Part shown: piece by piece, positions 1 through 64,000 of the stretch | How positions within the stretch are numbered: position 1 is the stretch's first letter | Layout: the number at the start of each line of letters is the position of its first letter | Assembly (NCBI GenBank): GCA_963811985.1 | Contig: CAWEUH010000059.1 | Span: 21,989 to 85,988 of the forward strand | Length of the DNA: 64,000 bases | Direction of reading: 5' to 3' | Source of the DNA: an uncultured delta proteobacterium | GTDB taxonomy: Bacteria; Myxococcota_A; Polyangia; Polyangiales; Polyangiaceae | The notes under the pieces: model-generated | Database searches by the model: none | Told to the model about the DNA's origin: nothing | Seen by the model: only the letters and a program-made list of their open reading frames with translations | Program-made: the position numbers and the translations under genes

Positions 1-554
1 AGCTGAAATAGCCGACAGGGCCTGACATCAATTTCTTTTTTTGTTGTTACGGCACTCGCCACTTCGGTTGGCCTTCAGCGCGCGTGCCGCGCCAGCCGAT
101 CGCTGTCTGCCACCAGCCGACGCCGAAAGCCGAAGCCCGACCCCGACGCGGCCGTCTCCGATCGACTTTCCTGCGTGACGGGCAGCAAGTTTGCCCTTGT
201 TAGGTGTGTTTGCGGCTAGTCAGCCGAAACTGTTGGCATAACGCGGCGAACCTGTCTGCGACTGCTGCCGACCTCACAATAAGTGCCGATGGATGTCTTG
301 GTCAGAACTAAGCGCCTCGTGGTTCGTGGTGCCGTGCGCTTCACTGAGAAAGCTCGCCTTGAACTCGAAGCGGACGCTCTGGAACCCGAAGACGCTTTGG
401 AGGCAATCCTATCCGCCCCAAGCGATGATTAGGTTCTGAACCGCGACGGGCGACGACGAATCCGTCGTCGTCCCGTTGCCGAGCTGGCCGGAGTAGTTGG
501 ACCCCCAGCACTTCAGTGCGCCGTCCCGTCGAGCGGGTGGGGATGAAATTCGTT

Positions 555-2201
555 TCAGAAGCTGCGGCTCGGGCCGGTCTTCAAAGCCTCGCGCGTGATC
601 ATCAGAACGATGACGTCACTTCGCGCTAGTCGGGGCACACGCCCGCGCAGCCAGATTGCGGCGTCGTGCACGACGGTTTGCCGCACCGGCCCTGTCCGAG
701 CTGTTCGAAGGAGAAAGTCAGTGAGCAACTCAACATCCAGTCGCGCCTGTGTGCCATTGTCGATGCCGGCACTGCCGATAACCAGGCTCTCACCCGGTCC
801 AAGTTGAGCTTCGAACCGTTGAAGCGGCCCCACCAAGCCCGCTAGTACGGCCGGCTCGACCATTGGCAGCAAAGGCCTCGAAGAACCGTCGGCGATCACG
901 GCGAGGCCACCGAGCGGCCCCGTGAGTGCACTCACGGCTCCCCCAACCTCCACATGCACGAGCATGATACCGAGCCGGCGGCTGAGGGGTATCTGTGCAC
1001 CGGCCTGGCCAAGCGAAGTGAGCTCTTCCAGCAAATCCGTCACTGGCCCCTTGCTGCGTCGCTCGCGGAACACTCTGCGAACCTGCAGCGCTATGGTCGC
1101 GGCCTCGATCCCTACCCCATCCGGGTCGAGCACTAGCAGATCGACGCACTCAGAATGCGCAGAGAGCTCGAAGAGCTGACCGTCAACCATGCCCTGGCTT
1201 TGGTTGAGCACTCCAAACGCCGACAGATCACCCACTTGAATAACGCCTGGCAATGCCTCGCGGATTGCTAGCTTGGCCTCCGCATAACGTCGCTCGAGAT
1301 CGAGCAGGCGCAACTTGTCCTGCCTTGAAGTGACATTCTGAAACAGAATGAGGCCGACGAAAAAAAGGACCATCCCAAGACCCTTCAGGTACTTTTTGTG
1401 GATGGCATCGTTCGTCGTATCCATGTCGAACGCGACCAGCACCGCTCCGACATCGCCGGCTGCTCCGGCAACGGGACCGAAGGCCCAAGTAACCGTTGGA
1501 TCCCGCTCGTGCTGTTCGGTTCGCACTGCCTGCTGATACAACACCAGGTCGCTGTCTTGCTTGACCGGCGGCGACGCTACGAACCTTGCCGTGAGCGCAC
1601 TTATCGCATCGGTCCAGCGCTGTGGGAAGTCGCGATACCGACTCTTGGCCATGCGTTCGCGCTGCCCATCCGGGTCGTGCATCACGCCCGAGACATCTCG
1701 CAACAACTGCTTGGCGTAGTACTTGGTGAACGGCGCCAACCGACGGCGCTGAAACTTCGCTGCGTAGGACGGCTTGAGCTGTTCGTAGAGCACGGTGGCG
1801 TTTCTGTCCACGAAACGCACGAAACTGACTTGTTCGTCCGCAAACAGGCCTTCACTCAGATGGGCGAGAATCGTCGCGTCTCTGTGCTGCATCGCCTCGT
1901 CCGAAGCACCCGCGAGGATGTGTACGTAGCTAATGCCCCGCTCGCTGACGCGTCCCCGCAGGACGTTGATCTCGAACAACGTCGCGTTCCAATCCACGAC
2001 GACCTCGATCCCGCAAGCGATGATGAGACTCATGAGAAACACACGACGACTGCGGGCGAATCGCTCTCGCAATCGCTGGGTCCACGTCACTCCACTTGAC
2101 GTCTTGGTCGAGGGTCGCTGAATCACGCGGGTATTCTGGCGCTTCAGCGCGCCGATGGGCACGTAAATAGGAAGAACGGGCGGTGATTGCGTACGGTCCA
2201 C
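555..2201 (-). CDS. hypothetical membrane protein with two predicted TM helices; no family recognised
   Basis: 548-aa ORF with protein-like composition and hydrophobic segments ([26 protein letters not shown]). No motif I can name. Confidence 0.45.
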
Positions 2202-2344
2202 TGTGCTCCGCTTCGACGCTCGCCTCGCCCGCTCCGGCGGGTCGAGTTCGCGGGGCGGGCAAGGTGAAGAGTGGACAGTAGTGTTGGGCTTCTGCTGGAG
2301 GCGGTTCTCTTCGCCGCCAGCAGAATGGCGTATTGCCGCGGTTC

Positions 2345-2674
2345 TTAGCGAGTGACGATACTGAACTCGATGCGGCGATTCTTGGCACGCGCCGCGGCCG
2401 TGTTCTCGTCGCTGAGCGGTTTGTCCGGCCCCGCACCTTCCGCCTGAATTCGTGACGCATCAATCTTCTTGCCAACAAGGTAGGCCTTCACTGATTCGGC
2501 ACGCTTTAGCGACAGCTCGATATTGCGCTCACGGGGTCCCACATTGTCAGTGTGGCCGACGATCTTGATCTTGACCTCGGGATACGTCGTCAAGGTTTCT
2601 ACGGCCTTGTCCAAGATTGCGTAGGACATGGGCCGTATGGTGGCTTTCCCAAATTCAAACTCGATTCCAGGCAT
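2345..2674 (-). pseudogene. OmpA-like C-terminal peptidoglycan-binding domain; 3' part of an IS-disrupted TSP3-OmpA gene
   Basis: FEFGKATIRP...VKIKIVGHTDNVG...RNIELSLKRAESVKAYL...NRRIEFSIV is a classic OmpA/MotB C-domain. It has no signal peptide or N-terminal part of its own. In the same frame an upstream stop lies at 2789-2791. Confidence 0.7.
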
Positions 2675-2775
2675 GACGCCCGAGAATCGCTTAACGAGCT
2701 TGTAGAAAAACCCATTCGAAGAACGAGCGCAAGCCCCGCGTTCCGCCAGTGTATAACTTTCTAATAGAAATCCCG

Positions 2776-4487
2776 TTGGTTGCAGATTCTAGCTCAGAAA
2801 CGCTACGTTGTCCGAGAGGCGCTCGCTGGCCCTGCTGGCCCTCTCCCGGCTAGTGCCGCATGGCGGCACCCGCTACCTTCTCGATGTTGTGCACCATCGT
2901 GAAGAGCTTCCACTGGGCGCTCACCTTCTTCTGACCACGGAGGGTGAATCGTCGCATGCCCTTGTTCTGAATGTTGCCGAACACCGGTTCGACGGTGCCC
3001 ATGCGTTGACTGTAGAGCTCACGCCCGAACGGCGTATCGAACTTCCATCGCATGCGTTCGGTTGCACCATTGCGCTTGCTGCGACGTCTTGGTGCAGGCC
3101 CCTCTTGATGCTTGATGATCGTGAGTTGACGCTGAGGTGTGCGGTCGGGATGGCGGAGACACTGCTCCCGTAAGTGGCATCCACTGCAAGCCGTTTTCGG
3201 TGCTTTGAAACTGGCAACGCGATAGCCGTTGAAGAGCATGTTCTTGCCGGAGCGATAAAGCTTGTGCCCCGCAGGACAGATGCAACGGGCGTTTGCTTCG
3301 TCGTAGAGAAAGTCCTGCACGGTGAATAGTTTGGGCTTGGTGGTAACGCGAGTCTCGCGTTCACGCCTGCGGCGGAGAGCCCTCTCTTTCTTGTCGCGTT
3401 GCTTGTATCGCTCTGCCCCTGCAAACGCTGGCTCGCGCCGTCGGTAGTCACGGTCTGCAATGTAGGCATCAGCGCCAGTGGCTTCCACAGCAGCCACCAC
3501 CACGTTGCTGTGAAAGCCGCTGTCGGCGCTTACTTTGGCCTGCGCGAAGACGTCCTTGGCTAAGTCCAACTCAGTAAACCTTTGCCGTGTTGTCTCGATG
3601 AGGGGTGCCAACAGGTGCGCTTCGTATCCCGAGCCATGGGCCTCGGCATGCACGACGATTTGGGCTCGGTCATCGACGACCGCCAGCCCGTTGTAGCCCT
3701 GAATCACGCCGCGAGATGAAGTCATCTTCGCGCTCTCTGGGTCGGTCAGGTTGCTCTTCTGCTCGTTGCCGGTCGGCCCGAGCTTCTTCTCGTTCTGCTC
3801 CAGGAAGGCCTTGATCTCGGCGACCTTTCGTCGATAGTACTGGGCCTTCTCGGGCTCGCCGCAAGAGCCGGCGCTCTCGCGTTCCTGCCCATCACGCTCA
3901 CGATGGCGCTGCACTATACGCTCGGCAACCCGCTCTAACTTCTCGCGCTTCTCCTCGAGCTCCTTGTGGGTGCCGCTCCATTTCTTGGAGGCATTCGAGG
4001 GCAGTTTGCATCCGTCAATGGCAAAGTGCTCCTTGCCGATGAGGCCTAGCTCCGAGGCATAGAGCAACACGTCGCCAAACAGGCTCGCAATCTCATGCTC
4101 CAGGCTGCTGACGAAGGCCGCAATGGTCGTAAAGTGCGGCCTGGAATCTGCCGACAGCGCCATGAACACAACGTTGCGGCGGCATGCCTCGGCGATCCGT
4201 CGGCTCGAGACGATCCCGCGGTAGTAGCCATAGAGCACCACCTTCAGCAGCACCTTGGGGTCGTAGGCCGATCGCCCTGTCTCGTCGTTACGATAGCGGT
4301 GTTCGAAGACGGACAAGTCGAGATGCTCCTCCACGATCTCGTTGAGCGCATGCTCGAACGAACCCTCGACAATCTGGTCGGCATATGACAACGGAATCAT
4401 CTTCGATTGATTCAAGTCGTAGTGTTTGTATCTTGCCATCGAGCGCTCCAGTAACCTGTCTTGGCGCCCTTTGTATCCATCCCGATC
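2776..4487 (-). mobile_element. IS1182-family insertion sequence (boundaries approximate), inserted between the N- and C-terminal parts of a TSP3-OmpA gene
   Basis: A single 529-aa transposase is flanked by ~50-70 bp. The host ORF 4488..5639 stops immediately at 4488 and the OmpA domain resumes at 2674. Terminal IRs and TSD are not confidently resolved by eye. Confidence 0.65.
2850..4439 (-). CDS. IS1182-family DDE transposase
   Basis: N-terminal InsH-like region (YDPKVLLKVVLYGYYRGIVSSRRIAEACRRNVVFMAL) plus a C-terminal DDE domain. The ~530-aa size is typical of IS1182. Confidence 0.85.
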   Translation of the reverse strand: MARYKHYDLNQSKMIPLSYADQIVEGSFEHALNEIVEEHLDLSVFEHRYRNDETGRSAYDPKVLLKVVLYGYYRGIVSSRRIAEACRRNVVFMALSADSRPHFTTIAAFVSSLEHEIASLFGDVLLYASELGLIGKEHFAIDGCKLPSNASKKWSGTHKELEEKREKLERVAERIVQRHRERDGQERESAGSCGEPEKAQYYRRKVAEIKAFLEQNEKKLGPTGNEQKSNLTDPESAKMTSSRGVIQGYNGLAVVDDRAQIVVHAEAHGSGYEAHLLAPLIETTRQRFTELDLAKDVFAQAKVSADSGFHSNVVVAAVEATGADAYIADRDYRRREPAFAGAERYKQRDKKERALRRRRERETRVTTKPKLFTVQDFLYDEANARCICPAGHKLYRSGKNMLFNGYRVASFKAPKTACSGCHLREQCLRHPDRTPQRQLTIIKHQEGPAPRRRSKRNGATERMRWKFDTPFGRELYSQRMGTVEPVFGNIQNKGMRRFTLRGQKKVSAQWKLFTMVHNIEKVAGAAMRH

Positions 4488-5639
4488 CTAAATGCCAAGA
4501 GCAAAATGGACTTTTTCTACGGCCTCAACGGCTTCGGGAACCTCGTCGGGACAGCCGTCATCATCCTGATAACCATTTACGGTTTCCGGTTGATTGGGGC
4601 ACTTGTCCTGATCGCCGACAACGCCATCATGATCCGGATCCGGATCAGGGCAGCCGTTCTTCATGGTTCCCGCCACGCTCGGGCACTCATCGGCAGTATC
4701 GAGCACACCGTCACCGTCGGAGTCCGGCGGCGGCGGGCAGCCCGTTGGAGCGGGTCCCGCTAGATTGGGACATTGGTCATTGGCATCAATGATGCCATCT
4801 TTGTCCGTATCCGCTGGACAGCCATCGGGAGCGACCCCCTTATCGTTGGGGCACTTGTCGGCCGTGTCCGGGATGCCGTCGCCGTCCGAATCGGGGGGCG
4901 GCGCGCTGGCGGGTTGGGGCCTTGACCTTCCCAATGTGAATGTCAGTCCAAGCAACAGTTCCGGATAGTGAGCAAGCGATGCATTCGTTTGAGCCGAATA
5001 CTTGCCCAAGGTATCTCGCACGTCTAGGCGAGCTGAGATAAAATCATCGAAGGGAATTTTGACGCCCGCCCCGAAGTGGAAGCCGAGATCAGTGTCCCTG
5101 CCCAGTTCCTGGCTGTTCGCGCCAAGAGCGCCCGCGCCAACCAGCAAAAAAGGCGTTATGCTCGACGAGGTCAGTTGCCCAATCAGGTGCCCCCTTCCCG
5201 CCCATATTCCCGCGCCGCCGCCGTTCTTAACGGTAGCCGCAACCGAAGCTGCCTCGGCCTCAACTCCGAGAAAATCTACGGGAAAGTACGCCAGCCGCAG
5301 GCCGAGCTCGCCTCCGGTTCCGAATTCGCGGTGAAGCGTTCCGGAAGCTTCCAGCCCGTGTGAAGCCGAAGGGAACATGACCCCGCCAAAAATTCCCATC
5401 TCCACCATGCCGGCTTCGGGTCGATAGCGGGTCATATAGCCGTCGTCCGACTTGGGGGTTAGCGTGCCGCTAAGATTTACATCCGCAATTTGGATGTTGT
5501 TGGACGCGGAGGTAGTTGCTGAACTAGTATTTGCTGAAGTGGACGTCCCCGCGGGTGCGGCCTGCGTTGACTGAGCCAGCGCGGGAGAAACGGTTACGAT
5601 CGGAAGAAGCCACGTTAGCCAGAATCTGCTTGATTTCAC
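4488..5639 (-). pseudogene. 5' part of the TSP3-OmpA outer membrane protein gene: signal peptide, beta-rich N-domain and thrombospondin type-3 Ca-binding repeats; truncated by the IS
   Basis: Signal peptide MKSSRFWLTWLLPIVTVSPALAQ. Repeated DxDxDGxxDxxDxCP motifs. It ends ...KVHFALGI-stop right at the IS boundary and lacks the OmpA domain found at 2345..2674. Confidence 0.7.
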
Positions 5640-5664
5640 GGTAATACCTCGGGTGTGGATGCAG

Positions 5665-6564
5665 TCATAGTAGTGTATAGACCAGGTTCACGGCCGTGAT
5701 CGTGTCAGTGTTCTTGACACCGGGTAGCGGTGCGTGGTCGTAGCGAAGACTAAACGTCGTTGCGAATGAGAACCGGCCCCCGATGGACGAGTTGATTGCA
5801 GCGTCCCAATTGAAGCGCCAGTACTTCGTATCACCGAGCCCTTGTAGATATTCCGTGCCGGTCAATAGCGATACAGCCTTGTTGATGCTTCCACTATAGC
5901 CGAGGAACACGCGCGAACTATGCCTTGTGTCAGTTTTGTTCAGTACTATGCCCTTTGCCGCCGCTGTCTCGATATTCGCCTGACGCCGCAAGTCGTGCTG
6001 AAGATCGTAACCAAGTTCTGTCCATAACTGGTGGGGGCTCGTGTCGATGAAGTAGTAAGCAACACCAGGGTCCAAGTTCTCGCGCAAAATTAGCCCTTGG
6101 AACCGATCGTTGCGCCCCGAAAGCGACAAGAACACGGCAAAGCCACTGCCCAAGAACCTGTCGTAGCGCGCTTTGCCTTGCACGTTCTCCAATGTGGTTT
6201 GCATCGGCACGTCGGGCGTCGAGGCAGAACTGGACTTGTTACCCGCCAAGGCGAGGGTCAACTAGTTATCTTCACGGCGGGCTCGGAACCGACTTGTTCC
6301 CGTAAATGCCAAGAGGCGAGCATTGCCCGAACTGGTCAACGCCCCTGCCGACAATTGCAGTTCGGTGGCATCGTTTGCCTTCGCATCCTTCTTGACGTCG
6401 ATCTTGTCAAACCCTTCTGTTGTGACATCCGTCGAGCCGGCAGTAGCTGGCTTCGTCGTCATCAGGCCTTTGGCGGGTTCCTGCGCATTGGCCGCGGCAC
6501 TTGCGAAGCAAATGCCAAATAGTGCCAGCGCGGACGAGTTTAACCATATCCGTAGCTTACACAT
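5665..6564 (-). CDS. DUF481-family outer-membrane protein with an in-frame TAG stop at 6262-6264 (pseudogene or sequencing error)
   Basis: Signal peptide MCKLRIWLNSSALALFGICFASAAANAQ at 6564. The reading frame is continuous across the TAG (…RARREDN*LTLALAGNK…). The C-terminal half has a DUF481-like beta-strand pattern. Confidence 0.5.
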
Positions 6565-6844
6565 AGCGTAACATCCTTTGTTAGCGAAGAGATTTGCCTG
6601 TTGGGAACAACGCAGAGTGAACTCGACATCGAGGTCTTTACTCTGCGAGTGCGAATGACTTTCGCAGCCGTCGTACCGAATGTATGAAACTTGTAGCAAA
6701 TACCCGGCTTCCCTTGCGTGTTCGATCACCAAACGTCGCCCATTTACTCCCAAAAAAAAATCGGAGCAACGAAGAACCACGATTCGAAGAGTGTGAGTCA
6801 ACTTACGGGCCGAACGGGGGTTTCCGCCGGACATTGTTAGTGCT

Positions 6845-9079
6845 ATGGACGTCAGTGTGAAGAACAAGAAGCAGTGGGCGTTCTTTCGAGCTGGAGGCTT
6901 TGACCAGGTCAAACTGGAGACGGGAGCCGACCTGCTTGCTCTAGAGCAGTTGGATCAGAAGCTATGGGTCGCTCTAGCTTGCCCGACGAGCGGGCTGGAG
7001 GTGGCTCCTCGCACATTGGAATTGATCGACACAGATAAGGACGGGCGAGTGCGGGCGCCTGAGCTGATCGCTGCCGTCAAGTTCGCCTGTTCGAATCTTA
7101 AGAATCCGGATAACCTTTTGAGGGGCGAAAAGGAACTTTCACTCAGTGCCATCAATGACAAGACGGACGAGGGCAGGACTTTGCTCGCCTCTGCCAAGCA
7201 GGTGCTGGTCAATCTCGGCAAGAAGAATGACGTAGCAATATCAGCCGATGACCTAACGGATCCCGCTCGAATTTTTGCCGATACCCCGTTTAACGGCGAT
7301 GGAATCATCACGGAATTGTCAACGGACGATGAATTCATTCGCTCGGTGATTCGAGACATTATGGAATGTGTCGGCAGCGTTCTGGACCGTTCGGGCAAGC
7401 AAGGGATATCTGCCGAACAGACCGAAAGTTTCTTTGATGAGGTCAAGGCATACGCCGATTGGCAGGAGGTCATTCGATCCAATTCCAGCATTTTGACTCT
7501 TGGCCGAGAAAAAACGGCCGTGGCAGCCGTTGCAGTATCCGCAATCCGAACCAAGGTGGACGACTATTTTGCCCGCTGCAGGCTCGCGGCTTTTGATACT
7601 CGCATATCCCAACTACTCAACCGCAAGGAAGAAGAGTATCTTGAGGTTGCGGCGAAGGACTTGAGCCTTAGCGTCACCGAAGTGGCAAGCTTCCCATTGG
7701 CACAAGTGGCTGCCGGCAAAAGTCTACCACTGTCGGGCCCAGTGAACCCAGCCCACAGTGCCGCCCTCAAGACGCTCCAAGAGGCCGCGGTGGGCCCACT
7801 GCTCGGGCAGCGTGAGTACTTGACGGAGGCTGATTGGATAACACTGACGGAGCGACTAGCCGCCTATGATGCTTGGTTTGCCAGCAAGCAATGTCCGCGC
7901 ATCGAGAAACTCGGCGATGCGCGAATTGTGGAAATCCTTGAATCGAAGGCACATCAAAGAATCGATGAACTCATCGCCAAAGACAAGGCCCTGCAAGCCG
8001 AAGCCGCAAGCATAGAAAATGTCGAACGTTTGGTGCGCTACTATCGCGATCTCTTTCTGATTTGCACCAATTTCGTGAACTTCAAGGACTTCTACGACGG
8101 CGATGCCCCTTCGGTTTTTCAGTGTGGAACATTGTACCTCGACCAACGCGCCTGTCGGCTTTGCATGCGGGTGGAAGATCCTGCGAAACATGCGCTAATG
8201 GCTGGCCTGGCCGGAGCTTACCTTGCCTACGCGGACTGCACGCGGCCCGGAACGGGTGAGAAAATGCACATAGTGGCCGTCTTTACGGCAGGGGGTAGCG
8301 ACAACCTGATGGTTGGCAGAAATGGCCTATTTTACGACCGCCAGGGCCGCGACTGGGACGCGACGATTACGAAGATTATCGACAACCCGATTAGCATTCG
8401 TCAGGCATTCTGGGCCCCCTACAAGAAGTTCGTGCGAATGATTGAAGAGCAGGTGGCAAAACGTGCCGCCACTGCCAATAGTGATTCGACCGGCATGCTT
8501 TCATCAGCGGCCAGCAGTGTTGCGAATGTGGACAAGGCGGCAGCGCCCCCCGAACCGAAGAAGATTGACGTAGGTTCCGTCGCTGCATTGGGAGTAGCCG
8601 TGGGCGCCCTCGGTGCGTTCCTAACGGCGGTCGTTGGGTACGCCACGGGCATCATCAAGTTGGGCCCATTGGCGATTGCGGGCGCCGTATTGGGCGTCAT
8701 GTTGCTCATTTCGCTGCCGTCCGTCGTCTTGGCGTACATCACATTGCGCAAGCGAAATCTGGGGCCAATTCTCGATGCCAACGGCTGGGCCGTCAATGCG
8801 AATGCCAGAATCAACGTAGCCTTCGGTACCACATTGACGGGTTTGGCGAAGCTGCCTGCTGGTTCAAGACGCGATTCAAAAGATCTCTACGTGGACAAGG
8901 GGATTCCTTGGAAGCGCGTTGTGTTCATCCTTGTCATCGGAGTCATTGCCTATCGCTGGTACGAAGGAGAATTTGATCGTTTTCTGCCTCGCCACCTGCA
9001 TTCAGATAGCGTCCTCGGCAAGTTTGCGCCAGAAAGGCCGTCACCACCAGTGACACCGACGGAGAGCAGTGCGCAGTAG
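6845..9079 (+). CDS. large hypothetical protein (744 aa) with an EF-hand-like loop (DTDKDGRV) and a C-terminal cluster of 3 TM helices
   Basis: Long ORF with good composition. Hydrophobic helices are at aa ~570-640 and ~700-720. No known family recognised. Confidence 0.6.
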   Translation: MDVSVKNKKQWAFFRAGGFDQVKLETGADLLALEQLDQKLWVALACPTSGLEVAPRTLELIDTDKDGRVRAPELIAAVKFACSNLKNPDNLLRGEKELSLSAINDKTDEGRTLLASAKQVLVNLGKKNDVAISADDLTDPARIFADTPFNGDGIITELSTDDEFIRSVIRDIMECVGSVLDRSGKQGISAEQTESFFDEVKAYADWQEVIRSNSSILTLGREKTAVAAVAVSAIRTKVDDYFARCRLAAFDTRISQLLNRKEEEYLEVAAKDLSLSVTEVASFPLAQVAAGKSLPLSGPVNPAHSAALKTLQEAAVGPLLGQREYLTEADWITLTERLAAYDAWFASKQCPRIEKLGDARIVEILESKAHQRIDELIAKDKALQAEAASIENVERLVRYYRDLFLICTNFVNFKDFYDGDAPSVFQCGTLYLDQRACRLCMRVEDPAKHALMAGLAGAYLAYADCTRPGTGEKMHIVAVFTAGGSDNLMVGRNGLFYDRQGRDWDATITKIIDNPISIRQAFWAPYKKFVRMIEEQVAKRAATANSDSTGMLSSAASSVANVDKAAAPPEPKKIDVGSVAALGVAVGALGAFLTAVVGYATGIIKLGPLAIAGAVLGVMLLISLPSVVLAYITLRKRNLGPILDANGWAVNANARINVAFGTTLTGLAKLPAGSRRDSKDLYVDKGIPWKRVVFILVIGVIAYRWYEGEFDRFLPRHLHSDSVLGKFAPERPSPPVTPTESSAQ

Positions 9080-9429
9080 TGCGGCTGGCTTGGTGGGCTA
9101 GCTTGCCGCTGGCTTGACATCCCAGACGAACAGGTTGAGGAGATGCTAAAGCAGCACGAGGACGCGTTGTTGGCGACGATGCTCGTGCGAACCCTGATGG
9201 CTGCGCGCAAACTGCAGGATGCGACAAAGGTTGGAGGTCTCCGACCAAAAGGACTAGCCATCACCGTAGGAATATCGCCATCGGTGGTCGTAAAGTTCGG
9301 ATAATGCTAGATGATTTTATCCCCGTCGTGTGAACCGGCGTGGAGATTTCTCGACGAATCGCTCTCAGACGCCTATTGTCCCGGCATGGGCGATCACAAT
9401 TGGCCGTATCGAGAATGGAGGAGGAGAAC

Positions 9430-10122
9430 GTGAGAAAATATGCTGCTGAATTCATTGGAACGTTTTGGCTAGTGCTGGGCGGGTGCGGCAGTGCAGTCCT
9501 TGCGGCGGCGTTTCCCAATGTCGGCATTGGGCTTCTCGGAGTGGCGCTGGCATTCGGTTTGACCGTATTGACCATGGCCTACGCTATCGGTCACATTTCT
9601 GGCTGTCACCTAAATCCAGCCGTTTCGATTGGATTGTGGGCGGGCGGGCGCTTCGAATCCAAGTACTTGATGCCGTATATCGTTGCGCAGGTTCTTGGTG
9701 GGCTGGCAGCTGGCGGGGTGCTCTATCTTATCGCTAGCGGCAACGCGGATTTCAATGTTGCAGCCGGGTTTGCATCAAACGGTTACGGCGAACATTCGCC
9801 GGGCGGTTACTCCATGGTTGCCGCCGTTGTATGTGAAGTGGTGATGACACTGATGTTCCTGTTCGTCATCATGGGAGCCACGGACAAGCGTGCGCCGCAA
9901 GGATTTGCGCCAATCGCGATCGGCTTGTGTTTGACGCTGATTCACCTGATTAGCATTCCCGTTACCAATACGTCAGTGAATCCCGCTCGGAGCACCGGCG
10001 TCGCTGTATACGTTGGAGGCTGGGCACTTTCACAATTGTGGCTGTTTTGGGTCGCACCGATAGTCGGAGCCGCAGTTGGCGGGCTTCTATACAAATCCGT
10101 AGTGGGCGAGAAACAAGAGTAG
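9430..10122 (+). CDS. aqpZ: aquaporin Z (MIP-family water channel)
   Basis: Two NPA motifs (HLNPAVS, SVNPARS). GTG start is preceded by the RBS GGAGGAG. The N-terminus matches AqpZ ([18 protein letters not shown]). Confidence 0.9.
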
Positions 10123-10378
10123 TTGGTCGTGCTCTACAACACAATGTCATCTCGCAGGTGACAGGCGGTTGCCGACTGCTCCTTGTTGTTCCGGCGTCCG
10201 GTAGCGAACCAGACCGAAAGGAGGGCTAGACGAATCAGTACACTGTACCCCGGTCCATGGTATCGTTGTCCGAGGTCAAGTCAACGCACGTGCTGGTGCA
10301 GTCGGACTGGCTCCCCTCGTGGCACTCGCAGTCGAACAATCTGCACTCGCGCACGTCGCAAAAGGGGCTCCGACGAGT

Positions 10379-11075
10379 TCAGTTGAATGTCGCCGTCACC
10401 ATCAGACTCGGCACGTAAGCATGTACATCGACGTCAAGGTACCCCGCCGCATCGGGTGACAGTCGTGACGATACGTAGATGAGTCGCGCCATGCCGCCCA
10501 GGCTCGCTTGTTGACCCACCCACGCTTCGTAACCAATGCCAGCGACGAGTCCAAGGCCAGTCCCTCCATAAGAAGCACCAGGCGCGGCTACAGCCACGCA
10601 TATCCCGTTGAGAGACGCCGGACAAACTGTCTTGCTGTCACCGTTGCCTGCCGACACGAACGCCGCCCCCGCCGAAAGCTCGATGTGAAAGCCGTGCTGC
10701 AGGTTTGGATACAGGTCGATGAACGGCCCCAAGATTTCCGACGCAAAGGTTCCGCCGTCGAGGTTGAACTGTTCCCCTGCATACGGCACGGAATAGGTAG
10801 GCGAGCCGCTCACGAATGCAAATAGACCTGCTCCAAGCACTAGCCCGCGCGCTGGCGTGCCGCCCAGAGAAAACTCCAGTTGCAGCGGCGTGCCGGACAT
10901 ATCGACCGAAGTTCCACCTTGTGGCGTGACGCTGCCGGTGAGCACGCCAACGCCCGCTCCGAATCGCAGAAAGAAACCATCGTGGAAGTACGGCATTGAA
11001 TGCCTATGCTGCTCCCGCGCTGGCCTCGATCGAACTTGGGTTGCGCCGCTTCCCGCGGGCGACGTCAGCTCTTGC
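10379..11075 (-). pseudogene. 3' part of an outer-membrane beta-barrel-like protein gene split by the IS66 element
   Basis: The frame is continuous through the left TSD copy into the 5' part at 14689..14906. The product is Gly/Ala/Ser-rich with alternating aromatics and a C-terminal beta-strand. Confidence 0.55.
11068..11075. repeat. 8-bp target-site duplication GCTCTTGC (left copy) of the IS66 element
   Basis: Identical octamers at 11068-11075 and 14681-14688 directly abut the terminal inverted repeats. Confidence 0.85.
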
Positions 11076-11165
11076 GTGTCCTTTCCGCAGCCGTGCGTGA
11101 CGAGCGCGGCGGCATCGAGCTAGGGTCCGGACCAAGCAACACATCCAACAGGAGCAAGCCGGTCC

Positions 11166-11588
11166 ATGGGACGACGAGGGCTATTGGTGAAGTCCGCTGC
11201 GGGTTTGGACGAGGTTCGGGCACGAATCGAGCATTGGCGTAAGACGCGACACAGTCGTGGCAGGATGCCGGCCGAATTGTGGGAGGCAGCCGCAATGCTG
11301 GCGCGTTCGCACGGGATCTATGCTGTGTCGCAGCACCTGCACGTGAGCTACGACTCGTTGAAGGCCCAAGTACGCGGCGCGGCCAGGGCAAAGGCGAAGA
11401 TCGTCAAAGGGCGAGTCGCACCGCAATTCGTCGAGCTTGGGCCGCTTGGGCGCCCGGCATCGGTGCTGGACGGGACAGTCATGGAGCTGGTGGGGGTAAG
11501 TGGAAACCGATTGATCGTGCGAGTGGCCGGTGCAGCTAGCACCGATGTCGTGGCCCTCGTCCGAGAACTGTACGGGAGAATGTCGTGA
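11166..11588 (+). CDS. tnpA: IS66 Orf1 (TnpA-like) protein
   Basis: 140 aa and helix-rich. It sits first in a three-gene IS66 arrangement and overlaps tnpB by 4 nt. Confidence 0.8.
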   Translation: MGRRGLLVKSAAGLDEVRARIEHWRKTRHSRGRMPAELWEAAAMLARSHGIYAVSQHLHVSYDSLKAQVRGAARAKAKIVKGRVAPQFVELGPLGRPASVLDGTVMELVGVSGNRLIVRVAGAASTDVVALVRELYGRMS

Positions 11589-11947
11589 TCCAAGTCACGC
11601 CCCAGATGCGAATATTGGTGGCCATCGAACCCGTCGATTTTCGAGCCGGGATCGACGGCATCGCGCGGATGTGTCGCGAACGCATGCGGGCAGATCCATT
11701 CTCGGGCACAGCGTACGTATTTCGCAACGGCCGGAGTACGGCGATTAAGGTCCTAGTATACGATGGGCAGGGTTATTGGCTGTGTCACAAGCGATTGTCG
11801 AGCGGGAAATTTCGCTATTGGCCGACAAGTGAGGGCAAAGGCGCGGCGCGGCTGGCGGCACATCAGCTGCAGGTGCTGCTATTCGGAGGAGACGCGATGG
11901 CAGCCAAGGCGGCACCGCAGTGGCGCCCCGTGAGCCCGGAGAACTGA
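11585..11947 (+). CDS. tnpB: IS66 Orf2 (TnpB-like) protein
   Basis: IS66 Orf2 signature (VDFRAGIDGIARMCRE...YVFRNGRSTAIKVLVYDGQGYWLCHKRLSSGKFRYWP). Confidence 0.85.
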   Translation: MIQVTPQMRILVAIEPVDFRAGIDGIARMCRERMRADPFSGTAYVFRNGRSTAIKVLVYDGQGYWLCHKRLSSGKFRYWPTSEGKGAARLAAHQLQVLLFGGDAMAAKAAPQWRPVSPEN

Positions 11948-11984
11948 AGGAAAGTCGATTTTCGTTCTTGCGTTCCATGGGCTG

Positions 11985-12875
11985 TTGTGGCAGACACGGC
12001 TCATGGCCGAAGTTCTGCGACACCGAGGGCGCATCGTCAGCGATACGGACGTGGCGTTTATCTGTGAGCTCATCGCTCGAGAGCCGCAGGCGACGCGACG
12101 GCAGCTGAGCAAGTTGCTATGCGAAGCCTGGGACATGCGACAACCCAACGGGGCGTTGCGGGATATGGTGTGTCGCGGTTTGATGCTGGCGTTAGATCGA
12201 GCCGGGCATATCCAGTTGCCACCGGTCAGTAGACGACCCCCGAATCCATTTCTTACGCGGGCCCGGCCTGAGCGGGTCGAGGTGGACGAGAGCCCGATCG
12301 AGTGCAGTCTGAGCGAGCTAGGAGAAGTGAGCCTGCGCGAGGTGCGGCGGACCGACGAGGAGAAATTCTGCTGCAGTCTGATCGAGACGTACCATTATCT
12401 CAAGTACACGCAGCCAGTCGGCGAGCACCTCAAGTACCTGGTGTACGCGCAGAATCGACCGATAGCATGCTTTACCTGGTCGTCAGTTCCAAGACATCTG
12501 AAACCCCGTGACCGCTACATCGGGTGGTGCTTGGCAAAGCAGCGACAGAATCTGCGGCTGCTTGCGTACAACAGCCGATTTCTCATTGTGCCATGGGTCA
12601 AGGTGCCGCACTTGGCGTCCCATCTATTGGGGAAAGTGACGCGAACGCTGTCTGGGGATTGGCAGCGCAAGTACAACCATCCGATCTACTTCGTCGAGAC
12701 GTTTGTGGACCCCGAGCGCAACCGCGGAACTTGTTATCGGGCTGCCAACTGGGTGCCGCTGGGCATCACGACCGGACGCGGCAAGGATGCGCCAACCTGG
12801 GAACAGAATCGGAGCAAGAAGCTGGTGTTGGGGTTGGCATTGGTGCGTGACTTTCGTGAGCGGTTGGCAAAGTAG
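11985..12875 (+). CDS. accessory/passenger ORF carried inside the IS66 element (296 aa, unknown function)
   Basis: Intact ORF between tnpB and tnpC that ends 2 nt before tnpC. Composition is protein-like. It is not part of the minimal IS66 set. Confidence 0.55.
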   Translation: MWQTRLMAEVLRHRGRIVSDTDVAFICELIAREPQATRRQLSKLLCEAWDMRQPNGALRDMVCRGLMLALDRAGHIQLPPVSRRPPNPFLTRARPERVEVDESPIECSLSELGEVSLREVRRTDEEKFCCSLIETYHYLKYTQPVGEHLKYLVYAQNRPIACFTWSSVPRHLKPRDRYIGWCLAKQRQNLRLLAYNSRFLIVPWVKVPHLASHLLGKVTRTLSGDWQRKYNHPIYFVETFVDPERNRGTCYRAANWVPLGITTGRGKDAPTWEQNRSKKLVLGLALVRDFRERLAK

Positions 12876-12877
12876 TC

Positions 12878-14527
12878 ATGACTGGACTGCCACAACGTGT
12901 AGAACTCGACCTCGACGAACTCAAGCGTATCGTGGCGAAAGACACGTTGAGCGCAGCTGATCGCGAAAAGCTGCTCTGTGCGGTCGAGACACTGGCGTTT
13001 GTAACGCAGGCTCTGGAAAACAAGAGCATCTCGCTCGGGCGCATGAGAAAGATGTTGTTCGGGGCCAGCACGGAGAAGATGAGTCAAGTATGCGTGCAGA
13101 GCGAACCGGCCGCATCCGACGCTTCGACAAGCGCGGACACAGAAAACGAAGCGCTCGCAAACAGCGCTGCTGGCGAAACGCGCAGCGAGGAACAAGCGAA
13201 GCCCAAGCGCAAAGGTCACGGCCGCAACGGTGCCGACCGCTACCGCGGCGCTCAACACATCCCCGTGCATCACGCATTGTGTCCCGGCGACGGCTGTCCG
13301 CTGTGTCACGCGGGCAAGGTTTACCCGATGGCGGTGCCGCGCAAACTGGTGCGCCTCACGGGGCAAGCGCCGATCATTGCAAAGGTCTGGGAGCTGGAAC
13401 GTTTGCGTTGCAATGCCTGCGGGGAGGTGTTTACCGCGCAAGCGCCCGATGATGTTGGCCCTGATAAGTATGATGCGTCAGCCTCGGCCATGGTTGCGAT
13501 TGCCAAGTACGGTACAGGACTGCCCTTTTATCGACTTGCAGGGCTCGAGCAAGGGATGGGGATCCCACTGCCGCCAGCAACGCAATGGCAAGTGGTGACG
13601 GCGCGCATCACGGCTCCCCAGGCCGTGCACGGTGAACTGATTCGAATCGCAGCGCAGGGACAGGTGCTGCACAATGATGACACGGGGGCAAAGATATTGG
13701 CGCTCATGAAGGAGGGCAAAAAGGCTGTCGCGACGGACGATGCCGCGAACAGCGACAAGCGCAGTGGAATCTTCACTTCCGGCATTGTTGCCCTGCACGA
13801 CGATTGTCGTATCGCTTTGTACTTCACGGGTCATCAGCACGCTGGAGAAAATCTCGCCGACGTGCTCAGGCTTCGTCCAACGACGCTGGGGGCGCCCATT
13901 CACATGTGCGATGCTCTGTCACGCAACTTGCCCAAGGACTTCGAGACCATCCTGGTACATTGCATGGCCCACTGCCGACGCAACTTCGTGGATGTCTTCG
14001 ATAACTTCAAGACAGAGTGCCGCCATGTCCTGGAAGTGTTGCGCGACGTGTATCACAACGACGCGATTGCCCGCGAGCGCAACCTGTCCGCTGAGCAACG
14101 CCTTGCTTGGCATCAAGCCGAGAGCAAGCACTTGATGGACGGCCTGGAAAAGTGGCTCGAGGCTCAGTTGAAAGAAAAGAAGGTCGAGCCCAATAGCGGG
14201 CTCGGACAAGCCATCAAGTATATGCAGAAGCACTGGCATGCGCTCACGCAGTTTCTTCGTGTTCCAGGGGCGCCATTGGACAACAACGTGTGCGAGCAAA
14301 TCTTGAAAAAAGCCATTCTGCATCGCAAGAACGCCTACTTTTTCAAGACTCAGCGAGGAGCCGAAGTCGGTGACATCTACATGAGCCTCATCCGTACCGC
14401 CGAGCTCAGCGGCATAAGCCCTTTTAACTATCTGTGTGCGTTGATGCTGAATACCGAACGGGTCATCGCGCGTCCCCACGACTGGCTGCCCTGGAATTAT
14501 CACTTGGTGCTTATACCCACCGTGTGA
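12878..14527 (+). CDS. tnpC: IS66-family transposase TnpC (zinc-finger + DDE)
   Basis: CxxC...CxxC zinc-ribbon (CPGDGCPLCHAG...CNACGEV), a DDE core, and the conserved C-terminal region of IS66 transposases. Confidence 0.9.
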   Translation: MTGLPQRVELDLDELKRIVAKDTLSAADREKLLCAVETLAFVTQALENKSISLGRMRKMLFGASTEKMSQVCVQSEPAASDASTSADTENEALANSAAGETRSEEQAKPKRKGHGRNGADRYRGAQHIPVHHALCPGDGCPLCHAGKVYPMAVPRKLVRLTGQAPIIAKVWELERLRCNACGEVFTAQAPDDVGPDKYDASASAMVAIAKYGTGLPFYRLAGLEQGMGIPLPPATQWQVVTARITAPQAVHGELIRIAAQGQVLHNDDTGAKILALMKEGKKAVATDDAANSDKRSGIFTSGIVALHDDCRIALYFTGHQHAGENLADVLRLRPTTLGAPIHMCDALSRNLPKDFETILVHCMAHCRRNFVDVFDNFKTECRHVLEVLRDVYHNDAIARERNLSAEQRLAWHQAESKHLMDGLEKWLEAQLKEKKVEPNSGLGQAIKYMQKHWHALTQFLRVPGAPLDNNVCEQILKKAILHRKNAYFFKTQRGAEVGDIYMSLIRTAELSGISPFNYLCALMLNTERVIARPHDWLPWNYHLVLIPTV

Positions 14528-14680
14528 CACCCAGTTGATTCGACAACCGGCGGGCAACGCGAGCTGCGCAGGTCACGTCGAGGTCGACTGGCCGAAACTT
14601 CGCCGTATCGCGATTGATGGCGTGTGGGATTGAGGTGGACCCAGGAAAATTCGGGTTACGCATGCCGACAGAAAGGACAC

Positions 14681-14688
14681 GCTCTTGC
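14681..14688. repeat. 8-bp target-site duplication GCTCTTGC (right copy)
   Basis: See the left copy. Confidence 0.85.
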
Positions 14689-14906
14689 CCTGGGGCCGCG
14701 GGCACGACGGCTGCAGACTTCTGTGTGGGATCTTGAGCAATGACTCCGGGGTTGGAAACCGCCGCGTCCGGCGCATCCGGCAACGCGGACTCACCAAGCG
14801 CGCCGCTGACACGCATGAACAAGACGCCAAACAAAACCCATGTTGAGCAGCCAAGATTGATACGACGCAACATACTTCTCTCTTTAAACCTTCGAACGTA
14901 GTGCAA
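14689..14906 (-). pseudogene. 5' part (signal peptide and N-terminus) of the IS66-disrupted outer-membrane protein gene
   Basis: MLRRINLGCSTWVLFGVLFMRVSGALG signal peptide. The frame through the TSD (…APGQE) matches the frame of 10379..11075 on the other side of the IS. Confidence 0.6.
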
Positions 14907-15219
14907 TCAAGGGACATGTCCGCTCGCATCGAGACCAGGCACTGCAGCCCTGGCGTCGCGTGCGGCGAGATCGTGGGTTCGTCGGCGGTAGGCCGTCATT
15001 GCGTTCCAGTGACGACGTTCTTGCGAACCCATGTTCAATCCCGCGCGCAACGGACGGCATTTCCGGGTACGTTCTGCGCCCGTCTTGGCGCCGTCCTCCC
15101 TCCGGTGCTCGTCTAGGGTGAGTCCGTTGTGAGTCCGATCATCCTCTACCCCTCTGGTTGTCCGGGTAGGGGCATCTGGGCAAACCCCTAGCACTACTGC
15201 CGTAGGCTTCCCATCCGGC

Positions 15220-15669
15220 ATGATCGGCAAGCAGCTTGTCGTGCGGCGCATGAAGAATGGGCAGTATGTGCTGTCCGCGGCGCCCAATCATAAGCCGCGG
15301 GAATTGACGGGTGCCCAGAAGGAGCATTGTGAGAAGTTCCGCCAAGCGGTTCTGTTCGCCAAGACCGCGCAGAACACGCCCGAATACAAGGACGCGGCCG
15401 CCACACGCGGCCTATCCGCTTACAACGTTGCGGTTGCCGACTTCATGCACCGGCCGCAGATTCAGAAGGTCGACACGTCCGCGTACCAAGGCCATGCCAA
15501 CGAAACCATCACGATTACCGCTGTCGATGATGTCAAGGTCAAGACGGTTGGCGTTAGGATCGTCAATGATGATGGCACACACGTGGAAAAGGGCACGGCC
15601 GTTGTGCCGACGCCAGTACGAACGGTTGGCTATACACGACCAAGAACGCCGCAGATTCGGCTTCAGTGA
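15220..15669 (+). CDS. hypothetical protein (149 aa)
   Basis: ORF with balanced, Lys-containing composition unlike the surrounding GC-rich noise. No family recognised. Confidence 0.4.
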   Translation: MIGKQLVVRRMKNGQYVLSAAPNHKPRELTGAQKEHCEKFRQAVLFAKTAQNTPEYKDAAATRGLSAYNVAVADFMHRPQIQKVDTSAYQGHANETITITAVDDVKVKTVGVRIVNDDGTHVEKGTAVVPTPVRTVGYTRPRTPQIRLQ

Positions 15670-15768
15670 AGGTCGTCGTGGACGTTGCTGACTTGGCGGG
15701 ACAAGTTGCTGAAGTGACGGAGCACACTTAGGCTTCTGTTCAAGAAATCTCCAAATTGGCGACGCCAG

Positions 15769-15933
15769 GGCATCAGGCTCTTCTTCGCGCACGATCATCC
15801 TGAAGATTGTGCTCTTGCCCGATCCGTTTGGACCCACCAGGCCAATCTTCTCACCGTGATTGATCGCAAAGGAAGCATCCATGAACAGAATTTGCCGTCC
15901 GTGCTGCTTGGTCACCGAATCCAGTCGAATCAC
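15769..15933 (-). pseudogene. N-terminal ~55-aa remnant of an ABC-F-type ATPase (Walker A only)
   Basis: MIRLDSVTKQHGRQILFMDASFAINHGEKIGLVGPNGSGKSTIFRMIVREEEPD is followed by non-protein-like sequence. No Q-loop, signature or Walker B follows. Confidence 0.6.
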
Positions 15934-15952
15934 GGGACGCGACTTAGCACAA

Positions 15953-16640
15953 CTAGTGGGGCGACAGCCACTCGGGCCCCGCGCATTTTTCGCCTTCGGC
16001 CGCTACACCTTTGAGTGTCGCAACGACATCGAAGTCAACTTCCGGATCACCGTCTTGCGTGACTTCACTGCGGTCGGAGTTGAGCGCCATCACGTGAGTG
16101 CCGTCGAGCGGATCGATGAACAAATCGCGTCGGCGATAGGTGTCAATCATGCAGCCCAGGCACTCGGGCGCGCCGTGCTCAGCGCAATCCGGAGAGAACT
16201 CGCGGAAAAGGACTTCGTCGGTCACGATGACATGGAGCCAGGCGCCGCGCCGCGCCATCACGCTAGCCGTGGGGCCGTTACAGACGCCGCTCCCCATCTC
16301 CAACCCAAGCTCGTAGACGTCTAGCCCACCGTTACCAACGCGCGGCAGCACGACGAAATAGGCATCCTCGATGACGGCCAAGCACAGCGCAGGAGGCAAA
16401 ATCCGAACCGCCGTTGAAATCATCCGGTGCGTTCTGCCCGCCTTGCGGCGCTCCGTGCCACGCTGCCCAATCGGCAAAATGGCGCGGCACAATTGGCTTG
16501 GTTTCGACGTGAATCGGGCATAATGGCAGATTCGGGCGCGCAGGTTGCGTGCTCAGCTTCTCGTCGTGTGCCTCGGGCGACTTCATAATGGCGAATTCGG
16601 GCAACACGTTCGCGCGCGCACTCGCGTCCGGCGTGTTCAA
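15953..16640 (-). CDS. hypothetical protein, possibly frameshifted near ~16430 (ORFs 16332..16640 and 15953..16492 may be one gene)
   Basis: Both ORFs are protein-like on the same strand and their reading frames overlap. No family recognised. Confidence 0.3.
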
Positions 16641-17104
16641 CTACGGCGCGCCATGGCGCAGGCGGCGACGCCACAATGGTGCGGGGCTTGCAACTGCCAA
16701 CAGCCAGCAATCCTGCGGCCGCGAGCCAGCCGCGCCGCTGGTAAAAGCTCAGCATGCTACGTTTTCCCGTTCGAAGGGCGGTCATGACAGTCCATGCGAC
16801 ACTACTACCTGCGGCCGTCGCGCTCCAACGCAACCGCTGTTTTGATGTCGTTACGGCGCGCAAAGCCTGTTTGAGCTTGCTGGCGCCCCGTAGCGTGGCG
16901 GACTCGACGGCGGTTCGCCGTACCGATTGCGCTCAATCAGGATCCGCGGGGGATAGACGTTGGTCATTGGGCCTGCGTAAACGCCCGTACGCGTGCCGTC
17001 ACGCCATACCCAAAAAAGAGCTTGCCCGTCATGACCGCGCGTCTTTGGCAAGCCGAGAAGGTCATAAGGAAAGCGTCGGTCGTTTAATGCTAGCCTAGCC
17101 TGCC

Positions 17105-18457
17105 ATGACGGACCCGAACGCGTCGGCCGAACCTCCACGCACGGAACGCAATTCTCTCGATTTGGCCTTGGAGCAAGCGTGGGATGGGCAACGGGAACAA
17201 CCGTTGCGATGGATTGCCGCGGTATTGGAGCAGGATCCAGAACGTGTCATGGCCTATTACTTGGCGGGCTATCTGCTGCGGGAGGCGGGGCAGCAACAGG
17301 CTGCAGCCGACGCGTGGCGTGTGGCAGTCCAGTTCAGTATCCGCGAAGGCTCGCTCGCTCGCGCGGCAGCTGCCGTATGCGAGCTTCGCACGCTGGACCT
17401 ACCCGTCCAGGATGAAATAGCGCAGATTGCAGCAGTCTTTTCCGCTGAGTCCAGTCGTCTTTTGGACCACGGTGCCGCACCGCCCGCGCTTGTCAAAACC
17501 AGGCTCAGTATCAACCCAGCGCCAATGAATTCAAGCGAAGCCGAACTCCTTGAACATGTCAAGAGTGCCGTCACTGAGTCACTGACGCTCCTTTCTCAGG
17601 ACGAAGCCGCACAAGCGTTGAAAGTGCCTCGCCAGGCGTTGTTTTCGAGTCTTGACGAGCCAGGATTGCGCGCGTTGCTCGCCATGCTCGAGTTGCGCAC
17701 TGTTCGCTCTGGCACGCCCGTCGTAGTTCAGGGCGAGCCCGGTGACGAGGCCTACGTTCTGGCACGGGGAGAGGTCAAGGTATCCAGGAAATCCGAAACC
17801 GGGGACGAAGTTGCATTGGCTCGGCTTGGCAGCGGGTCCTTGTTTGGTGAAATGGCGTTGCTCTCTCAAACCCCGCGCGCAGCCCAAGTCGTGGCGCTTC
17901 GTCCCAGCTTGCTGTTGGTGCTTCGAAAAGATGCGTTGGATGCGTTGGTCGCCGACGAACCTGAGCTTGGGCTCGCGATTGCGTCGTATTGCCGCAGGCG
18001 CATGATTGACAACTTGATACGAACGAGCGCCGTTCTCAAGAGCGTCAACCCAAGGGAGCGCCCGGCGCTCGTGCAGCGGTTCGTTACGTGCGCCTACGAG
18101 GCGGGCGAACCTATCATCGTGCAGGGCGAAGAACCTGAAGGGCTGCACTTGATCGCGTCGGGCAGCGTTGTCGTTGTCCACCGCGACGCCGGGGAGCGGA
18201 CCGTGATCGCTACGCTGGGCGTTGGAGAAGTCGTCGGCGAAATGTCGCTGGTGCTGCGCCGGCCGTCTGGCGCGGACGTCGTTGCCACAGTGCCAACCGT
18301 GACGTTGCACCTCACGAGTGAGCAGTTCCTGGAGATCATTCGCGCCTATCCGGGCGTGCTGTCGCACTTGTACGAACTTGCCGTGACCCGAGACACAGAA
18401 ACCCAAACGGTTCTCGTCAGTGAAGCGCAGAGCGCCGACGACTGCATCTTGCTGTAG
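17105..18457 (+). CDS. protein with two tandem cyclic-nucleotide-binding (cNMP/CAP-type) domains and an N-terminal helical region
   Basis: Two copies of the cNMP-binding signature (…GSLFGEMALL…, …GVGEVVGEMSLV…) with conserved G-E and R-A positions. Confidence 0.8.
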   Translation: MTDPNASAEPPRTERNSLDLALEQAWDGQREQPLRWIAAVLEQDPERVMAYYLAGYLLREAGQQQAAADAWRVAVQFSIREGSLARAAAAVCELRTLDLPVQDEIAQIAAVFSAESSRLLDHGAAPPALVKTRLSINPAPMNSSEAELLEHVKSAVTESLTLLSQDEAAQALKVPRQALFSSLDEPGLRALLAMLELRTVRSGTPVVVQGEPGDEAYVLARGEVKVSRKSETGDEVALARLGSGSLFGEMALLSQTPRAAQVVALRPSLLLVLRKDALDALVADEPELGLAIASYCRRRMIDNLIRTSAVLKSVNPRERPALVQRFVTCAYEAGEPIIVQGEEPEGLHLIASGSVVVVHRDAGERTVIATLGVGEVVGEMSLVLRRPSGADVVATVPTVTLHLTSEQFLEIIRAYPGVLSHLYELAVTRDTETQTVLVSEAQSADDCILL

Positions 18458-18577
18458 TCAGCCCACTGGCCGACTTCCCACAATGCCGCCGATTCGAGAT
18501 CCTCTTCGATCCGATTCGAATTCAGCGGCTACATACGAGCTTGCGCGGCTTGACAAGCCCGGCTACTGACGGGAGTC

Positions 18578-19198
18578 ATGAATTTCGCCCGCTCCGTCCG
18601 TTATCGCCTGTTTGCAATTTCAACGCTTCTGCTGGCAACGTGCGCCACAACGGCCAGGGCAGAAATAAAGATCGCTGTCGTGGATACCCAGCGAGCGATC
18701 ATGGAGACTGAGGAAGGCCTGCGCGCTCAGGCCACGTTGAAGAAGCTTTTTGATAGTCGTCAGCGAGAACTCGACAAGAAACAAGAACAGCTTCAAAAAG
18801 AGCGTGAGGACATCGAAAAGCAGCAGGGGATTCTCAGCAAAGAGGCGCTGGCCAAGCGGCTCGAAAGCTGGCAGCGGGACATGTCGCAGCTTCAAGCGAC
18901 GTTTCTCGAATACAATAAGGAACTTCAGAAGAAGCAGGGTGAGCTCACGCAGCCCATCTACCAGCGTACGATGTCTCTGATCCGGCGTATGGCCACCAAC
19001 GAGGGCCTGGACATCGTAGTGGACAGACAAGCCGTACCGTACGTTCGAGGCGATCTTGACCTAACGGACAAGATCATCCAAATGGTCAATTCGGGCAGCG
19101 GCAGTGGCGACTCCGGCTCCGGCAAATCGAGCAAAGCGACGGACTCAAAGAAGGCACCCAAAGAAGCGCCCAAGCTGGTACCCTCTGCGAAACCATGA
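18578..19198 (+). CDS. skp: periplasmic chaperone Skp/OmpH family
   Basis: Signal peptide, then the IAVVDTQRAIMETEEG... coiled-coil OmpH signature. Lies immediately upstream of fabZ as in the conserved skp-(lpxD)-fabZ cluster. Confidence 0.85.
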   Translation: MNFARSVRYRLFAISTLLLATCATTARAEIKIAVVDTQRAIMETEEGLRAQATLKKLFDSRQRELDKKQEQLQKEREDIEKQQGILSKEALAKRLESWQRDMSQLQATFLEYNKELQKKQGELTQPIYQRTMSLIRRMATNEGLDIVVDRQAVPYVRGDLDLTDKIIQMVNSGSGSGDSGSGKSSKATDSKKAPKEAPKLVPSAKP

Positions 19199-19680
19199 GT
19201 CGCAGGGCTGGGCAGGGCGATCGAGCGGAACGCGCGCCTGTTCGGCTCGAGACCGGACGAATCCTAGAAATTCTTCCGCATCGCTTTCCTTGCCTGCTCG
19301 ACCGCGTGACGGACGTCGTAGCGGGTGAAGCGATTTGCGGGCAGAAAATGGTCACATTCGGGGAGTTCTGGTGTACCGGCAGCTTCCCACACACACCCGT
19401 GATGCCCGGCATCCTTGTCATCGAGGCCCTGGTACAGATTGCGAGTGTTTTGGCGTATGTGTCGGAACCTTTCGACCCCACGCGTTCGCAACTGTATCTA
19501 CTAGGAATCGACAAAGCCAAGCTGAGACACCGCGTGATTCCCGGAGACCGCCTCGACTTGACGGCGTCGGTCGTGCAACATCGGTCCAACACGTGGAAGT
19601 TCAGTGCCGAGGCAACGGTTGACAACACGCTTTGTGCGCAAGCCGAACTACTGGCTTCCGTGATCGACCGAGACGCCTGA
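19195..19680 (+). CDS. fabZ: 3-hydroxyacyl-ACP dehydratase FabZ
   Basis: LPHRFPCLLDRV...FPHTPVMPGILVIEALVQ hot-dog-fold active-site region. The true start may be internal to the listed ORF. Confidence 0.85.
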   Translation: MSRRAGQGDRAERAPVRLETGRILEILPHRFPCLLDRVTDVVAGEAICGQKMVTFGEFWCTGSFPHTPVMPGILVIEALVQIASVLAYVSEPFDPTRSQLYLLGIDKAKLRHRVIPGDRLDLTASVVQHRSNTWKFSAEATVDNTLCAQAELLASVIDRDA

Positions 19681-19688
19681 CGGTAGGG

Positions 19689-22236
19689 CTACTTGCTGCC
19701 AAACAATTCCTCGAAGACCCTCTCGAATTCGTCCTCTTCCCCCACAGGACGCTTGGACGAATTGGCCGTTTCGTTGAGCGCCTGTTCAATCGCCATCAGT
19801 CGTTCTCTGATGTCGCGGTAGGCGGGATCCTTGCGTGCTATCTTCTTGAAGTAGTAGGCGGCTTCCGGGTTGGCGCCTTTCATCTCATTGACGACGCCCA
19901 AATCGTAATAGAGATTCATTTCCCTGATCGACCGACTTTCGAGGCGCCTCCAGCCCGCGAATGTAGGCCTTTTCGGCGGCCGCAAGGTCATCTTGCTCCA
20001 GATGCACGAGCCCGATCATGGCGTAGCACATGCATTCACGCGCCGGATCGCGGGCAGCAATCTCAAGTTCCTTGATAGCGTCCCATACCAGACCCATCTC
20101 CTTGTACGCAACGCCCAAATCGTAGTGGGTCGCGCTGTCGCTTTCTTCCACTTGCGCGCGAACGCCTTCCTTGAATTTCGCAAAGACCTGGTCGATATCG
20201 ACGTCGGCATTGGCGGACTTGGGTGGCGCCGGTGAGATTTCCAAACTTTCGAGAGCACTCAGCGTAGCCGAGAACTCGTCGTCGTCTTCGGGTGGGTACT
20301 GCGACGGGATCACATGCGATTGTTCGGCGCCATCCTGAGCGGGTGACACGCCTGCCGAAGCCTGCAACACTTCGCGCAGTTTTTCTAGAAGCAATGGGTG
20401 ATTGGGACTGCGCGTCAGCTGATCTTCGAGAATCCCACGCGCATCGTCGTACAGGCCTCGTGCCGCGAAGAACTCAGCCTCATCGAGCACTTCTTCCAGT
20501 CCGAAACCTGTGTCGTTGCCACGACCTTTCGACTGCGATTGTACGCCTGTGGATTGGTCGTGGATCTCGTCGTCAGGGGCTTCTTCAATTGCAAAACTTG
20601 GCAATTCGGATTGACGAGCAGCTTCCTCCCTGAGGTCGCTGAACGGGTCGTCAACCTCATCCAGTGGAGCCGCACTCTGGACATCACGTCGCGTGTAGAT
20701 CGCATCATCGTCGTCGAAGCGAGGCAATGGTTGCCTCGAGTCCGCGGCCACTCCACCCGGGATTGAAACGGAGGGAGCGTGTCCGTAAATGCGTGTGTAT
20801 AAGGCAATTGCTTCGGGATTCCGGGGCTCCTCGGCCAGCACCTCCGAAAGAAACGGCACGGCCTCGGCAAGATACCCGGAGTCGGCGAGCAGCGTGGCAA
20901 TCTTCAATGATTCGGCACGCATGGCGCCGTAGTCCCCGACTTGCGCAAGGACTTCCCGCAGCTTGTATCGAACCGCCATGTTGCCGGGGTCGAGTTCGAT
21001 AGCAAATCGCAGAGGCTCGATGGCCTTGTGATGGAGGTTGAGACGACTGAATGACTCGGCGTCGGACAAAGCCTTGTCGGCGTATGACGTGGCATCGAAG
21101 TCCGCGTGATCGACGACCTCCTCGTCCAGGTCCACCGGCGCGACGCTGCCACGCTGGCGACTACCCGCGCTGAGCGCTTCGGCGTCCTCGACGAAATCGT
21201 CGTCTCGTAGCTCGATCACGGCCTCGTCGGGATGAACCGAAGGCGGCGGCGCTTGCGACGGCTGTTGCAGCAGTCGCATAGCCCTAATCTGATCGTCCTG
21301 CGGCGCCACCTGCGCCAGATAGTTGACAATCTGTGCAAAGAGTCCCTGATCGCCCTTTTCACGCGCGATCAGAGCCATCTGCTTGTAGACTTCGATGGAT
21401 TTCTCTGGCTGCTCGATGAGCGTAAATGCCTGAGCCAGCATTCCAAGCACCGTGAGGTCCTTGGGATCCGACTGGAAGCTTATTTGCAGTTTGGAAAGCG
21501 CCTGCAGCCCGTCGGCCCGATTGCCCCGGGCTAGCAGTATTTCAGCGGCAATTCGCGCTAACGTCGGTTCGTTGGCAAAGTGCAGTGCGCGATCGACCAC
21601 CCGCAATGCATCGTCGTCGCGACCCGCTTTCCGGAGGAGGTCTACAGCCACAGAAAACGATTGCTGCCCCGATTCGATATCTTGGATCTGGCAATAGGCC
21701 TCCGCTAGCCTCACGTACGAGAGCGGGTTGGTCGGGTCCAGGTTGACCATCTCGCGAAACGTATCGATTGCTTCGCGGCGGTTGCCCACCAGCAACAACC
21801 GCGTCGCCGCCTCGTCGTAGGCTTGTATGGCGTCGCTCTTGAGACCAAGCTGGGTGTAGATACGGGCAAGATGCTGGGTTATGTGCGCGAATCGATCAGC
21901 AAGCTCGGGGGACCGTTTCTGAATGTGTTCGCGAATTTGCTTGTATACAGCCAACGCTTTTACGGCAAAGCCCTGCGCCTCATACAATTGCGCCACTCTG
22001 TCGTAGGTCTGCATGGCGTCAGCCGACAGCTCCATCCGCACTTGCAAGTCTCCGAGCTTCAGCAGGGTGCGCGCATCGTTCGGATCATCCTGGACAAGCC
22101 GTTGGTATTCCTCCAGCGCGCGATCGAAACGCCGTTTTTCGATCAGCTTCTGGGCAGATTGGAGGATTTTTCTCGATCGATGGCCACCGGAAATTTCGTT
22201 GGGCACGCACATTAGCCGAATTGGCCCTTGGCGCAC
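19689..22236 (-). CDS. large TPR-repeat protein. The last TPR unit is in a different frame (ORFs 19885..22236 and 19689..19991 overlap by 107 nt), giving an apparent frameshift
   Basis: Multiple TPR motifs throughout. The 100-aa downstream ORF encodes a further TPR (NLYYDLGVVNEMKGANPEAAYYFKKIARKDP) with no start context of its own. Confidence 0.7.
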
Positions 22237-22412
22237 CTATCATCCGTCAGCACGATGATCGGGGCCAAAGTCATCCGGAGACACGTGTCCTTGCAGGACT
22301 AGGCTAATGATACACCGTAATATGTGCGTCTGCGGCATTGGCTTTCCAAGCCGACGCCTGGGCCAGAGTGGTCCGTTGTAGACGGCAAGGCGCATTATCC
22401 CACGGTGTGGCA

Positions 22413-22874
22413 TCAAAAAGGTCTGACCACCCCGAATACCGTCGCGCCGCCCGCAAAAACCAGCAAAAGGACAAGAGCCCAAATAGAGCCTTGGGTGCTC
22501 TTTGTTCCCGATGCCATGCGACGGGCGGTACTGCCAATCCAGTGATGAACCGCAATCACCCCGACGGCCAGCGTCAATTTGGCGTGCATGCTGGGAATTC
22601 GTAGGATCGATCGGGTGGGATCCAGGATCAGCATCAGGCCACCCAACAGCAATGAGAGCACGAAAGCCGGAACCGCCAGGTGGCGATACGTCCAAAATGC
22701 GTACTTTGCCCGATCAGAGGTTGAGTCCCGGAGGGCCAATAACGCCGATGCGGCGGACAGAGACCCAATCCAAACCATGTTGGCCAATACGTGAATGGCC
22801 ACCAGAAAGCGGTAGGTGAGCACTGGAAGTGAATTGCGCCAGACCCGCACGGGGCGCAAGTGGCTGGCTGGCAC
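22413..22874 (-). CDS. small 4-TM membrane protein, possibly protoporphyrinogen oxidase HemJ family
   Basis: Four hydrophobic helices with conserved His positions (IHVLANMVW, HAKLTLAVGVIAVHHWIG) that resemble HemJ/UPF0093. Assignment is tentative. Confidence 0.45.
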   Translation of the reverse strand: MPASHLRPVRVWRNSLPVLTYRFLVAIHVLANMVWIGSLSAASALLALRDSTSDRAKYAFWTYRHLAVPAFVLSLLLGGLMLILDPTRSILRIPSMHAKLTLAVGVIAVHHWIGSTARRMASGTKSTQGSIWALVLLLVFAGGATVFGVVRPF

Positions 22875-22911
22875 AACCTGAGCCCGCTTGCGGAATATTT
22901 TCGTTTAGCCC

Positions 22912-24369
22912 ATGGTGTCGGCCATGCACGTTGATCCCAGGCTGACAGCCCCATTCTTTCCCGGCGGATCGTTCGGCCTGCAAATGAGCGACCTTGAGGC
23001 GCTGTTGTCCAACGCTTTGGATCGTGGCGGAGATTACGCCGATCTCTTCTTCGAGCGCCACATGGCAAGCAGCCTCTCCTACGAGGAGGGCATTACGCGC
23101 TCCGCCACGAAGGGGGTTTCGATGGGGCTCGGTGTACGCGTGTGCCGCGGGCAAGCCACTGGATACGCACACACCGAAGATCTCGATAGGGCTGCCATGC
23201 GTCGGGCTGCTTCGACCGCCGCGAAAATTGCGACGTTAGGGCCCGAAGGTGCGCGCGAGCCGCTCAGGAGCGTTGCGATTCCAAAACGCTACGATCTAGA
23301 CAGACCGACGTTCGAAGAACCGGGACTCGCAAAGCGCGAGCTGCTCGAACGGGCGAGCGCCGCTGCATTTGCCGCGGATTGTCGCGTGAAGAAGGTTGAA
23401 GTCCACTTCGTGGATGAAGTCCGCGAAGTGTTGATCGCCAATAGCCTGGGGCGGTACGTCGCGGACAGCCGACCTTTGATGCGGTTTGGCGTGCGCGTCG
23501 TTGCCGAGGACAAAGACCGAAGAGAATCTGGGTTCAGCGGTGGCGGCGGACGGGTGACTCTTGGCTACTTCACCGATCGCACTGCGGAGTGGCACGCGAG
23601 ACAGGCCGTGCGCCAAGCGCTAGTCATGTTGGATTCGCGAACAGCACCGGCAGGGCAATTTGAAGTCGTGCTTGCGCCCGGCGACAGCGGCATCTTGCTG
23701 CACGAAGCAGTGGGCCATGGACTGGAGGCGGACTTCAATCGCAAGAAGACGAGCAACTACAGCGATTGCATCGGCCAGCTGGTCGCAAGTCCACTTTGCA
23801 CGGTCGTGGATGATGCCACGTTGATTCAAGGTCGCGGCTCGTTGAATGTGGATGACGAGGGCAGCGTCCCGACCAAGACCACCCTAATCGAAAACGGAGT
23901 CTTACAGGGTTATCTGCACGACCGCTTGTCTGCCCGGCACTTTGACACGGTGCCAACAGGAAACGGCCGGCGCGAAAGCTTTTCGAGCCATCCCATGCCC
24001 CGAATGACCAACACTCTGTTATTGTCGGGAACGGACGACCCAGAATCTATCATCCGAAGTGTGAAAAATGGGGTCTATGCCAAAGCGTTCGGAGGCGGCC
24101 AGGTTGATATCTCAAACGGTGATTTTGTTTTCAGTCTCACTGAATCCTACTTGATCGAGGACGGCCGAATAACGGCGCCTCTGAAAGGTGTGAATCTTAT
24201 TGGTAACGGTCCGGAAACATTACGCGGGGTAACGATGCTCGGCAATGACGTGCAGGTTTCCGATGGCATTTGGACCTGTGGCAAGGACGGCCAAAGTGTT
24301 CCGGTGGGTGTCGGATGTCCTACGGTTAAGCTCTCACGGATAACTGTCGGTGGAACTGAGATCGGTTGA
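22912..24369 (+). CDS. tldD: TldD/PmbA-family metalloprotease
   Basis: Full-length similarity to TldD, including HEAVGHGLEADFNRK (zinc-binding HExxxH-like) and the C-terminal GG...DGIWTCGKDGQS region. The start may be at 22984 (MSDLEALL). Confidence 0.9.
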   Translation: MVSAMHVDPRLTAPFFPGGSFGLQMSDLEALLSNALDRGGDYADLFFERHMASSLSYEEGITRSATKGVSMGLGVRVCRGQATGYAHTEDLDRAAMRRAASTAAKIATLGPEGAREPLRSVAIPKRYDLDRPTFEEPGLAKRELLERASAAAFAADCRVKKVEVHFVDEVREVLIANSLGRYVADSRPLMRFGVRVVAEDKDRRESGFSGGGGRVTLGYFTDRTAEWHARQAVRQALVMLDSRTAPAGQFEVVLAPGDSGILLHEAVGHGLEADFNRKKTSNYSDCIGQLVASPLCTVVDDATLIQGRGSLNVDDEGSVPTKTTLIENGVLQGYLHDRLSARHFDTVPTGNGRRESFSSHPMPRMTNTLLLSGTDDPESIIRSVKNGVYAKAFGGGQVDISNGDFVFSLTESYLIEDGRITAPLKGVNLIGNGPETLRGVTMLGNDVQVSDGIWTCGKDGQSVPVGVGCPTVKLSRITVGGTEIG

Positions 24370-25123
24370 AATCAGTAAGAAGCGGCCCAAGACCTTTGTG
24401 GGGGTTTTGGGTCACGTCCAGCACCTCGAAAGGGAGGACGGTGCGGCCGCGACGCTGCGCCAGCTTGGCGCCGTGGTCAGAACGCTTGACCTTTGGGATG
24501 ATCCCGTGAATTTGATCGAAGAGGGCGACGATGAGCTGGACGTAAGACCAAGAGCCCTCATCTTCGAGGCGCTGGACCGACCAGACCTCGCCATCGCAGC
24601 CCTTCGGTCGATTCGGCGGGAACCATTTTTCGACAACGTCGGCGCCATGATAACCGTCAGTGTCGGGCAAATCGCCCGCATTGAACCTTGGAGTGGCTTC
24701 GACGACTTCTGTTTGCACCCGTATGTGGCAGAGGAGCTCTATGCCCGGATCCGGGCGCTTGAGTGGCGACGGAGCGAATTTGCAACGGAAGAACGCCAAA
24801 AAATCGGGGGGATCGTAATCGACAAAGCCGGCCATGAAGTCGTCGTCAACGGCAGACCGGCGCAGCTGACGGCCAAGGAATTCGCATTGTTGTCGTACCT
24901 TTGCGAAAGGCGGGGCAAAGTCCTGTCGCGCGAGCACTTGTTGGCGCGCGTTTGGGGCAGCCGCTACGAAGGCGGACCTAGAACAGTCGATATTCACGTT
25001 CGAAGACTGCGTGCGAAGCTCGGGGCCGCGCTGCCGCTGGAAACGCTGCGTGGTTCGGGCTACAAGCTTCGCGCACCGGACAGCGACTCGCGCGCCGGTG
25101 ACGCGGAGCTCGACGAGGAATGA
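24350..25123 (+). CDS. winged-helix transcriptional regulator with an OmpR/PhoB-type C-terminal DNA-binding domain and an atypical receiver-like N-domain
   Basis: The C-terminus (LTAKEFALLSYLCERRGKVLSREHLLARVWG...VDIHVRRLRAKLG) is a canonical trans_reg_C domain. Confidence 0.7.
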   Translation: MELRSVEISKKRPKTFVGVLGHVQHLEREDGAAATLRQLGAVVRTLDLWDDPVNLIEEGDDELDVRPRALIFEALDRPDLAIAALRSIRREPFFDNVGAMITVSVGQIARIEPWSGFDDFCLHPYVAEELYARIRALEWRRSEFATEERQKIGGIVIDKAGHEVVVNGRPAQLTAKEFALLSYLCERRGKVLSREHLLARVWGSRYEGGPRTVDIHVRRLRAKLGAALPLETLRGSGYKLRAPDSDSRAGDAELDEE

Positions 25124-26106
25124 TCGTTATATCCACTGGATGCCCCGCCGGCATCGGTCCTGAAATCTCCGTCACAGCCGCCTCGCGCGTTCGTTTCCCT
25201 TGTCTGTTGGTCGGCGACCCCTCGACCTTGCTCGCAGCGGCCAAGTTGGTTGGCGTCGCTCCCAACCGCTTGGTGCCGTATCGGGGTCAGCGACTCGCGT
25301 CCAATGAGATTGGCGTGATAGAGGCGGGGCCAAAACTCACCCTGCGCGATCGCCGTGCTGGTAAGCCCACGGAGCGCGCGGGCGCGGCCCAGCTTGCGTA
25401 CATCGAAACGGCCTTCGACTGGGTCAAAAGTCACGCCGGCAGCGCATTGGTGACGGCACCAGTCAGCAAAGCGGTTATTGCGAAGTGTGGCCTGGCACGG
25501 GCGAAAGACTTTTTGGGTCACACGGAGTGGTTGGAAACGCGCGATGGGGCGAAAGTAACGACGATGTGCTTCGCGACGCGCCGCTTCGTGACAAGCCTGG
25601 TGACGACCCATTTGCCGCTGACCAAAGTCCCGCGTGCCGTCACGCCAAAGAAAGTCACCACAGCCATTGTGGCGCTCGCAGAATTGCTCACGAGTTTGGG
25701 CGCTCGATTGCCGAAAATCGCCGTCTGTTCGCTCAACCCGCATGCCGGTGAGAGCGCGCTGTTGGGCGGCGAGGAAGACAAGTCGATTGTGCCCGGCATC
25801 GAAGCCGCCCGCCAGCGTCTCGGCAAGACCGTCGAGTTGATCGGGCCAATCGGGGCGGAGACCGCGTATCGAAAAGCGCAGGGGCGAGTTTATAACGGCG
25901 TCGTCGGGATGTACCACGATCAAGCGACGATTCCGACCAAACTCATCGCGTTTGGCGAGGCCGTGAACGTGACCTGGGGTTTGTCGATCATTCGCACGAG
26001 CGTTGACCACGGAACGGGTTATGACATCGCGTGGTCCGCAAAGGCCGATGCAAAGGGCATGCTCTCGGCCATTGCACTAGCCAAACGCTTAAGCAAGAAA
26101 TCATGA
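25120..26106 (+). CDS. pdxA: 4-hydroxythreonine-4-phosphate dehydrogenase PdxA
   Basis: PdxA signatures (GDPxG-like N-terminus, VSLVTTHLPL, HDQATIPTKL, GLSIIRTSVDHGTGYDIA). Confidence 0.9.
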   Translation: MIVISTGCPAGIGPEISVTAASRVRFPCLLVGDPSTLLAAAKLVGVAPNRLVPYRGQRLASNEIGVIEAGPKLTLRDRRAGKPTERAGAAQLAYIETAFDWVKSHAGSALVTAPVSKAVIAKCGLARAKDFLGHTEWLETRDGAKVTTMCFATRRFVTSLVTTHLPLTKVPRAVTPKKVTTAIVALAELLTSLGARLPKIAVCSLNPHAGESALLGGEEDKSIVPGIEAARQRLGKTVELIGPIGAETAYRKAQGRVYNGVVGMYHDQATIPTKLIAFGEAVNVTWGLSIIRTSVDHGTGYDIAWSAKADAKGMLSAIALAKRLSKKS

Positions 26107-27074
26107 TAAGTTCAGACGTTCAGGCCGCCGCAACGCTGCTCAGAGCGGGGCAAGTCGTCGCATTTCCAACCGAAACGGTGTACGGGTTGGGCGCGATTGC
26201 TCATCACGCGCAGGCCGTCGCGCGCATCTTCGAGATCAAAGGGCGACCGCGCTTCGATCCATTGATCGTGCACGCAGCGAATGCTGACCTTGCGTTAGAT
26301 TTGTGCAAAGAAGTGCGGTCGCAAGCAACTCGCCTTGCTGCGGCATTTTGGCCAGGTCCGCTAACGCTCGTGTTGCCCAAACGCGCGTCGGTTCCTGACA
26401 TCGTCACGGCGGGACTTACGTCGGTCGCTGTTCGCGTGCCCGCCCATCCAATAACCCAACGGCTACTGGTTGCCGTTGGCGCGCCGCTAGCGGCACCTAG
26501 CGCCAACCGATTCGGCAGAGTAAGTCCCACGACCTCAGCGCACGTAGCCGACGATTTGGGCAACGACGTGCCGTTCATTCTTGAGGGCGGCGCCTGTGAA
26601 CGTGGCATCGAATCGACAATACTATCGCTGCTCGACGACCCGCCCCGGCTCTTGCGACCGGGGGGCATCGCCATCGAGGACATCCGCGCATTGATTGGCG
26701 ACATTGACACGAGTACGGACGTGCCAGCAACGCCGCTGAGCCCGGGCCAACTGCGTTCCCATTATGCTCCAAAGACTCCGATGCGGCCGCTAGGGCCGCC
26801 CTCGCATCCGGTTGCCGCAGAGCGCGTGGGGCTGCTGTCGATAGGTCCGGCCGATGCGGGCGCCTACGCAGCCGTGGAGGTCCTAAGCCAGCGCTGCGAT
26901 TTGCTTGAAGCGGCCAGCAACCTGTTTGCCGCGCTGCGACGGCTTGACGCCCTTGGATTGGATCGCATCGTCTGTGAGTTTGCGCCCCGCACGGGCTTGG
27001 GCATCGCGATCAACGATCGACTTTGGCGCGGGTGTGAGGCGTCGCCACCGGAGCGTCCTGAACGTCCCGTATAG
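26103..27074 (+). CDS. tsaC: L-threonylcarbamoyladenylate synthase (TsaC/Sua5/YrdC family)
   Basis: YrdC domain (VVAFPTETVYGLGA...KGRPRFDPLIVH...WPGPLTLVL...SANRFGRVSPT) plus a Sua5-like C-terminal extension. Confidence 0.85.
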   Translation: MISSDVQAAATLLRAGQVVAFPTETVYGLGAIAHHAQAVARIFEIKGRPRFDPLIVHAANADLALDLCKEVRSQATRLAAAFWPGPLTLVLPKRASVPDIVTAGLTSVAVRVPAHPITQRLLVAVGAPLAAPSANRFGRVSPTTSAHVADDLGNDVPFILEGGACERGIESTILSLLDDPPRLLRPGGIAIEDIRALIGDIDTSTDVPATPLSPGQLRSHYAPKTPMRPLGPPSHPVAAERVGLLSIGPADAGAYAAVEVLSQRCDLLEAASNLFAALRRLDALGLDRIVCEFAPRTGLGIAINDRLWRGCEASPPERPERPV

Positions 27075-29388
27075 GCGAGATACCACTTACCGAACGTCGC
27101 TCGAGCACGCTGCGCACCAGGTTCGAGAAGTCTTCGATGCGAAATGGTTTCTTTAGGAACCCATCGATGGTGACATTCGAAAGCCGCTCCAGCACTTCCT
27201 CCTCGCCAAAGCCGCTTGTCAACACAATCGGAACATGCGGTCTGATGCTACGAATCTCAACGAGCGCCTGGTCGCCGGTCATTTCAGGCATTGTTAGATC
27301 CAAAATGACGAGACTGATCTCGTCGGCGCGTCGCGCGAATTCATTGACGGCGATGCGACCATTCTGGGCCAAAACAACCTGAAACCCCAACCGCTCCAAG
27401 AAGCGACGGCCTACCGTGCGCACGGGCGGTTCATCGTCCGCAAACAGGACACAGCCACGCCCAATCCACAACGTTTCCGAACTTCGCGGTGCCGCCGACG
27501 CGCGGCGCCGGTTGATGGGCAGCAGAACACGAAACACGCTACCGTGGCCCTGGTTACTCACGACGCGAATCGCGCCGCGATGACCGCGCACGATGCCCAG
27601 CAGCGCTGGCAACCCAAGGCCGCGACCCGCAAATTTCGTCGTGTAAAACGGTTCGAAAATCCTCGATAGCGTCGATTCGTCCATGCCGCTGCCGTTGTCG
27701 ATGACTTCGAGCGCGACATATCGGCTCGCAGGGAGTTCGTCGCCCAGTAGACAACCCGAGAGTTCTTCGCGGCTCACGTCCGTCACACTCGACCGAACGA
27801 TCACATGGCCGGAGCCCGATGCCGTTGACTCCGCGGCGTTCATGACGAGGTTGAGTACCACCTGACGAATCTGCGCCGCGTCAACTTCAACAAGCGGCAA
27901 TGACGGCTCGAGTTCGAATGTCAGTCGCGGCTTGTTGACGAGGGAAACCTCCAGCAGTGGCCGCAGCTCTTCCACCAGCGTCGTCAATGACACGGGCTCA
28001 ATGACAAACCGCCCTCGACCCGAGTAGGCAAGCAGCTGGTCACAGAGCACCGATGCACGCTCGGCGCATTGGCGGGCCAGGACGAGCGACTGACTGAGGC
28101 TCGAGTCCGGCACGAGTTCCGTGGCCGCCAGGTCGATGCTGCCCAGAATTCCAGAGAGCAGGTTGTTGAAATCATGGGCAATACCGCCCGCAAGTACGCC
28201 TAGGCTCTCCAGCTTTTGGGCCTGCTGCATGCGCGCTTCCAATTGAAGCTGTTCGCGCTCGGCGAGCAGCCGCTCTGTAACATCGCGAATCGTGCTAACG
28301 ACGATGACTCGCCCATCCAGCAAGAAGGAATTCTCCTTTGCTTCTACTGGAAAGACGGTGCCGTCGGCTCTTCGATGATACGTGTGCGTCACGCCCGTTC
28401 CTGTCGGCGTGCGATGCGTAAGCGCGCAGTCCGCCGGCGGAGCGATCAAGTCGTCCCAATAGAGTTTCAGAATCTCCTGCCGAGGCCACCCGTAGACGCT
28501 AATCGTTGCTGGATTGATATCGAGCAACCGTCCGGTTTCGCCGTCGGCCACGATCACGGGGTCGGAAACCGCTGCAAAAAGCAGGTCGAAACGCCCCGGG
28601 TGGTTACCTGTTACCGAAACGACTTCGACAGCGCGTCGGCACACTTGCCCAAGTACAAGGACCTCCGACGTGGGCGAACCTGGGATGTCCGGTACCCAAT
28701 GCAACGTCAAGACAGTGTCCGACCCGGGCAATTGCACGAGACGCGACACGGGCGCTCGCTTCGCGTGGATCTCGGCGAGGCCACTTTCGATGATCTCCCT
28801 GATGGGCGATGCAAGGGTGTGCAGGTTCACCGGATCAAACGGTTGCCCCCGGTCGGCAATTCCAAGGATGCTTCGCGCAACGTCATTCGCGAATGTAGCA
28901 CGTTTGACTGAATCGAGGCGCGCGACAATGGCTGGCGTTCGTTGGGCCAATTCAGTCCACGCGATCGGGCCGTCGGGATACGCCATCCCATTGATGTCAA
29001 GCGTTTGATCGATAGGGGTGATAACCCCGAGTCGGACTCGATTGAGATGCGCTTCGTCCGTCGCGTAATCTGCTTCAATGCACCGCGCAGGCGCCGATTG
29101 CCCGGAAGAGTTCTTCAGTTGAATGTCAAACGCGTGAAATGCACTAGCCGGTTTCGCTGCCCCAATCATCCCAACCGACGACCGTGTCGCCGAGTCACAG
29201 GGTTCAATGTGAGAGTCAATCGGCTCCCACTGTGTCACGTCGGGAGCCTCGCTGGCGCCGTCGATCAATTCGCACAGCCCCATTCCGACGCACTGCTGCC
29301 GCCGCGCGTCGATGTAACGCAGGTAGACGCAACATTTGGTTTTGGGGAGCACGCGCTCAAGTTTCGGCGCAGACATGAGCCCAGCCAT
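27010..29388 (-). CDS. hybrid sensor histidine kinase / response regulator with PAS domain(s)
   Basis: HisKA H-box (IAHDFNNLLSGILG). HATPase_c N, G1 and G2 boxes (NLVMNAAES, IDNGSGMDE, GRGLGL). C-terminal receiver (LFADDEP...ILDLTMPEMTG...KKPF). The 3' end overlaps tsaC by 64 nt convergently. Confidence 0.85.
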   Translation of the reverse strand: MAGLMSAPKLERVLPKTKCCVYLRYIDARRQQCVGMGLCELIDGASEAPDVTQWEPIDSHIEPCDSATRSSVGMIGAAKPASAFHAFDIQLKNSSGQSAPARCIEADYATDEAHLNRVRLGVITPIDQTLDINGMAYPDGPIAWTELAQRTPAIVARLDSVKRATFANDVARSILGIADRGQPFDPVNLHTLASPIREIIESGLAEIHAKRAPVSRLVQLPGSDTVLTLHWVPDIPGSPTSEVLVLGQVCRRAVEVVSVTGNHPGRFDLLFAAVSDPVIVADGETGRLLDINPATISVYGWPRQEILKLYWDDLIAPPADCALTHRTPTGTGVTHTYHRRADGTVFPVEAKENSFLLDGRVIVVSTIRDVTERLLAEREQLQLEARMQQAQKLESLGVLAGGIAHDFNNLLSGILGSIDLAATELVPDSSLSQSLVLARQCAERASVLCDQLLAYSGRGRFVIEPVSLTTLVEELRPLLEVSLVNKPRLTFELEPSLPLVEVDAAQIRQVVLNLVMNAAESTASGSGHVIVRSSVTDVSREELSGCLLGDELPASRYVALEVIDNGSGMDESTLSRIFEPFYTTKFAGRGLGLPALLGIVRGHRGAIRVVSNQGHGSVFRVLLPINRRRASAAPRSSETLWIGRGCVLFADDEPPVRTVGRRFLERLGFQVVLAQNGRIAVNEFARRADEISLVILDLTMPEMTGDQALVEIRSIRPHVPIVLTSGFGEEEVLERLSNVTIDGFLKKPFRIEDFSNLVRSVLERRSVSGISPIRDVQDAPVATPHTRAKVDR

Positions 29389-29641
29389 AATTTATAGCGC
29401 AGTTTAGCGGGAAGCGTTGTTCAGCAATTCCTCAACTCAATCGACGTGAATGTCCGGTTGAACGGTCGCACGCCCGCGTCACGCTCCGAGCGGAATAGTG
29501 CCGAAAAACTGTGCCTTGGTCTGGACTTGCAGCCCTGAATCACCTCGCGTGAACCTTCTGCAAGCATCGCCCACATTGTGCGCAAGTCCTCTGTGACTGC
29601 CCGCAACGGCTGGTTCCAGCCGGAGTCTTCGGCGAGCAGAA

Positions 29642-30184
29642 CTATTCCTCGGCTTCGTCACCTTCTACTAGTGCCGCGTCCAGTTCTTCGACGAAACCGA
29701 ATTGGCGAAGGTCCTTGATTCTCTGCGGGTATAAGATTCCATCAAGATGATCAGCCTCGTGCTGGACGACCCTAGCGTGAAAGTCTCCCACGGTGCGATC
29801 GATCGTGTTGCCCTGGACGTCGAAACCTTGGTAGCGCAGCCGCACGTAGCGCGGCACCAAACCACGCATCCCCGGTACCGACAGGCAGCCCTCCCAATCT
29901 TCCTCCATTAAATCGCCTATGGGAGTAAGGTCGGGATTGATCAACACGGTGAACGGCACTGATTCCGCGTCTGGGTAGCGCGGGTTCTGTTCGAACCCGA
30001 ATATGACGATGCGCAACGGCACGCCGATCTGCGGCGCAGCAAGCCCAGCGCCGTTGAACTCGCGCATGGTGTCGATCATGTCCGCGACCAAGCCATGTAG
30101 CTCGGGTGTGTCGAAATCGCGCACGGGGTCGGAGACTTCGAGCAACTGAGGGTCACCCATGCGAAGCACCGTTCTAATTGCCAT
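29642..30184 (-). CDS. def: peptide deformylase
   Basis: [18 protein letters not shown] and QHEADHLDG motifs (Def motifs I-III). Confidence 0.9.
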
Positions 30185-30366
30185 ATTGATTGCCCAACCA
30201 TGCCAGATAGGCCCAAGCCGTTCCAGCGAGGGTCCCGGCCGGCTATTTTTGCGCTGGTGCCGAACCGACCAACACAAGCGCAGTCCCGGTAGGCCCTATT
30301 GGCGGCAAACCTCGGGGTTCAAAGAGCCGTGTTGATGTCGTGCCACAAATCGTGCGAGGCTGAACC

Positions 30367-31803
30367 TTGACGCAAATGGGGTCTCAGGTTCTCGCTGATG
30401 GTAATTCCCAATGGGCAACGCTTATGCGCGAGGCCTTTCCGGGCGACACTTGGGGTTGGATTCTTCTGGCACTCGGCGTAAGCCTCGTGTTCGCGGCGTT
30501 GCTCTCGGTCGTCCGTCGCGTGTCCGTGCAGTCGAAGGGCAGCGATCAGGCCCCGCTCGGCGATCTTGACTTCGAGACTTTGCAGAAGGTGGTCTACCAA
30601 GTGCGGGAGCGCATCGCTACATGCTTGGCCCGTTCGCAGCCCGACATCGTCACGGCAGTGCATGAACTCTTTCGCGGTGCGGTCACGCTGCACGCGAGTG
30701 ACATCCACTTTTCCCCGTTGGCAGCGGGTCTGCAGGTAACGTACCGGGTGCACGGCACGTTGCGCGAAGTGACGACCATTTTGCCCGAACTTGCCCCACG
30801 CATCGTCAATCGAATCAAGGTCATGTCGCGCCTTGATCTGCACGTGCGTTCGACGCCGCAAGACGGTCGCCTGGTGACGACCGTGGGCCAGAGTACCGTC
30901 GAAGCGCGCGTCTCGACGTTGCCGACGGAAAGCGGTGAACGCGTAGTGCTGCGGCTGGTGCGGGGCGGACGCAGTGTTCCCGAGCTCGAATCATTGGGGT
31001 TTTCGGACCTTGTCACCCAAGGGTTAACGCAGCTTCTCGTGCGACCCCAGGGCCTTGTTTTCGTGACGGGTCCCGTCGGTAGCGGCAAGACGACGACACT
31101 GTACGCCGCCCTCGAACACATCGCGCGTTCCCGGGGGAGCACGACATCGCTGGTTACATTGGAGGACCCCATCGAGCTCGAGCTACCCTTTGCCACGCAG
31201 ACGCAGATGCGCGCCAAGGCGGGGATGAATTTTGCCAGCGCTCTGCGCAGCGTGTTACGCCAGGACCCCAATGTCCTCATGCTGGGGGAAATTCGCGACC
31301 CTGAGACAGCCGACATTGCCATGCAGGCGGCCCTCACCGGTCACTTGATCTTGACGACGGTCCACGCCGATGGCGCGGCTGGCCCCTTTGCGCGCTTGAT
31401 TGACATGAAGATCGAGCCATTTTTGCTGGCGAGCGGCACCATTGGGAGTTTGTCGCAGCGGTTGGTGCGAACCCTGTGCCCCGCGTGCAAGGTCAAAGCC
31501 GAACCAGAATCGATCCATCGCGAGCGGCTGACTCGCCTGGGTCAACCGTTGCCACCGGGCGAGTACTATGAACCCAAAGGCTGCGAGCTCTGCGAAATGC
31601 AGGGTTTTGTCGGTCGCGCGCCGATTGCAGAACTTCTGGTCATGTCAGGGCCACTACGTGACGCGGTTCATGAATGCCAGCCTACGGAATCGATTCGCAG
31701 CGTGGCGTTCGATCACGGCATGGTGTCTCTTTTGGGCGATGGGTTGCGTTTGTCTCGATTGGGTGAAACTTCGCTGACTGAAGTGTTGCGGGTGGCAGGA
31801 TGA
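30367..31803 (+). CDS. GspE/PilB-family secretion ATPase with an unusual N-terminal TM helix and no N1/N2 domains
   Basis: Walker A GPVGSGKTT, Asp box, Walker B LMLGEIRD, His box LTTVHAD, and a C-terminal tetra-Cys (CPACK...CELCEM). Preceded by the predicted TM helix WGWILLALGVSLVFAALLSVV. Confidence 0.85.
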   Translation: MTQMGSQVLADGNSQWATLMREAFPGDTWGWILLALGVSLVFAALLSVVRRVSVQSKGSDQAPLGDLDFETLQKVVYQVRERIATCLARSQPDIVTAVHELFRGAVTLHASDIHFSPLAAGLQVTYRVHGTLREVTTILPELAPRIVNRIKVMSRLDLHVRSTPQDGRLVTTVGQSTVEARVSTLPTESGERVVLRLVRGGRSVPELESLGFSDLVTQGLTQLLVRPQGLVFVTGPVGSGKTTTLYAALEHIARSRGSTTSLVTLEDPIELELPFATQTQMRAKAGMNFASALRSVLRQDPNVLMLGEIRDPETADIAMQAALTGHLILTTVHADGAAGPFARLIDMKIEPFLLASGTIGSLSQRLVRTLCPACKVKAEPESIHRERLTRLGQPLPPGEYYEPKGCELCEMQGFVGRAPIAELLVMSGPLRDAVHECQPTESIRSVAFDHGMVSLLGDGLRLSRLGETSLTEVLRVAG

Positions 31804-32288
31804 CTCGACTTCGAAGCATCGAACGCATGGCATACCGACTGGCGTTGTTGCTGGGTTTGGCGGCCGCAGGCCGCCTTGGGTGGGTCTTGGCGCGCCGCGG
31901 CGCCAACCGCCTGACCGCCGAACGGTCCCTGGAGACGACTCACCCGAGTGTGCTGTCGTTGGCGGACCTGCAGCGACAGCTCGCCATGCCAGTTCCGAGC
32001 GTTCCTCCGCTTGATTCCGCCATTGCCGAGGCCGTGGGCTCCGCCAAGAGTGCGCCCGTCGCGCCCGCACGGGATTTCGTCAAGAGCTATCTGTCCGTTC
32101 AAGCAGGCCCTGCGCGTTCGGAGGTTCGCGTGGATGGTTTGCTCGTCGGCCGCACGCCTTACGTCGGTCAGATTGGGTGTGAGCGGGGCAAGACCGTCAA
32201 GATTGATCTGTTGCCGCCGACAGGCATGCCCAAGCACTATCAGGTTCCGTGCCTCGAAGGCGAAATGACTCTGCGCGACGAGCCTTGA
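31800..32288 (+). CDS. PEGA-domain-like protein, translationally coupled (ATGA overlap) to the GspE-like ATPase
   Basis: Signal-anchor-like N-terminus. The C-terminal VRVDGLLVGRTPYVGQI...GKTVKIDL resembles a PEGA beta-sandwich. Confidence 0.5.
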   Translation: MTRLRSIERMAYRLALLLGLAAAGRLGWVLARRGANRLTAERSLETTHPSVLSLADLQRQLAMPVPSVPPLDSAIAEAVGSAKSAPVAPARDFVKSYLSVQAGPARSEVRVDGLLVGRTPYVGQIGCERGKTVKIDLLPPTGMPKHYQVPCLEGEMTLRDEP

Positions 32289-32342
32289 GTCCAGGTATTT
32301 CAAACCTTGCGATGCTATCCGCGAAAAGGCTATAAAGCCGGC

Positions 32343-33192
32343 ATGTCACAGACTGGTTGCGTGTACCTACTCGCGTCGTTGGCATCGCTCGTTGCCTGCT
32401 CGAAGCACGACATTCCCCGCGATTTTCGTCTGGAACTGGCGGGTGTCGTCGAGTTAACCGATCCCGCCAAGGTAACGGTGCGAACCTACGACGCGCAAGG
32501 GGCCAATGCCGTTGCCGATGGCGAATACGACTTCGTCGCGCAACCATCCGATTTGGCATCCATCGACCCTCACGGTACCTTGGCATGTAAACGCAGCGGC
32601 GACGGAACCGTGGGTCTCACTCTGGGGTCGAATCGGCGCAGCGTGCCGCTCAAATGTCGCCTTGTCGCGCGCATTGATGCTTCTGACGTGGGGCGCGTGG
32701 AACTCACCGCAGGGCTCATCAAACCTAAGATACGAGTCTTGGGAAAGAACGGCGAAGAACTCGACGGCGTCCAATTGTTGCTGAGCTCCCGAAACACCGA
32801 AAATCCTGGTGCCTCACGGCAGCGAGCTTTTGCCCAAAAATGTCGGCACCGCCACCATCTTGGTGAGCGCAGGCCAAGCATCACAAACCTTCAAAGTGGA
32901 CGTGATCCGCAAGCTGACGCCCGAAGCCTTGCCGCTCGAGCAAAACCACAAGATCTACTTTTCACTCGAGCCGGGAAAGTATGAACTCAGGGTCGTGCTG
33001 CCGGAATCTAAACGGCTAACCGCCGAGTGGCGCAGCGCACCGTACTGCAACTATGCCGCGACCTCGAAGGAACACGTGTCCGTGTGCGTGCTGCGCGCCA
33101 AGGGCGGCGTCGTGTTCGACAGCCCTTCGTACTTGATGGGCGGATCAACGGAGATTTCCACGAACGGAGTGACTATTGCGGAGGTACCCTAG
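32343..33192 (+). CDS. lipoprotein with Big-like beta-sandwich segments, carrying an apparent 1-nt frameshift near 32785-32795
   Basis: Lipobox MSQTGCVYLLASLASLVAC. ORF 32307..32984 becomes Arg-rich junk after ...LLLSSRNTENPG, while the overlapping ORF 32809.. reads a plausible continuation (ETPKILVPHGSELLPKNVGTATILVSAGQASQTFKVDV). Confidence 0.55.
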
Positions 33193-33584
33193 CCTCGCGT
33201 TGAGCAGTTTCTTGGGGTGGTTCACAAGGCGGCGCAACCAATGCGCTGCGTGTGACGAGTTGAATTTGCTTGCTGGAGACGCGCGGCATCTTCGATGAGC
33301 CAGGTTGACTCGGTGAGGTCAGCCGGGGCGCGCGGTCAACTCGCGTGCTTCCGTTGACGCAAAAAAATTCCTGGTACAAATTTCGTCGCCTAGGAATCAA
33401 CATTATTGCACCAAAAATCCCGGTGTTTTCACCCTGCGATCGGCAACCTCAATGTTAATGGGAATCCCAGTAGTCGGCGAAGCCATACTTATGGTGCCAA
33501 CTTGGCACGTCGGTGACCCATGCCTTGCCGCTACCCAAGCTACCTGCTCGTCCGTTGCGACACCTTTGACGTTTCTGTTGTTTT

Positions 33585-33612
33585 GGTCGTTTGGGTCCCG
33601 GCCCAAACGACC
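33585..33612. repeat. hairpin GGTCGTTTGGG-TCCCGG-CCCAAACGACC (11-bp perfect stem); its second copy is at 57611-57638
   Basis: Identical stem arms occur at both loci, with loops TCCCGG here and TTGGGG at the second. Both copies are intergenic. Confidence 0.55.
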
Positions 33613-33735
33613 GCGTTCCCGAAACGTGACTCAAGATCGACGAGTTTTTCGCTTTTCGCTCGCTAAGCTTGTGCCATAAGTCGTGGTGCGCTACCTCCAA
33701 GGCTCGTTGTTTTTCACCTAGCAGCGCGGTTATTC

Positions 33736-35982
33736 ATGACAAACTATTCAATTCGATCGATCTCATTGGTGGCGTTGGCTGGCGCAGTCGCGTCTTGCAG
33801 TGGCAACTCGGCTACTACTCCCGTAGACAATTCGAGTGTGGGGGGCGCGGCGTCAACTGGTGGTACCGTTACCAATGGCGGCAATTCTGCAGTAGGTGGC
33901 GCGCTCAACACGGGCGGCACAATGTCGGATGGCGGCGCTGGCGCGAGTGGCAACGTTTCGACAGGCGGTGTCATCGGCACCAATCCGCCTGCAACGGGTG
34001 GCCGCACGGGAAGTGGCGGCGCCAATCCGACCGGTGGCAGCGCAGCCACTGGCGGCTCGACCAAGATAACGACGGGCACTGGCACGGGTGGCTCGGGCGC
34101 CGGTGGCGTGGCCACGGGTGGTGCAGCGGTCGGCGGCAACGGTGGTCAAAAAAATACGGGTGGCACGACAACGGCTAGCACCGGCGGCAGCACGGCTTGG
34201 CAACCTTCGGCGGCTTGCGTGCAACAAGCCTCCACGCTCGCCAGCCAGATGACGCTAGCGCAGCGCATTGGGCAGATGACCATGGTTGACAGCGGCAGCC
34301 TCACGACTAGCCTTGCCAGCCAGTACTTCCTCGGCGCCGTACTGACCGGTGGCGGCACGCATCCAGGGGGTTCGGCCAACCCCGACAACAGCATCTCGGG
34401 TTTTGCCAATTTGATTTCGTCGTACCTCAATGTGGGCAAAAATTTCTCGCCGCACGCCGGAATGCTCTATGGCTTGGATGCCGTTCACGGAAACGGCAAG
34501 GTCGTCAATGCGGTCATCTTCCCGCATGCCATCGGCGTTGGCGCTACGCGAAACACAACGTTGGCCCAGCAACTGGGGAACATTACCGCGCAAGAGATGC
34601 TCGGTGTAGGCGCCAATTGGGCCTACACTCCGACGCTGGCAGCGACGCGCGACATCCGTTGGGGCCGCACGTACGAAACGTATAGTTCCGAGCCGGATCT
34701 CACCAGTCAAATGGGTGCCGCGGTCATCCAAGGGCTGCAAAACTCGAAACTCGGCAGCTCGCAGAGTGTGCTCGCGTGCGCCAAGCATTTCGCGGGTGAC
34801 GGGGCCACAGTCGGCGGCACGAATGCGGGCAACTGCACGCTCAGCGACGCAGACTTCAGGTCACTTGCCGTTGAGCCTTACCGCGCCTCGATCGATGGGG
34901 GCGTAGGTTCCATCATGGTTAGCTACAGCAGCTACCAAGGCACCCCGATGACAGATTTCAAGCACTGGCTCACGGATGTGCTCAAGGGTGAACTCGGTTT
35001 CCAGGGCATTGTGGCTTCTGACTGGGACGCTGTTGGGCGTCTAACGGATCAATCAGGATGGAACAATCAGGTTACTGCTGCCGTCAACGCGGGCATCGAC
35101 ATGATCATGCTGTCCGGCTCAACATCGACGACCGACAACACAGTGCACACAGCTGCCGATCTGGCCACGGCTTTGACGAACCTGGTAAATTCGGGCGCAG
35201 TGGCTAGTTCCCGCGTCCTGGACGCGGTGACGCGCATCCTTACAGTCAAGTGCGAGACGGGTCTGCTCAGCGGCGACACCTCGGTCGACACCTCGCTGCA
35301 GTCGCAAATCGGCTCGGATGCGCACCGGCAGGTGGCGCGTCAGGTGGTTCAGCAGTCGCTCGTGCTGCTCAAGAACGACGGCCTTTTGCCGCTGTCAAAG
35401 TCAGCCGCCAAGATTCTCGTTACCGGTAGCGGCGCTGACTCGCTCGCCAAGCAGTGTGGCGGGTGGACGATCGGCTGGCAGGGCCTCAATGACAAGGGCG
35501 CGACCGCCACAGCGGGCACTACGGTGCTGGCTGCGGTCAAAAAGAAGGCCACTGGCACCGTTACTACTTCGAGCGACGGTAGCGGTGCTTCAGGCATGAC
35601 GTTCGCCATTGTCGTCGTGGGTGAGGCGCCTTACGCCGAAACCCAAGGCGATAGCACCAATCCAACGCTCACTGCCGCCGATTTCGCCACGATTTCCGCG
35701 GTGAAGTCCGCTGGCGTGCCGTTCGTCGTCGTGCTCTTCTCGGGGCGTCCGCTCATTCTAACAAACGGCGGCACTTCGGCCCTTGACCAATCCAATGCGT
35801 TCATTGCCGCATGGCTGCCGGGCACGGAAGGCGACGGCATCGCCGATGTGCTGTTTGGTGACTATAAGCCCACGGGTAAGTTGAGTTTTGAATGGCCGTC
35901 GAGTGTTTCGCAGCTGCCGCTCAATGTCGGCGACGGCCAGACTCCGCTGTTCGCGTATGGGTATGGGTTGACGTATCCGTAG
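33736..35982 (+). CDS. glycoside hydrolase family 3 lipoprotein (beta-glucosidase-like) with an N-terminal Gly/Thr-rich linker
   Basis: Lipobox LVALAGAVASC. ~150 aa of TGG/GGS linker. GH3 catalytic region (KHFAGDG, GFQGIVASDWDAV with the nucleophile Asp) and a GH3 C-terminal domain. Confidence 0.9.
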   Translation: MTNYSIRSISLVALAGAVASCSGNSATTPVDNSSVGGAASTGGTVTNGGNSAVGGALNTGGTMSDGGAGASGNVSTGGVIGTNPPATGGRTGSGGANPTGGSAATGGSTKITTGTGTGGSGAGGVATGGAAVGGNGGQKNTGGTTTASTGGSTAWQPSAACVQQASTLASQMTLAQRIGQMTMVDSGSLTTSLASQYFLGAVLTGGGTHPGGSANPDNSISGFANLISSYLNVGKNFSPHAGMLYGLDAVHGNGKVVNAVIFPHAIGVGATRNTTLAQQLGNITAQEMLGVGANWAYTPTLAATRDIRWGRTYETYSSEPDLTSQMGAAVIQGLQNSKLGSSQSVLACAKHFAGDGATVGGTNAGNCTLSDADFRSLAVEPYRASIDGGVGSIMVSYSSYQGTPMTDFKHWLTDVLKGELGFQGIVASDWDAVGRLTDQSGWNNQVTAAVNAGIDMIMLSGSTSTTDNTVHTAADLATALTNLVNSGAVASSRVLDAVTRILTVKCETGLLSGDTSVDTSLQSQIGSDAHRQVARQVVQQSLVLLKNDGLLPLSKSAAKILVTGSGADSLAKQCGGWTIGWQGLNDKGATATAGTTVLAAVKKKATGTVTTSSDGSGASGMTFAIVVVGEAPYAETQGDSTNPTLTAADFATISAVKSAGVPFVVVLFSGRPLILTNGGTSALDQSNAFIAAWLPGTEGDGIADVLFGDYKPTGKLSFEWPSSVSQLPLNVGDGQTPLFAYGYGLTYP

Positions 35983-36115
35983 TGGCTATACGGCGTTAAT
36001 GGGAGTTCTTTCCAGCCTCTGAAACCATGTTTGCTATGCCAACCCGGCGCGTCGGTGCTGACTGCGCAATTGCAGTGAGGTTGGTTCCGGTATTCCCATG
36101 TCGAGCCGAAGGCGT

Positions 36116-37057
36116 CTAAAGATCACACGGGCTGGCAAGGGGCGGATTCGCCGACGGAACCGTGTCGCGGAAGAGTGCTGACTGGGCGCGCAATCCGTCG
36201 ATGATTTGGGCGATATCCTTCGATGCTATCAGCACGTCCTTGGCATAAAAGACCCAGTCAACGTCCTCGACATAGCGCCGTGGTTCGCTCTTTGGAAGTG
36301 TTTCGCTTCTCTTGATGAACCAAAGATTGAAGTTGAGTGACATGGGCGCGTCGGGGTAGTTGGGCTTGTGATGTTGGGCCAAGAGTTTGCAGTCCGCGTA
36401 ATAGCTCACCTCGCCGCCAACAGCCTGGAACACGAGAGTGTGCCAACCCGCGTAGTCGCCCGGCCGAGCGGAGATCGCGTTCAAGTCCTTCGGGGGTTCC
36501 ATTTGCGTTGTGTCCCAAGTGGTCGTTACCAGCGTTCGGGGAGCGTTGCCCCAGCCGCCGCCGGGAAGGTACTCAAAATCGATTTCGCTGTATGCGGGGT
36601 CCAGCGGCTGACGATAGGGCGTGATGGCATAGAAACTCTGCACCAACTCGTCGCCGCTCCGTCCCTCGACAGGAAAATTGGTAAAGCGGACGCGGGCGGC
36701 GTAGGTTCCTTCGAAGAACTTGCGCTGCTGGCAGACTTGCGTCTGCCTCACGGTCTCTGCGATCATGGATGTCATCCGCATCACCCGATTGCCTGGCCTA
36801 ACCGGATCGTCAAGAAAGCTCACGTTCTCGCTGCTCCAGACAGCACCCGGAATCCCCGGCCAACCCGATACCGTGCGCACGATCCACCCGTTAGACTCCA
36901 AACCATCGCGGGACGCGTAGCTGAAGTCATCGAAGAAGATCATAGGCGCTGCAGGTTGCGCCTCGGCCGTGTTCGGTGTCCGGCGTGAACAACTCCAACA
37001 AAGGCACGTGGCGGAGACGGTTGTCAGCAGGATGGCAACTTCTAGCTTCATGGCCAT
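36116..37057 (-). CDS. glycoside hydrolase family 16 (laminarinase/beta-1,3-glucanase-like) secreted protein
   Basis: Signal peptide MAMKLEVAILLTTVSATCLC. GH16 catalytic motif EIDFEY. Concanavalin-like beta-sandwich composition. Confidence 0.8.
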   Translation of the reverse strand: MAMKLEVAILLTTVSATCLCWSCSRRTPNTAEAQPAAPMIFFDDFSYASRDGLESNGWIVRTVSGWPGIPGAVWSSENVSFLDDPVRPGNRVMRMTSMIAETVRQTQVCQQRKFFEGTYAARVRFTNFPVEGRSGDELVQSFYAITPYRQPLDPAYSEIDFEYLPGGGWGNAPRTLVTTTWDTTQMEPPKDLNAISARPGDYAGWHTLVFQAVGGEVSYYADCKLLAQHHKPNYPDAPMSLNFNLWFIKRSETLPKSEPRRYVEDVDWVFYAKDVLIASKDIAQIIDGLRAQSALFRDTVPSANPPLASPCDL

Positions 37058-37362
37058 TCGGAAGCGCTCGAAGCAGCTGCTTGTTGGATGTGCCATTGCA
37101 TACAGGAAAGCCTCGCCGACCCTTGAACTGAGCGCAATCAGTTTCGCGTGCGCCCAAGTGCTGTCGAGATCTGCCATACAGAGCCTTGAGTGCTGGGCTC
37201 CACTCCGTTGAAACGCGCTCTAAGAATGACTACGACGAACGACACCAAACGTCGTGGGCCTGGGAGCCAACCACTGCGAAACGAGGAACATTCTTAGACA
37301 ACTATGGTAGCCTCAGGGTGCGCGTTTAGTCCAGTGAATCGTTCTTCGAAGCGGACGGTGGA

Positions 37363-39471
37363 ATGAAAATGGGAAATCTCATGCCAGTTGATCTGTCGTC
37401 AACCATCTTGATTGGCGTTGCGGCTTTGGTGTTGCTGATTATCATCGTGAAATCGTTCGTCGTAGTGGGCGGCACTGAGATTGCGGTGTTGGAACGTAAG
37501 TATCTCGGCCGCCAGCTACCCCAGGGCCGAGTGGTCGCCATGAGCGACCAAGTGGGCATTCAGGCCCGCACGCTCGGGCCAGGTCTTCATTTCTTGATCC
37601 CCTTTCTGTACCGGGCCAAAAAACAGCCCTTCGCGGTGATCGGCGAGCTGGAGGTTGGCATTGTTGAATCGATCGATGGCGACGCCATTCCTCCCGGCAA
37701 GATCTTTGCCCAGGTGGTACCCTTACACAATTCATTTCAAGACGGTGAAGCCTTCCTTGCCAATGGCGGTCAGAAAGGACCCCAAATTGAGATCTTGCCG
37801 CCCGGTAACTACCGAATCAATCCCGTACTGTTTCAGGTGCGCAGGGTGCCAGCCACCATGATTGACAAGGGGAAGATCGGCCTGGTTTCGGCCACTGACG
37901 GTGCGCCCATCGCCACAGGCCGCCTGCTGGCACAGCAGGTTTCTGGCCACGGACGCTTTGAGAACGGCGAGGCATTTCTCGCGAACAGCGGCCAAAAGGG
38001 GCCCCAAATCGAGATCCTGCTTCCGGGTACGTATCGCATCAACACGGATCTATTTCGCGTAGAGATTCGCGATGCCACCGTCATACCGCCCAACAAGATT
38101 GGCCTAGTCACGGCGCTGGACGGCGACCCTTTGCCCGAAGCCGAATACGTTGCCAAGCCTGTTACGGGCCACAATGACTACCAGGATGCTTCCGCATTTT
38201 TGCGCGCGGGTGGGCAACGCGGTCCGCAGTTTGATGTGGTCAGACCCGGCACCTACTACATCAATTCTCAGATGTTTCAGGTGGAGCTCGACAGCGTGGC
38301 TGTGGTGGAACGCGGTCAGGTTGCCGTCGTGGTTTCCAATGTTGGTCAAGAGCCCAAAGCCATCAAAGATTTGGTGGACGCCATCGCCAAGCAGGAGGGG
38401 ACCGCGATTGGATCTGAAGCCTACCGCGCGATTGAGAAGCGGTTCGAGAGCGGAATGGAGCGTTACGTGGTCCCCAAGGGGTACCGCGGTGTCCAGCAAG
38501 AGGTGGCGGGGCCTGGAATCTACTATCTGAACCGTCGAGCCTACATCGCCTATATCGTCAACACGACCAATATCACTATCGACTGGGACGAGTCCAAAGA
38601 AACTCGATTCGATCCACTGCGCGTCATTTCACGAGACGGGTTTGACATCAACGTGTCGGTAAAGGTGATCATTCGCGTTCGCCCCGATCAAGCCCCCTAT
38701 ATGGTGGCCAAGATTGGGTCCATTGAGAACCTGATCAATCACGTGATTCATCCGATGATCGATTCATCGTTCCGCAATCAGGCCTCTTCGACCTCAGCCA
38801 TGAACTTCATGCAGGACCGCCAACAAGAACAACAGAAGGCAGAGGAACGTGCCCGAACGGAGTTGGAACGCTACCATGTTGAGTGTGTCTCGGTCCTGAT
38901 TTGCCAGATCAAGTTACCCCAAGAATTGATGGACACTCAGACCAAGAAGATCATTGCGCAGCAGCAATTGGCGATGTACGAGGAACAGCAGAAGGCAGAA
39001 CAGACCCGTATTGCCACTGAGAAAACTCGCGCTGAGGCGGATCAACAAAAGAACTTGGTGGAAGCCGAAATTGGCGTCAAAATAGCCGAGCAGAACAAAC
39101 AGAAAGCAATCCGGGCAGCGGAAGGTGAAGCAGAGTCAATCCGCCTTCGGGCGGAAGGTGAGGCCAAGGGAATTCGTGCCAAGGGTGACGCCGAAGGGTC
39201 GCGAATCCTAGCCATGGGAGAGGCCACGGCCAAGGCTTACGACCTACAGAACAGAGCCGTTGGGGCACAGGGGGTCACCGCAATTGAGATTGCCAAGCAG
39301 GTGGCGGCCGGCAACATCAAGGTCACACCCGACATGTTGGTCCAAGGCGGCGACCATCTGGGCGGGCTGCTCTCGGCATTCTTGCTGCGAATGATGACAG
39401 CGCAAGCCAAAGTGCCAGCCCAATCTGACGCCACCGCCGGACCCGCTTACGGTAGCGAACCGTCACCCTGA
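37363..39471 (+). CDS. flotillin-like SPFH/band-7 domain membrane protein with internal repeats and a C-terminal Ala/Glu-rich coiled coil
   Basis: N-terminal TM helix. Repeated GEAFLANGGQKGPQIEILPPGNYRIN units. SPFH-like core. The EA-repeat coiled coil (AEGEAESIRLRAEGEAKGIRAKGDAEG) is typical of flotillins. Confidence 0.85.
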   Translation: MKMGNLMPVDLSSTILIGVAALVLLIIIVKSFVVVGGTEIAVLERKYLGRQLPQGRVVAMSDQVGIQARTLGPGLHFLIPFLYRAKKQPFAVIGELEVGIVESIDGDAIPPGKIFAQVVPLHNSFQDGEAFLANGGQKGPQIEILPPGNYRINPVLFQVRRVPATMIDKGKIGLVSATDGAPIATGRLLAQQVSGHGRFENGEAFLANSGQKGPQIEILLPGTYRINTDLFRVEIRDATVIPPNKIGLVTALDGDPLPEAEYVAKPVTGHNDYQDASAFLRAGGQRGPQFDVVRPGTYYINSQMFQVELDSVAVVERGQVAVVVSNVGQEPKAIKDLVDAIAKQEGTAIGSEAYRAIEKRFESGMERYVVPKGYRGVQQEVAGPGIYYLNRRAYIAYIVNTTNITIDWDESKETRFDPLRVISRDGFDINVSVKVIIRVRPDQAPYMVAKIGSIENLINHVIHPMIDSSFRNQASSTSAMNFMQDRQQEQQKAEERARTELERYHVECVSVLICQIKLPQELMDTQTKKIIAQQQLAMYEEQQKAEQTRIATEKTRAEADQQKNLVEAEIGVKIAEQNKQKAIRAAEGEAESIRLRAEGEAKGIRAKGDAEGSRILAMGEATAKAYDLQNRAVGAQGVTAIEIAKQVAAGNIKVTPDMLVQGGDHLGGLLSAFLLRMMTAQAKVPAQSDATAGPAYGSEPSP

Positions 39472-39675
39472 CTCGACTGCGCCCAGCCCGACCAGCAACG
39501 TCCTGGCGGCTGAAGCGGCCGCGCCGAACGTAAGTGTGTCGGCCAAGGGCTCCCTCCTACGAAAGACACCTTACTTGAGGTATGTTCCTGTTATGGAATT
39601 ATGGCAAGAACTGAACCGTGCGGTGACTTTGCCGTGCCGACATGCCAAGAAAACGAACCCCCACTCGCCCGGTTT

Positions 39676-41190
39676 CTATGCACGCAGGGCGCTGTGAGAA
39701 CGGGTGTTTCTAACGACGTACTGCACATCCGGTGTACTGTCAGCTTCAACGTAGATCTGATAGGAAAAAAGCGTCTTGCTCACGTGAATGAGCATGACGT
39801 TGGCCAACGTTGCGGTGCGCCCTATAATCCCGTTACCTAGTACCAGAGGGAATGGCACTGGGACACCTTGGATCTTTCGGATTCGAAAGCCGGCATCCGT
39901 CAGCAAGTACTTGGTCGAACGAAACGTGAAGAGGCGTCGATGGGTGAGGTCCAAAATGCCCGCTTTGCCGTAATTGAACTGCCCCAAGAGCAACATGATG
40001 CGCGGGATAATAAACGCAATATTGGGCGTTGTTAGCACCAGTCGCTTCGGAGTGTAGTCAAAACGCGCGCGGATTCTTTGCAGGAATTGCTCTGGATTGC
40101 GCAGATGTTCAATCACATCGAGCATGACTAGGTATTCGTATTGGTTTGGATCGAATTTTGGTTCCTCATTCAGATCCTGCACGATCACTCTTAGCGCCGG
40201 GTCGGCGTCCTTCGGAGCAGACTGATCGACAAGCGTGGTCTCACAACCTTTCTTGACCAACTCACCCGCAAGCCCGGTGGGGCGTGAACCCATGTCGAGC
40301 ACCGTGGCCCCTGCCGGAACCGCATCGAGCGCGTATGAGTGACTGCTCGGGAAGCCGAGCTTGAGCTCGTAGTGGGTATCGTCGGCGTCCAGATTGGGGT
40401 CGAAACGCCGCTGGTAGAATATTCCAGAACGATGCGCGACGTTCAGCAGTGTGGCAAAGATGACGTCTTTTGCGTACTTCATGCCGTTGACGCGGCTGAT
40501 CTCGTCGCCGTAATGCGTGGGGATCGGCAACTCGACGATTCGCATGCCGGCGTTGAGTAATTGCAGAATAATCTCCGTATCGAAATGGAATTCATTCGTG
40601 TTCAGCGTAAAGGGGATGCGAGCCAGCGCGGCGACCGAGTACAATCGGTAGCCACTGTGGAATTCCGAGAATCGCGTGCCCAGTAACGTGTTCTGTACGC
40701 GCGACAAGATCCGGTTGCCCAGGAACTTGTACAGAGGCATGCCACCGCGCAGCGCCGCGGTGCCTTGGAGCATACGGCTACCGAATACGGCGTGTGCGCG
40801 CCCGTCAAGCAGGGGTTGAAGTAACCGAGGCATTTCCTCGGGCGCATATTGACCATCGCCATGCAGCAGCACCACGCAATCAAAATGCTCTTCGATGGCG
40901 TAGGTGTAGCCAACCTTCTGATTGCCACCGTAACCCTGGTTTAGTTCGTTGCGCAGTACGTTCATCCGAATCTCGGGGTGCGCTAGACGATATTCGCGGC
41001 CCAGCTGGAACGTCCGATCCTCGGAAGCGTCATCAACTACGAGCACTTCACACTCGAAATTATCGAAAATCGATCGGGGAATACGCTCGAGCACCGCGGT
41101 CAGAGTCGATTCGGCATAATACGCAATGACGAAGATGAGGATTCTGGGTCGGTGGGGCAAGGCGGATCGCCATAGCACCGCTGTACTCAA
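39676..41190 (-). CDS. bifunctional family-2 glycosyltransferase / class I SAM-dependent methyltransferase
   Basis: GT2 motifs (VLVVDDASEDRT, DxD in LLHGDGQY). The C-terminal half has a methyltransferase fold (VLDMGSRPTGLAGELVKKG...MLDVIEHL). Confidence 0.85.
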   Translation of the reverse strand: MSTAVLWRSALPHRPRILIFVIAYYAESTLTAVLERIPRSIFDNFECEVLVVDDASEDRTFQLGREYRLAHPEIRMNVLRNELNQGYGGNQKVGYTYAIEEHFDCVVLLHGDGQYAPEEMPRLLQPLLDGRAHAVFGSRMLQGTAALRGGMPLYKFLGNRILSRVQNTLLGTRFSEFHSGYRLYSVAALARIPFTLNTNEFHFDTEIILQLLNAGMRIVELPIPTHYGDEISRVNGMKYAKDVIFATLLNVAHRSGIFYQRRFDPNLDADDTHYELKLGFPSSHSYALDAVPAGATVLDMGSRPTGLAGELVKKGCETTLVDQSAPKDADPALRVIVQDLNEEPKFDPNQYEYLVMLDVIEHLRNPEQFLQRIRARFDYTPKRLVLTTPNIAFIIPRIMLLLGQFNYGKAGILDLTHRRLFTFRSTKYLLTDAGFRIRKIQGVPVPFPLVLGNGIIGRTATLANVMLIHVSKTLFSYQIYVEADSTPDVQYVVRNTRSHSALRA

Positions 41191-41500
41191 TCGGGAATCG
41201 AGGAATCAGTGTACATGGGGCCGGTTCCGTGCCGTAACGGCATCAAGACCATGCTGCGAGGGTGCCCGCGGCGCATCCGTCTCAGCCAGAAACCGGCAAT
41301 GCGACGATCTGACCGGCAAAGCGAACGGGACCCCTGCGTTCACGAATGGGGACAACAGCCACCGCAGCGACTGGGAGAGAGTCCCGTTAATTACTTATGG
41401 AGTGACGGCACGTGGCCAAGGGCTGCGTTTGAAGCTAACGTTGCCTTCAGGTGGACACGTTCTCTCGGATCGGCCCAAACTTGACTCAAAGGAGAGCGCC

Positions 41501-41629
41501 GTGAACTCCAGGATGCTGCTAGTAAGCTCGCTGCTGTTGTCGAGCGCATGCGCAAAAGGGAACCCTCCACCCAACGGCGCGCCAGCTCCCGGCCACCCGC
41601 CGCACACGCCGCCTCGGACGTTTCTGTAG
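41501..41629 (+). CDS. candidate small Pro-rich lipopeptide (~42 aa)
   Basis: RBS AAGGAGAG lies 4-6 nt before a GTG. Signal peptide with lipobox (VNSRMLLVSSLLLSSAC), then AKGNPPPNGAPAPGHPPHTPPRTFL. Sits in an otherwise unannotated 540-bp gap. Confidence 0.35.
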   Translation: MNSRMLLVSSLLLSSACAKGNPPPNGAPAPGHPPHTPPRTFL

Positions 41630-41733
41630 CAAACACTACACCACAAGACTGCGAATGCGCTTTTGGAGATCTCTGTTGCACACTGCGGCACACGGCAGCG
41701 CCCACCCAGTGATGCCGGCAGGCGGTCTGCGGG

Positions 41734-42741
41734 TCAACCGCTAATGCTATTGAGGCAGAAACTGTACGGAACCGAGTATAGGTCATCTCCTGGCACCAAT
41801 ATCATTACCTCCTGTAGCGGCTGACCCGAGTACCGCGTTCCCAGGCCGTCCCAGCAACTGGTGTTGAAGTTGGACCAAGGAATTGTCACTGCTTGATTAA
41901 AGGTGGTCATCGTCGCGCACCAACGATCCGTCGCGTCGGTGGCGGCGTTGGGCCCCTGGATTTGAACTCGCAACACCGAAGTGCCGTTGTTGCTCACGTT
42001 GACCGTCACACCGCCGGAGGATACTGAAGCGGGTGTCCAGGTTCCCTGTGCGGTGGCGCCCTTTGCCTGATTGATATTGTACCCAACGACAGCGATGCCA
42101 CTGTAGTCCAGCATGGGCCCAACGCTACCGGACACGCAAAAAGGCGTGCCTGGGGTATGCGATGTGAAGTCAATCGGAGTAATCGTCGATCCCGTGCCCG
42201 TTGCCAAATCCCACATGGTTCCGTTCCAGACGCCGCCAACGTAATACGCGCCGTCGCCCGAACTGGAACCACCAACGGAATCGGCTCCACCTACCGCTGG
42301 CGCACCCCCCGCGGCGTTGAGCGTTGTTGCACCGCCTGTCGCAGGCGGGACAAAAGTCGTGCCTCCCGTGGCTTGCTGGTTGGGTACGCCACCCGTGTCA
42401 CCCACGTTGGACGCGCCGCCCGTGACCGCTGCAGGCGCACCCCCCGTGGCCAGTTCATTCGGCGAGCCACCGGTGGCCTGCTGGTTCGGCGCGCCACCCG
42501 TATTCATGGCTGTAGCTGAGCCTCCGGTAGTGTCGCTGCTTGAATTGCCACCGACCTCTGACGCGGCGCCTGCCAGCGACGAGTTTCCGCCATTCGACGC
42601 ATTGCCTGCCGTACTGCTTGAACCCGCAACACCCAATACTCGATTGGCATTGCCGGCGTCACAGCCGCCCAGGGCAATGGCCATGGCCGAGCCGCTGATG
42701 AACGCGTTGAACCGAACGATCGTGCATATTGACATCATAGC
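41734..42741 (-). CDS. secreted lipoprotein with a Gly/Thr/Ala-rich linker and a C-terminal beta-rich domain (possible carbohydrate-binding module)
   Basis: Lipobox MMSICTIV...ALGGC. TGG/ATGG linker repeats. The C-terminal ~170 aa are rich in W/Y/N and Cys pairs. Confidence 0.6.
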   Translation of the reverse strand, partial: AMMSICTIVRFNAFISGSAMAIALGGCDAGNANRVLGVAGSSSTAGNASNGGNSSLAGAASEVGGNSSSDTTGGSATAMNTGGAPNQQATGGSPNELATGGAPAAVTGGASNVGDTGGVPNQQATGGTTFVPPATGGATTLNAAGGAPAVGGADSVGGSSSGDGAYYVGGVWNGTMWDLATGTGSTITPIDFTSHTPGTPFCVSGSVGPMLDYSGIAVVGYNINQAKGATAQGTWTPASVSSGGVTVNVSNNGTSVLRVQIQGPNAATDATDRWCATMTTFNQAVTIPWSNFNTSCWDGLGTRYSGQPLQEVMILVPGDDLYSVPYSFCLNSISG

Positions 42742-43038
42742 CATCGACAAAGCACGGTCCGTGCCGACGCTGAGAGCCACCGGAAACGGCAGATTTTAGC
42801 CCTCCGCGGCGTGCGCACACGGGCCCGCACACTGCGCGCACAGGTATCAAGGTAGGGAGACTGATGGGCAAGCCAGAAGCCCGATGGGATCAACGCCGCT
42901 TGATCCCGCTCTGTTGATCACTCGCGGCGGCTTTGGGATAGCCATAAGCCTGACGGGGTGGACGTCCGGCAACTGCCCATTGGATCCTACCCACGGTTCG
43001 TCTATCCTCCCAGACCATCATGACGCTCAACCCAGAGC

Positions 43039-44093
43039 TTGTCTCCAAGCTCGCAGCCAATTCGCGATGCGCTGTGGGAACGTCCCCATGCATTCTTGCC
43101 TGTGGTGGGCTCCGGGTTGTCGCGGCCTTGGCTCAAGTCTTGGGTCGAACTACTGGACCTGCTTGCTGCCGAATTGCCGCCGGACATGCAGAAGGAAGTC
43201 GCGAGCGAGATGGCAGCGCAGCGCTATCTGAATGTCGCGTCTGTCCTTGAGAGTACGTGCCCGGTGGGCGTTCGCGAGTGTAGTCGATTATCCAGCAACT
43301 TTACCAGCGTCCGAAGAGGCTGCGGCCGGCAGTTTACGATGCGTTGGTAAAGTTGCCAATCGAGCAATACGTCACTACCAACTACGACCCTTGGCTCAAG
43401 TGCGCTCTGCCGATGGCGCCCTGGTAACACTCCGCGAATCTACGCGCCACGCTTCAGGGTAGCTTTCCCGATACGCTCGCAGGTACTGCGCCGCTCGTAC
43501 TCATGGTGCACGGTGACGCTGACGAGCCCAGTACTTGTGTACTGAGCATGCGTGGCTATCGCAATTTGCTTTACGGTGCGCAGGCCTGGCGGGAAGGCAT
43601 GAAGCAACTGGTTGGGCAGCGAAAGCTTCTGTTCTTTGGGCATTCGCTTGCGGATCCGGACCTGACTGCGCTGCTCGATGAATGGCAGGCCGTGTTTGCG
43701 CCGAATAGTGGCCCGCCTCGACACTACCTATTCGGCGCGGGCATCTCTATCGTACGGCGGGAGCTCTTGATGGATCGCGGCGTCGAGCCCATCGACCACA
43801 ACGACCACGCGCTGCTACCCGAGATACTCGAATACCTCGTCAAACCCCCTGCCGGTCACGTGGCGGCGGTTGCCAGCGGCGTGCAAGCGGATATCCAAAA
43901 GTACTTAGTTCGCCTGATTGACGACACTCGCTATATTGACATTCAAGGGATTGGCACGCGGCATGGCCAGGGCAAAACCGCGCTCAGCTACCCGATTGAG
44001 GAGCTTTACACGCCGCTTCGCACGCGCGCCGGGCGCGACAGCGCGGGCACGCCGGGGCTCGAGTGCTTGGCTGAGCCCGCGATGAACTCGTGA
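43039..44093 (+). pseudogene. SIR2-like (defence-type SIR2_2) domain gene split into three frame segments by a frameshift (~43284) and an in-frame TAA (43425-43427)
   Basis: Segment 1 (frame 1): AFLPVVGSGLSRPWLKSWVELLDLLA, the GxGxS NAD-site start. Segment 2 (frame 0): RLRPAVYDALVKLPIEQYVTTNYDPWLK-TAA. Segment 3 (frame 0): APLVLMVHGD...LLFFGHSLADPDLTALLDEW. Together these make one SIR2-family domain. Confidence 0.7.
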
Positions 44094-44105
44094 GTCTCAT
44101 CGGAC

Positions 44106-46251
44106 GTGTTGCCCGGACATCGGCTGCTGTTGATTCAGGGCCAACCGGGAGCGGGCAAGACGACATTCTTACGGCTCGTGGCCTGCATGTTGGCCCGCGA
44201 CGCGCTCGGCATACCCGATCCTGAAGGCCAAGCCTGGGCTCAGCGAGTCTTGGGGCTCGAACCGGTCACGCCCGCGCCGACGCCCATCTTCCTGCGTGCG
44301 TCCCTGCTGGTGCTCCTGTTGAAAGCAATGCCATGCCCGCACGCCTTTGACCGCAGCGCGCTTGCGGCGTTCATCGAGCAGCTTTGCTGCGTGAATGACA
44401 GCGCGGTTCCCAGGCGCCATTGGGAGAAACTCCTCGAATCCGGGCAAGCACAATTGCTGCTCGACGGCGTCGATGAAGTCGCCGATCCTGAGTTGCGCAA
44501 CCGGCTTTTCGATTCGCTGCGCGACGCGGTTCGTCATTGGCCGTGCCCGGTCATCGTCAGCAGTCGCCCGCTTGAGACCGAGCGGCTTCTTGATATTGGG
44601 TTTTTTGGCGTCACGGTGGAGCCATTTCGGCGGCAAGAAATCGAAACCTTCGTGGGGCGTTGGGTCAAAGGCCTGCGCGCCACCGAAGACTTGGCGTTCA
44701 TCTCCGACAAAGCCGGACGCCATCGCACTGAGCTCGTCTCGGCCATTTTGCAGAGTCCGCAGATCCGCAGGCTTGCGGAAAACCCGGTCATGCTCACGTG
44801 CCTGTGCGTCGTGCACTTCAATGAAGGCAAGTTGCCGGACGGGCGCGCGCGCCTGTACAGCGCTGTCATGGAATGGCTCCTGAAGGCGCGAACCGAACGC
44901 CGCAAAGCAGCCGGCTACGGCGACGAGTTTGCGCGGCGCGCCTTTGCGCGCCTGGCGCTCGGCATGATGACCACAGCGCAAGGCAAGCGCAGCAGTAGCA
45001 GTTTCGGCGAGGCAACCCGCCTGCTATGCGCGGACTTGAAACGGCAGTTTCCCGATGAAGCTGAAGACCAAATCGGACGCACCGGCGAGCTATGGCTACA
45101 ATTCGAATGCGAGGCGAGCGGCATCATTCAAGAGCTGCCCGGGCGGCAACTGCGGTTCTGGCACTTGACGTTTCAAGAATACCTGGCAGCCCTTCAACTC
45201 AGTTGGCAATCATCCAGCAGCGACGGATGGTGGACAGACATCGTGAGCCAACACCTGCAAGACGCGCAATGGCGCGAGACCATCGAGGTGTTACCCGGTT
45301 GCCTGCTTGACGGACCGGGAATCGACTCGGTCGATGACTTGCTCAATCGGGTTGTGGCGCTCCTAGGCACGCGCGATGACTTGCCGAGCCAAGCGCGCCT
45401 AGCCGCGGTGCTGTCGCGCTTGCTCTTGCCGCTCAATGTGTACGAGTACAAGGTGCCACCCAGAATCAAGGCGGTATACGATGCGGCGCTCGAACGCTCG
45501 ATGGCGATATTCACGCTCGAGGGTGCCCGGCAGGTGCCCGTGAAAACTCGCATCGAAGTTGCCGAGGCGCTGGGGCGCGCCGGAGATCCGCGCCTGACGC
45601 CGGACAAAGACAATTTCATTTTGGTGCCGGGCACATCCGTGAGCCTGGGCAAATACCCCGTAACCGTCGAGGAATACCAGCGCTTCGTGGACGCGCGCGG
45701 CTACGAGCAGAGCAAGTATTGGTCGCCAGAGGCTTGGGCCGCGAAGACCGAGGCCCAATGGGTTGCACCCGGCGAATGGGAGCATCAGCTCCGCGCTCCG
45801 AATTGCCCCGTGGTAAACGTGTGCTTGGTATGAGGCGCAGGCCCATTGCGCCTGGCAGAGTGATCACCTAGGGCGAGCCATTCGACTGCCTACGGAACAG
45901 GAATGGCAAGCGGCGGCTGCCGCAGAAAAGGGCGAATACCCCTGGGGCGAACCAGAGCCCAACGAGGAGCTAGCCAACTTTGCGCCGAATTTCAAACCCA
46001 ACGTCGGACATCCAACACCCGTGGGCATCTACCCTGCAGGCAACGGTCGACATGGTCACTGCGACTTGGCGGGCAACGCACTCGAATGGTGCGAAGACTT
46101 GTACGACAGCAATGACGCAGGCCTCGTGCGTGTCGTTCGGGGTGGCGGTTGGTACGGCAACGCCCAGCTCTGTCGCTCTGCCTTCCGCGTCAGGGGGCAA
46201 TCGTCGCTCCACGCTGGTAACCTCGGTTTCCGTCTTGCCGCAGGTCAGTGA
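44106..46251 (+). CDS. NACHT/STAND NTPase with a C-terminal FGE-sulfatase (FGS) domain, frameshifted (+1 T) at ~45826. Starts 12 nt after an in-frame TGA that separates it from the SIR2 segments
   Basis: Walker A GQPGAGKTTFL at residues 11-21. Walker B LLLDGVDEV. The C-terminal FGS domain in frame 0 (YEQSKYWSPEAWAAKTE...NCPVVNVC) continues in frame 1 (WYEAQAHCAW...RLPTEQEW...YPWG...GNALEWCEDLYD...RVVRGGGWY...GFRLA) up to the stop at 46251. Confidence 0.75.
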
Positions 46252-46340
46252 GCAAGGGGCGCAGGATTGCGCCGTGGAAGGACCAAGGGCCGTCGTCGGC
46301 GGCGCGACGAGGGACGAGGAGCGCAAGCAAACGACGGCGT
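46240..46340. repeat. ~100-bp imperfect direct repeat, copy 1; copy 2 is at 47049..47147. Together they flank the DUF433/DUF5615 module
   Basis: Shared blocks are GGGGCGCAGG(G)ATTGC(G/A)CC, ...TGGAAGGA..., ...GGCGGCG...GCGCGA(CGA)GGGACGAGG(A/G)GCG(C/T)AAGCA...GCGGCG. Each copy begins immediately after a stop codon (46251, 47036) and contains a short GC hairpin. Confidence 0.55.
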
Positions 46341-46437
46341 TGTTTGTGAGCAGTGAGCAGTGTGCAGGGGCAGCGCAAAAAGGGTTGCCATCCGCGTCGT
46401 GTTGCAGCGTGCCAGATAGCGGACTATCCTAGGGGTC

Positions 46438-46674
46438 ATGGCCTACTTGGTGTCGCGCATCTCGGTAGATCCGCAGATTTGCGGGGGGCAACCGTGCGTG
46501 CGCGGGTTACGAATTCCCGTATCGGTGGTGCTGAAGTACCTGGCGGCAGGAAAATCAACAGCGGATATCATCGACGAGCTTCCTGAACTCGAGGCAGAGG
46601 ATATCAACGATTGTCTCCGATACGCTGCCTGGCTGGCGTCAGGTCGCTCAATCGTACTGCCACCGGCTGCGTAA
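46438..46674 (+). CDS. DUF433-domain protein (antitoxin-like partner of DUF5615)
   Basis: DUF433 signature (PCVRGLRIPVSVVLKYLAAGKSTADII...NDCLRYAAW). Its stop overlaps the next start (TAATG). Confidence 0.8.
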   Translation: MAYLVSRISVDPQICGGQPCVRGLRIPVSVVLKYLAAGKSTADIIDELPELEAEDINDCLRYAAWLASGRSIVLPPAA

Positions 46675-47036
46675 TGAAGTACATCGCAGACGTAAACGTA
46701 TCTCGCAGGGTTGTTGAAAGCCTGAGAGCCTTGGGGTTTGACATAATCCGGGTGACGGAACTCCTTGATGCAAGGTCATCAGACCAAACGATTCTCTCGG
46801 AGGCAGCCAGACTCCACGCGGTTTTAATCAGTCACGACCACTTCGGTGCACTGCTTGCCATCACCGGCGCGACGTCACCTTCATTTGTCAATCTCCGTCT
46901 GTCCGAAGTTGACGCGACCCGGCTGGCGGCGAGCATTGAGCAGGTGCTCCGAGCAACGCATGAAGAGCTCTCTTCAGGCGCGGTGGTCACGTTGGACGAC
47001 AACGGCGTCCGTGTGCACCTCTTGCCATTAGCTTGA
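46674..47036 (+). CDS. DUF5615 (PIN-like) domain protein, toxin-like partner of DUF433
   Basis: MKYIADVNVSRRVVESLRALGFDIIRVTELL... is typical of DUF5615. The ATG overlaps the upstream stop by 1 nt. Confidence 0.8.
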   Translation: MKYIADVNVSRRVVESLRALGFDIIRVTELLDARSSDQTILSEAARLHAVLISHDHFGALLAITGATSPSFVNLRLSEVDATRLAASIEQVLRATHEELSSGAVVTLDDNGVRVHLLPLA

Positions 47037-47048
47037 TGCCACTCGACT

Positions 47049-47147
47049 GAAGTCAGGGGCGCAGGGATTGCACCCTGGAAGGAAGGGTCAGAAGCCGGCG
47101 GCGGTGGCGCGAGGGACGAGGGGCGTAAGCAGACTGCAGCGGCGCCA
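47049..47147. repeat. copy 2 of the ~100-bp direct repeat flanking the DUF433/DUF5615 module
   Basis: ~75-80% identical to 46240..46340. Starts right after the DUF5615 stop codon. Confidence 0.55.
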
Positions 47148-47494
47148 CGGATCCAGACTTTGAAGTTACACAACTGTGCTTTGAAGTTGCACAACCGTCC
47201 CGCGAAGCTTCGTTTTCCAATTCGGAAGCTCCGTTGCCGACTTTCGAAGCGCTGCACCGGGTTTTGAGTCGAAACCTCGCGAAAATCGGGTTCAGCAAGA
47301 GTGGAATCTGGCTCTTGGCGAATGGACCAGGCTATTTCTAGCGGGATCCAAGCGCTGGGCGCCGGGAAAGGACCTTCAAAACCCGGCGCGAAGGTTCTGT
47401 TGACTCGCACTCCCGTTCCAGCCCGGGGGGTGTCAGAATTTCCGTGTAATTTGACTTGGACAGACTACCGAACCTGACACCCCGAAACCGATTA

Positions 47495-48577
47495 ATGCGA
47501 TCACCGATTCCAATTCTCGGAGTGGTTTGTGCCACGGGATGGTCGTGTTCACGGGAACGCAATCCCACCCCAGCCTCGACGTTTTCGAGCACGACGAAGA
47601 CTCTCCCTTCCGCAACTGAACTGAGTAACCGCAAAGGTGATGCCGCAGCTCTCAGTGCAAGTGCTCGCCAGGCCTCGAGTGAAACGGACTTGGGCAAGAC
47701 GGCCGAGCCGAACGTATCTCACCTTCGCGCAGCACTTCTTGCCTCAGATACGAGGAAATTCGCTTCACTACTGACGTATCCAGTACAGGTGAACACGGGT
47801 TCACTCTGCACGGCATCCATCCCGAACGCAAAAGCATTCATCGCCAACTTCAATCAGATTGTTCGGGGCAAAGGGGAAACTGCACTCAGGTCAACGGACC
47901 CGGATTACTTCGCTACCTGGCAAGGCATTACTTTGGGAAATGGAAGCGTGTGGTTTGACGCGTTTGGCGACGGGGGAGTCACTCTATCCGTATTCAACTC
48001 CGACGCATGGCGCATTGGCGCCTTCCCCTGCGACGGAGAACCGGAGCAAGCCCCGCCAAAATGGATTGCCGGGACGTGGCGAGTTACCTCGGTCGCAATC
48101 CTTCAGGGTGGACAACTCATTCCGAAATCCCCAACCACTTGGATTGGCAAAAGCATCGACATTGACATGCGGACGCGGAAAGCCAACGTAAGTCTGCGAG
48201 AAGGCTCCGCCCGCGAGTGCTCAGTCGGCAGGCATGCTAGTCGCCGTTTCGAAAACGCCCGGGAAATGGGTGCTTCGTTTGCGGGTCTGTCTCTTGACAA
48301 GAGCAGTGGCTTTCTCGATCTTGAGTGCAGCGAGGCGGGTGAGCGTTACGTCGAACGCATAGACATAATCGACAAGACGGCACTAGCAGTTGTGGGTGAT
48401 GACAGGTATCTGCTGGTGCTCAGGCGCGAGGCGCGTACGGCAGCGAAGTCCATGGGGTTGTTGAAACCCGATGAACCGTGCGGACAATTCAATGATCAAT
48501 GCTCGATTGGTTACGTTTGTACAGCGTCGCGAAATGGCGAAGGCAAGCTACTCGAATCATGCCGCGAGATCGACTGA
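47495..48577 (+). CDS. hypothetical lipoprotein
   Basis: Lipobox MRSPIPILGVVCATGWSC. A 360-aa soluble domain with no recognised family. Confidence 0.55.
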   Translation: MRSPIPILGVVCATGWSCSRERNPTPASTFSSTTKTLPSATELSNRKGDAAALSASARQASSETDLGKTAEPNVSHLRAALLASDTRKFASLLTYPVQVNTGSLCTASIPNAKAFIANFNQIVRGKGETALRSTDPDYFATWQGITLGNGSVWFDAFGDGGVTLSVFNSDAWRIGAFPCDGEPEQAPPKWIAGTWRVTSVAILQGGQLIPKSPTTWIGKSIDIDMRTRKANVSLREGSARECSVGRHASRRFENAREMGASFAGLSLDKSSGFLDLECSEAGERYVERIDIIDKTALAVVGDDRYLLVLRREARTAAKSMGLLKPDEPCGQFNDQCSIGYVCTASRNGEGKLLESCREID

Positions 48578-48602
48578 AGAACTGAATCTGTCCAACTCCG
48601 AT

Positions 48603-49058
48603 CTATTTCTTTTCCAAGACAATGGTAAAGGCCGCCGGTTCGCCCTTCGGGGCGCCAAAACCGATTTGAAGTGTCCCAGTCTTGAGTCCGAACACCTTGC
48701 CAAGGGCGGCGCTATCTTGCACGGGTGCCCATTGCTTCCCGTCGGGACTTAAGAGCATGCCGGCTGAACCAAAGTACATATAGGTATCCTGCGAAAAGAC
48801 GAGATAGTCCTGTCCGGGCTGCAGTGCGATGGGGCCGAGGGAAGCGTGCAGGTTGACGGGAACCTTGTCTCCTTTTCTCAGTAACACGACGAAGGCCTTT
48901 GGACCCGTGGTCATGAGCTTACTCAGAGTTTCCTCCGGCGCGGCGTTGATTGTTGCGATGGTGAAATTCGGCACCTGCGATAGGTCCATGGTACGTACCG
49001 AAGCGCCGCACCCGGTGGTAAAGCCAATGATGAAGAGTAGAGTGAATGAAATACGCAT
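48603..49058 (-). CDS. hypothetical small lipoprotein
   Basis: Lipobox MRISFTLLFIIGFTTGC. 150 aa with beta-rich composition. Confidence 0.6.
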   Translation of the reverse strand: MRISFTLLFIIGFTTGCGASVRTMDLSQVPNFTIATINAAPEETLSKLMTTGPKAFVVLLRKGDKVPVNLHASLGPIALQPGQDYLVFSQDTYMYFGSAGMLLSPDGKQWAPVQDSAALGKVFGLKTGTLQIGFGAPKGEPAAFTIVLEKK

Positions 49059-49243
49059 GAATTATTGTTCCTCGTTCAGCCGGCGTCACGATCACGAGGG
49101 GCCGCCGGCTTGCGAATGTGGACTCTATCACAGACCTTGGCACGTGATGGCAAGCAGGGATCAACTGATGCGCAAGCGTTTCGGCGTCAGGAGTGCCTGC
49201 CCGCAGTCCTTGGCGCGCCCGAGCACGCCCTTGCACGCCGCCC

Positions 49244-51049
49244 CTACGGAAACTGTACCAGCACCGGGACCCAACTTTCCACCGTTGAATTGTCGCCCAG
49301 CTGTCCGTAAGTGTTGTCACCCCAACATTGCACACCGCCGTGGACCAGCGCGCAGGCGTGCGTATTGCCTGCTGCGACGGCTGTCACACCAGAGGACAGG
49401 CCTTGGACCTGCACCGGCACTGAACTGTTTACGTTGCTGTTGTCACCCAGCTGACCGTTGGTGTTGTAGCCCCAGCATTGCGCTCCGCCGTTGACTAGCG
49501 CGCACGTTTCGGCACTACAGGCGGCAATGGCTGTCACGCCAGAAGTCAGACCCCAAACTTGAGTCGGAACCATTCTGTTTATCGTTGAATAGTCGCCTAG
49601 CTGACCGAAATCGTTTAGCCCCCAGCATTGCAGATCACCATTCGCTATTGCGCACGCCACGAAATAGCCGACAGCGATGGCCGAGACACCTGACGTGAGG
49701 CCCTGGACCTGAACCGGTACCATACTGATGGTTGTACTGTTGTTTCCGAGTTGGCCCATGTCGTTGTCGCCCCAGCATTGGACGCCGCCGTTGACGATTG
49801 CGCAAGTATTGAAGTACCCGGCCGAGATCGCGGTTACGCCTGAGGTGAGACCTTGGACCTGGACTGGTACCATACTGCCGTGCGTACTGTTGATGCCGAG
49901 CACACCATAACCGTTAAAGCCCCAGCATTGAGCGCTGCCGTTCACCAGTGCACACGTATGGTAAGCACCCGCCGCCAAGGCCGTCACCCTCGAGGAGAGG
50001 CCTTCTGCCTGAACCGGCACCAAGCTGTCGAGCGTACTGTTATTGCCGAGCTGACCGTTACCGTTACCCCCCCAGCACTGCACTCCACCGTTTGCCAACG
50101 CGCACGAGTGCGTGTAGCCAGTAGCGACAGCCGTCACTGAGGAGAGGCCTTTTACCTGAACCGGCACCAAGCTGTCGAGTGTACTGTTGTTGCCGAGCTG
50201 ACCGTACTGATTGTACCCCCAACATTGCACGCCGGATTCGAGCAAGGCACAACTGTGGTCACCCCCGCAGGCCAGGGCAGCTACGCAGCGCGCCGTTGGT
50301 ACGTCAGACCAACTGCTCAGCGAGAGGGCGGGCTGGCAGCTCTGGCAGGGATTGTTCGGGTTGGCAGCTCCAGCAATGTAGGCGACCCCGGCAATCGTGC
50401 AGATGGGCGAAATCGCAGACGTACCCCCTGCGCTGGTGGTACCGCCAGCCAAAGTGGCGCCGCCTGTTGACGGCATCCCCGCCGTGCCCCCTACGGCCGC
50501 ACTACCTCCGGTCGTGCTGCCCGCGTTGCCCCCTGAAGGTGATGTTCCTCCCGTAGCCCCACCGGTTGATTGGGTGCTGCCATTAGGCTTGGTCCCACCC
50601 GTGGCGACCGTGCCTCCAGTCGTTAACGTTCCGCCTGTCGCAACAGTGCCTCCAGTCGCAGACGTTCCGCCTGTCGCAACCGTGCCTCCAGTTGCCGGCG
50701 TTCCGCCTGTGGGTCTGTTTCCACCTGTCGCAACAGTGCCGCCGGTCGCCGTCTTGCCGCCTGTGGGTCTGTTTCCACCTGTTGCAACAGTGCCGCCGGT
50801 CGCCGGCAAGCCGCCCAAGTTCGGGTACCCACCTGTGCTCGCAATACCACCGGTAGCCGAGCCGCCTGTGTTGCTGGTGCCCCACGTGGACACGGTTCCA
50901 CCCGTTGCCCGCAAGTCCCCGGTGCCTTCAGAACCTCCGACAGGTGCAACACCGCCCATGCCAAGGTCAAACACGTCAAGCTCAGAGCGTGCGCCGCAAG
51001 CCATTGACGACAGGATTGCACAGAGGAACCACAGTTTGTGCCTAAGCAT
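49244..51049 (-). CDS. secreted RCC1-repeat (seven-bladed beta-propeller) protein with an N-terminal Gly/Thr-rich linker
   Basis: Lipoprotein-like signal. Long ATGGT/TGG linker. At least 7 RCC1-like repeats (CALxNGGVQCWGxNxxGQLG...VPVQVQGL). Confidence 0.8.
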   Translation of the reverse strand: MLRHKLWFLCAILSSMACGARSELDVFDLGMGGVAPVGGSEGTGDLRATGGTVSTWGTSNTGGSATGGIASTGGYPNLGGLPATGGTVATGGNRPTGGKTATGGTVATGGNRPTGGTPATGGTVATGGTSATGGTVATGGTLTTGGTVATGGTKPNGSTQSTGGATGGTSPSGGNAGSTTGGSAAVGGTAGMPSTGGATLAGGTTSAGGTSAISPICTIAGVAYIAGAANPNNPCQSCQPALSLSSWSDVPTARCVAALACGGDHSCALLESGVQCWGYNQYGQLGNNSTLDSLVPVQVKGLSSVTAVATGYTHSCALANGGVQCWGGNGNGQLGNNSTLDSLVPVQAEGLSSRVTALAAGAYHTCALVNGSAQCWGFNGYGVLGINSTHGSMVPVQVQGLTSGVTAISAGYFNTCAIVNGGVQCWGDNDMGQLGNNSTTISMVPVQVQGLTSGVSAIAVGYFVACAIANGDLQCWGLNDFGQLGDYSTINRMVPTQVWGLTSGVTAIAACSAETCALVNGGAQCWGYNTNGQLGDNSNVNSSVPVQVQGLSSGVTAVAAGNTHACALVHGGVQCWGDNTYGQLGDNSTVESWVPVLVQFP

Positions 51050-51068
51050 GGGACTGCCCGATTATACA

Positions 51069-51182
51069 CCACACAACCCTCCACGCCCGCCCCGCACCAC
51101 TCCCCGCGCGACCCTTTGACCCTGCCCCCTGCACACTGCACCTCGATCTCCAGTCGCGCAGGGAACCTGCAGTGCCGTCGCG
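51069..51182. repeat. copy 1 of a ~115-bp C-rich repeat (CACCACAC(A/G)ACCCTCC...TGCACACTGCAC...AGTCGCGCAG...TGCAGTGCCGT); copy 2 is at 55557..55668
   Basis: ~75% identity over ~115 bp by manual alignment. Copy 1 lies just upstream of the RCC1 gene start. Copy 2 lies just downstream of the beta-helix gene stop. Confidence 0.45.
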
Positions 51183-51541
51183 CCAAGAACGAGCGATGGG
51201 AAGAGTCGCCGCGGCGGGGGCCCGTGGGACTTGGCAAGCGTCATGGCTGCTTCTCGCCGAGCTGACCCGAGTTCGAGAACTCAAACAGATAAGGTGGCTG
51301 CTTTCGCCGGAAACCCGGAGGCGTTGGAAGCGAGAGGAAGGTAGAACTTGCGCTCGTCGGTGACTTACTGGGGCTGCAAGCTGTGCGCAGTCCGTTAGGC
51401 GCACCAGCGAGACCGTGTCGTTGATGCTCTGTAGAGGAGATGAGGCGCACGGACCTACGCCATCCGCTGATAATTCGGCCAGATGTCGGCCTCGTGCCCA
51501 CAGACCCTTGCCATCAGAAACCATTATGGTACTTTTCTGGT

Positions 51542-51814
51542 GTGACTCGCACAGCCCTCGCCCAGGACAGTACCGTTGCTCGGACAATTCGCTTCCCCTC
51601 TGGTCTTCGCGAGCGTATCGCAAGCGATGCCGACCGGTGTGGGCGTAGTTTCGAAGGTCAGGTGTTGGCTCTGCTACGGCGTCACTACGGAGAAGATGTC
51701 GATATAGCGCCAAGCCCGCAGGATGTTCTGGCGCTGGCGACTGCGAGTCTTGCTGATATTCCGGCCGCAGATGCCCGGACACTTTCCCGCCGACTCAAGG
51801 AAGTTAAAAAGTAG
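51542..51814 (+). CDS. vapB: ribbon-helix-helix (Arc/MetJ-type) antitoxin, VapB-like
   Basis: RTIRFPSGLRERIASDADRCGRSFEGQVLALLRRHYG is a canonical RHH N-terminus. It directly precedes the PIN toxin gene. The start is likely GTG at 51542. Confidence 0.7.
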   Translation: MTRTALAQDSTVARTIRFPSGLRERIASDADRCGRSFEGQVLALLRRHYGEDVDIAPSPQDVLALATASLADIPAADARTLSRRLKEVKK

Positions 51815-51823
51815 GCCGCCGTA

Positions 51824-52291
51824 ATGACCATCGGACCCGTTCTTCTGGATACCGATACGTTGTCGGAATTGAGTCGTGCAAACCCCGACGTGGCCGTTCA
51901 CGCTCGAGCGTACTTGCTCGAGTTCGGCCGACTTACCATCACTTCGATCACCGTTTTCGAGCGACTGCGTGGCTATCGCCAAGCATTGCGTGCGGGGAAG
52001 CCGTATCATAAGCAGATGCAAGCGTTTGAGGCGCTCGTCCAAACTTGCATTGTCCTGCCGTTTGACGAAGATGCCGCCGATGTGGCCTCAACTATCTGGT
52101 CCGCGTGCTCACGAAGCCAACGTCAGCGTTTAGGCGACATCCTTATTGCCTCTGTGGCCCTCGCACGGCAACTCCCCTTGGTCACGCGCAACCGGCGAGA
52201 CTTCGAAGCTCTGGGCACGGCATCCGATGTGGATCTTCGTCTGCTGGATTGGACGATCGCCGCCAAAACAACGGCGAAGCGAATTCAGTGA
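51824..52291 (+). CDS. vapC: PIN-domain toxin VapC
   Basis: Conserved PIN acidic residues (LLDTDTLSE..., ...FDEDAADV..., ...GDILIASVAL...TRNRRDFE). Confidence 0.85.
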   Translation: MTIGPVLLDTDTLSELSRANPDVAVHARAYLLEFGRLTITSITVFERLRGYRQALRAGKPYHKQMQAFEALVQTCIVLPFDEDAADVASTIWSACSRSQRQRLGDILIASVALARQLPLVTRNRRDFEALGTASDVDLRLLDWTIAAKTTAKRIQ

Positions 52292-52303
52292 GGGCGCCAT
52301 AAA

Positions 52304-52403
52304 GCGCTTGCAGTTGGCGGCTAGGCCTTCTTATGGGTCTGTCTCAGCGGCGGCAGTGGCTACGCCACAACTATACTGCCGCCGCTGGTTGCTGCGTTAT
52401 GAT
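52304..52403. repeat. copy A of a ~100-bp conserved element (second copy at 54947..55046), containing a 12-bp perfect inverted repeat AGCGGCGGCAGT / ACTGCCGCCGCT
   Basis: Shared blocks are CGCTTGCAGTTGGCGGCT, a ~41-nt variable segment of equal length, GGCAGTGGCT.CGC.ACAA.T.TACTGCCGCCGC and TGCGTTATGATG. In copy B the stem carries a U-G-compatible change. Confidence 0.5.
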
Positions 52404-52547
52404 GATATCCACTCGACAACCGAGGATCGCTACTTTGCGCTGGGACGCACGAACCCAGGGCGGCAATCGAGGTCAGAGTGTAGCGTGCAGTGGCGTCACC
52501 CGGTTCACTTCTGCAACGCCAAATTGGTCACCGTCAGGCTCGCCAAT

Positions 52548-52790
52548 TCACGGCTGCAACGTCGAATTGGTCACCGTAGCGCTCAGTGCATTGATCCCAA
52601 ATGCCGACCCAAGGTTCGTCACGCTCCCCTGTTGCAACTGAGTCCAATGTCCGCCCGTATTGCCGGTAATCGTCGTATCCCGAATCGTAATGGTGCCGGT
52701 CCAGTCGTTGCTGGTCATGAACACGCCGCCGCCGAAGGCGTTGGTGCCCGCAGCATTTCCGGTGCTTTGGTGCCCCCAGTGTGTGGGAGT
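52548..52790 (-). pseudogene. 3'-terminal fragment paralogous to the C-terminus of the beta-helix protein gene at 55674..57269
   Basis: It encodes ...SNDWTGTITIRDTTITGNTGGHWTQLQQGSVTNLGSAFGINALSATVTNSTLQP, near-identical to the last ~65 aa of the 55674 gene. It has no upstream N-terminal or central region. Confidence 0.6.
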
Positions 52791-53086
52791 TGATTGACGG
52801 CCGCGGGTGCTCGCTTCGCTGCGCGCCCGCGCGGCCCCCCAAATCTGTGCTCGCTCCGCTTTGCTCCGCTGCGCAGATGGGGGAGCCTCACCAACTTGGC
52901 GGCAATCTGCGAGTTTCGACCGGTCGAGCCGCATGTACCGATCTGCCACGCGAGCGGAGTTCTTCACGTGTGATTGTGCGAGGCAACTCGAGACCCAGCA
53001 AATCAGCCGGTCTCCGCTTGGCAGCGCAACCATCGCGCCATGCGCCGGCGAGGCACGATGGTCCCGGCTAGCGCCTGTCACGCTGC

Positions 53087-53545
53087 TTGCGCAATGGGTC
53101 GCGAAGCCCAGCTGATTTGCTGGGCCCCGGAGGTGCCAAGTCAGCTCAATCACGCAAACATTCGAAGACTCAAGCGCTCCTAGCCGAGCGTGCCTACGTT
53201 TTGCGGTGCAACCCTACCCGCTCGGAGCAGGTTCTCTGGCAAGAACTTCGCGCTAATCGGTTTGGAATTGCCTTTCGCCGGCAAGTGCCAATCGGCGGCA
53301 AGTACATTGCAGACTTCCTAGCCCCGTCAATCCGGCTGGTCATGGAAGTGGATGGCGGCGTTCATCGTCAGCGGCGTATTGCTGACGCCAGGCGTGATAG
53401 GAATATGAGGCGCCTGGGGTATTATGTCCTTCGTTTGGATGCGGAGGTTGTGCTCCGGAATTTGCCCGTTGCGGTCGAAATTGTTCGGGTGGCTGCCGCA
53501 GGGGCGGCACGGTCAGAACGGCTCGGCAATTGCCCGTCGCCGTGA
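53087..53545 (+). CDS. DUF559 domain protein (Vsr-like endonuclease fold)
   Basis: SEQVLWQELRANRFGIAFRRQVPIGGKYIADFLAPSIRLVMEVDGGVHRQ... is the DUF559 signature. Confidence 0.7.
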   Translation: MRNGSRSPADLLGPGGAKSAQSRKHSKTQALLAERAYVLRCNPTRSEQVLWQELRANRFGIAFRRQVPIGGKYIADFLAPSIRLVMEVDGGVHRQRRIADARRDRNMRRLGYYVLRLDAEVVLRNLPVAVEIVRVAAAGAARSERLGNCPSP

Positions 53546-53853
53546 CACAGCTCTACGGCATGAGGTCTTCGCGACTCGATGCGAACCACGCTCCCAACTG
53601 TGGCAGTTATTGCCTTATGCGGACCTGGATTTATCGAGATATGCCGCGATTGGGATCGGAGAATGTGCGAAGACATGGCACGGTGCGCGCGGCCAGTATT
53701 CGGATATACAGACCGGGGATTCTTGGGATAGGCTGATCGGGTCAATTACCAGTTGGGCAGACCGACGACTTGGACACAGTTCGACCTAGCACAACAGGGC
53801 CTAAGATTGCAATCTCGCAAGGCCAAACGCAGAGGAAACTGAAAGGGCTTTCG

Positions 53854-54212
53854 ATGTCAATCGGCGATAACGCTAAGGGCTTCCACGATGTGACCATAGT
53901 TGCAAGTAACGTTGACGAACTCCGTCGTTTCTACGGCGAGCTAGGATTCAGGCAAGTCGTCGATCGCGGTAATGACCTCGCCGTATTCCTCGTAGGTGCG
54001 AATGAGCTCGCTATTCATACTTCACCTACACGACCTACCAAGGCACTCGTGCTTTCTGTCCTCGTAGATGATCTGGAACCCATTCAACGCCAAGCCGCAG
54101 AACTTCGGGATCCAATTCGAAGGTCCCGCACCAACGCGACCTGGACTAATTGGAATCGCACTGCTCGATCCCAACGGAAACAAAATTGAGTTCCTGAAGC
54201 CCGACGCTAATT
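53854..54212 (+). CDS. VOC-family (glyoxalase/bleomycin-resistance fold) protein with an apparent 1-nt frameshift near 54103-54108
   Basis: The N-terminus is FHDVTIVASNVDELRRFYGELGF. The expected C-terminal motif ...GIALLDPNGNKIEFLKPDAN* is encoded in the +1 frame and ends at 54212. Confidence 0.65.
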
Positions 54213-54264
54213 GAATCCGCGTCCACGTGAGCCGCTTCATTGGGCGAACGATGGGACCAGCGCT

Positions 54265-54552
54265 CTATGCCGCAGAGTCGATGTTCTCGCGCACGATTCG
54301 CGGGTGACGTGCGGCGATGCGTAGCAAGGCTAGTCCAGGACCGTCCGGCTTCACCCTGTCCTGCTCCCAGTTGCGCAGGGTGTGAACACTGATACCGAGC
54401 GCCTCCGCGAATTGCTCCTGTGTCAGACAAATAAATCGTCGCAGCGCGGCTACATCGCCTGGCTCGAGGTTGCCCGCAATAATTCGCCTTCGTTGTGCTC
54501 GAGTCAGGGCTCGACTGAGTTCTTCTCGAGTTAGTTCTTCCCGGTCGTTCAT
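54265..54552 (-). CDS. brnA: BrnA-type antitoxin (HTH)
   Basis: MNDREELTREEL...LEPGDVAALRRFICLTQEQFAEALGISVHTLRNWEQDRVKPDGPGLALLRIAARHP. Overlaps the brnT stop by 4 nt. Confidence 0.8.
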   Translation of the reverse strand: MNDREELTREELSRALTRAQRRRIIAGNLEPGDVAALRRFICLTQEQFAEALGISVHTLRNWEQDRVKPDGPGLALLRIAARHPRIVRENIDSAA

Positions 54553-54839
54553 CGTAGACTCTCCACGTATTCGGCGTACAATTTCTCTTCGGTTTTGGTG
54601 GCCCACCAAGCGCTGATGATCCGTACGAGGTCGTCCGCGCGCTCCGTCCAGACAACCAATACCAACCCGCGCCTTATCGGTCCGATGGATTTGAACCTAT
54701 CCTCTGTCTCGCTGTGGTTGACGTCGTACACTTCCAAAACGGGTGCATCCGTGGTGAAAAGCTCGCTCGCTTCCTCGAAGGACACGTCGTGGAGGCGCCT
54801 GTTCCGCTCGGACTTCTCTGGGTCCCATTCGAAACGCAC
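54549..54839 (-). CDS. brnT: BrnT-type ribonuclease toxin (DUF497)
   Basis: MRFEWDPEKSERNRRLHDVSFEEASELF... is the DUF497/BrnT signature. Toxin-first BrnTA gene order. Confidence 0.85.
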   Translation of the reverse strand: MRFEWDPEKSERNRRLHDVSFEEASELFTTDAPVLEVYDVNHSETEDRFKSIGPIRRGLVLVVWTERADDLVRIISAWWATKTEEKLYAEYVESLR

Positions 54840-54946
54840 GCGTCATTATAAGCTATTAGCTTACATCGTCAAGTCACGCGGTGGACCGTGCCTACGGTTC
54901 CGGGAGAGCGCTCTTCCGAAGCTATGGCGCAGAGCCGCCCAACAAA

Positions 54947-55046
54947 CGCTTGCAGTTGGCGGCTTTGCCTGCTGGGGGGTCGTGGTCGTCGGTGGCAGTG
55001 GCTTCGCAACAATTGTACTGCCGCCGCCTGCTCTTGCGTTATGATG
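54947..55046. repeat. copy B of the ~100-bp conserved element (see 52304..52403)
   Basis: ~75% identical to copy A, with a conserved stem-loop and the conserved terminal TGCGTTATGATG. Confidence 0.5.
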
Positions 55047-55114
55047 GGTTTGGCCCGACTTGATGGGCCGCAACTGAGGCGCAAAGTCGTTATGCCTCTT
55101 TGCTGCCCCGGCCG

Positions 55115-55402
55115 TCACCGCTTACCCTCCACCAACCGCACCAAGGTGCCCGTGATGCGATTGACCCGATTGAGCGTCGAGCCGTCAAGCGCATGAACGT
55201 AACCAAAGGCCTGAGCCACCTCCAAACAGGAAAAACTCTCCCGCATGGAGCCAAGAGCGGAGTGGTAGCGGGCTGTGCGCAGCTCACCGCGGGAATACAT
55301 GCCTTCGGCCAAGTTCAAGGCGACGCTGCTGGAAGCGCGGCGCAGTTGCCGCCCGAGATCACGGTCACGACGCTCAACTTGAGCCAGCAAGGGCCGTAGC
55401 AC
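55115..55402 (-). CDS. four-helix-bundle protein (TIGR02436-like, '23S rRNA intervening-sequence protein' family)
   Basis: RQLRRASSSVALNLAEGMYSRGELRTARYHSALGSMRESFSCLEVAQAFGYV is characteristic of this family. Confidence 0.75.
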   Translation of the reverse strand: MLRPLLAQVERRDRDLGRQLRRASSSVALNLAEGMYSRGELRTARYHSALGSMRESFSCLEVAQAFGYVHALDGSTLNRVNRITGTLVRLVEGKR

Positions 55403-55467
55403 GCTGGTAGACTGGACAACGACGAGCAGAGGCAGGTCGCAAACTCGAAGTGACGACGAGAATTGTG

Positions 55468-55635
55468 GTCAGCGTGCAGAGTGCAGAGTGCAGCGTCAGG
55501 GTGGCACGGGTTGGGTGTTGTGGGGCGGGCATGGGGTGGAACGCGGGGCGTGACTCACCACACGACCCTCCCCACACAAGCCGCGCCACCCCCCACACGA
55601 CCCTCTGACGTTGCACACTGCACTCTGCACGCTGA
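55468..55635. repeat. large imperfect palindrome: 31-bp arms (55468-55498 and 55605-55635, 29/31 complementary) around a ~106-bp G-rich/C-rich spacer
   Basis: The left arm is TCAGCGTGCAGAGTGCAGAGTGCAGCGTCAG. The reverse complement of the right arm is TCAGCGTGCAGAGTGCAGTGTGCAACGTCAG. The right arm belongs to the 55557..55668 repeat copy. Confidence 0.5.
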
Positions 55636-55668
55636 TCTCAGTCGCGCAGCGACTTTGCAGTGCCGTTA
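55557..55668. repeat. copy 2 of the C-rich ~115-bp repeat (see 51069..51182)
   Basis: Manual alignment gives ~75% identity. Confidence 0.45.
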
Positions 55669-55673
55669 CCCGG

Positions 55674-57269
55674 CTACTTCTGCAATGTCGAGTTAACCAC
55701 GGTGGCACTTAGCGCATTGATCCCAAACGCGCTTCCAAGGTTCGTGACGCTGCCCTGTTGCAGTTGAGTCCAAGATCCGCCGGTGTTGCCCGTGATCGTC
55801 GTATCCCGAATCGTGATCGTGCCGGTCCAGTCGTTACTCGTCATGAACACGCCGCCGCCAAAGGCGTTGGTGCCCGCGGCGTTGCCAGTAATTGTGTCGC
55901 CACAAAGAATGATGTTTGTTGAGGAGCCGCCGTCTTGGTAAATGGCGCCGCCGTTGCCTCCGGAGCCGATTTCATTTTGGCCGTTGTTGATGACGGAGCA
56001 TTGCGTTGCGTCGTCGTTGTTGGCGTCATGCCCGGTGGCTTTGTTGTTTTGAAAGACACTGTTGTAGATGTCAAGTTCGGCGAAGAGGCCCCCGAGGGCA
56101 CCGGCGTTGGCGGCTTGGTTGCTGGTGAACGTGCTGCCGACAATGAGGGCACCGTGCTTGCTGCCAAGGATGTAGATGGCGCCGCCACCCGTGTCGGGCC
56201 CGAGAAGCGCGGCCTGGTTGTTCGAAAATGTGCAGTCGATGACCGTGAGGTTGCCATCGCGCATGTAAAGGGCTCCGCCCTCTCCGTCGTCGTAGCCTTG
56301 GGAGCACGGTGCGGGCGCCGTGGGAATCGCCTCTGTGGGCGTGGTCTTGCCGTTGACAAGCGTCAGATGTTGCAGGGTGACGCGTGTCTCGGTCGCCATG
56401 AAGTTGGCGCTGTTGTAGTTTAGAATCTGAACGCTCCCGCCGCCGTCGAGTGTGATCAAGTTGCCGCCGTCAATCACCGTGTTCTTGGTCGTCGGCAGAT
56501 TCATCGTCGCCGTTATTGCGATGGTTTTTGGTGCCGTGCCGCAGTTGAATGTGATGATGCCGCCCTTGGTCACGGCCGTGTTGAGCGAGCTGAATGTGCA
56601 ACTGTCCGCGGTTCCCGTACCAATCACAGACGTTGGGCTGGATACGTCAACCAGGGCGGCGCCTGCCGGCAAGGCAATCGAGCATTGGCCGGGGCTTGAA
56701 GAACCCGCCGTGCCGGTTGCGCCCCCTGTCGAAGACTTGCCTCCGGTCGTTTGAGTGCCGCCCGTCGCGTTCGCGCCCGCCGCCGCGGACTTGCCTCCGG
56801 TCGCTTGCGTGCCGCCCGTTGTATTCGCGCCCCCCGTCGCGGACTTGCCTCCAGTCGCATTCGCTCCGCCCGTCGATGGCTTGCCGCCCGCGGCATTAGC
56901 GCCACCGGTGCCAGACTTGGAGCCGCCGGTGGCATTAGCGCCGCCGGTGCCTGCGCCGCCTAGGCCTGCCTGGCCTCCAGTTGCCGCGTTGCCACCTGTG
57001 TCAGCGATCGAAGTCGTTGACGAGCTGCCACCCGTCGCTTCAGCGCCCCCTGTCGTACCTGACGAAGTCCCGCCCGTGTCGCCTGTGCTCGCGCCGCCCG
57101 TGTCACTGCCCACTGCGCTTGTGCCGCCCACTGCGCTTGTGCCGCCCACTGCGCTCGTTCCGCCCGCTGCGCCGGTGCCGGCGGGTGAGCCAGAACAGCC
57201 AGCCGTCAAGAGCAGTACTGCGAACGATACGGACCCGAGCTTTGGATGGACGGAGAGTGTGCTTTGCAT
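55674..57269 (-). CDS. secreted lipoprotein with a Gly/Thr/Ala-rich linker and a right-handed parallel beta-helix (pectate-lyase-like) domain
   Basis: Lipobox ...AVLLLTAGC. TGG/ATGG linker. Repeated NxxxGGxxxxxG and TITGN beta-helix rungs. Its C-terminus is duplicated at 52548..52790. Confidence 0.7.
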   Translation of the reverse strand: MQSTLSVHPKLGSVSFAVLLLTAGCSGSPAGTGAAGGTSAVGGTSAVGGTSAVGSDTGGASTGDTGGTSSGTTGGAEATGGSSSTTSIADTGGNAATGGQAGLGGAGTGGANATGGSKSGTGGANAAGGKPSTGGANATGGKSATGGANTTGGTQATGGKSAAAGANATGGTQTTGGKSSTGGATGTAGSSSPGQCSIALPAGAALVDVSSPTSVIGTGTADSCTFSSLNTAVTKGGIITFNCGTAPKTIAITATMNLPTTKNTVIDGGNLITLDGGGSVQILNYNSANFMATETRVTLQHLTLVNGKTTPTEAIPTAPAPCSQGYDDGEGGALYMRDGNLTVIDCTFSNNQAALLGPDTGGGAIYILGSKHGALIVGSTFTSNQAANAGALGGLFAELDIYNSVFQNNKATGHDANNDDATQCSVINNGQNEIGSGGNGGAIYQDGGSSTNIILCGDTITGNAAGTNAFGGGVFMTSNDWTGTITIRDTTITGNTGGSWTQLQQGSVTNLGSAFGINALSATVVNSTLQK

Positions 57270-57610
57270 GGTTCTCAAATGACCCCCCATCCGAGCAGAC
57301 GGCTCACTCAGGGCGCGTTCAGCCTGAAAAGCCCCGCGTTTCCGTGCCGCCGTGCCAAAAAGCAACCGGGGGCGCGCCACTGAAAACGATGTCGCACCGA
57401 GCCAGCACTTGGAATCGCTGGCATGGCCGGATGCGAATCGACGAGGTCGCGTCGATTTGGCGATCGGGCCTGCAGGGTTGCGGTTGATCGAATCCGTTGC
57501 GTCGCCACACGTGGCACTGACGTAATCGTTGATGCGGCGTTGAAGTATCGTATGTTCGCGCCGTGGCTAGCGACCCTAACGCACGAGACTTGTCGATCTC
57601 GAGACGAGCT

Positions 57611-57638
57611 ATGGATACGCGGTCGTTTGGGTTGGGGC
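57611..57638. repeat. second copy of the hairpin GGTCGTTTGGG-N6-CCCAAACGACC
   Basis: See 33585..33612. Intergenic, upstream of the Cys-rich lipoprotein gene. Confidence 0.55.
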
Positions 57639-57757
57639 CCAAACGACCAACGCAATCAAGAAAATCCCGGATCAACGTGCAGTCGCGCGAAATCCTTGGC
57701 AGTTTGGCACCTGTTTCGGGCACGCAGGCGGGTACAGGCTCAGACACAGCACGCACG

Positions 57758-58288
57758 GTCCGATTCAGACCGATCGTCGCGGTCGCGCTGATGGCTGCGA
57801 TCGGCGCGCTCGGGTTTGGTGGCTGCAGCAGCCACTCGGGGCCCTATTGTCAGGGTGGGCAGTACTGCGCCTGTGCCAACGGCGCCGAATGCTACCTTGG
57901 CTGCGAAGCAGACGGCTGCAACCTCGAGTGTTCGAACACGGCGCATGCTTGCGGAACCGTGTGCGGCAACCAATGCACCGCCGTGTGCCATGACACGAAT
58001 GATTGCAGCGCCTCGTGCGGCGATGGCTGTAACCTCGATTGCCACAATACGGCCTCGTGCGGTGCCCAGTGCGGCGCCAATTGCACGTACAGTTGCCACG
58101 ACACGACTCGCTGCGGTGTGCGCGTCGGCCCCGAGAGCACCGTCACCTGCGATCACTTGCCCACGTGCATCGTCGAATGCGCGGGCACCTGTACCGTGAC
58201 GTGCACGAACGTCGATAGTTGCTCGGTAACCTGCGCGTCCGGGGTCGCCGCCTCGGACAATGGTAATGGTACGTATGTGTGTAGCTAG
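57758..58288 (+). CDS. cysteine-rich repeat lipoprotein (Myxococcus-type cysteine-rich repeat)
   Basis: Lipobox ALGFGGCSS, then ~10 tandem repeats of C-x3-C-x3-C-x5-C type (CEADGCNLECSNTAHACGTVCGNQCTAVCHDTNDCSASCGDGC...). Confidence 0.65.
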   Translation, partial: VRFRPIVAVALMAAIGALGFGGCSSHSGPYCQGGQYCACANGAECYLGCEADGCNLECSNTAHACGTVCGNQCTAVCHDTNDCSASCGDGCNLDCHNTASCGAQCGANCTYSCHDTTRCGVRVGPESTVTCDHLPTCIVECAGTCTVTCTNVDSCSVTCASGVAASDNGNGTYVCS

Positions 58289-58334
58289 GAATTCTTTTTG
58301 GCCCCCGCCCTTGGATTTGCTTGGTCGCGTTGGC

Positions 58335-58943
58335 ATGGCGCTCGCAATCGCCCTCTTCGCAGTTTCTGTGACGCGAACCGGACTTGCGCAGGGAATCATC
58401 CGAAACCCGGGGGATCACATCGATTACGTGGCGGAACTCGAACCACACTTCTTGCTCAGCCCCTTTGACCCGCCCGGCGACACGAGTGGAACTGGCTTTG
58501 GCCTCGGCCTGCGCGCGACGATTCCGATCGTCAAAAATGGCTTCATCAGCAGCATCAACAACTCTATCGGCATCACATTCGGGCTCGATTGGTTGCGCTA
58601 CTCGGGGCAAGACGTCACCTACGGCCCGTGCGTGCAATGGGTTCCTGGCCTCAACGGCACATCCATTTGCACGCAAGTTGGCAGCCCGTACGGCGGCTCC
58701 GCGGACTACTTCTATTTGCCGGTTGCCATGCAGTGGAACTTCTGGTTGCACCCGCAATTCAGCGTGTTCGGCGAACCGGGCCTCGTCATTTACGACAGAC
58801 GCCCCAGGGACTACGGGAACTCGAACGTCGGGCTCATACCTATGCTCGACCTCGGCGGCCGCTGGCATTTCGCAAAACCCGCCGCCCTCGTGTTTCGCTT
58901 CGGCTACCCGACATTCTCACTCGGGGTTTCGTTCTTTTTGTAG
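58335..58943 (+). CDS. hypothetical outer-membrane beta-barrel-like protein
   Basis: Signal peptide MALAIALFAVSVTRTGLAQG. Alternating hydrophobic beta-strand pattern. C-terminal ...FSLGVSFFL. Confidence 0.6.
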   Translation: MALAIALFAVSVTRTGLAQGIIRNPGDHIDYVAELEPHFLLSPFDPPGDTSGTGFGLGLRATIPIVKNGFISSINNSIGITFGLDWLRYSGQDVTYGPCVQWVPGLNGTSICTQVGSPYGGSADYFYLPVAMQWNFWLHPQFSVFGEPGLVIYDRRPRDYGNSNVGLIPMLDLGGRWHFAKPAALVFRFGYPTFSLGVSFFL

Positions 58944-59042
58944 TGCACTCACGGAACACCCTTTGGCGTCGAGAGTTGCGTGACGGAATTTCGCCGGGTG
59001 TGCCGACTCCTGCCCGGCCGCGAAAGCGCCGGTTGACAGAGT

Positions 59043-59357
59043 ATGTGTTTGAGCACATACTTCATCCAAGTGGCAACTGTCATCTACGGTGATTTCGAGT
59101 GGGACGAGGAAAAAGCCGTCCCAAACTTGGCGAAACACGGCGTAGCGTTCGAGGAAGCGACTACGGCAGTCGTGGATCCTAATGCTGTGTTTCTGTCAAA
59201 CGATGCCGACGCGGAGGGTCGCCTTATGGCAATTGGAATGTCTCAACGACTAAATGCTCTGCTTGTTGTCTTTGTCGAGCGCGGCACACGCGATCGCCTA
59301 ATAAGTGCCCGCTATGCGACTCGAGAGGAGGAGATTTTGTATGAACAAGGCAATTAA
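59043..59357 (+). CDS. second BrnT-like toxin (DUF497)
   Basis: GDFEWDEEKAVPNLAKHGVAFEEATTAVVDPNAVF... is the DUF497 signature. Confidence 0.75.
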   Translation: MCLSTYFIQVATVIYGDFEWDEEKAVPNLAKHGVAFEEATTAVVDPNAVFLSNDADAEGRLMAIGMSQRLNALLVVFVERGTRDRLISARYATREEEILYEQGN

Positions 59358-59662
59358 GAGAGGAGAGCCGAGCAACCAATCGCTACTGGAGATGCCGGAA
59401 CTGGACTTGACAAAGGCGAGAATACTAGGCCGAGGCTTGAAGAAGGATAGGCGTCTACCTTTGCGCGCCATGCGTGAGGCAGTTGGAGCAACTCAAGAGG
59501 ATATTGCCGACAAATGGGGATGGATCAGAGCGAGATTTCACGGATTGAGCAACGAGACGACCTGAAGGTCTCTACATTGCGTCGATACGCGCAGGCACTG
59601 GGCGCTGAGATTGAAGTGACCGCCGTACTCGGCACCGGGCGCCGAATTCGGTTGGAGATTTA
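59341..59662 (+). CDS. second BrnA-like HTH antitoxin, with a 1-nt frameshift (A-run AAAA to AAA) near 59510
   Basis: The N-terminal part is MNKAIKRGEPSNQ...EDIADKW. The HTH C-terminus (MGMDQSEISRIEQRDDLKVSTLRRYAQALGAEIEVTAVL) continues in the -1 frame up to the stop at 59660-59662. Confidence 0.65.
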
Positions 59663-59689
59663 GCGGGATTGTCGCAATGGATTCGGCTT

Positions 59690-60007
59690 TCAAACCTTCC
59701 GGGGCTTTGAAGCTTCGGTCCCACCAGGTCTCGCTTTGCCCGGAACGGATAGAATTTCTACATTGTACTTCACCAATCGTTGCTTCATCACCCTTTGCGA
59801 TAGCGGATTGTTGTCAACGAGGATGAAACTACGATTGAGCTTTGCACATGCCTCGCCGACCGTGCCGCTGCCGGCGAAGAAGTCGAGGACCGTCTCGCCG
59901 GGGTTGCTGTGCACTCGCACGATGCGTTCGATGATGCCGAGCGGTTTCTGCGTTGGGTAACCGGTCTTCTCTTTGCCCGTCGGGCTCACGATCGTGTGCC
60001 ACCACAT
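59690..60007 (-). pseudogene. C-terminal fragment of a beta-class N6-adenine/N4-cytosine DNA methyltransferase; the N-terminal catalytic half (DPPY) is missing and the break coincides with the low-GC junction
   Basis: TQKPLGIIERIVRVHSNPGETVLDFFAGSGTVGEA is the C-terminal AdoMet-binding region of PF01555-type methyltransferases. The ORF begins abruptly at 60007, where GC content collapses. Confidence 0.7.
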
Positions 60008-60187
60008 GTCCGTCGGAGCACAGCGGATATATTCATTCCCGTAAGCATCATCTGCCCTGTATCAGTAGACTGAACCCACCCAAATGTGGAAAATGCCGAA
60101 GAAATCCCATTTATGTGTATTAAGTAACTGGTTAATGTAGTAGCATCCCAAACAAGATTTTGTTGTAGTGTAGCCATGTTTACCCTC

Positions 60188-62498
60188 CTACCTTAATTGA
60201 ACAGTCCCTGACCATGAAGTTGACCCACTTGATATACTTAGTACCAACTTATCATCAGCGGCTACTGCTAGTGGGCTAGAAACTAATGATGTAAATGTGC
60301 TCACAGTTCCAGCGGCAGTTCCAGCCAACAGAGTTATGGGGGCTGTAAAAATTGAAACCCCGTTCTTCAATATGTTGAACGTAAAATTGATACTTGGGTC
60401 TGAAGTTATTGTGTACATTTTACATGTTGTCAAAATATTGCTAGCTCTCGGAGCAAGCGCCCAACAAGCTGTGGTACTTACAGTACCATTACCTATAACA
60501 AATGTTACCAACGCCCCTTGGGACGCCAAAGTAATCCGCCCTTTAATATCCACTGTGAGATTAGGGTTTGCATAACTTCCTGCTGTAACACCCGATACAG
60601 CAAGCGTAGCTTGTTGACTTCCCGTGCCCGGTCCAGCTATAACATCACCTGTAAGTTGAGTGATACCCGCTGTGCCAGCTATAGCTGAAAGCACACCACC
60701 CACAACTGTAGTAGTTGTGCCGTCTGGAACCACCGCACCCACTGTACTGTTTGTAGCAAGAGGAAGGTCTGGAGCTTCAAGACTTCTAAAAGTAGGGGCT
60801 GTAGCAGCCCCTGAAACAGGACCTGCATAAATCAAGTTTGCAGATTGAGCTAACTTTTGTATGGTTAACGTTCCAGATTCTGTAAGGGGAGAACCTGTTA
60901 CAGAAAATTCACCTGGAACCACAAAAGCAACACTACCAATACCATTCGAGGCCGATGTAATTCTCCCCTTGTAATCCACAGTAATGTGAGCACCCACATA
61001 GCTCCCTGCTGCGACGCCTGTATTTGCTAACGTTGTACTCTGACTACCTGAACCTGGACCAGCACTAATGTCCCCTGTGAGTTGAGTAATACCCAGTGAA
61101 CCGCTTGCTACGCTTATAACCCCATTGGAAATAGAAATAGTCGTACCATCTGGTTGTACAATACCAGAGGCATACGTTGTAGCATTTGGTAAATCAGACG
61201 AAACAAGCGTTCTAAATGCTGGAGAAGCCGACGTACCACTTGAAGGCCCTGCATAAACAGTATGAGAGTTTTGACTAATGGCTGTAACTACAAAAGTACC
61301 TGAAGATGTTATAGGAGTACCAGATACAACAAATTCGTTAGGCATACTTAGTGCTACGCTAGTTACTGTTCCTCCACCAACACTTCCATTTGAAGCGGCA
61401 GTAATGCGACCCTTGGAATCAATTGTAATATCAGCAAGCGTGTAGCTTCCAGCCGTAACTCCAGTTGCTGATAAAGTATGACAACTTCGCTACCTACGCC
61501 CGGTCCAGCTATAACATCACCTGTAAGTTGAGTGATACCCGCTGTGCCAGCTATAGCACTAATAACCCCATTGGCAACTGTAGTTGTTGCGCCGTCTGGA
61601 ACTACTGCACCTGCTAATAAAGATGTGGCTAATGGTAAATCACTATTGGTTAAGCCACGAAACACCGGAACAGCATCTGAGCCTGATGCCGGACCAGCAT
61701 AGATTGTATTAATCTTTTGCAATGCCTTAGAAAATGCTAGCGTTCCATTGGAGGTTGGAGACCCGGTTACGGTGAACTCAGATGGTGCTGACAATCCAAC
61801 GCTTACTGTATTATTGGAAGCTGAAGTGATACGCCCTTTAGCATCCACAGTCAAAGTGGGAGTATAATATGTTCCTGCTGTAACACCTGATGCAGCAAGT
61901 GTGGCTTGTTGACTTCCTACACCTGGACCAGCAGTTACATCGCCTTGCAATTGATTAATAGCGGCAGCACCTGCTACCGCAATTCCTGATGTTACTATGA
62001 TGGTCAACCATCAGGTATGATTGCACCTGCAAGGCCAGAAGTTGCCAATGGCAGGTCCGCTGAGGTTAAAGCACGAAATGTTGGTTGAGCTACAAAACCT
62101 GCTAACGGTCCGGCGAACACAGTAAGAGCAGGTTCATCTGGAAATCCTTCTTGACCAATAGTTGCCGTGATTACACCATCAACTACTTTAGTGGTAGTCC
62201 CATCAGGTTTAACAATACCGGCGATTAAGTTGGTTGCAAGAGCAGCGGTTCCAAATGAGGTTGTCATGACCCCTGAAGTGCTTACAGGAGATGTAACCAC
62301 TCCTTCCACTGACACTGCAGTAATGGCCCCCGTGCCAGGACCCCCAACAGGAACAAAGGCTGACCCATTCGCGATAAACACTTGTTGGGAATCTTCATCC
62401 CATACCAGCAACCCCTCCAAAGCCTTGAAACTGGTTGGGAGGTTAGCTATATTTCCATGCGGTATTTGGAGTTTTCCCGTAAGGCCAGACAGACTCAT
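60188..62498 (-). CDS. phage tail-fibre-like repeat protein, split over three ORFs (62004..62498, 61363..62007, 60188..61345) by two frameshifts; lies in the low-GC block
   Basis: Recurrent unit ...ITQLTGDVxAGPGxGSQxATLAxSGVTAGSYxxPxLTVDxKGRITxAS... in all three ORFs, typical of phage tail-fibre repeats. ORF 2 ends in junk after GPGVGSE. Near-identical intragenic repeats are at ~60600 and ~61500. Confidence 0.7.
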
Positions 62499-62776
62499 CT
62501 ATAATTCCTTTTCCTACTAAGGAAAGTGGCAGTCAAATAACTTGGGGGAGCCCTAAGCTCCCCCAAGTTATTTATATTTTCTTGTATTTATACTGCTATT
62601 CATCCTCGAATAGCCCAGCTTCCTGTTTATCTAGAACATCAAGGAGCTCTGAAATATGGGGTGTTGTAGCTGTATTCTCAGGAACTTCATCCAATTGCAT
62701 CTCTACAGTGCCCCCACTCGTGTGCATGGGGGCTGCACTGCCCTTGCAGACTGTTCTGGGCTCCGTTGTATAGTCT

Positions 62777-63213
62777 TTATACCCGGCGGCTTCTCAGGGC
62801 GCTGGCGTTTGGCACAGCAGCAGGGCGAGCTATACGAGCCATTGTTTGCACGTTTTCACAAATTGCAATAACACCCCCAGTATCCCCTTCTTCAATTTCA
62901 CCACCACTATCTTCAAAACCCCCACCCCTAACACCAGGAGGATAATGAAAATGAACCGGAGCCTTTTGAGCCTCCATAATCGCTTCTTCCAAACGCTCTC
63001 CGATAATAAACTTCAATAGGGACAAACCGGCATCTTGATGGTGAGCCTCTCACAAGCGTGAAACACCCTTTCTGAAATCTCATCTTTCACCAGTGCTTCT
63101 TTGCATTGAATATCCTTGAATTCAGAATACATCGAACACCCACAGGACATACTTACTTCAAGCCGTGTAATGGTGGTCTTGTTTACCTTCATTGCCATAT
63201 GTTTCTTCCTCAA
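62777..63213 (-). CDS. hypothetical small protein, apparently frameshifted (ORFs 63013..63213 and 62777..63025 overlap by 13 nt)
   Basis: Low-GC ORFs with a CxC...C-containing N-terminal part and a Gly/Glu-rich C-terminal part. No family recognised. Confidence 0.3.
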
Positions 63214-63319
63214 AAAGTTGCTGACGCTGGTTAATCATATCGTCAGAAAGCATTACTCCTGATTTTCATCTTTCACTAATTCAGGAATCAAAGGCAGCTC
63301 AGGTGTTGAAACTCCACTA

Positions 63320-64000
63320 TCATCCGTTCCGACTATGAGTGTAGGTGCAGATTCTCGGTGCTGGGCTGGGAGCCATGAGAACTACCGGATAAGTTACAAG
63401 TGGGCGGAAAAGGTCATCTCCACTCTCATTCTTTCCCGCTGGAATAACAAGAGCAGCAGTTTTGACATCAATCTGCCTAAGCTGAACCTCTTTTGGGTCA
63501 CTAACGAGCACCCACCCGGCTCGCGGCGCCGTGACGATGCCCGTGGCGCGCAGTTTCCTTACGATCTCCCCGGCCTCGAGCGGCGGCTTGCGGAAGCTCA
63601 CAATGCCCGCGCCCGTTTCCGGCGTTCGATCTCCCAACAGCTCATATCCACGCGCCTGGACGCCCTCGGCAATGCGATCGCCGAGACTCTGCACAGCCGG
63701 GGCGATTCTTCGATGCCGACTTCAAGTAAAAATTCAATTGAAGCCTTTAATCCGAAGCATCCAATGGTATTTAGAGTTCCACACTCATAGCGGCCGGCAT
63801 CCGGCCTCAAGGTCATATCGCGGGAGGCATAGTCGTCGTACCGGGCCACGTTGGTCCAGCCGAATTCCACCGGCTCGACGCGCTCCTGAAGGCTTGGTTT
63901 ATGTAGAGGATGCCGCATCCCTCCGGCCCCAACATCCACTTGTGACCGTCGGCTGCCAGCGCATCCACCCCGCAGGCGCGCACATCGATAGCAATACATT
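63320..64000 (-). CDS. aminotransferase class V / cysteine-desulfurase-like protein, 3' part (gene continues beyond the window end); apparent frameshift near ~63650
   Basis: A PLP-fold C-terminal domain is spread over two overlapping ORFs (63598..63999, 63320..63694) with class-V-like segments (…ECGTLNTIGCFGLKASIEFLLEVGIE…, …GIVSFRKP…). Confidence 0.6.

What the first reader, a model, noticed from the sequence alone, without database searches (positions are those of the whole stretch)
43039..46251. Degraded SIR2 / NACHT(STAND)-FGS locus resembling an NLR-like anti-phage defence gene
Three consecutive reading-frame segments encode a single SIR2-like domain: a GSGxS start, IEQYVTTNYDPWLK, and ...MVHGD...LLFFGHSLADPDL. 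Twelve nucleotides after an in-frame TGA follows a NACHT/STAND NTPase with Walker A GQPGAGKTT and Walker B LLLDGVDEV. Its C-terminus is a formylglycine-generating-enzyme/sulfatase-modifying (FGS) domain, a known C-terminal sensor of bacterial STAND proteins. SIR2 effector plus STAND NTPase plus C-terminal sensor is the architecture of bacterial NLR-related/Avs-like immunity proteins. The SIR2 + NACHT + FGS combination may be an undescribed variant. The locus carries two in-frame stops (TAA 43425-43427, TGA 44091-44093) and at least two frameshifts (~43284, and +1 T at ~45826). It is therefore either a decaying pseudogene or, if the indels are sequencing errors, a two-gene SIR2 + NACHT-FGS system.
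Basis: partly seen in the sequence, partly recalled or inferred. Interest (0 to 1): 0.8.

Follow-up and report, generated by a model that had tools for sequence, protein, structure and literature searches.

The report
Broken SIR2-NACHT-FGS immune-receptor pseudogene
This is the decayed remnant of one bacterial "NLR-like" immune gene (NAD-destroying SIR2 effector, NACHT switch, lectin-fold FGS sensor) of a type that has been catalogued but not tested, so it is a correct but ordinary finding.

Summary
Window 43020-46251 (+) encodes SIR2_2 (E 5e-15), NACHT (31 bits, above Pfam's cut-off) and FGE-sulfatase/FGS (E 2e-41) once the frame is repaired.

Intact single-chain homologues of 1050-1277 aa, 53-61% identical over 97-100% of the length, carry the same three domains. 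The locus is therefore one fused gene, not a SIR2 gene plus a NACHT-FGS gene. The TGA at 44091 lies inside a linker that is continuous in every homologue.

Frameshift-aware alignment to six homologues finds more damage than reported:
- five frameshifts (~43053, ~43266, ~43416, ~43452, ~45825);
- the TGA, plus a probable in-frame TAG at 43281;
- the reported TAA (43425) sits in a 36-nt stretch whose ancestral frame is different.

Other long ORFs in the window are intact, so a real pseudogene is much more likely than sequencing error.

The architecture is not undescribed. Kibby et al. Table S1 lists a SIR2_2+NACHT+FGE-sulfatase protein in NACHT clade 1. Kaur et al. 2021 describe STAND-FGS receptors with swapped effectors.

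The inferred ancestral mechanism is FGS ligand sensing, then NACHT oligomerisation, then SIR2 NAD+ depletion. No diversity-generating retroelement (DGR) is present here.

Verdict: a new, dead member of a known kind; low interest.

The parts
43020..46251 (+). Whole pseudogene: remnant of one SIR2-NACHT-FGS gene. The repaired product is 1075 aa.
   Evidence: tblastn and frameshift-aware alignment to intact homologues P0001-P0006. Alignment A1 shows 53-61% identity. Pfam hits.
43020..43889 (+). SIR2 (SIR2_2) NADase effector remnant. It is read in five frame segments: 43020-43052 (frame 0), 43054-43269 (frame 1), 43269-43415 (frame 0), 43417-43452 (frame 1), and 43455 onward (frame 0).
   Evidence: Pfam SIR2_2 E 4.7e-15. 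PADLOC ThsA E 2.6e-15 and LmuA E 5e-13. PDB ThsA 6lhx E 1.3e-10, with the ThsA N112 and H152 positions aligned to N of TTNYD (43380-43382) and H of MVHGD (43509-43511).
43053..43056 (+). Frameshift 1: one extra base, frame 0 to frame 1.
   Evidence: The frameshift-aware alignment places it at 43053-43056 for P0001 and P0003-P0006.
43258..43269 (+). Frameshift 2: one base missing, frame 1 to frame 0.
   Evidence: tblastn segments join at 43266-43269 for all six close homologues. The frameshift-aware alignment places it at 43249-43288.
43281..43283 (+). TAG stop in the probable ancestral frame, inside the conserved motif G-R-x-R-V-[ILMC].
   Evidence: Five of six homologue alignments read GRSRV*SIIQQLY against GRPRVISKIEELF and similar sequences.
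43416..43454 (+). Frameshifts 3 and 4 (+1 at ~43416, -1 at ~43452). They bracket a 36-nt stretch whose ancestral frame is frame 1 (RPGNTPRIYAPR).
   Evidence: All six close homologues choose this detour despite two frameshift penalties. P138, R139 and P143 are invariant columns of A1.
44091..44093 (+). TGA nonsense codon in the linker between the conserved YPIEELYTPLRTR stretch and the P-loop.
   Evidence: It aligns to W389 of P0001 and to L or R in the others. The homologues are continuous here.
43890..45600 (+). NACHT NTPase module with its helical and winged-helix extension. Walker A GQPGAGKTT lies at 44139-44165 and Walker B LLLDGVDEV at 44454-44480.
   Evidence: Pfam NACHT 31 bits, above the 26.7 cut-off. 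In the AlphaFold model of homologue P0001 this region matches NLRC4 4kxf (E 5.6e-11, ~600 aligned columns).
45822..45828 (+). Frameshift 5: one extra base, most simply one T of the TT at 45825-45826 (frame 0 to frame 1). It cuts the FGS domain. Frame 0 stops at 45831-45833.
   Evidence: tblastn segments join at 45820-45829 for all homologues. The frameshift-aware alignment agrees. The repaired reading PVVNVCWYEA matches the homologues' PVV.VSWYEA.
45642..46248 (+). FGS (FGE-sulfatase, C-type-lectin fold) putative sensor domain.
   Evidence: Pfam FGE-sulfatase E 2.2e-41. PDB sequence matches are EgtB, PorK, SUMF2, ToxD and the DGR target TvpA. The family consensus has no conserved Cys between GGSW and RSAxR.

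Best explanation
The locus is a non-functional remnant (pseudogene) of a single gene. That gene encoded a tripartite NLR-like protein of the NACHT-FGS family (clade 1 of Kibby et al.): an N-terminal SIR2 NADase effector, a central NACHT NTPase, and a C-terminal non-catalytic FGS lectin-fold sensor.

Inferred ancestral mechanism: the FGS domain binds an invader-derived (or guarded host) ligand. The NACHT module then exchanges nucleotide and oligomerises. That brings the SIR2 domains together and switches on NAD+ hydrolysis, which stops growth or kills the infected cell.

What is shown here: the domain identities, the single-chain architecture in relatives, conservation of the SIR2 N/H positions and of Walker A/B, and the lesions. 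What is inferred: ligand sensing, oligomerisation, NADase activation and a defence role. These rest on ThsA, DSR2, Avs5 and bNACHT precedents.

In this genome the gene has five frameshifts and one or two premature stops. Translation from ATG 43020 stops at about 43246-43248. Neither effector nor sensor can be made, so it does nothing now.
For: - Domains: Pfam SIR2_2, NACHT and FGE-sulfatase on the repaired translation.
- One gene: intact one-chain homologues P0001-P0006 are 53-61% identical over 97-100% of the query. Eleven of the 120 listed hits have PF13289+PF05729+PF03781. They align through the TGA.
- Effector swapping: the same NACHT-FGE core carries Metallophos, DUF4062, TIR, Mrr or SEFIR instead of SIR2. 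This is the pattern reported for clade 1 and by Kaur et al. 2021.
- Lesion map.
- SIR2 catalytic positions: the window N and H align with ThsA N112 and H152.
- Structure: the model of P0001 (pLDDT 84.9) matches DSR2, EfAvs5 SIR2-STAND (9jap, E 1.2e-11), NLRC4 (4kxf), EgtB and ToxD, and ThsA, domain by domain.
- Real decay rather than poor sequence: the window holds many intact ORFs of 450-790 aa. At the local indel density of 5 per 3.2 kb these would almost never survive.
- Resident, probably recently inactivated gene: the codon-position GC of the reconstructed frame (0.67/0.46/0.71) equals that of intact neighbours. There is no excess of unique substitutions at otherwise invariant columns (7.5% against 2-12% in the homologues).
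Against: - No reads are available, so local assembly error cannot be formally excluded.
- Four of the five frameshifts form +1/-1 pairs, and the conserved motifs are all preserved. That is also what a locally mis-polished intact gene would look like.
- No member of the NACHT-FGS clade has been tested experimentally. Dore et al. 2024 say so, and the clade-1 rows read in Kibby Table S1 carry no bNACHT designation. The defence role and the NADase mechanism are therefore inferred.
- PADLOC models recognise only the SIR2 part.
Confidence: 0.82

Rival explanations
1. The gene is intact in the organism, and the indels and stops are local sequencing or assembly errors.
For: - The frameshifts alternate +1/-1.
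- The coding signature and conserved residues are fully preserved.
- The source genome was not found in the collections, so its quality is unknown.
Against: - Two lesions are base substitutions creating stops (TGA 44091, TAG 43281), and these are not typical consensus errors.
- The indels sit in runs of at most 3 identical bases, not in long homopolymers.
- The remaining ~60 kb carries many unbroken ORFs of 1.4-2.4 kb.
- The SIR2_2 and NACHT scores are lower than in the intact homologues: 56 against 62-77 bits, and 31 against 39-45 bits.
Confidence: 0.1
2. It is a two-gene system: a free-standing SIR2 gene ending at TGA 44091, followed by a NACHT-FGS gene starting at GTG 44106.
For: A 575-codon ORF (44106-45833) begins 12 nt after the TGA.
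Against: - All close homologues are single chains that are continuous across this point.
- The GTG ORF would place the P-loop at residue ~12. It would lack the conserved stretch just upstream (YLxxLxxxTxHIxIxGI...YPIEELYTPLR), which is also present in family members with other effectors.
- The SIR2 part is itself broken by four frameshifts, and the FGS part by one.
Confidence: 0.02
3. There is residual function: the 575-aa NACHT-only ORF (44106-45833) is still expressed. It would act as an effector-less regulator or as a dominant-negative partner of paralogous NACHT-FGS proteins.
For: - The NACHT-helical region is the least damaged part. There are two lesions in ~2.8 kb, against five in the first 435 bp (binomial p ~7e-4, a post hoc test).
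- Genomes often hold several NTPase-FGS paralogues (P0003 and P0004 come from the same metagenome-assembled genome).
Against: - There is no Shine-Dalgarno-like sequence before GTG 44106.
- The N-terminal stretch before the P-loop and most of the sensor are missing.
- No paralogue lies in the 64-kb window.
- No expression data exist.
Confidence: 0.05

Closest known systems
Bacterial NACHT (bNACHT) clade 1, NACHT + FGS/FGE-sulfatase proteins (Kibby et al. 2022/2023, Table S1, e.g. TAH48128.1 SIR2_2+NACHT+FGE-sulfatase); STAND-FGS systems of Kaur et al. 2021
   Same: The three-domain order and sizes are identical: SIR2_2, NACHT, FGE-sulfatase, about 1060 aa. The same family-wide swapping of N-terminal effectors is seen (calcineurin/Metallophos, TIR, SIR2 and others).
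   Different: This copy is a pseudogene. It comes from a lineage related to Polyangiaceae, not Chloroflexi. It has no associated DGR. Placement in the clade-1 tree was not computed here.
Avs5 (SIR2-STAND antiviral protein, EfAvs5; PMC11897194)
   Same: It has an N-terminal SIR2 NADase fused to a STAND NTPase and a C-terminal sensor. The fold-level match of the homologue model to 9jap_A has E 1.2e-11. It is the best-characterised working model: activator-induced assembly switches on NAD+ hydrolysis.
   Different: There is no sequence-level match. EfAvs5 is absent from the PDB sequence hits, and no Avs model appears among the PADLOC hits. The NTPase here is a Pfam NACHT. The sensor is an FGS lectin-fold domain, whereas the Avs5 sensor clusters with SAMD9.
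Thoeris ThsA and DSR2 SIR2 NADases
   Same: The SIR2 domain is closest in sequence to ThsA (6lhx, E 1.3e-10; PADLOC ThsA E 2.6e-15), and the N112/H152 positions are conserved. DSR2 is the top fold match.
   Different: No SLOG/STALD domain was detected. No TIR hit was found among the neighbouring ORFs scanned. The C-terminal region is unlike that of DSR2. Activation would come through a fused NACHT rather than a cyclic ADPR signal or tail-tube binding.
DGR-diversified C-type-lectin/FGS receptors (TvpA; Thiohalocapsa STAND-CLec targets, Dore et al. 2024)
   Same: The FGS domain matches TvpA (2y3c). One homologue (P0006) lies beside RVT_1 + bAvd and a second NACHT-FGE gene.
   Different: There is no template-repeat copy of the FGS 3' end in the 64-kb window, nor within 10 kb of P0002, P0003 or P0004.

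Membership tests
Bacterial NACHT / NLR-related proteins (Kibby clade 1, NACHT-FGS) | NACHT NTPase module with Walker A (GxxGxGKT) and a NACHT-type Walker B (hhhhDGxDE) | tested here: met
   Pfam NACHT scores 31 bits, above the 26.7 cut-off. GQPGAGKTT lies at 44139-44165 and LLLDGVDEV at 44454-44480. The homologue model matches NLRC4.
Bacterial NACHT / NLR-related proteins (Kibby clade 1, NACHT-FGS) | C-terminal FGS/FGE-sulfatase 'antigen-receptor type' sensor | tested here: met
   Pfam FGE-sulfatase E 2.2e-41 at repaired residues 874-1072.
Bacterial NACHT / NLR-related proteins (Kibby clade 1, NACHT-FGS) | N-terminal effector fused in the same polypeptide | tested here: met
   SIR2_2 is present. 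The homologues are single chains across the SIR2/NACHT junction.
Bacterial NACHT / NLR-related proteins (Kibby clade 1, NACHT-FGS) | Placement inside clade 1 of the published NACHT phylogeny | not tested
   No tree was built with the published sequences. Membership is inferred from the identical architecture (TAH48128.1) and the shared effector repertoire.
Bacterial NACHT / NLR-related proteins (Kibby clade 1, NACHT-FGS) | Protection against phage | not testable with these tools
   No clade-1 protein among the Table S1 rows read carries a bNACHT designation. STAND-CLec proteins are described as 'not yet experimentally characterized'.
Functional protein-coding gene | Uninterrupted reading frame | tested here: not met
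   There are five frameshifts and one or two premature stops.
Avs5 (SIR2-STAND) | Sequence membership in the Avs5 family, including its sensor | tested here: not met
   No Avs model appears among the PADLOC hits. EfAvs5 is not among the PDB sequence hits, even with a profile. Only a fold-level match exists. The sensor is FGS.
Thoeris (ThsA/ThsB) | SIR2 fused to a SLOG/STALD signal-binding domain, with a TIR ThsB partner | tested here: not met
   Only the SIR2 part of the ThsA models matches (profile positions 26-222 of 478). None of the neighbouring ORFs scanned gave a TIR hit.
DGR target gene | Variable repeat at the 3' end with a nearby template repeat, reverse transcriptase and Avd | tested here: not met
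   A low-stringency blastn of 45600-46320 against the whole window finds no second copy of the coding region. Window ORFs were not scanned exhaustively for a reverse transcriptase.
Formylglycine-generating enzyme (SUMF1/FGE) as a catalyst | Catalytic cysteine pair in the C-terminal loop (Cys336/Cys341 in human FGE; recalled from memory) | tested here: inconclusive
   The family consensus RGGSWxxxAxxxRSAxR has no conserved Cys. The best matches are non-FGE members of the fold: the EgtB C-domain, PorK, SUMF2 and TvpA. No residue-level alignment to FGE was printed.
EruA (NCBIfam NF058535, NACHT antiphage protein) | Score above the equivalog cut-off | tested here: not met
   The score is 28 bits against a cut-off of 1000.

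The most novel reading that the evidence does not exclude
The damage is not random. Five of the seven lesions fall in the first 435 bp, within the SIR2 NADase domain. This might reflect selection to disarm a self-toxic effector, or a local mutational hotspot. The NACHT core would then persist for a while as an effector-less module that could still interact with paralogous NACHT-FGS receptors. More broadly, the Polyangiaceae-related SIR2-NACHT-FGS subgroup (P0001-P0006) is an untested lectin-sensor NLR that could act in phage defence or in kin discrimination in multicellular bacteria.
Probability: 0.1. Interest if true: 0.35.

Novelty: new member of a known kind. Interest (0 to 1): 0.15.

Why it matters
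It matters little in itself. It adds a dead copy to a family already catalogued by comparative genomics.

It has two minor uses:
- It shows that NLR-like SIR2-NACHT-FGS genes are gained and lost in a lineage related to myxobacteria, which fits the fast turnover expected of costly immune genes.
- The intact relatives found here (P0001-P0006) are candidates for the first experimental test of an FGS-sensor NLR, a class with no functional data.

Tried and rejected
- **Two-gene reading:** rejected by the homologue alignments.
- **DGR diversification of the FGS domain:** no template or variable repeat pair was found in the window or near P0002, P0003 or P0004. Only P0006 has RVT_1 + bAvd next door.
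- **Finding the source genome or a syntenic orthologue:** the genome-contig scan returned only two non-syntenic loci (55-57% identity) in one uncultured Polyangiaceae metagenome-assembled genome, plus an unrelated SIR2. An exact look-up of the neighbouring DUF433 protein found nothing. The neighbours share no synteny apart from RCC1-repeat genes.
- **Phase variation or programmed frameshifting:** the frameshift sites have no repeat tracts longer than 3 bases.
- **Recoding of TGA:** the gene's own terminator is TGA (46249-46251). Nothing else examined here suggests that TGA is read as sense in this genome.
- **Excess amino-acid decay:** not detected.
- **PDB sequence search of the NACHT part:** no hit, even with a profile. 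Fold search was needed.
- **'EruA' in the literature:** no paper found.
- **RNA genes:** no tRNA or Rfam hit in the window.
Full report
**1. What is in the sequence**

- VVGSGLS, TTNYDPWLK and MVHGD...FFGHSLADPDL;
- an in-frame TGA at 44091-44093, followed 12 nt later by GTG;
- GQPGAGKTT and LLLDGVDEV;
- a C-terminal FGE-sulfatase-like sequence that continues in another frame after ~45825.

On a conceptually repaired translation, Pfam gives FGE-sulfatase at E 2.2e-41 and SIR2_2 at E 5e-15. NACHT scores 31 bits, above the gathering cut-off of 26.7.

PADLOC recognises only the SIR2 part (ThsA E 2.6e-15, LmuA E 5e-13). NCBIfam recognises only generic FGE-fold families, plus a sub-threshold EruA NACHT match of 28 bits against a cut-off of 1000.

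**2. One gene, not two**

A search of 5.8 billion proteins returned intact single-chain proteins with exactly SIR2_2+NACHT+FGE-sulfatase.
- P0001-P0006 are 1050-1277 aa, cover 97-100% of the query, and are 53-61% identical in the MAFFT alignment A1.
- P0008, P0018, P0027, P0057 and P0098 have the same architecture at lower identity.

tblastn of these proteins against the window gives three collinear segments that run straight through both reported stops.

The TGA falls in a poorly conserved linker. Upstream lies the conserved stretch ...IQGIGTR.G.GK.AL.YPIEELYTPLRTR..., and downstream lies the P-loop. That upstream stretch is conserved in 45 family members regardless of effector. I therefore treat it as part of the NACHT-side linker and not as the tail of a separate SIR2 protein.

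The remaining hits share the NACHT-FGE core but carry Metallophos, DUF4062, TIR, Mrr or SEFIR at the N-terminus. This is classic effector swapping.

**3. Lesion map**

I wrote a protein-to-DNA dynamic-programming alignment that allows frameshifts, and ran it with the six closest homologues. The consensus is:
- start at ATG 43020 (MTLNPELVSKL);
- +1 at 43053-43056;
- -1 at ~43258-43269;
- TAG 43281-43283 in frame (5 of 6 alignments: GRSRV*SIIQQLY against GRPRVISKIEELF);
- +1 at 43416-43419 and -1 at 43450-43453, bracketing RPGNTPRIYAPR, which matches the conserved R-L-G-x-A-P-R-V-Y-G/A-P;
- TGA 44091;
- +1 at 45822-45828.

That makes five frameshifts and one or two premature stops. The TAA at 43425 lies in the 36-nt detour and is out of the ancestral frame.

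Translation from ATG 43020 in frame 0 terminates at about 43246-43248. No effector or sensor can be made.

**4. Real decay or sequencing error?**

No reads are available. Several observations argue against error:
- The window carries many unbroken ORFs of 450-790 codons. This is incompatible with a general indel rate of ~1.5 per kb.
- Two lesions are substitutions that create stops.
- The indels are not in long homopolymers.
- The SIR2_2 and NACHT scores are somewhat lower than in intact homologues: 56 against 62-77 bits, and 31 against 39-45 bits.

Other observations point to a recently inactivated resident gene:
- The reconstructed frame keeps the codon-position GC pattern of intact neighbours (0.67/0.46/0.71).
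- The repaired protein shows no excess of unique changes at otherwise invariant columns (7.5%, against 2-12% for the homologues).

Five of the seven lesions lie in the first 435 bp (binomial p ~7e-4, a post hoc test). I have no tested explanation for this clustering.

**5. Mechanism of the ancestral gene (inferred)**

- *SIR2.* The domain is closest in sequence to ThsA, KomC and FAM118B. The window Asn (TTNYD) and His (MVHGD) align with ThsA N112 and H152. From my knowledge of the Thoeris literature, these are the catalytic residues of that NADase.
- *Whole protein.* An AlphaFold2 model of P0001 (pLDDT 84.9, pTM 0.70) matches solved structures domain by domain. The matches are DSR2 and ThsA (SIR2), EfAvs5 SIR2-STAND (9jap_A, E 1.2e-11), NLRC4 (4kxf, ~600 columns), and EgtB and ToxD (FGS fold).
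- *FGS.* The FGS consensus lacks any conserved Cys where FGE has its catalytic pair (the FGE residues are recalled from memory). The domain also matches the DGR target TvpA. This fits a binding role rather than a catalytic one, as proposed by Kaur et al. 2021 and Kibby et al..

The most likely mechanism is ligand binding by FGS, then NACHT oligomerisation, then SIR2 NAD+ hydrolysis and abortive infection. This parallels Avs5, where filament assembly activates the NADase. None of these steps is shown for this clade.

**6. Context**

- *No DGR.* No second copy of the FGS 3' region exists in the window, nor within 10 kb of P0002, P0003 or P0004. P0006, however, sits next to RVT_1 + bAvd and a second NACHT-FGE gene.
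- *Neighbours in the window.* Upstream are a GT2-methyltransferase and a Gly/Thr-rich protein. Downstream are a DUF433/DUF5615 toxin-antitoxin-like pair and an RCC1-repeat lipoprotein. No recognised defence-system protein was found among the neighbouring ORFs scanned.
- *Source.* The nearest genomic loci are two non-syntenic paralogues in one uncultured Polyangiaceae metagenome-assembled genome. The source genome itself was not found.

**7. Comparison with what is known**

- Kibby et al. define FGS domains as one of two 'antigen receptor-type' sensors of bacterial NACHT proteins, and list SIR2 among the effectors.
- Their Table S1 places the NACHT+FGE-sulfatase proteins in clade 1, including TAH48128.1 annotated SIR2_2+NACHT+FGE-sulfatase.
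- Kaur et al. 2021 describe the STAND-FGS combination with displaced N-terminal effectors and frequent DGR association.
- A 2026 survey again lists FGE-sulfatase sensors among STAND sensors.
- Dore et al. 2024 state that STAND-associated CLec sensors are untested.

The architecture is therefore catalogued but not experimentally characterised. This locus is not a member of Avs5, Thoeris or EruA (see the membership table).

**8. Verdict**

This is a dead new member of a known kind, of low interest.

Noticed in passing
window 46438-47036 (+), with repeats at 46253-46340 and 47053-47140: An overlapping DUF433 (E 2e-24) and DUF5615/PIN-like (E 1e-16) gene pair lies immediately downstream of the pseudogene. 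It is probably a type II toxin-antitoxin module. It is flanked by an ~85-nt imperfect direct repeat (core AGGGGCGCAGGGATTGC..TGGAAGGA), which suggests insertion as a cassette.
   Followed up: partly
window 15412-15933 (-), within the ORF-poor stretch 14500-17100: An ORF matches only the first 36 positions of Pfam ABC_tran (...[28 protein letters not shown]). Similarity then ends in all three frames. This is apparently a truncated ABC-F-type ATPase remnant, and so a second gene relic in the window.
   Followed up: partly
window 49244-51049 (-); L004 14291-15403; L007 6673-8169: An RCC1-repeat protein lies about 2-3 kb from the SIR2-NACHT-FGS gene in the window. In the window it has a lipoprotein-like N-terminus. 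The same is true at both Polyangiaceae loci (27-32% identity). This could be chance, if such repeat proteins are as common in these genomes as I recall. Their frequency was not checked.
   Followed up: no
JGI sample 3300075153 contig carrying P0006 (no DNA held): This SIR2-NACHT-FGE homologue is flanked by RVT_1 + bAvd (a DGR cassette), by a 1537-aa protein with Metallophos, NACHT, TIR_2 and FGE-sulfatase hits (order not determined), and by an AAA_15/AAA_21 + DUF4276 pair and an HNH gene. This is a defence-island-like context that is absent from the window.
   Followed up: no
P0003 and P0005 (residues 1-~190); window 42931-43020: Two homologues carry an extra N-terminal extension of ~160-190 aa, of unknown type, ahead of SIR2. 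The window shows only a faint, frameshifted trace of similarity upstream of ATG 43020. It is unclear whether the ancestral gene was longer.
   Followed up: no
window 53087-53545 (+): An intact 152-aa DUF559 (Vsr-like endonuclease domain) ORF, E 3e-24, lies in an otherwise ORF-poor stretch from 53100 to 55700.
   Followed up: no
window 41734-42780 (-) and 49244-51049 (-): Both predicted proteins contain long Gly/Thr/Ala-rich 'ATGG(T/S)' low-complexity linkers. The first has no Pfam domain.
   Followed up: no

Follow-up and report, generated by a model that had tools for sequence, protein, structure and literature searches.

Toxin–antitoxin (TA) cassettes with attC repeats of ~120 nt on either side are typical of chromosomal integrons; in Vibrio, they lie between VCR repeats, which are attC sites. 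Direct repeats also delimit integrative islands, which copy the 3′ end of their target, a tRNA or another gene, to give attL and attR. Further, accessory and defence islands carry local segmental duplications. In COG2442–PIN modules, a predicted TA family (Makarova, Wolf & Koonin, 2009; PMC2701414), the antitoxin gene precedes the toxin gene and its stop codon overlaps the toxin's start codon.

Here we analyse a stretch of bacterial DNA of 64 kb (the window), in which a DUF433/DUF5615 gene pair is bracketed by two imperfect direct repeats. The pair shares the gene order and the stop/start overlap of the COG2442–PIN modules, with a 78-aa DUF433 DNA-binding protein followed by a 120-aa PIN-like protein (DUF5615/PIN_10); as in that family, both genes are under purifying selection and occur in unrelated genomic contexts. 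In contrast, the putative toxin of the window is one codon short in its DQDF motif. The locus resembles an integron cassette in being a small TA unit with imperfect direct repeats of ~80–120 nt and ~75–80% mutual identity, the downstream one of which lies shortly past the last stop. Unlike such cassettes, it shows neither R″/R′ cores nor a conserved hairpin, forms no array and has no integron integrase among the scanned ORFs, and the closest relative of the module, at the locus L020, has no repeat. Similarly, imperfect direct repeats of tens to ~100 nt around acquired DNA, one copy being the target's own and the other brought in or duplicated, recall attL/attR islands, whereas the insert here is 0.7 kb long and encodes no integrase, the window holds no tRNA, tmRNA or Rfam RNA, and no identical crossover core stands out. 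Local segmental duplication is matched by non-coding pairs of 77–79% identity and a truncated paralogue at 43–58 kb, although at the TA locus the duplicated stretch is very short and its copies lie precisely on either side of one mobile module. Overall, the locus is fairly ordinary; the repeats resemble a local duplication that remained at an insertion site more than they do a family of recombination sites or an RNA element.

A compact DUF433–DUF5615 operon

The two small, adjacent and co-oriented genes match the COG2442/DUF433 antitoxin and DUF5615 toxin families above the Pfam cut-offs, which bears out the TA-like module named in a preliminary description of this DNA. The antitoxin gene (46438–46674, + strand) matches PF04255 with E = 1.8e-24 and 85.7 bits, and the toxin gene (46674–47036, + strand) matches PF18480 with E = 7.6e-17 and 61.6 bits. 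The toxin ATG overlaps the antitoxin TAA by 1 nt (TAATG, 46672–46676). Compared with L020, dN/dS is 0.06 for the antitoxin gene, and the TA genes give a dS of 0.79 with a dN/dS of 0.11. In an alignment of 17 sequences, the invariant toxin residues D6, D37 and D55 are all present. Of 16 homologues, 15 have the second aspartate of the DQDF motif; the window toxin has lost it through a deletion that leaves SHDH-FG. Because one codon of this near-invariant motif is lost, the activity of the window toxin is uncertain.

Upstream of the antitoxin gene, 46398–46437 (+ strand) is the presumed TA promoter/operator. The blastn homology to L020 begins at 46398, and the MAFFT alignment gives GTTGCAGsGTGCC..ATAGCGGAyTATC as common to both loci; weaker similarity may extend back to ~46368. 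A tandem heptamer, (GTGAGCA)x3, occupies 46346–46367 (TRF: period 7, 3.1 copies) and fills the gap between the upstream repeat and the start of the L020 homology. A possible third, partial copy of the repeat at ~46357–46376 (CAGTGAGCA..AGGGGC..GCGCA) is marginal (p ~0.04) and was left out of the evidence.

Diverged copies of one non-coding sequence flank the operon

The presence of ~100-bp imperfect direct repeats around the TA module is confirmed. By blastn, nhmmer and Smith–Waterman alignment, the core of copy 1 spans 46255–46332 and that of copy 2 spans 47055–47134, both on the + strand, with weaker extensions to 46252–46345 and 47051–47149 that correspond to the envelopes of a two-sequence nhmmer profile scanned over the window. 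The cores are 75.9% identical over 83 blastn columns (E = 5e-10 when the unit serves as the query, 3e-7 in a self-comparison of the whole window), and identity falls to 65% once the alignment spans the full ~100 columns. When the 300 nt upstream of the TA module are aligned to the 300 nt downstream, the Smith–Waterman score is 68, compared to 19.4 ± 2.6 for shuffled sequences, none of which (0/200) reaches this value (z ~18). In addition, a 21-nt core is seen twice versus 0.02 occurrences expected. Part of the match consists of low-complexity CGGCGGCGG, which would suit a chance similarity of two GC-rich intergenic stretches that contain GGC repeats; the alignment statistics effectively refute this explanation. 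The repeats are real, diverged copies, ~80–95 bases long, of one non-coding sequence.

Differences between the copies are spread evenly (runs test z = −1.07). Identical runs reach at most 12 nt, a length attained in 60% of permutations and thus expected by chance at 77% identity, and five gap events fall within 84 aligned columns. Consequently, the copies look like unconstrained DNA. A coding remnant was rejected, given single-base indels between the copies and no frame conserved on inspection. The genes that flank copy 1 and copy 2 are unrelated to one another; thus, the repeat is not a piece of duplicated flanking genes, a possibility raised beforehand. Both copies had been described as starting right after a stop codon, which holds for copy 1, 3 nt past the stop of the FGE-sulfatase ORF (46249–46251), but not for copy 2, 18 nt past the DUF5615 stop (47034–47036).

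The shared blocks do not form a conserved fold

The blocks GGGGCGCAGG(G)ATTGC, TGGAAGGA and CGAGGGACGAGGRGCGYAAGCA are found in both copies as originally described. The short hairpin attributed to the first of them exists in copy 1, where GGCGCA-GGAT-TGCGCC pairs over 6 bp, but is broken on the + strand of copy 2 by a C.A mismatch; read as RNA, the − strand would have a G.U pair here. Copy 1 folds better than its shuffles (z = −2.8 on the + strand, −4.1 on the − strand), whereas copy 2 does not (z = 0.0 and −0.8, respectively). The two copies form their long stems in different registers, and the RNAalifold consensus comprises 13–15 short pairs, with 1 of 15 compensatory. Thus, RNA structure prediction yields no fold that is conserved between the copies. 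Rfam gives no match across the whole window at gathering thresholds or within 45800–47600 at E ≤ 10, no tRNA or tmRNA is found in the window, and neither copy contains a terminator-like site. The copies have no terminal inverted repeats or conserved palindrome, and the ends of the insert have no inverted repeats. A sigma-54 promoter reading of GGGGCGCAGGGATTGCA in copy 2 was discarded, as such matches occur at background frequency (45 found versus 40 expected).

The repeats do not match the mobile-element boundaries considered

A regex scan finds no pair of attC R″ (RYYYAAC) and R′ (GTTRRRY) sites overlapping either copy, and copy 2 (47050–47150) contains neither AAC nor GTT. Among 59 ORFs from across the window, Pfam scans detect no integrase or other tyrosine or serine recombinase, which answers the search for a nearby integrase in the negative for these ORFs; the only transposases among them are IS1182/IS5-like and IS66 DDE enzymes at 2.8–14.5 kb. 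Several further classes were considered and rejected. The target-site duplication of a transposon measures 2–15 bp and abuts the terminal inverted repeats of an insert that encodes a transposase. The repeats here are ~80–95 nt long, and the insert encodes the TA pair only, with no inverted repeats at its ends. For attL/attR of an integrative element, the insert encodes no integrase, the window supplies no tRNA or tmRNA, and no identical run exceeds 12 nt. FGE-sulfatase and C-type-lectin C-termini are common targets of diversity-generating retroelements (DGRs), and the gene upstream of copy 1 ends in such a domain. In a DGR, mismatches are limited to adenines of one copy, the variable repeat sits within the 3′ end of the target ORF, and a reverse transcriptase lies nearby. 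A template/variable pair is rejected here, as the mismatches are of several kinds (A>G 6, T>C 4, C>T 3, G>A 3, plus others), the window contains the 3′ coding region of the FGE domain only once, and the repeat is not part of the ORF. The scanned ORFs include no reverse transcriptase.

The repeat has two copies in the window

In the nhmmer profile scan, the 64-kb window yields no third copy, and nothing else scores better than E = 6. REP, BIME and MITE families have many copies per genome; this repeat has two in the window, with chance matches only in the scans of sequence collections. Neither the genome nor the metagenome scan returned the source locus itself. The scans covered two core motifs of the repeat and accept exact matches of 19–23 nt, so that most family members of ~76% identity would be missed. 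Across the genome collection (596 Gb), the 21-mer of core B has seven matches, all of 21–22 nt only and all judged to be chance; one of them sits in a long ORF that we read as a PNPase gene. Core A has a single match across metagenome contigs, likewise put down to chance, in a stretch of lower GC content judged coding by eye, and across viral contigs cores A and B return chance matches or none. A blastn comparison of the locus with plasmids gives no match. The possibility that the unit flanks other small gene cassettes is not supported in the window or these collections. Within the same scope, the repeat is unique to its two positions and shows no structural conservation, a combination named in advance as speaking against the cassette idea.

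An unoccupied counterpart of the site was sought through the 360-aa gene downstream of copy 2, and none was found; the best homologues of this gene are 48–54% identical, lie on contigs of 2–3 kb and are not syntenic. The homologue at locus L026 shows neither synteny nor the repeat. This outcome indicated that relatives close enough for their non-coding DNA to be compared are lacking.

A related operon lies in another context and lacks the repeats

The module's closest relative, L020, has 80.6% DNA identity to it. The homology covers only 46398–47033, that is, the operator/promoter and both genes, and the flanks of L020 are unrelated to the window. The repeat is absent from the L020 flanks examined (~160 nt upstream, ~790 nt downstream), and neither L020 nor five other DUF5615 contexts have flanking repeats of their own (Smith–Waterman scores of 16–23 versus shuffle means of 17.5–19.6). 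In the window, the breakpoints of the L020 homology fall just inside the repeats, within ~18–65 nt of them. As the flanks of L020 are unrelated and carry no repeat, the mobile unit appears to end inside the repeats, which would then belong to the recipient site. These comparisons support the TA pair as a self-contained, horizontally acquired module that has moved. Of the suspected mobile cassette, the discrete and mobile module therefore stands, whereas the repeats as its recombination sites do not. Moreover, the Jukes–Cantor distance between the copies (0.29) is lower than the dS of the TA genes (0.79), and a duplication after the split from L020 is thus chronologically consistent. A contig that encodes P0020, a DUF433 protein of at least 90% identity, carries a serine recombinase gene.

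The operon follows a disrupted gene in an island of duplicates

The ORF upstream of copy 1 (45826–46251, + strand) is the C-terminal portion, with the FGE-sulfatase domain, of a SIR2_2/NACHT/FGE gene that has been disrupted (PF03781, E = 1.1e-27, profile positions 98–254). Direct reading of the sequence places a +1 frameshift near 45825. Because the gene is a pseudogene, selection would not maintain an element that serves it.

At least three other families of non-coding repeats, 60–110 nt long and with two or three copies at 77–79% identity, occur in the window. Most have their copies clustered within 43–58 kb, in the same decaying accessory island, where TA, defence-related and further accessory genes abound. 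Examples are the duplicates 52302–52404/54944–55046 and 51067–51178/55556–55666, each 77.7% identical. The island also holds a truncated paralogue, 52554–52763/55680–55889 (83.8%). As these duplicates are of similar age to the TA repeat, short local duplication seems to be common here.

Origin of the repeats

The reading that we favour, which we hold tentatively and at slightly below even confidence, is a locus-specific junction duplication around the inserted TA module. A compact type II DUF433–DUF5615 operon, consisting of ~40–70 nt of its own promoter/operator and two overlapping genes, would have inserted into non-coding DNA just downstream of the decaying SIR2/NACHT/FGE gene. The repeats would be a duplication of the recipient non-coding DNA, made as a long junction duplication at insertion; alternatively, a short local duplication may have come first and the TA module landed in it. 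Both copies would afterwards have drifted apart without constraint, and they would not serve the TA module, as it brings its own regulatory region. Both the link of the duplication to the insertion and the way in which it arose are inferences on our part. Against a junction duplication, a target duplication of ~90 nt far exceeds those of classical transposition, and the missing empty site among the 48–54% identical downstream-gene homologues offers no help. The start of copy 1 only 3 nt past a stop codon is also somewhat unexpected and fits a gene-end-associated element better.

Such an element, functioning in 3′-UTR stability or termination, as a small RNA or as a protein-binding site behind both the FGE gene and the operon, would account for the positions of both copies, 3–18 nt past a stop and co-oriented with the upstream gene, for the folding of copy 1 on either strand and for the first small hairpin, which is kept on the − strand through a C–G to U.G change. 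We nevertheless consider it distinctly improbable: copy 2 folds like its shuffles and its sigma-54-like match is at background, the stems are out of register with a single compensatory pair, terminator and Rfam matches are lacking, substitutions and indels run evenly through the copies with no protected core visible, and the gene upstream of copy 1 is a pseudogene. The 3′-UTR elements of the preliminary description also find no counterpart in L020 or the five other DUF5615 contexts. Recombination sites, either attC-like or attL/attR of a small non-autonomous element served by a recombinase encoded elsewhere, are improbable as well. The cassette-like geometry (site, promoter and ORFs, then a site 18 nt past the last stop) speaks for them, as do the mobility of the module over evolutionary time-scales evident from L020, the ~120-nt attC repeats of TA cassettes in chromosomal integrons and the serine recombinase gene on the P0020 contig. 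They are opposed by the missing RYYYAAC...GTTRRRY pair, the lack of a hairpin common to both copies, the presence of two sites rather than an array, the absence of an integrase or recombinase among the scanned window ORFs, an identical core no longer than chance, and an L020 module without such a site in its examined flanks.

A dispersed family of short intergenic repeats (REP/MITE-like), with the TA module landing between two neighbouring members or captured by recombination between them, is unlikely, if still plausible. The other non-coding families of the window and the placement of both copies just past stop codons and co-oriented with the upstream gene agree with it. In contrast, only two copies occur in 64 kb, and these lie 800 bp apart; most of the window families cluster at 43–58 kb, which points to local duplication instead of genome-wide dispersal; terminal inverted repeats and a conserved palindrome are missing; and the genome (596 Gb) and metagenome scans returned chance core matches only, a weak argument since they register exact matches. 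More far-reaching is a reading of the 43–58 kb island as a cassette system that works without an integrase or is served by a distant one. Here, several unrelated families of ~100-nt sites, namely the TA repeat and the two 77.7% identical non-coding pairs, would act as exchange points at which TA pairs and small accessory genes are swapped. It would constitute a non-attC analogue of integron cassette arrays, probably in a myxobacterial genome, and if the ~90-nt unit and the other families were reusable insertion or exchange sites, a new cassette-type mobility outside integrons. We regard this as very doubtful, and nothing in this analysis supports reusable exchange sites.

If the junction duplication is correct, the locus is a tidy, unremarkable record of a selfish TA module that settled in an accessory island and then decayed. 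The signs of this decay would be the upstream pseudogene, the damaged toxin motif and the drifting flanking duplicate.

Imperfect direct repeats flank a DUF433/DUF5615 gene pair

The DUF433 gene (46438–46674; match 1.8e-24) overlaps the DUF5615/PIN_10 gene (46674–47036; match 7.6e-17) by one base, and COG2442/DUF433 proteins with PIN toxins form a predicted type II toxin–antitoxin (TA) family (PMC2701414) with many examples in Synechocystis (PMC4963859). By direct sequence reading, three blocks, GGGGCGCAGG(G)ATTGC, TGGAAGGA, and CGAGGGACGAGGRGCGYAAGCA, are common to two co-oriented non-coding copies on either side of the pair. Copy 1 starts 3 nt past the stop codon of the upstream ORF (46249–46251), copy 2 18 nt past that of DUF5615 (47034–47036). 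Blastn aligns 46255–46332 with 47055–47134 at 75.9% identity over 83 columns (E 5e-10; 3e-7 when the whole window is compared with itself), and a two-copy profile recovers both copies at E 1e-23 to 1e-24 (envelopes 46252–46345 and 47051–47149) and no further copy in the window, where the next best match has E=6. Smith–Waterman comparison of the 300 nt upstream with the 300 nt downstream of the TA pair scores 68 against 19.4±2.6 for shuffles, and a 21-nt core occurs twice where 0.02 occurrences are expected. On these statistics the repeat is real, confirming the imperfect direct repeats that the preliminary description had placed around the pair.

The gene preceding copy 1 (43503–46251), a disrupted SIR2_2/NACHT/FGE-sulfatase gene, is a pseudogene as judged from its sequence. 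Its SIR2_2 match lacks the start of the profile, beginning at position 46; the SIR2 and NACHT parts are separated by an in-frame stop (44091–44093) before the Walker A region; and a +1 frameshift near 45825 breaks the FGE domain inside the motif ..VVNV(C)/WYEAQAHCAW (slash, break). The FGE-type C-terminus raised the possibility of a DGR, which was rejected: differences between the copies are not confined to adenines, and no duplicate of the FGE 3′ region exists in the window. Directly 3′ of copy 2 lie tandem 21-nt units (CTTTGAAGTTRCACAAC; 47158–47207, possibly degenerate to ~47262); by eye, a GAAG motif recurs every ~21 nt over about five units 5′ of the downstream gene (47495–48577), whose 360-aa hypothetical product matches no Pfam family. 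The 21-nt units could be a protein-binding array.

The TA operon occurs elsewhere without the repeat

Two proteins cluster with the DUF433 protein at 90% identity or more. One is encoded on L020, the contig with the closest relative of the module; the other, P0020, comes from a contig that also encodes a serine recombinase, a PemK/MazE pair, and a 23S_rRNA_IVP protein. L020 matches the window at 80.6% identity over 46398–47033 only, a span that begins ~40 nt 5′ of the DUF433 start codon and closes at the stop codon of DUF5615; in the MAFFT alignment, similarity may weakly reach back to about 46368, and none is seen past the stop codon. Neither L020 flank resembles the window or contains the repeat. 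DUF5615 homologues at 57–67% identity (contigs L008–L019) lie in five different contexts, and these contigs lack the window's element as well as any other repeat around the gene. These comparisons mark the TA operon as a discrete unit moving between contexts and ending just inside both copies, and the repeats as a property of the window site.

The DUF433 antitoxins are under strong purifying selection (dN/dS 0.06). In the window's DUF5615, the near-invariant S[HF]DQDF motif is one codon short and reads SHDH-FG (120 aa in all, versus 121 aa in most aligned homologues), and an in-frame stop (DAR*SD) prematurely interrupts the L020 toxin gene (398–763); the two toxins may both have lost activity. 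In both close DUF433 relatives, a 23S_rRNA_IVP-type gene lies convergent immediately past the TA locus (945–1136, −, on L020); the window homologue (55115–55402, −) is 8 kb off. At the end of L020 (~1240–1552), ~17–20-nt units resembling CTGTGATCTGTCTCGGT repeat in tandem and then recur as the reverse complement (ACAGGAACAGGTCACAGG...); this may be an assembly artefact.

Origin of the repeat pair

The 84-column local alignment of the two copies contains 65 matches and 19 differences, placed as at random: the runs test on mismatches gives z = -1.07, and 60% of permutations contain an identical run at least as long as the observed maximum of 12. The alignment includes five gap events. The copies stand at a JC distance of 0.29, and comparison of the TA genes with those of L020 gives dS 0.79 and dN/dS 0.11. 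A duplicate made after the split from the L020 lineage and drifting since would look like this. Our leading, still tentative, reading is a locus-specific junction duplication: the TA module would have inserted, non-coding DNA at the site would have been duplicated around it, and the copies would since have drifted neutrally.

A dispersed repeat family in the source genome is unlikely. Rfam and tRNA searches gave no match, viral contigs and plasmids yielded nothing meaningful, and the 21-nt core was found in 596 Gb of species-representative genomes at seven loci, each matching just 21–22 nt (one within a long ORF that we take to be a PNPase gene). The first core had a single chance match in the metagenome collection, in a stretch judged coding. 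Such exact-core scans would overlook most members of a ~76%-identical family, and the source genome lies outside the genome and metagenome collections, since neither scan recovered the locus in the window itself. The preliminary description had likened the geometry to a gene cassette between recombination-site-like or 3′-UTR elements. Of this, the mobile module stands, given L020, but the copies are improbable as true recombination sites: they pass none of the attC and site tests run, are absent where the module is seen elsewhere, and have no conserved structure or protected core. No RYYYAAC...GTTRRRY pair overlaps either copy, copy 2 contains neither AAC nor GTT, and the suggested search for a nearby integrase found no integrase or recombinase in Pfam scans of 59 ORFs over the window. 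A gene-end RNA or protein-binding element is quite improbable, as the copies have neither a conserved structure nor a protected core. Against shuffled sequences, copy 1 is the more stable (z = -2.8, + strand; -4.1, − strand), unlike copy 2 (0.0 and -0.8). Their long stems differ in sequence and register, the RNAalifold consensus has 13–15 short pairs with one compensatory change, and neither copy holds a terminator-like or sigma-70-like site.

A sigma-54-like match in copy 2 was rejected, its frequency being that of background. Among the scanned ORFs of the window, transposases are limited to an IS1182/IS5-like DDE enzyme (2850–4439, −) and that of an IS66-family element (11166–14527; small ORFs 11166–11947, DruA-like (PF14236) ORF 11985–12875, IS66 transposase 12878–14527), both >30 kb from the TA locus.

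Other duplications in the accessory island

The disrupted SIR2/NACHT/FGE gene and the TA pair belong to an accessory island (43–60 kb) that also contains a DUF559 gene, the 23S_rRNA_IVP gene, a BrnT toxin paired with an MqsA-like antitoxin, and a PIN-domain (VapC-like) gene; a small ORF preceding this last gene overlaps its start codon and presumably encodes its antitoxin. A 105-aa ORF (59690–60007, −) aligns to the N6_N4 DNA methylase profile over its C-terminal third only (profile positions 144–213 of 221) and is probably another gene fragment in the island. The ORF at 52548–53153 (−) contains a copy of the last ~70 codons of a 568-aa Gly/Thr-repeat protein (55674–57380, −) at 83.8% DNA identity, and this truncated paralogue points to segmental duplication within the island. 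Further short non-coding duplicates in the window, similar in identity to the repeat around the TA pair, comprise a direct pair (52302–52404 and 54944–55046; ~103 nt, 77.7%), a pyrimidine-rich family (51067–51178 and 55556–55666; 112 nt, 77.7%) with an inverted partial copy (55474–55534), and an inverted pair (33583–33645 and 57588–57650; 63 nt, 79%), one copy of which lies outside the island. Together with the truncated paralogue, these duplicates indicate that short local duplication is frequent in this DNA.

The direct pair encloses 2.5 kb with the DUF559 gene, an unannotated ORF, and the BrnT/MqsA-like pair; its first copy starts about 10 nt past the stop (52291) of the VapC-like toxin gene, the second sits between brnT (−) and the 23S_rRNA_IVP gene (−), and both retain a 9–11-bp stem (GCGGCGGCAGT...ACTGCCGCCGC). 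One copy of the pyrimidine-rich family is paired with its neighbour in inverted orientation (arms 55464–55517 and 55587–55640), and each copy of the 63-nt pair holds a perfect 11-bp hairpin, GGTCGTTTGGG-N6-CCCAAACGACC.

Follow-up and report, generated by a model that had tools for sequence, protein, structure and literature searches.

AttC-like sites among toxin-antitoxin genes in an uncultured soil myxobacterium: probable remains of a worn integron-type cassette array

Introduction

What kind of element is a stretch of ~13 kb in which toxin-antitoxin (TA) genes, lipoprotein genes, and repeats alternate? The stretch in question belongs to an uncultured soil myxobacterium (Polyangia, Myxococcota) and lies on a metagenome-assembled contig, of which we analysed 64,000 nt (hereafter the window). 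An earlier note had described it as a defence or addiction island running from 46438 to 59662. Its core (~51.4-55.1 kb) is best read as an element of a kind already known, an integron-type gene-cassette array, and we consider it probable (roughly 60%) that this core is a worn, CALIN-like remnant of such an array, without a nearby integrase. The organising principle, which the note had missed, is that one of the repeat families consists of two attC-like recombination sites. In addition, the array contains copies of the 3' end of a lipoprotein gene joined to a small hairpin element, J.

Results

The repeated element, R3, is 168-177 nt long and is present twice on the forward strand of the window, at 52292-52468 (R3a) and 54934-55101 (R3b). 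It is longer than usual attC sites, which measure 57-141 nt. An alignment of eleven R3 copies reveals three helices as well as RYYYAAC and GTTRRRY termini in common. In these helices 91.5% of cells are paired (versus 35-47% in a control with the partner slid) and compensatory changes affect 21 of 39 pairs, a value reached in none of 500 shuffles. The bulged bases occupy positions 16 and 23 in the AAC arm, which is the arm reported to carry bulges in attC top strands (PMC5027507); the base bulged at position 16 is a C, not a G, on the presumed bottom strand. R3b (covariance model, 146.2 bits) retains R'' GCCCAAC and R' GTTATGC, and R3a (103.9 bits) has degenerate boxes (CCATAAA and CCAGGGC) lacking both AAC and GTT. 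As judged from these boxes, R3a would be a dead attC site and R3b an intact one. R3 was identified as attC-like by feature tests (boxes, helices, bulges, and arrays).

[quoted passage not shown] By their spacing and strand, these arrays and the window pair therefore fall within the CALIN rule of PMC4889954. All R3 copies of a given contig share one strand, and ORFs stop just before them. Among adjacent sites in related Polyangia arrays, R'' exactly complements R' of the preceding site in five of nine pairs (permutation p = 0.0007), and R'' exactly complements its own R' in only one of ten sites. We attribute this match between a 5' box and the previous 3' box to integron crossover at G|TT, since such a crossover predicts it.

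The same match weighs most heavily against a second explanation of R3, unlikely but credible, which takes it for an intergenic repeat of the REP/MITE type, or for a structured small RNA present in many copies, within a region that is merely flexible and rich in TA genes and repeats. The unrelated repeats R1, PAL, and J of the same region would suit such a view, as would the excess length of R3 over a typical attC, and Rfam holds no family matching R3 with which it could be compared. The RYYYAAC/GTTRRRY boxes and the bulges at 16 and 23 are, however, specific predictions of an integron, and the single orientation of the copies on each contig and the ORFs ending just before them also speak against a mere repeat. 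The repeat or small RNA view does draw support from the integrase, which is lacking in the window (no Phage_integrase match in scanned ORFs of at least 200 aa, and none when the larger unannotated gaps were translated in six frames) and was seen in none of the related contigs searched.

Myxococcota have already been reported to carry integron attC sites, and the commonest cassette functions are TA systems, VOC proteins, acetyltransferases, and methylases (PMC9668308); chromosomal integrons are enriched in TA cassettes (PMC13108822). As the R3 sites are attC-like, the VapBC, BrnT/HTH, DUF559, and VOC genes would therefore be the cassette cargo of a CALIN-like remnant. The VapBC-type cassette (51440-52291, + strand) ends with a VapC PIN toxin (51824-52291; Pfam, E = 8.5e-10) whose stop lies 3 nt before R3a. 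The RHH-PIN pair announced for this position thus stands for its PIN half, and the VapB antitoxin (probable start 51575, end 51814) matches Arc/RHH only below threshold (E = 0.011). The DUF559 unit (52943-53545, +) consists of a conserved leader of ~200 nt, with a 14-bp inverted repeat (52989-53017 and 53101-53129), followed by the expected DUF559 gene (53087-53545; Pfam, E = 2.9e-24), which has lost its canonical start: in an alignment with four other copies, the ATG of GGAGG-N5-ATG, at 53139, is mutated to AAG. A VOC/glyoxalase gene absent from the earlier gene list (53854-54214, +) carries a frameshift near 54100, and its reconstructed protein matches positions 2-121 of the 121 of Glyoxalase (5.3e-8). 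The first BrnT pair (54265-54839, -), with BrnT at 54549-54839 (E = 3.2e-20) and an HTH antitoxin at 54265-54609, is inverted relative to the attC-like sites. Beyond R3b lies the four-helix-bundle gene (TIGR02436/23S_rRNA_IVP; 55115-55402, -), recognised correctly from the start (NCBIfam/Pfam) and N-terminally truncated, as its ORF misses helix 1 (~the first 20 profile positions). Several putative cassettes are large (2-5 kb), multigene, or inverted.

An attC site is lacking around two of the four TA pairs. The first of them is the predicted DUF433 (46438-46674) and DUF5615/PIN_10 (46674-47036) pair on the + strand, confirmed by Pfam (E = 1.8e-24 and 1.3e-16) and flanked by direct repeats of ~80 nt (46255-46340 and 47055-47141); a homologous pair sits within the L177 cassette array. 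The second (59043-59663, +) comprises BrnT (59043-59357, E = 1.5e-21) and an XRE-type HTH antitoxin (59386-59663) with a frameshift near 59514, whose reconstructed protein matches HTH_31 (3e-11); with its antitoxin broken, the module is probably inactive or cross-neutralised. Both BrnT toxins had thus been called rightly, and their partners wrongly, since neither is an RHH BrnA: one is an MqsA/NadS-like and the other an XRE-like HTH protein. These two TA pairs, together with the SIR2/NACHT and methylase remnants of the flanks, are best explained as further accessory debris without detectable attC sites.

The TA-rich stretch is therefore genuine, and profile matches and the lack of synteny indicate an accessory region full of addiction modules, with several repeat families borne out by a repeat search. 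Most genes of the earlier note are there, several with the wrong identity or wrongly taken as intact (Pfam/NCBIfam and three-frame translation). Could the whole have been acquired as one horizontally transferred defence or addiction block, between the SIR2/NACHT locus and the phage remnant? We regard this as improbable, despite the dense TA genes, the SIR2, NACHT, and methylase fragments, and the absence of synteny in every relative (the relatives compared include no very close genome). On the left, the SIR2_2 and NACHT + FGE-sulfatase genes (42884-46251, +; Pfam) are present as announced, but as pseudogenes with multiple frameshifts and in-frame stops (three-frame translation) and only weak ThsA/LmuA matches (PADLOC). 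They make up the left flank, and accessory DNA also reaches further left, to ~36 kb, at a horizontally spread SPFH gene. On the right, the methyltransferase remnant (59690-60007, -) is, as proposed, the C-terminal part only of an N4/N6 enzyme (positions 144-213 of the 221 of N6_N4_Mtase), followed by the low-GC phage remnant (60188-62498, -), whose repetitive tail-fibre-like ORFs have internal repeats, a GC content of 0.45-0.48, and weak matches to virion-structural PHROGs. PADLOC detects the SIR2 fragment and the methylase remnant but not one complete system. The candidate defence genes are pseudogenes, and GC across the region is uniform (0.55-0.64) and indistinguishable from that of the core part of the window. 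Damage (frameshifts and truncations) is confined to 42.8-64 kb, the core genes at 17-36 kb being full-length profile matches, although some frameshifts may be sequencing errors at short homopolymers.

The host-like lipoprotein genes interleaved with the small genes also speak against a single block. Five proteins have lipobox signal peptides (read from the translations). Three of them are encoded at 47495-51049 on mixed strands: a 360-aa lipoprotein (47495-48577, +; start as given by P0121) and a 151-aa lipoprotein (48603-49058, -), both without a Pfam match, and a 601-aa RCC1-repeat lipoprotein (49244-51049, -; E = 1.8e-66). The latter is an RCC1 beta-propeller and shares only a Gly/Thr-rich linker with the beta-helix protein discussed below, and the two are thus not the paralogous secreted beta-helix proteins that had been claimed. 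No relative of the 360-aa lipoprotein turned up in 185,579 species-representative genomes, and its best non-self homologue among 5.8 billion proteins is at most 54% identical. A Cys-rich lipoprotein gene and an OMP beta-barrel gene (57563-58943, +) are a conserved pair that stays together across Polyangia metagenomes (more than 50 loci), the only one to do so in other Polyangia contigs. The region is best explained as lineage-specific lipoprotein genes with small selfish genes packed among them.

The full-length beta-helix lipoprotein gene (55674-57380, -; weak Chlam_PMP match) belongs to a large Polyangia family (1529 homologues, mostly over the C-terminal ~60%, and 59-86% identical among the matches listed), whose members occupy unrelated neighbourhoods. 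Downstream of it lies the palindromic repeat PAL (55464-55640; partial copies at 51067-51178 and 46357-46388), also found downstream of homologous gene ends in L002, L001, and L172. The duplicated gene end is real: an orphan 3' end (52548-52778, -; 77 codons of the 'LQP*' type, frame and stop intact) is 84% identical to that of the full-length gene (52554-52778 versus 55680-55904), with mostly synonymous differences, and the repeat ends precisely with the stop codon. A third remnant (52504-52541, -) retains the last 11 codons and stop of an 'LQK*' type. Fused to the 5' side of the orphan is J (52763-52866, -), a hairpin of ~92-100 nt without a match in Rfam or IMG/VR; its copies in relatives are 82-95% identical with differing flanks, and two variants differ by a compensatory change in the stem. 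Orphan gene ends are also present in L001, L165, L168, L172, L176, and L177. Five other contigs carry the J/gene-end module, its junctions lying at -316, -229, -185, and -140. The duplicated gene end is thus part of a recurrent module (J and beta-helix 3' end) adjoining DUF559, and not a local accident.

The gene-end copies have dN/dS of 0.02-0.1 at dS 0.35-1.5; the L001 orphan is 99.4% identical to its resident gene, and the L176 orphan is similar to the full-length gene in L002, which comes from the same metagenome sample. We suggest, with low confidence, that gene conversion or homologous recombination with resident full-length beta-helix genes spreads and homogenises the module. The precise 3' end of J and the frame kept at every junction are left unaccounted for by recombination. 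Alternatively, the gene ends could be attL/attR scars of site-specific integrase elements that target the beta-helix 3' end and bring a replacement end. The nested displaced ends downstream of an intact gene, the repeat limit at the stop codon, and the cargo genes between copies are what such elements would leave; we nonetheless give this account little credence, as an integrase is absent in or near every copy examined, the J-to-gene junction falls at four positions rather than at one core, and several copies have no full-length gene nearby.

It is very improbable that the picture arose in assembly, from a chimeric MAG contig stitched together at repeats and from sequencing errors read as frameshifts. 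The contig is metagenome-assembled, repeats of the same family occur at contig ends in L177 and L172, and one frameshift lies in an AAA/GGGG context, but both module orders (attC - gene end - J - DUF559, and attC - four-helix-bundle gene - PAL - gene end, the latter in L001) recur independently in other assemblies; the lesions include substitutions (ATG to AAG, nonsense codons, and R-box changes), not just indels, and the core genes of the contig are intact. Finally, a diversity-generating retroelement (DGR) remnant, with the four-helix-bundle protein as Avd homologue and the gene ends as template/variable repeat pair, would explain an Avd-like gene adjoining a surface-protein gene 3' end with a near-repeat 3 kb away, but we rejected it on the mismatch spectrum, which is third-position synonymous in both directions and not adenine-specific, and no reverse transcriptase is found among the scanned window ORFs.

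Discussion

Under the integron reading, an integrase encoded elsewhere in the genome, or formerly present, would have folded the bottom strand of the R3 sites and recombined them at G|TT, whereby cassettes were inserted and excised. The two co-oriented sites would delimit the cargo, with the VapBC pair ahead of R3a and DUF559, VOC, and the inverted BrnT/HTH pair ahead of R3b, and promoter-bearing TA cassettes may act as addiction modules penalising array loss. The system would now be decaying in the window, because one attC site appears dead and many genes are frameshifted or truncated.

Among known systems, the likeness to a DGR (Avd, template and variable repeat) lies in an Avd-family gene by a surface-protein 3' end with a near-repeat, without reverse transcriptase or adenine-specific mismatches. 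Orphan C-terminal modules that follow rhs/cdiA genes and the duplicated 3'-conserved segment of complex class 1 integrons with ISCR1 resemble the gene ends in that partial end copies flank cargo downstream of an intact copy, and recombination through the shared segment could explain them. Here, however, the C-terminus that the displaced ends encode is the same and does not vary, Rhs/CDI toxin domains are absent, no IS91-type transposase is present, and the fragment is always capped by the specific 92-nt element J.

A further parallel is provided by TA-stabilised integron arrays, in which 'cassette loss killing' has been described (Richard et al. 2024, PMC13108822). As in these, promoter-bearing TA cassettes in either orientation are scattered among mostly silent cassettes, whereas here the antitoxin is broken in one of the four TA pairs. 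Compared with sedentary chromosomal integrons and CALIN (such as the Vibrio cholerae superintegron, with its VCR), the R3 sites are unusual in their 168-177 nt, branched inner region, and non-canonical base at position 16, cassettes are often large, multigene, or inverted, the host belongs to the Polyangia, and the window keeps only two sites, one of them apparently dead. In other respects the two agree: sites are co-oriented, conserved in structure and variable in sequence, yet alike within the lineage; they carry RYYYAAC/GTTRRRY boxes and extrahelical bases, with cassette boundaries following the G|TT rule; the cluster, like a CALIN, has no adjacent integrase; and TA pairs, VOC, and small unknown genes abound in the cargo.

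Repeats of the window core and related contigs resemble attC sites

A covariance model of the repeat R3 recovers only two copies in the window, R3a (52292-52468, + strand) and R3b (54934-55101, + strand). In related Polyangia contigs, the same model detects co-oriented arrays in MAG GCA_003154095.1 (six copies within ~12 kb) and in the 9.7-kb contig L177 (five copies), along with single copies in L168 and L001. In an alignment of 11 copies from the window and its relatives, the element measures 168-177 nt and ends on the top strand with RYYYAAC (5') and GTTRRRY (3'), the pair of terminal boxes (R'' and R', respectively) by which attC sites are recognized. R'' is found as GCCCAAC, GTCTAAC, GTCCAAC, GCATAAC or GGCCAAC, and variants of R' include GTTGGGC, GTTAGAC, GTTGGAC and GTTATGC. 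R3b carries GCCCAAC and GTTATGC, while both boxes of R3a are degenerate, AAC and GTT being gone.

Between the boxes, R3 displays the other hallmark of attC sites, a conserved imperfect hairpin with variable sequence. Its three long helices comprise 39 pairs, in which 91.5% of cells are paired (versus 35-47% in slid controls), and 21 of these pairs show compensatory changes, a level reached in none of 500 shuffles. The usual length of attC sites is 57-141 nt, and R3 is thus longer. Two bases are bulged on the AAC arm, in alignment columns 19 and 26, which correspond to positions 16 and 23 of the element as numbered from R''. Read on the bottom strand, position 16 of R3 would be a C, as opposed to the canonical G (in attCaadA7 numbering). 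[quoted passage not shown] A further, weak match to the covariance model, at 49164-49252, is devoid of AAC and GTT and was rejected as an attC site.

The crossover rule of integrons provided the decisive test. As recombination takes place at G|TT, R'' is expected to complement the TTRRRY which opens the same cassette and which belongs to the R' of the site before it. In the relatives' arrays, 5 of 9 adjacent pairs show a perfect match of this kind, while a single site out of 10 has an R'' complementary to its own R' (permutation p = 0.0007). We therefore read R3 elements as putative integron attC sites, a reading made from the sequence of their boxes, their covariation and the crossover rule. 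In the window, four of the six positions concerned by the rule survive in the decayed R3a.

One cassette of L172 (MAG GCA_003154095.1) holds, in inverted orientation, a 736-aa RCC1 lipoprotein gene (5490-8260), the product of which is 45% identical to the RCC1 protein of the window. Both boundaries of this cassette follow the attC rule perfectly, indicating that cassettes of this lineage can carry large host-like genes.

The window core is probably a decaying cassette array

In our reading, the core of the window is what remains of an integron-type cassette array in decay, CALIN-like, with two sites and no integrase. R3a and R3b are both on the + strand, 2.47 kb apart, and would form a cluster of attC sites without integron-integrase, i.e., a CALIN as defined in PMC4889954, although R3a is degenerate. 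Neither the scanned window ORFs (200 aa or longer) nor the larger unannotated gaps, translated in six frames, gave a Phage_integrase (tyrosine recombinase) match. The cargo of the core fits typical integron cassettes, whose commonest functions are TA systems, methylases, acetyltransferases and VOC-type proteins (PMC9668308); TA cassettes are enriched in chromosomal integrons, which they stabilize (PMC13108822).

The gene list drawn up in the earlier note is largely correct, with corrections. Profile searches recovered DUF433/DUF5615, the PIN toxin VapC, DUF559, both BrnT, the TIGR02436 protein and the methyltransferase remnant (from an N4/N6 DNA methylase, of which the C-terminal third is left), and the translations of five proteins exhibit the lipobox signal peptides expected from the proposed lipoproteins. 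DUF433 and the PIN-like DUF5615 are adjacent overlapping genes, as in the predicted TA pairs of this type, and the same pairing is found in L177. In the proposed RHH-PIN (VapBC) pair, the PIN domain is confirmed (E 8.5e-10), but the Arc/RHH match of the antitoxin does not reach the threshold (E 0.011); the ORFs of the VapB candidate and of the PIN toxin lie 9 nt apart, with the toxin behind a small antitoxin as in VapBC modules. Similarly, BrnT does occur twice, but its partners are HTH proteins (MqsA/NadS-like and XRE-like) instead of the announced RHH BrnA, and both modules are BrnT-HTH pairs rather than strict BrnTA.

Several of these genes are damaged. The XRE-type antitoxin of the second BrnT is frameshifted (its reconstructed product matches HTH_31 at 3e-11), and so is the VOC/glyoxalase gene (reconstructed product matching Glyoxalase at 5e-8). 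The TIGR02436 four-helix-bundle gene is present, but the first helix is missing from its ORF, and DUF559 has lost in the window the GGAGG-N5-ATG start that its homologues keep. The second BrnT (59043-59663 locus) looks intact, and the frameshift of its antitoxin sits in an AAA/GGGG context; a dead toxin, cross-neutralization and a sequencing error are all possible explanations for this combination. For annotation, the lesson is that half of the "defence" genes of the region are dead.

A hairpin element is fused to displaced gene ends

The duplication of the beta-helix gene end is genuine: 52554-52778 is 84% identical to 55680-55904, within the full-length lipoprotein gene (55674-57380, - strand), and a third remnant of 11 codons lies at 52504-52541. 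Of the proposed paralogous secreted beta-helix proteins, in contrast, the 601-aa one is an RCC1 propeller, which has only a Gly/Thr-rich linker in common with the beta-helix protein. The displaced copy of the gene end (orphan end) is fused to element J (52763-52866, - strand), a discrete hairpin of 92-100 nt; the stretch of beta-helix gene end joined to it measures 140-316 nt. Next to this module, on the opposite strand and behind a conserved leader of ~200 nt, lies DUF559.

Copies of the J/gene-end module were found in L001, L165/L172, L168, L176 and L177, including three copies in 18 kb of L165/L172, where there is no full-length beta-helix gene. J copies are 82-95% identical, versus 74-85% for the adjoining coding DNA, and a compensatory change in the stem separates the two variants of J. 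As these variants differ by an indel and by non-synonymous substitutions, J is not protein-coding. The junctions between J and the gene are located at -316, -229 and -140 and, in L176, at -185, where the core of J is deleted; orientation and reading frame are constant at the junctions wherever J is present. J has no match in Rfam or IMG/VR, and about 2.3 Mb of scanned loci contain no diverged copy of it. Open frame and stop codon are kept in every orphan end (pairwise dN/dS of 0.02-0.1, for dS of 0.35-1.5). Since no conserved start or ORF was found upstream of them, orphan ends are probably not translated.

The surroundings of the module are partly shared between loci. The window and L001 have in common the succession attC - four-helix-bundle gene - palindrome - gene end, and the window and L165 have in common the succession attC - gene end - J - DUF559. 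TA pairs lie between J and the DUF559 leader in L172 (Unstab_antitox) and L177 (DUF433/DUF5615). In L001, the orphan end and the adjacent full-length gene share 99.4% identity over 316 nt, with J and a RelE-like/Unstab_antitox pair between them, and the repeat stops exactly at the stop codon. The orphan end of L176 is similar to the full-length gene in L002, and both contigs come from one metagenome sample. L177 also contains a group II intron reverse transcriptase (2496-3896, RVT_1 and GIIM domains), which directly adjoins the gene end at 4122-4441, inside the cassette array.

With low confidence, we suggest that sequence is exchanged between orphan ends and resident functional genes, through homologous recombination or gene conversion. 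Such exchanges would explain both the synonymous-only divergence and the flanking duplications, but they do not account for why J ends precisely or why the junctions preserve the reading frame.

It seems rather unlikely that J and the gene ends constitute a second, integrase-independent mobility layer in the arrays, or footprints of new-cassette formation. As a mobility layer, cargo (TA pairs, DUF559) would travel with the conserved 140-316-nt 3' end of the gene as a portable homology arm, which the structured 92-nt element, with its precise end, would cap. The source lipoprotein gene being multicopy, insertion could take place behind any paralogue, or in its last 100 codons, without destroying it, and each insertion would shove earlier gene ends downstream. 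As footprints, the chimeras of host gene 3' end and hairpin would be traces of how new cassettes arise; the group II intron reverse transcriptase of L177 lies next to one such chimera. The module could bear on how arrays recruit and rearrange host genes, as well as on cassette origin. Finally, the window is reminiscent of a diversity-generating retroelement (DGR), with its Avd-family gene next to the 3' end of a surface-protein gene and a near-repeat of this end, but we rejected this lead because the mismatches are synonymous third-position changes in both directions, instead of being adenine-specific, and because no reverse transcriptase was detected among the scanned window ORFs.

Other conserved non-coding sequences

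The DUF559 leader (52943-53138) is conserved at ~82-85%, contains a 14-bp inverted repeat with a G-U-compatible change in one copy, and may be a structured 5' UTR; the leader has no Rfam match. Downstream of DUF559, L172 (4308-4546), L165 (6450-6694), L168 (1338-1581) and, partially, L001 (14178-14264) share a conserved non-coding tail, "K", which is ~240 nt long, 92-94% identical between copies and sharply bounded at its 3' end. Its right flank differs from copy to copy, and it is absent from the DUF559 locus of the window. We found no mobile-element precedent for DUF559 in the literature.

DUF433/DUF5615 is bracketed by the R1 direct repeats (46255-46340 and 47055-47141), which are ~80 nt long and 76% identical. 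Each is located just past a stop codon and contains a GGCGCA...TGCGCC hairpin; no attC signature was found in them. The palindromic repeat downstream of the beta-helix gene has partial copies at 51067-51178 and 46357-46388. In addition, a 63-nt inverted repeat (79% identical) links 57588-57650, upstream of the Cys-rich lipoprotein gene, to 33583-33645, upstream of the GH3 gene. Rfam returned nothing in the window at gathering thresholds, and only chance-level microRNA matches (E up to 1) in the relatives.

The accessory region is a mosaic

The earlier note described a defence or addiction island. An addiction-rich accessory region is indeed present, but the "defence island" label does not hold: PADLOC detected no complete system in the window, its matches being limited to the methylase C-terminus and a fragment of SIR2 (ThsA/LmuA-like, E 1e-6 to 1e-7). 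The SIR2/NACHT locus proposed as left boundary was found, as SIR2_2 and NACHT + FGE-sulfatase, yet each is broken in several places. The supposed phage remnant on the right flank (60.2-62.5 kb) does have a low GC content and repetitive ORFs, but its likeness to phage virion proteins is weak.

The region is a mosaic, not one acquired block, as its composition is not distinct and host-type genes are interleaved with small genes. GC content is ~59% for the window, with a low-GC block (0.45-0.48) at 60-63 kb. Conserved synteny, specified beforehand as the observation that would speak against a variable region, was looked for and not found among the relatives compared. Close beta-helix homologues sit in four unrelated neighbourhoods without synteny to the window; among the 120 beta-helix homologues listed, an organism is named for three, all of them Polyangiaceae/Polyangia MAGs. 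A genome scan identified no relative of the 360-aa lipoprotein in species-representative genomes, and its homologues elsewhere are at most 54% identical. The sole conserved arrangement is the Cys-rich/OMP pair, which is kept as a pair only. Searches for tRNA or tmRNA integration sites gave none in the window and none in the relatives.

Accessory DNA reaches further left, to the SPFH gene (37363-39471, + strand), around which GC content is lower (0.546-0.586). The 702-aa SPFH/Band_7 product matches its homologues over most of its length, mostly at 60-80% identity (one match at 55%), and the MAGs concerned include Syntrophales, Ignavibacteriota, Bacteroidota, Spirochaetota, Nitrospirota, Acidobacteriota and Bacillota. 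Such high identity across many phyla suggests that the gene is under strong constraint and spreads horizontally. The genome scan with this protein returned cross-phylum homologues only, and no close relative for synteny. Its neighbour (36116-37177, - strand) is a 353-aa ORF without family match.

Intact housekeeping genes (TldD, PdxA, Sua5, peptide deformylase, type II/IV secretion ATPase, GH3) occupy 17-36 kb. The transposase/DruA-like stretch at the left end of the window is a second accessory patch, with an IS5-like DDE transposase (2850-4439), a DruA-like (Druantia) fragment (11985-12875) and an IS66 transposase (12878-14527). At the right edge, a class-V aminotransferase sequence (63320-63999, - strand) is split over two overlapping ORFs and is thus probably another pseudogene.

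Relationship to known integrons

Seen as an array, the list of TA genes is recast as a mechanism, by which small addiction and nuclease genes would be kept and shuffled as integron-type cassettes in this Polyangia lineage. The R3 covariance model can be used to find more sites of this type. Integron attC sites have already been reported from Myxococcota (PMC9668308), and the cassette array is a known kind of element, here in a little-studied host; its unusually long sites and large, often inverted cassettes widen the known attC architecture.

What the first reader, a model, noticed from the sequence alone, without database searches (positions are those of the whole stretch)
52296..55870. Paired duplications: a ~100-bp conserved element with a 12-bp perfect stem, and a pseudogenised copy of a beta-helix protein C-terminus
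Element copies at 52304-52403 and 54947-55046 share conserved ends and an internal inverted repeat (AGCGGCGGCAGT...ACTGCCGCCGCT). Between the copies, differences include several Leu-codon-like synonymous swaps in one frame (KRLQLAA.P..GS.S..AVA..QLYCRR.LLRYD) and a U-G-compatible stem change. It could therefore be either a small conserved peptide or a structured RNA. Near each copy lies the 3' end of a beta-helix lipoprotein gene: intact at 55674.., fragment at 52548-52790. The second copy additionally encloses a four-helix-bundle gene and a 31-bp-arm palindrome (55468-55635).
Basis: seen in the sequence. Interest (0 to 1): 0.55.

Follow-up and report, generated by a model that had tools for sequence, protein, structure and literature searches.

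The report
Integron attC sites, one decayed
The repeated "100-bp element" is really a ~165-nt integron cassette recombination site (attC), present here as one intact and one decayed copy in a leftover cassette cluster of a Polyangiaceae (myxobacterial) genome. This is a known kind of element, not a new RNA or peptide.

Summary

The element is longer than described: about 165 nt, at 54934-55100 (W2, intact) and 52292-52454 (W1, decayed). It belongs to a family found only in Polyangiaceae-type genome and soil or peat metagenome contigs. There it forms same-strand arrays with 0.74-1.3 kb spacing between small genes, including toxin-antitoxin pairs.

- **attC hallmarks.** 25 distinct copies carry RYYYAAC at the 5' end and GTTRRRY at the 3' end. 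They share a long imperfect hairpin with heavy compensatory covariation (25 of 40 pairs, 0/500 shuffles). [quoted passage not shown] This is the architecture of integron attC sites.
- **Integrase.** Integron-integrase remnants lie 1.9-3.8 kb upstream of such arrays in three metagenome loci. The 64-kb window has no integrase-like recombinase, so this is a CALIN-like cassette remnant.
- **Rejected readings.** The peptide reading fails (stops in 23 of 25 copies). The RNA reading is unlikely.
- **Not a local duplication.** W1 and W2 are family members, each closer to copies in other contigs than to each other.
- **The beta-helix fragment.** It diverged under purifying selection (dN/dS 0.09, dS 0.9), so it came from another allele rather than decaying in place.

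Verdict: a new member of a known kind, of modest interest.

The parts
54934..55100 (+). W2: intact attC-type site, top strand on +. R'' is GCCCAAC at 54937-54943. Bulged bases are G54952 and G54958. The inner hairpin arms are 54987-55000 and 55016-55029. R' is GTTATGC at 55089-55095, with the inferred crossover between G55089 and T55090.
   Evidence: Covariance model R1 scores it 142.6 bits, E = 4e-33, over model positions 1-167 of 167. The structure is supported by covariation in 25 copies.
52292..52454 (+). W1: decayed attC-type site. The inner 12-bp hairpin (52346-52357 / 52375-52386) is intact. R'' reads GCCATAA (no AAC), R' is missing, and the outer L''/L' helix is broken by several mispairs.
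   Evidence: R1 scores it 61.1 bits, E = 3e-13; the alignment shows the non-pairs. It starts just after the VapC stop codon.
51338..51405 (+). Tentative internally deleted attC remnant: GTAGAAC-TT-GCGC ... GCGC-AGTCC-GTTAGGC, 35 nt upstream of the VapB-like gene.
   Evidence: R1 without filters gives 11.3 bits, E = 0.15 in 20 kb and 0.003 in 400 nt. This is weak and rests mainly on its position and its perfect GTTRRRY.
51440..52291 (+). Toxin-antitoxin cassette upstream of W1: an antitoxin-like ORF at 51440-51814 and a PIN/VapC gene at 51824-52291. It has the same orientation as the attC sites.
   Evidence: PF01850 PIN, E = 8.5e-10. VapC homologues also sit in arrays of related loci.
52548..52790 (-). 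3'-terminal fragment (about 76 codons) of a beta-helix gene, in frame and ending at a stop codon. Its last 12 codons are tandemly duplicated over 43 bp (52504-52541 and 52547-52584).
   Evidence: (D1, D6), 45 and 66: 7 of 76 amino-acid differences against 43 of 228 nucleotide differences, dN/dS 0.09. The closest 3' end is another contig's gene (L146, 86.6%).
52775..52860 (+). 86-nt GC-rich hairpin repeat at the break point of the beta-helix fragment.
   Evidence: The same repeat occurs twice in L142 at 92-98% identity, once at the 5' edge of a beta-helix fragment.
53087..53545 (+). DUF559 endonuclease-like gene. A homologue sits downstream of the last detected attC in the L135 array.
   Evidence: PF04480, E = 3e-24. 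There is a 60% identical homologue at L135 2341-2688, downstream of an attC.
53854..54214 (+). Glyoxalase-like gene, frameshifted.
   Evidence: Two overlapping ORFs in different frames. PF00903 matches weakly. Translating straight through gives 5 stops.
54265..54839 (-). BrnT/BrnA toxin-antitoxin pair, opposite in orientation to W2.
   Evidence: PF04365, E = 3e-20, and MqsA/HTH matches. Homologues at 54-59% identity lie next to family attC sites in L122 and L130.
55115..55402 (-). Four-helix-bundle (23S rRNA IVP family) gene, N-terminally short. It lies between W2 and the beta-helix gene and is absent from the W1 side.
   Evidence: PF05635, E = 5e-10, starting at profile position 27. TIGR02436 also matches.
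55464..55640 (.). Long palindrome downstream of the beta-helix stop codon. It is not an attC of this family.
   Evidence: fold z-score -7.7. It is conserved downstream of another beta-helix gene in L143 (80%). Its right half is repeated at 51067-51178.
55674..57380 (-). Intact beta-helix (PMP-repeat) lipoprotein-like gene, convergent with the cassette cluster. It belongs to a very large conserved Polyangiaceae family.
   Evidence: More than 2000 homologues, the top hits 70-88% identical, several named Polyangiaceae or Polyangia.

Best explanation
The element is an integron attC-type cassette recombination site of a long (165-175 nt) family that is homogeneous within a Polyangiaceae lineage.

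By analogy with studied attC sites, one strand folds into a hairpin when it is single-stranded. By the position of the bulged bases this is the bottom strand, which is the window's minus strand. The hairpin has paired R and L boxes, an unpaired spacer, two extrahelical bases and a branched terminal structure. An integron integrase (IntI) would bind this fold and cut in the AAC of the R box. On the + strand this falls between G55089 and T55090.

In this window the system is a fossil:
- W2 still has every feature and could probably recombine if an IntI were supplied in trans.
- W1 has lost its R boxes and outer helix, so the VapBC cassette upstream of it is fixed in place.
- No integrase is present in the 64 kb, so this is a CALIN-like cluster.

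The cluster runs into the 3' end of a conserved beta-helix gene. The extra beta-helix 3' fragment after W1 comes from a diverged allele or paralogue of the same junction. It was probably left by recombination with DNA from a homologous locus; this last step is inferred, not shown.
For: **Family exists and forms arrays.**
- Exact-word scans found further copies only in a 'delta proteobacterium' MAG contig and in 14 soil, peat or wetland metagenome contigs.
- Within a contig all copies are on one strand. Half of the intervals between neighbours are 0.74-1.3 kb.

**End motifs.** In 25 distinct copies the 5' 7-mers are GCCCAAC, GTCTAAC, GCCTAAC, GTTCAAC and similar. The 3' 7-mers are GTTAGGC, GTTGGGC, GTTAGCC, GTTATGC and similar. 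These fit the published RYYYAAC and GTTRRRY boxes (PMC5027507).

**Structure and covariation.**
- 40 pairs are 88.5% paired, against 28-46% when the partners are slid.
- 25 pairs show double changes, in 136 cells.
- 0 of 500 shuffles reach the covariation score.
- RNAalifold found the two main helices independently.

[quoted passage not shown] The first is the 9th nt after AAC and the second lies 6 nt beyond it. On the minus strand they are therefore opposite the AAC, as described for the recombined bottom strand.

**Orientation.** It agrees with the genes: VapBC runs into W1 just after its stop codon, and most cassette ORFs in related arrays are co-oriented.

**Cassette content.** It is typical of chromosomal integrons (VapBC, BrnTA, Phd-Doc, DUF559). 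Homologues of the window's BrnTA, DUF559 and RCC1 genes lie within or beside the attC arrays of related loci; the RCC1 homologue lies between two attC sites.

**Integrase.** Remnants scoring best on the integron-integrase model TIGR02249 (91.6 bits, against about 45 for Xer models) lie 1.9-3.8 kb upstream of family attC sites, on the same strand, in three loci: L141, L148 and L150.

**Precedent.** attC sites in Myxococcota genomes are already on record (PMC9668308).
Against: - No intact IntI was found next to any array of this family, only remnants. In all three loci the remnant points the same way as the array, unlike the classical divergent arrangement.
- The window has no IntI-like recombinase at all.
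- The sites are longer than the usual 57-141 nt (range recalled from memory).
- The extrahelical bases would be C and C on the bottom strand, rather than the usual G and T.
- The + (top) strand folds slightly better than the bottom strand (mean 1.4 kcal/mol; the bottom strand is more stable in only 9 of 25 copies). GC skew is slightly positive on the top strand, opposite to the published trend.
- W2's R' (GTTATGC) has one non-purine in the RRR positions.
- IntegronFinder's own attC model could not be run.
- The origin of the beta-helix fragment rests on inference.
Confidence: 0.85

Rival explanations
1. The element is a structured non-coding RNA, such as a 3' UTR element, an sRNA or a cis-regulator, transcribed with the neighbouring genes.
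For: There is strong covariation support for a fold. A few fixed G-U pairs occur on the + strand at helix ends. The + strand folds slightly better than the minus strand.
Against: - No Rfam family matches at gathering score.
- Covarying pairs switch almost only between Watson-Crick pairs, with essentially no G-U intermediates.
- The ends carry RYYYAAC and GTTRRRY.
- Copies follow unrelated genes in same-strand arrays.
- intI remnants lie upstream of arrays.
Confidence: 0.05
2. The element encodes a small conserved peptide (KRLQLAA...LYCRR...).
For: The frame is open in W1 and W2, and in a few close copies over about 35 codons.
Against: 23 of 25 copies have stop codons in that frame. No frame on either strand is open in most copies. 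Copy lengths are 165-175 nt in all three residue classes modulo 3. Diverged copies keep the pairs but give unrelated translations.
Confidence: 0.01
3. It is a non-integron repeat: a REP/BIME or MITE-like palindromic element, or the site of another recombinase such as the Xer-like recombinases that travel with IS91-family transposases beside some arrays.
For: Xer-like recombinase genes paired with IS91-family transposase genes sit next to arrays in L124 and L138. In L124 two such recombinase genes start 128 nt from an attC and point away from it. No intact IntI was seen.
Against: - Those recombinases score below the IntI cutoff (191 against 265 bits), match the IntI model in two separate stretches, and are each followed by an IS91 transposase gene.
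- REP and MITE elements do not show strictly co-oriented arrays at cassette spacing, nor the AAC/GTT core sites with bulge geometry.
- intI remnants lie upstream of arrays in three loci.
Confidence: 0.06
4. It is a diversity-generating retroelement: the two copies are a template repeat and a variable repeat, with the four-helix-bundle protein acting as the Avd-like accessory factor.
For: The four-helix-bundle protein beside W2 belongs to PF05635. I recall this as the family of the DGR accessory protein Avd, which was not checked here.
Against: Differences between the copies are spread over all base classes and are not adenine-specific. Neither copy lies in the 3' end of a target gene. No reverse transcriptase turned up among the window genes scanned. 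The family forms arrays of many copies.
Confidence: 0.01
5. The pattern is a simple local segmental duplication of [element + spacer + beta-helix 3' end], with one copy now decaying.
For: The order element - spacer - beta-helix 3' end is the same at both places, and spacer remnants align. A comparable duplication in L142 is 99.6% identical, so such duplications do happen at this kind of locus.
Against: W1 and W2 are each closer to copies in other contigs than to each other. The coding fragment differs by dS 0.91 but dN 0.08, which in-place decay of a dead copy would not give. The fragment's closest 3' end is in another contig (L146, 86.6% against 81-84% to its own gene).
Confidence: 0.1

Closest known systems
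attC sites of sedentary chromosomal integrons (for example the Vibrio cholerae repeats, VCRs) and of the model cassette aadA7
   Same: - RYYYAAC and GTTRRRY boxes at the ends.
- An imperfect hairpin with an unpaired spacer and bulged bases on the R''-L'' arm. The first bulge is the 9th nt after AAC, as in attC-aadA7 (sequence recalled from memory).
- High similarity of the sites within one lineage.
- Same-strand arrays with cassette-sized spacing.
- Cassettes rich in toxin-antitoxin pairs.
   Different: - Length is 165-175 nt, with a branched terminal structure and a conserved inner hairpin and loop.
- The bulged bases would be C/C on the bottom strand.
- The strand-stability bias is weak or reversed.
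- Only integrase remnants have been seen, and they are co-oriented with the arrays.
CALIN (cluster of attC sites lacking an integron integrase; Cury et al. 2016, PMC4889954)
   Same: There are two attC-type sites on one strand, 2.5 kb apart (the limit is under 4 kb), and no IntI-like gene in the 64-kb window. Most CALINs likewise lack a nearby intI pseudogene.
   Different: One of the two sites is decayed and might not be called by IntegronFinder. In that case the window would hold only a single attC plus relics.
Complex class 1 integrons with ISCR1 (partial duplication of the 3' conserved segment)
   Same: A stretch at the distal end of a cassette array is present twice, flanking inserted genes. 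IS91-family elements occur in related arrays. This is offered only as an analogy for the beta-helix 3'-end duplications.
   Different: There is no IS91 or ISCR transposase in the window. The 86-nt junction repeat was not found next to the IS91 copies. The ISCR1 mechanism is recalled from memory and was not tested.
3'-end duplication by elements that integrate into a gene and carry a replacement end (for example e14 in icd of E. coli)
   Same: There is an intact gene plus a displaced 3' fragment in the same orientation. The two differ mainly at synonymous sites.
   Different: There is no integrase or attP-type element between the repeats. The repeat also includes the neighbouring attC and spacer, which points to a homologous locus as the source of the DNA.

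Membership tests
Integron attC recombination site | Inverse core site RYYYAAC (R'') at the 5' end and core site GTTRRRY (R') at the 3' end of the top strand | tested here: met
   W2 has GCCCAAC and GTTATGC (one non-purine). Across the 25 copies, 21 end their R'' 7-mer in AAC and 24 start their R' 7-mer with GTT. W1 fails: GCCATAA, and no R'.
Integron attC recombination site | Imperfect palindrome in which R''-L'' pairs with L'-R', conserved as structure rather than as sequence | tested here: met
   40 pairs are 88.5% paired, against 28-46% when slid. 25 pairs show compensatory changes, and 0 of 500 shuffles reach the score. RNAalifold agrees.
Integron attC recombination site | Extrahelical bases on the arm opposite the AAC of the recombined bottom strand, plus an unpaired central spacer and a variable terminal structure | tested here: met
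   Two invariant bulged bases (A3 columns 28 and 34) lie on the R''-L'' arm. The spacer is unpaired and asymmetric (2 nt against 5 nt). The terminal region is variable and branched (definition). The base identity (C/C on the bottom strand) is atypical.
Integron attC recombination site | Typical length of 57-141 nt | tested here: not met
   Copies are 165-175 nt. The typical range is recalled from memory. This is a quantitative departure, not a defining failure.
Integron attC recombination site | Bottom strand more stable and purine-rich than the top strand | tested here: inconclusive
   AT skew of the top strand is -0.25, which fits. GC skew is +0.05, and the top strand is 1.4 kcal/mol more stable on average, which do not fit (published trend).
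Integron attC recombination site | Occurs in same-strand arrays separated by cassette-sized, mostly single-gene spacers | tested here: met
   Examples are L122 with 4 sites about 1.25 kb apart and L105 with 5 sites. 10 of 20 intervals are 0.74-1.3 kb, and the longer ones hold IS elements. In the window the 2 sites are 2.48 kb apart.
Integron attC recombination site | Recombined by an integron integrase as folded single-stranded DNA | not testable with these tools
   This needs a conjugation-based attC x attI assay.
Integron attC recombination site | Detected by IntegronFinder's attC covariance model | not testable with these tools
   That model is not available here. My own model R1 was built from the family itself.
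Complete integron | intI gene (tyrosine recombinase with the IntI-specific domain) next to the array, with attI | tested here: not met
Related loci have only remnants that score best on TIGR02249. The Xer-like genes beside the arrays are IS91 partners.
CALIN | At least two attC sites under 4 kb apart on one strand, with no integron integrase nearby | tested here: inconclusive
   W1 and W2 are 2.48 kb apart on the + strand and there is no IntI. However, W1 is decayed (61 bits against 143) and may not count as an attC.
Rfam structured RNA families | Match to a curated covariance model at gathering score | tested here: not met
   No matches in the whole window.
Small protein gene | Reading frame kept open, and amino-acid sequence conserved, across copies | tested here: not met
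   Stops in 23 of 25 copies in the proposed frame, and in 17-25 of 25 in every other frame.
Diversity-generating retroelement TR/VR pair | Differences between the repeats confined to adenines of the template | tested here: not met
   The 39 differences are spread over all 12 substitution classes.

The most novel reading that the evidence does not exclude
The distal end of these cassette arrays, where they meet the 3' end of a conserved beta-helix gene, may be a recurrent capture point. In two genomes DNA has been inserted there together with a second copy of the gene's 3' end: 99.6% identical in L142 and 81% in the window. Both times the break lies at the same 86-nt hairpin repeat. This could mark an undescribed way of adding DNA to integron arrays, for example rolling-circle IS91-like capture followed by homologous rescue, or IntI recombination at a secondary site. 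It would be distinct from ordinary attI insertion.
Probability: 0.1. Interest if true: 0.55.

Novelty: new member of a known kind. Interest (0 to 1): 0.3.

Why it matters
It explains a puzzling repeat as a standard piece of bacterial gene-capture machinery. It also documents a long, lineage-specific attC family in soil Polyangiaceae, a group in which integrons are little described. The window is a clear example of how cassette arrays decay: one site is intact, one has lost its recombination boxes, the cassettes are fused and the integrase is gone. For annotation, the practical point is that the small ORFs reading through the element are spurious, and that the neighbouring toxin-antitoxin, DUF559 and glyoxalase genes are cassette cargo. 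Nothing here changes what is known about how integrons work.

Tried and rejected
- **Rfam.** A scan of the whole window at gathering thresholds found nothing.
- **Peptide.** Six-frame comparison of the two copies showed no clearly conserved frame. The 25-copy frame test then rejected the peptide reading.
- **DGR.** This idea was prompted by the four-helix-bundle gene. It was rejected because the mismatches are not adenine-specific.
- **Genome-wide 17-mer scan.** 118 hits were chance matches or an unrelated Pyrinomonadaceae gene, and only 2 loci (one contig) were real. Seven of the 21 metagenome hits were also unrelated.
- **More copies in the window.** Neither nhmmer nor the covariance model (with and without filters) found any beyond W1, W2 and one weak candidate at 51338-51405.
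- **Other palindromes.** The two large palindromes at 52970-53153 and 55464-55640 are not members of this family. I did not establish what they are.
- **Tyrosine recombinases beside arrays in L124 and L138.** They looked like IntI by position but are Xer-like partners of IS91-family transposases.
- **Looking up the window's VapC protein.** No record.
- **Six beta-helix homologue loci.** Only L142 has a family attC nearby; L143-L147 do not. The array/beta-helix junction is therefore not general.
- **Search with the intI remnant.** It returned only short remnant-like proteins and no full-length IntI linked to this family.
- **Apparent longer beta-helix match.** A tblastn extension of the fragment to 53249 is carried by the last 76 residues and is not real homology.
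- **Single-sequence folds of W2.** Minimum-free-energy folds do not reproduce the consensus structure. The structure rests on covariation.

Full report
**Observation.** The two copies of the element are real.
- Positions 52297-52404 and 54939-55046 are 77% identical (BLAST E = 9e-17).
- Their shared 18-mer occurs exactly twice in the window, against 0.12 expected.
- The 12-bp perfect stem is at 52346-52357 and 52375-52386.
- The beta-helix 3' end is present twice: 52554-52778 and 55680-55904, 82-84% identical.
- Between the second element copy and the intact gene lie a PF05635/TIGR02436 four-helix-bundle gene at 55115-55402(-) and a long palindrome at 55464-55640.

**Local context.** The genes around the element are a typical mixed bag of small accessory genes:
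- a PIN/VapC toxin with an upstream antitoxin-like ORF (51440-52291, +);
- a DUF559 gene (+);
- a frameshifted glyoxalase-like gene (+);
- a BrnT/BrnA pair (-).

The beta-helix domain has more than 2000 close homologues. Several are named Polyangiaceae or Polyangia, which places the window in that myxobacterial group.

**More copies elsewhere.** An exact-word scan of one genome per species found true copies only in one 89-kb contig of a 'delta proteobacterium' MAG (loci L017 and L105). A metagenome scan added 14 soil, peat or wetland contigs.

Aligning these copies showed that the element is about 165 nt, not 100. The conserved part continues through ...TTGATGGGCCGCAACTGAAGCGCAAACCGTTRRRY.

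Within each contig every copy is on the same strand. Half of the intervals between neighbours are 0.74-1.3 kb, and longer intervals contain IS elements. The genes in between include VapBC, Phd-Doc and BrnTA pairs. Homologues of the window's DUF559 and RCC1-repeat genes also lie in or beside these arrays.

**Anatomy.** In 25 distinct full-length copies:
- The 5' end reads GCCCAAC, GTCTAAC, GCCTAAC, GTTCAAC and similar.
- The 3' end reads GTTAGGC, GTTGGGC, GTTAGCC, GTTATGC and similar.
- These are the R'' (RYYYAAC) and R' (GTTRRRY) boxes of integron attC sites (PMC5027507).

The layout on the + strand is AAC-AA-GCGC-TT-[G]-CAGTT-[G]-GCGGC ... GCCGC-AACTG-AA-GCGC-AAACC-GTT.

The two arms pair, except for a short asymmetric spacer and two invariant bulged G's. 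Diverged copies keep the pairs through double changes. Examples are GCGC/GCGC to GGCA/TGCC or CGGGC/GCCCG, and CAGTT/AACTG to CAGCG/CGCTG or ACCC/GGGT.

Counted on the 25-copy alignment:
- 40 pairs are 88.5% paired, against 28-46% when the partners are slid.
- 25 pairs show compensatory changes, in 136 cells.
- No shuffle out of 500 reaches the observed covariation score.
- Single-sided (G-U type) changes are nearly absent, which suits a DNA hairpin better than an RNA.

RNAalifold found the two main helices on its own.

[quoted passage not shown] On the minus strand they are therefore opposite the AAC, which is the published signature of the recombined bottom strand. This makes + the top strand. 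That agrees with VapBC running into W1 just after its stop codon, and with most cassette ORFs in related arrays. The first bulge is the 9th base after AAC and the second lies 6 bases beyond it. From memory of the attC-aadA7 sequence, this is the same spacing as in that model site.

**The two window copies.** A covariance model built from the 25 copies gives:
- W2 (54934-55100): 142.6 bits over the full model.
- W1 (52292-52454): 61.1 bits. W1 keeps the inner hairpin but has GCCATAA instead of an R'' box, no R' box and a broken outer helix.

No other copy exists in the window, with or without filters. The one exception is a weak, internally deleted candidate at 51338-51405, which has a perfect GTTAGGC and lies 35 nt before the VapB-like gene.

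W1 and W2 are not each other's nearest relatives. W2 is 80-81% identical to copies L130 and L135a. W1 is 83% identical to L135a over its conserved part. W1 against W2 is 74% over that part and 60% over the full length. They are therefore two members of a lineage-wide family, not a local duplicate pair.

**Integrase.** The window contains no IntI-like recombinase.

Recombinase genes that sit beside arrays in L124 and L138, at the head of the array in two of the three cases, turned out to be Xer-like. They score 191 bits on TIGR02249 against a cutoff of 265, match that model in two separate stretches, and each is followed by an IS91-family transposase gene.

True integron-integrase remnants do occur. 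In L141 a fused N- and C-terminal remnant scores best on TIGR02249 (91.6 bits, against about 45 for Xer models). It ends ...[29 protein letters not shown]. The same remnant lies 1.9-3.8 kb upstream of family attC sites in three loci (L141, L148, L150), always on the same strand as the sites.

CALINs, which are attC clusters without an integrase, are common, and most lack a nearby intI pseudogene (PMC4889954). attC sites in Myxococcota genomes have been reported (PMC9668308).

**Rejected readings.**
- *Peptide.* Stops occur in 23 of 25 copies in the proposed frame. Lengths are not conserved modulo 3. Diverged copies translate to unrelated sequences.
- *Known RNA family.* None matches.
- *DGR template/variable repeat.* The mismatches are not adenine-specific.

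**Departures from textbook attC sites.**
- Length is 165-175 nt.
- The terminal structure is branched, with a conserved inner hairpin.
- The extrahelical bases are C/C on the bottom strand.
- There is no clear stability advantage of the bottom strand.

**The beta-helix fragment.** It is in frame for 76 codons and differs from the intact gene at 43 of 228 nucleotides but only 7 of 76 residues. Four of those seven are at the junction. Thirty differences are at third codon positions, giving dS 0.91, dN 0.08 and dN/dS 0.09.

A copy decaying in place would not look like this. The fragment must have been part of a working gene for almost all of its divergence. Its closest 3' end is in another contig (L146, 86.6%) rather than in its own neighbour (81-84%).

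The order attC - spacer - beta-helix 3' end is the same at both places. On the W2 side the four-helix-bundle gene and the palindrome are extra.

In the related locus L142 a family attC array also runs toward the 3' end of a beta-helix gene, and a second 3' end copy is present there too. That copy is 99.6% identical to its own gene. In both genomes the fragment breaks off at the same 86-nt GC-rich hairpin repeat.

My inference, which is not shown, is that DNA from a homologous array/beta-helix junction of a related strain or paralogous locus recombined in here. That would have left the older junction (VapBC-W1-fragment) behind the newer one (DUF559...BrnTA-W2-gene). Five other beta-helix loci have no family attC nearby, so the junction is not universal.

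**Verdict.** The element is an integron attC-type site of a long, Polyangiaceae-specific family. The window holds one apparently functional copy, one decayed copy and fused cassettes, with no integrase. This is a new member of a known kind. The only mildly unusual points are the size and bulge identity of the sites, the fact that only integrase remnants have been seen, and the recurrent duplication of the beta-helix 3' end at the array's far end.

Noticed in passing
window 52775-52860; L142 12193-12270 and 14594-14653: An 86-nt GC-rich hairpin repeat (GGCCGCGGGTGCTCGCTNCGCTGCGCGCCCGCGCGGCC...) is 92-98% identical between the window and another genome. In both it sits exactly at the break point of a beta-helix 3' fragment. 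Its nature is unknown: a REP-like element or the end of a mobile element.
   Followed up: partly
window 55464-55640, 51067-51178; L143 11831-11988: A long palindrome lies downstream of the beta-helix gene (fold z-score -7.7). It is conserved at 80% downstream of another beta-helix gene in L143. Its right half plus 30 nt is repeated upstream of the RCC1-repeat gene in the window.
   Followed up: partly
window 52970-53153: A second large imperfect palindrome of about 184 nt (fold z-score -3.9) lies just upstream of, and overlapping the start of, the DUF559 ORF. It is absent from the equivalent place in L142. Its ends loosely resemble attC boxes (GGCAAC ... GTGCC), but the family model does not detect it.
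   Followed up: partly
window 53854-54214: The glyoxalase-like gene is split by a frameshift: two overlapping ORFs in different frames.
   Followed up: no
window 52504-52584: The last 12 codons and the stop codon of the beta-helix fragment are tandemly duplicated (43-bp period, 82% identity).
   Followed up: no
window 59043-59565: A second BrnT-like / BrnA-like toxin-antitoxin pair lies on the + strand, 41% identical to the first BrnT.
   Followed up: no
window 60000-62500: A low-GC block (43-47%, against about 59% around it) encodes several ORFs with repeated GITQLTGDVxAGPGxGSQ motifs. None has a Pfam match. Next to it is an ORF at 59690-60007 that looks like a DNA methyltransferase fragment (by eye, not scanned). 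The block looks like foreign, possibly phage-tail-fibre-like, DNA.
   Followed up: no
L124 293-430 and 5365-5500; L134 3774-3886: A short conserved hairpin (GCCGCGC..GCGCGGCTTC) directly abuts attC R'' boxes that read GTTCAAC. In L124 this lies 128 nt from the start of Xer-like recombinase genes, one of which is followed by an IS91-family transposase gene. IS91-family elements may target the GTTC within R''.
   Followed up: partly
L141 1623-1877; proteins P0121-P0150: The integron-integrase remnant (N-terminal helix fused to the C-terminal tyrosine region, about 84 aa) has many database relatives of 100-145 aa with the same two-piece architecture, at 45-87% identity. This is either a recurrent deletion product or a real mini-protein family.
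   Followed up: no
L150 2787-3800: A reverse-transcriptase (RVT_1) gene lies between the intI remnant and a family attC site. It could be a group II intron of the kind known to associate with integrons.
   Followed up: no
window 55115-55402: The four-helix-bundle gene lacks about 20-25 N-terminal residues of the PF05635 and TIGR02436 models, so it may be truncated.
   Followed up: no
window 49244-51049: An RCC1-repeat lipoprotein-like gene has internal repeats and a Thr/Gly-rich linker like that of the beta-helix protein. A homologue lies between two attC sites in L134.
   Followed up: partly
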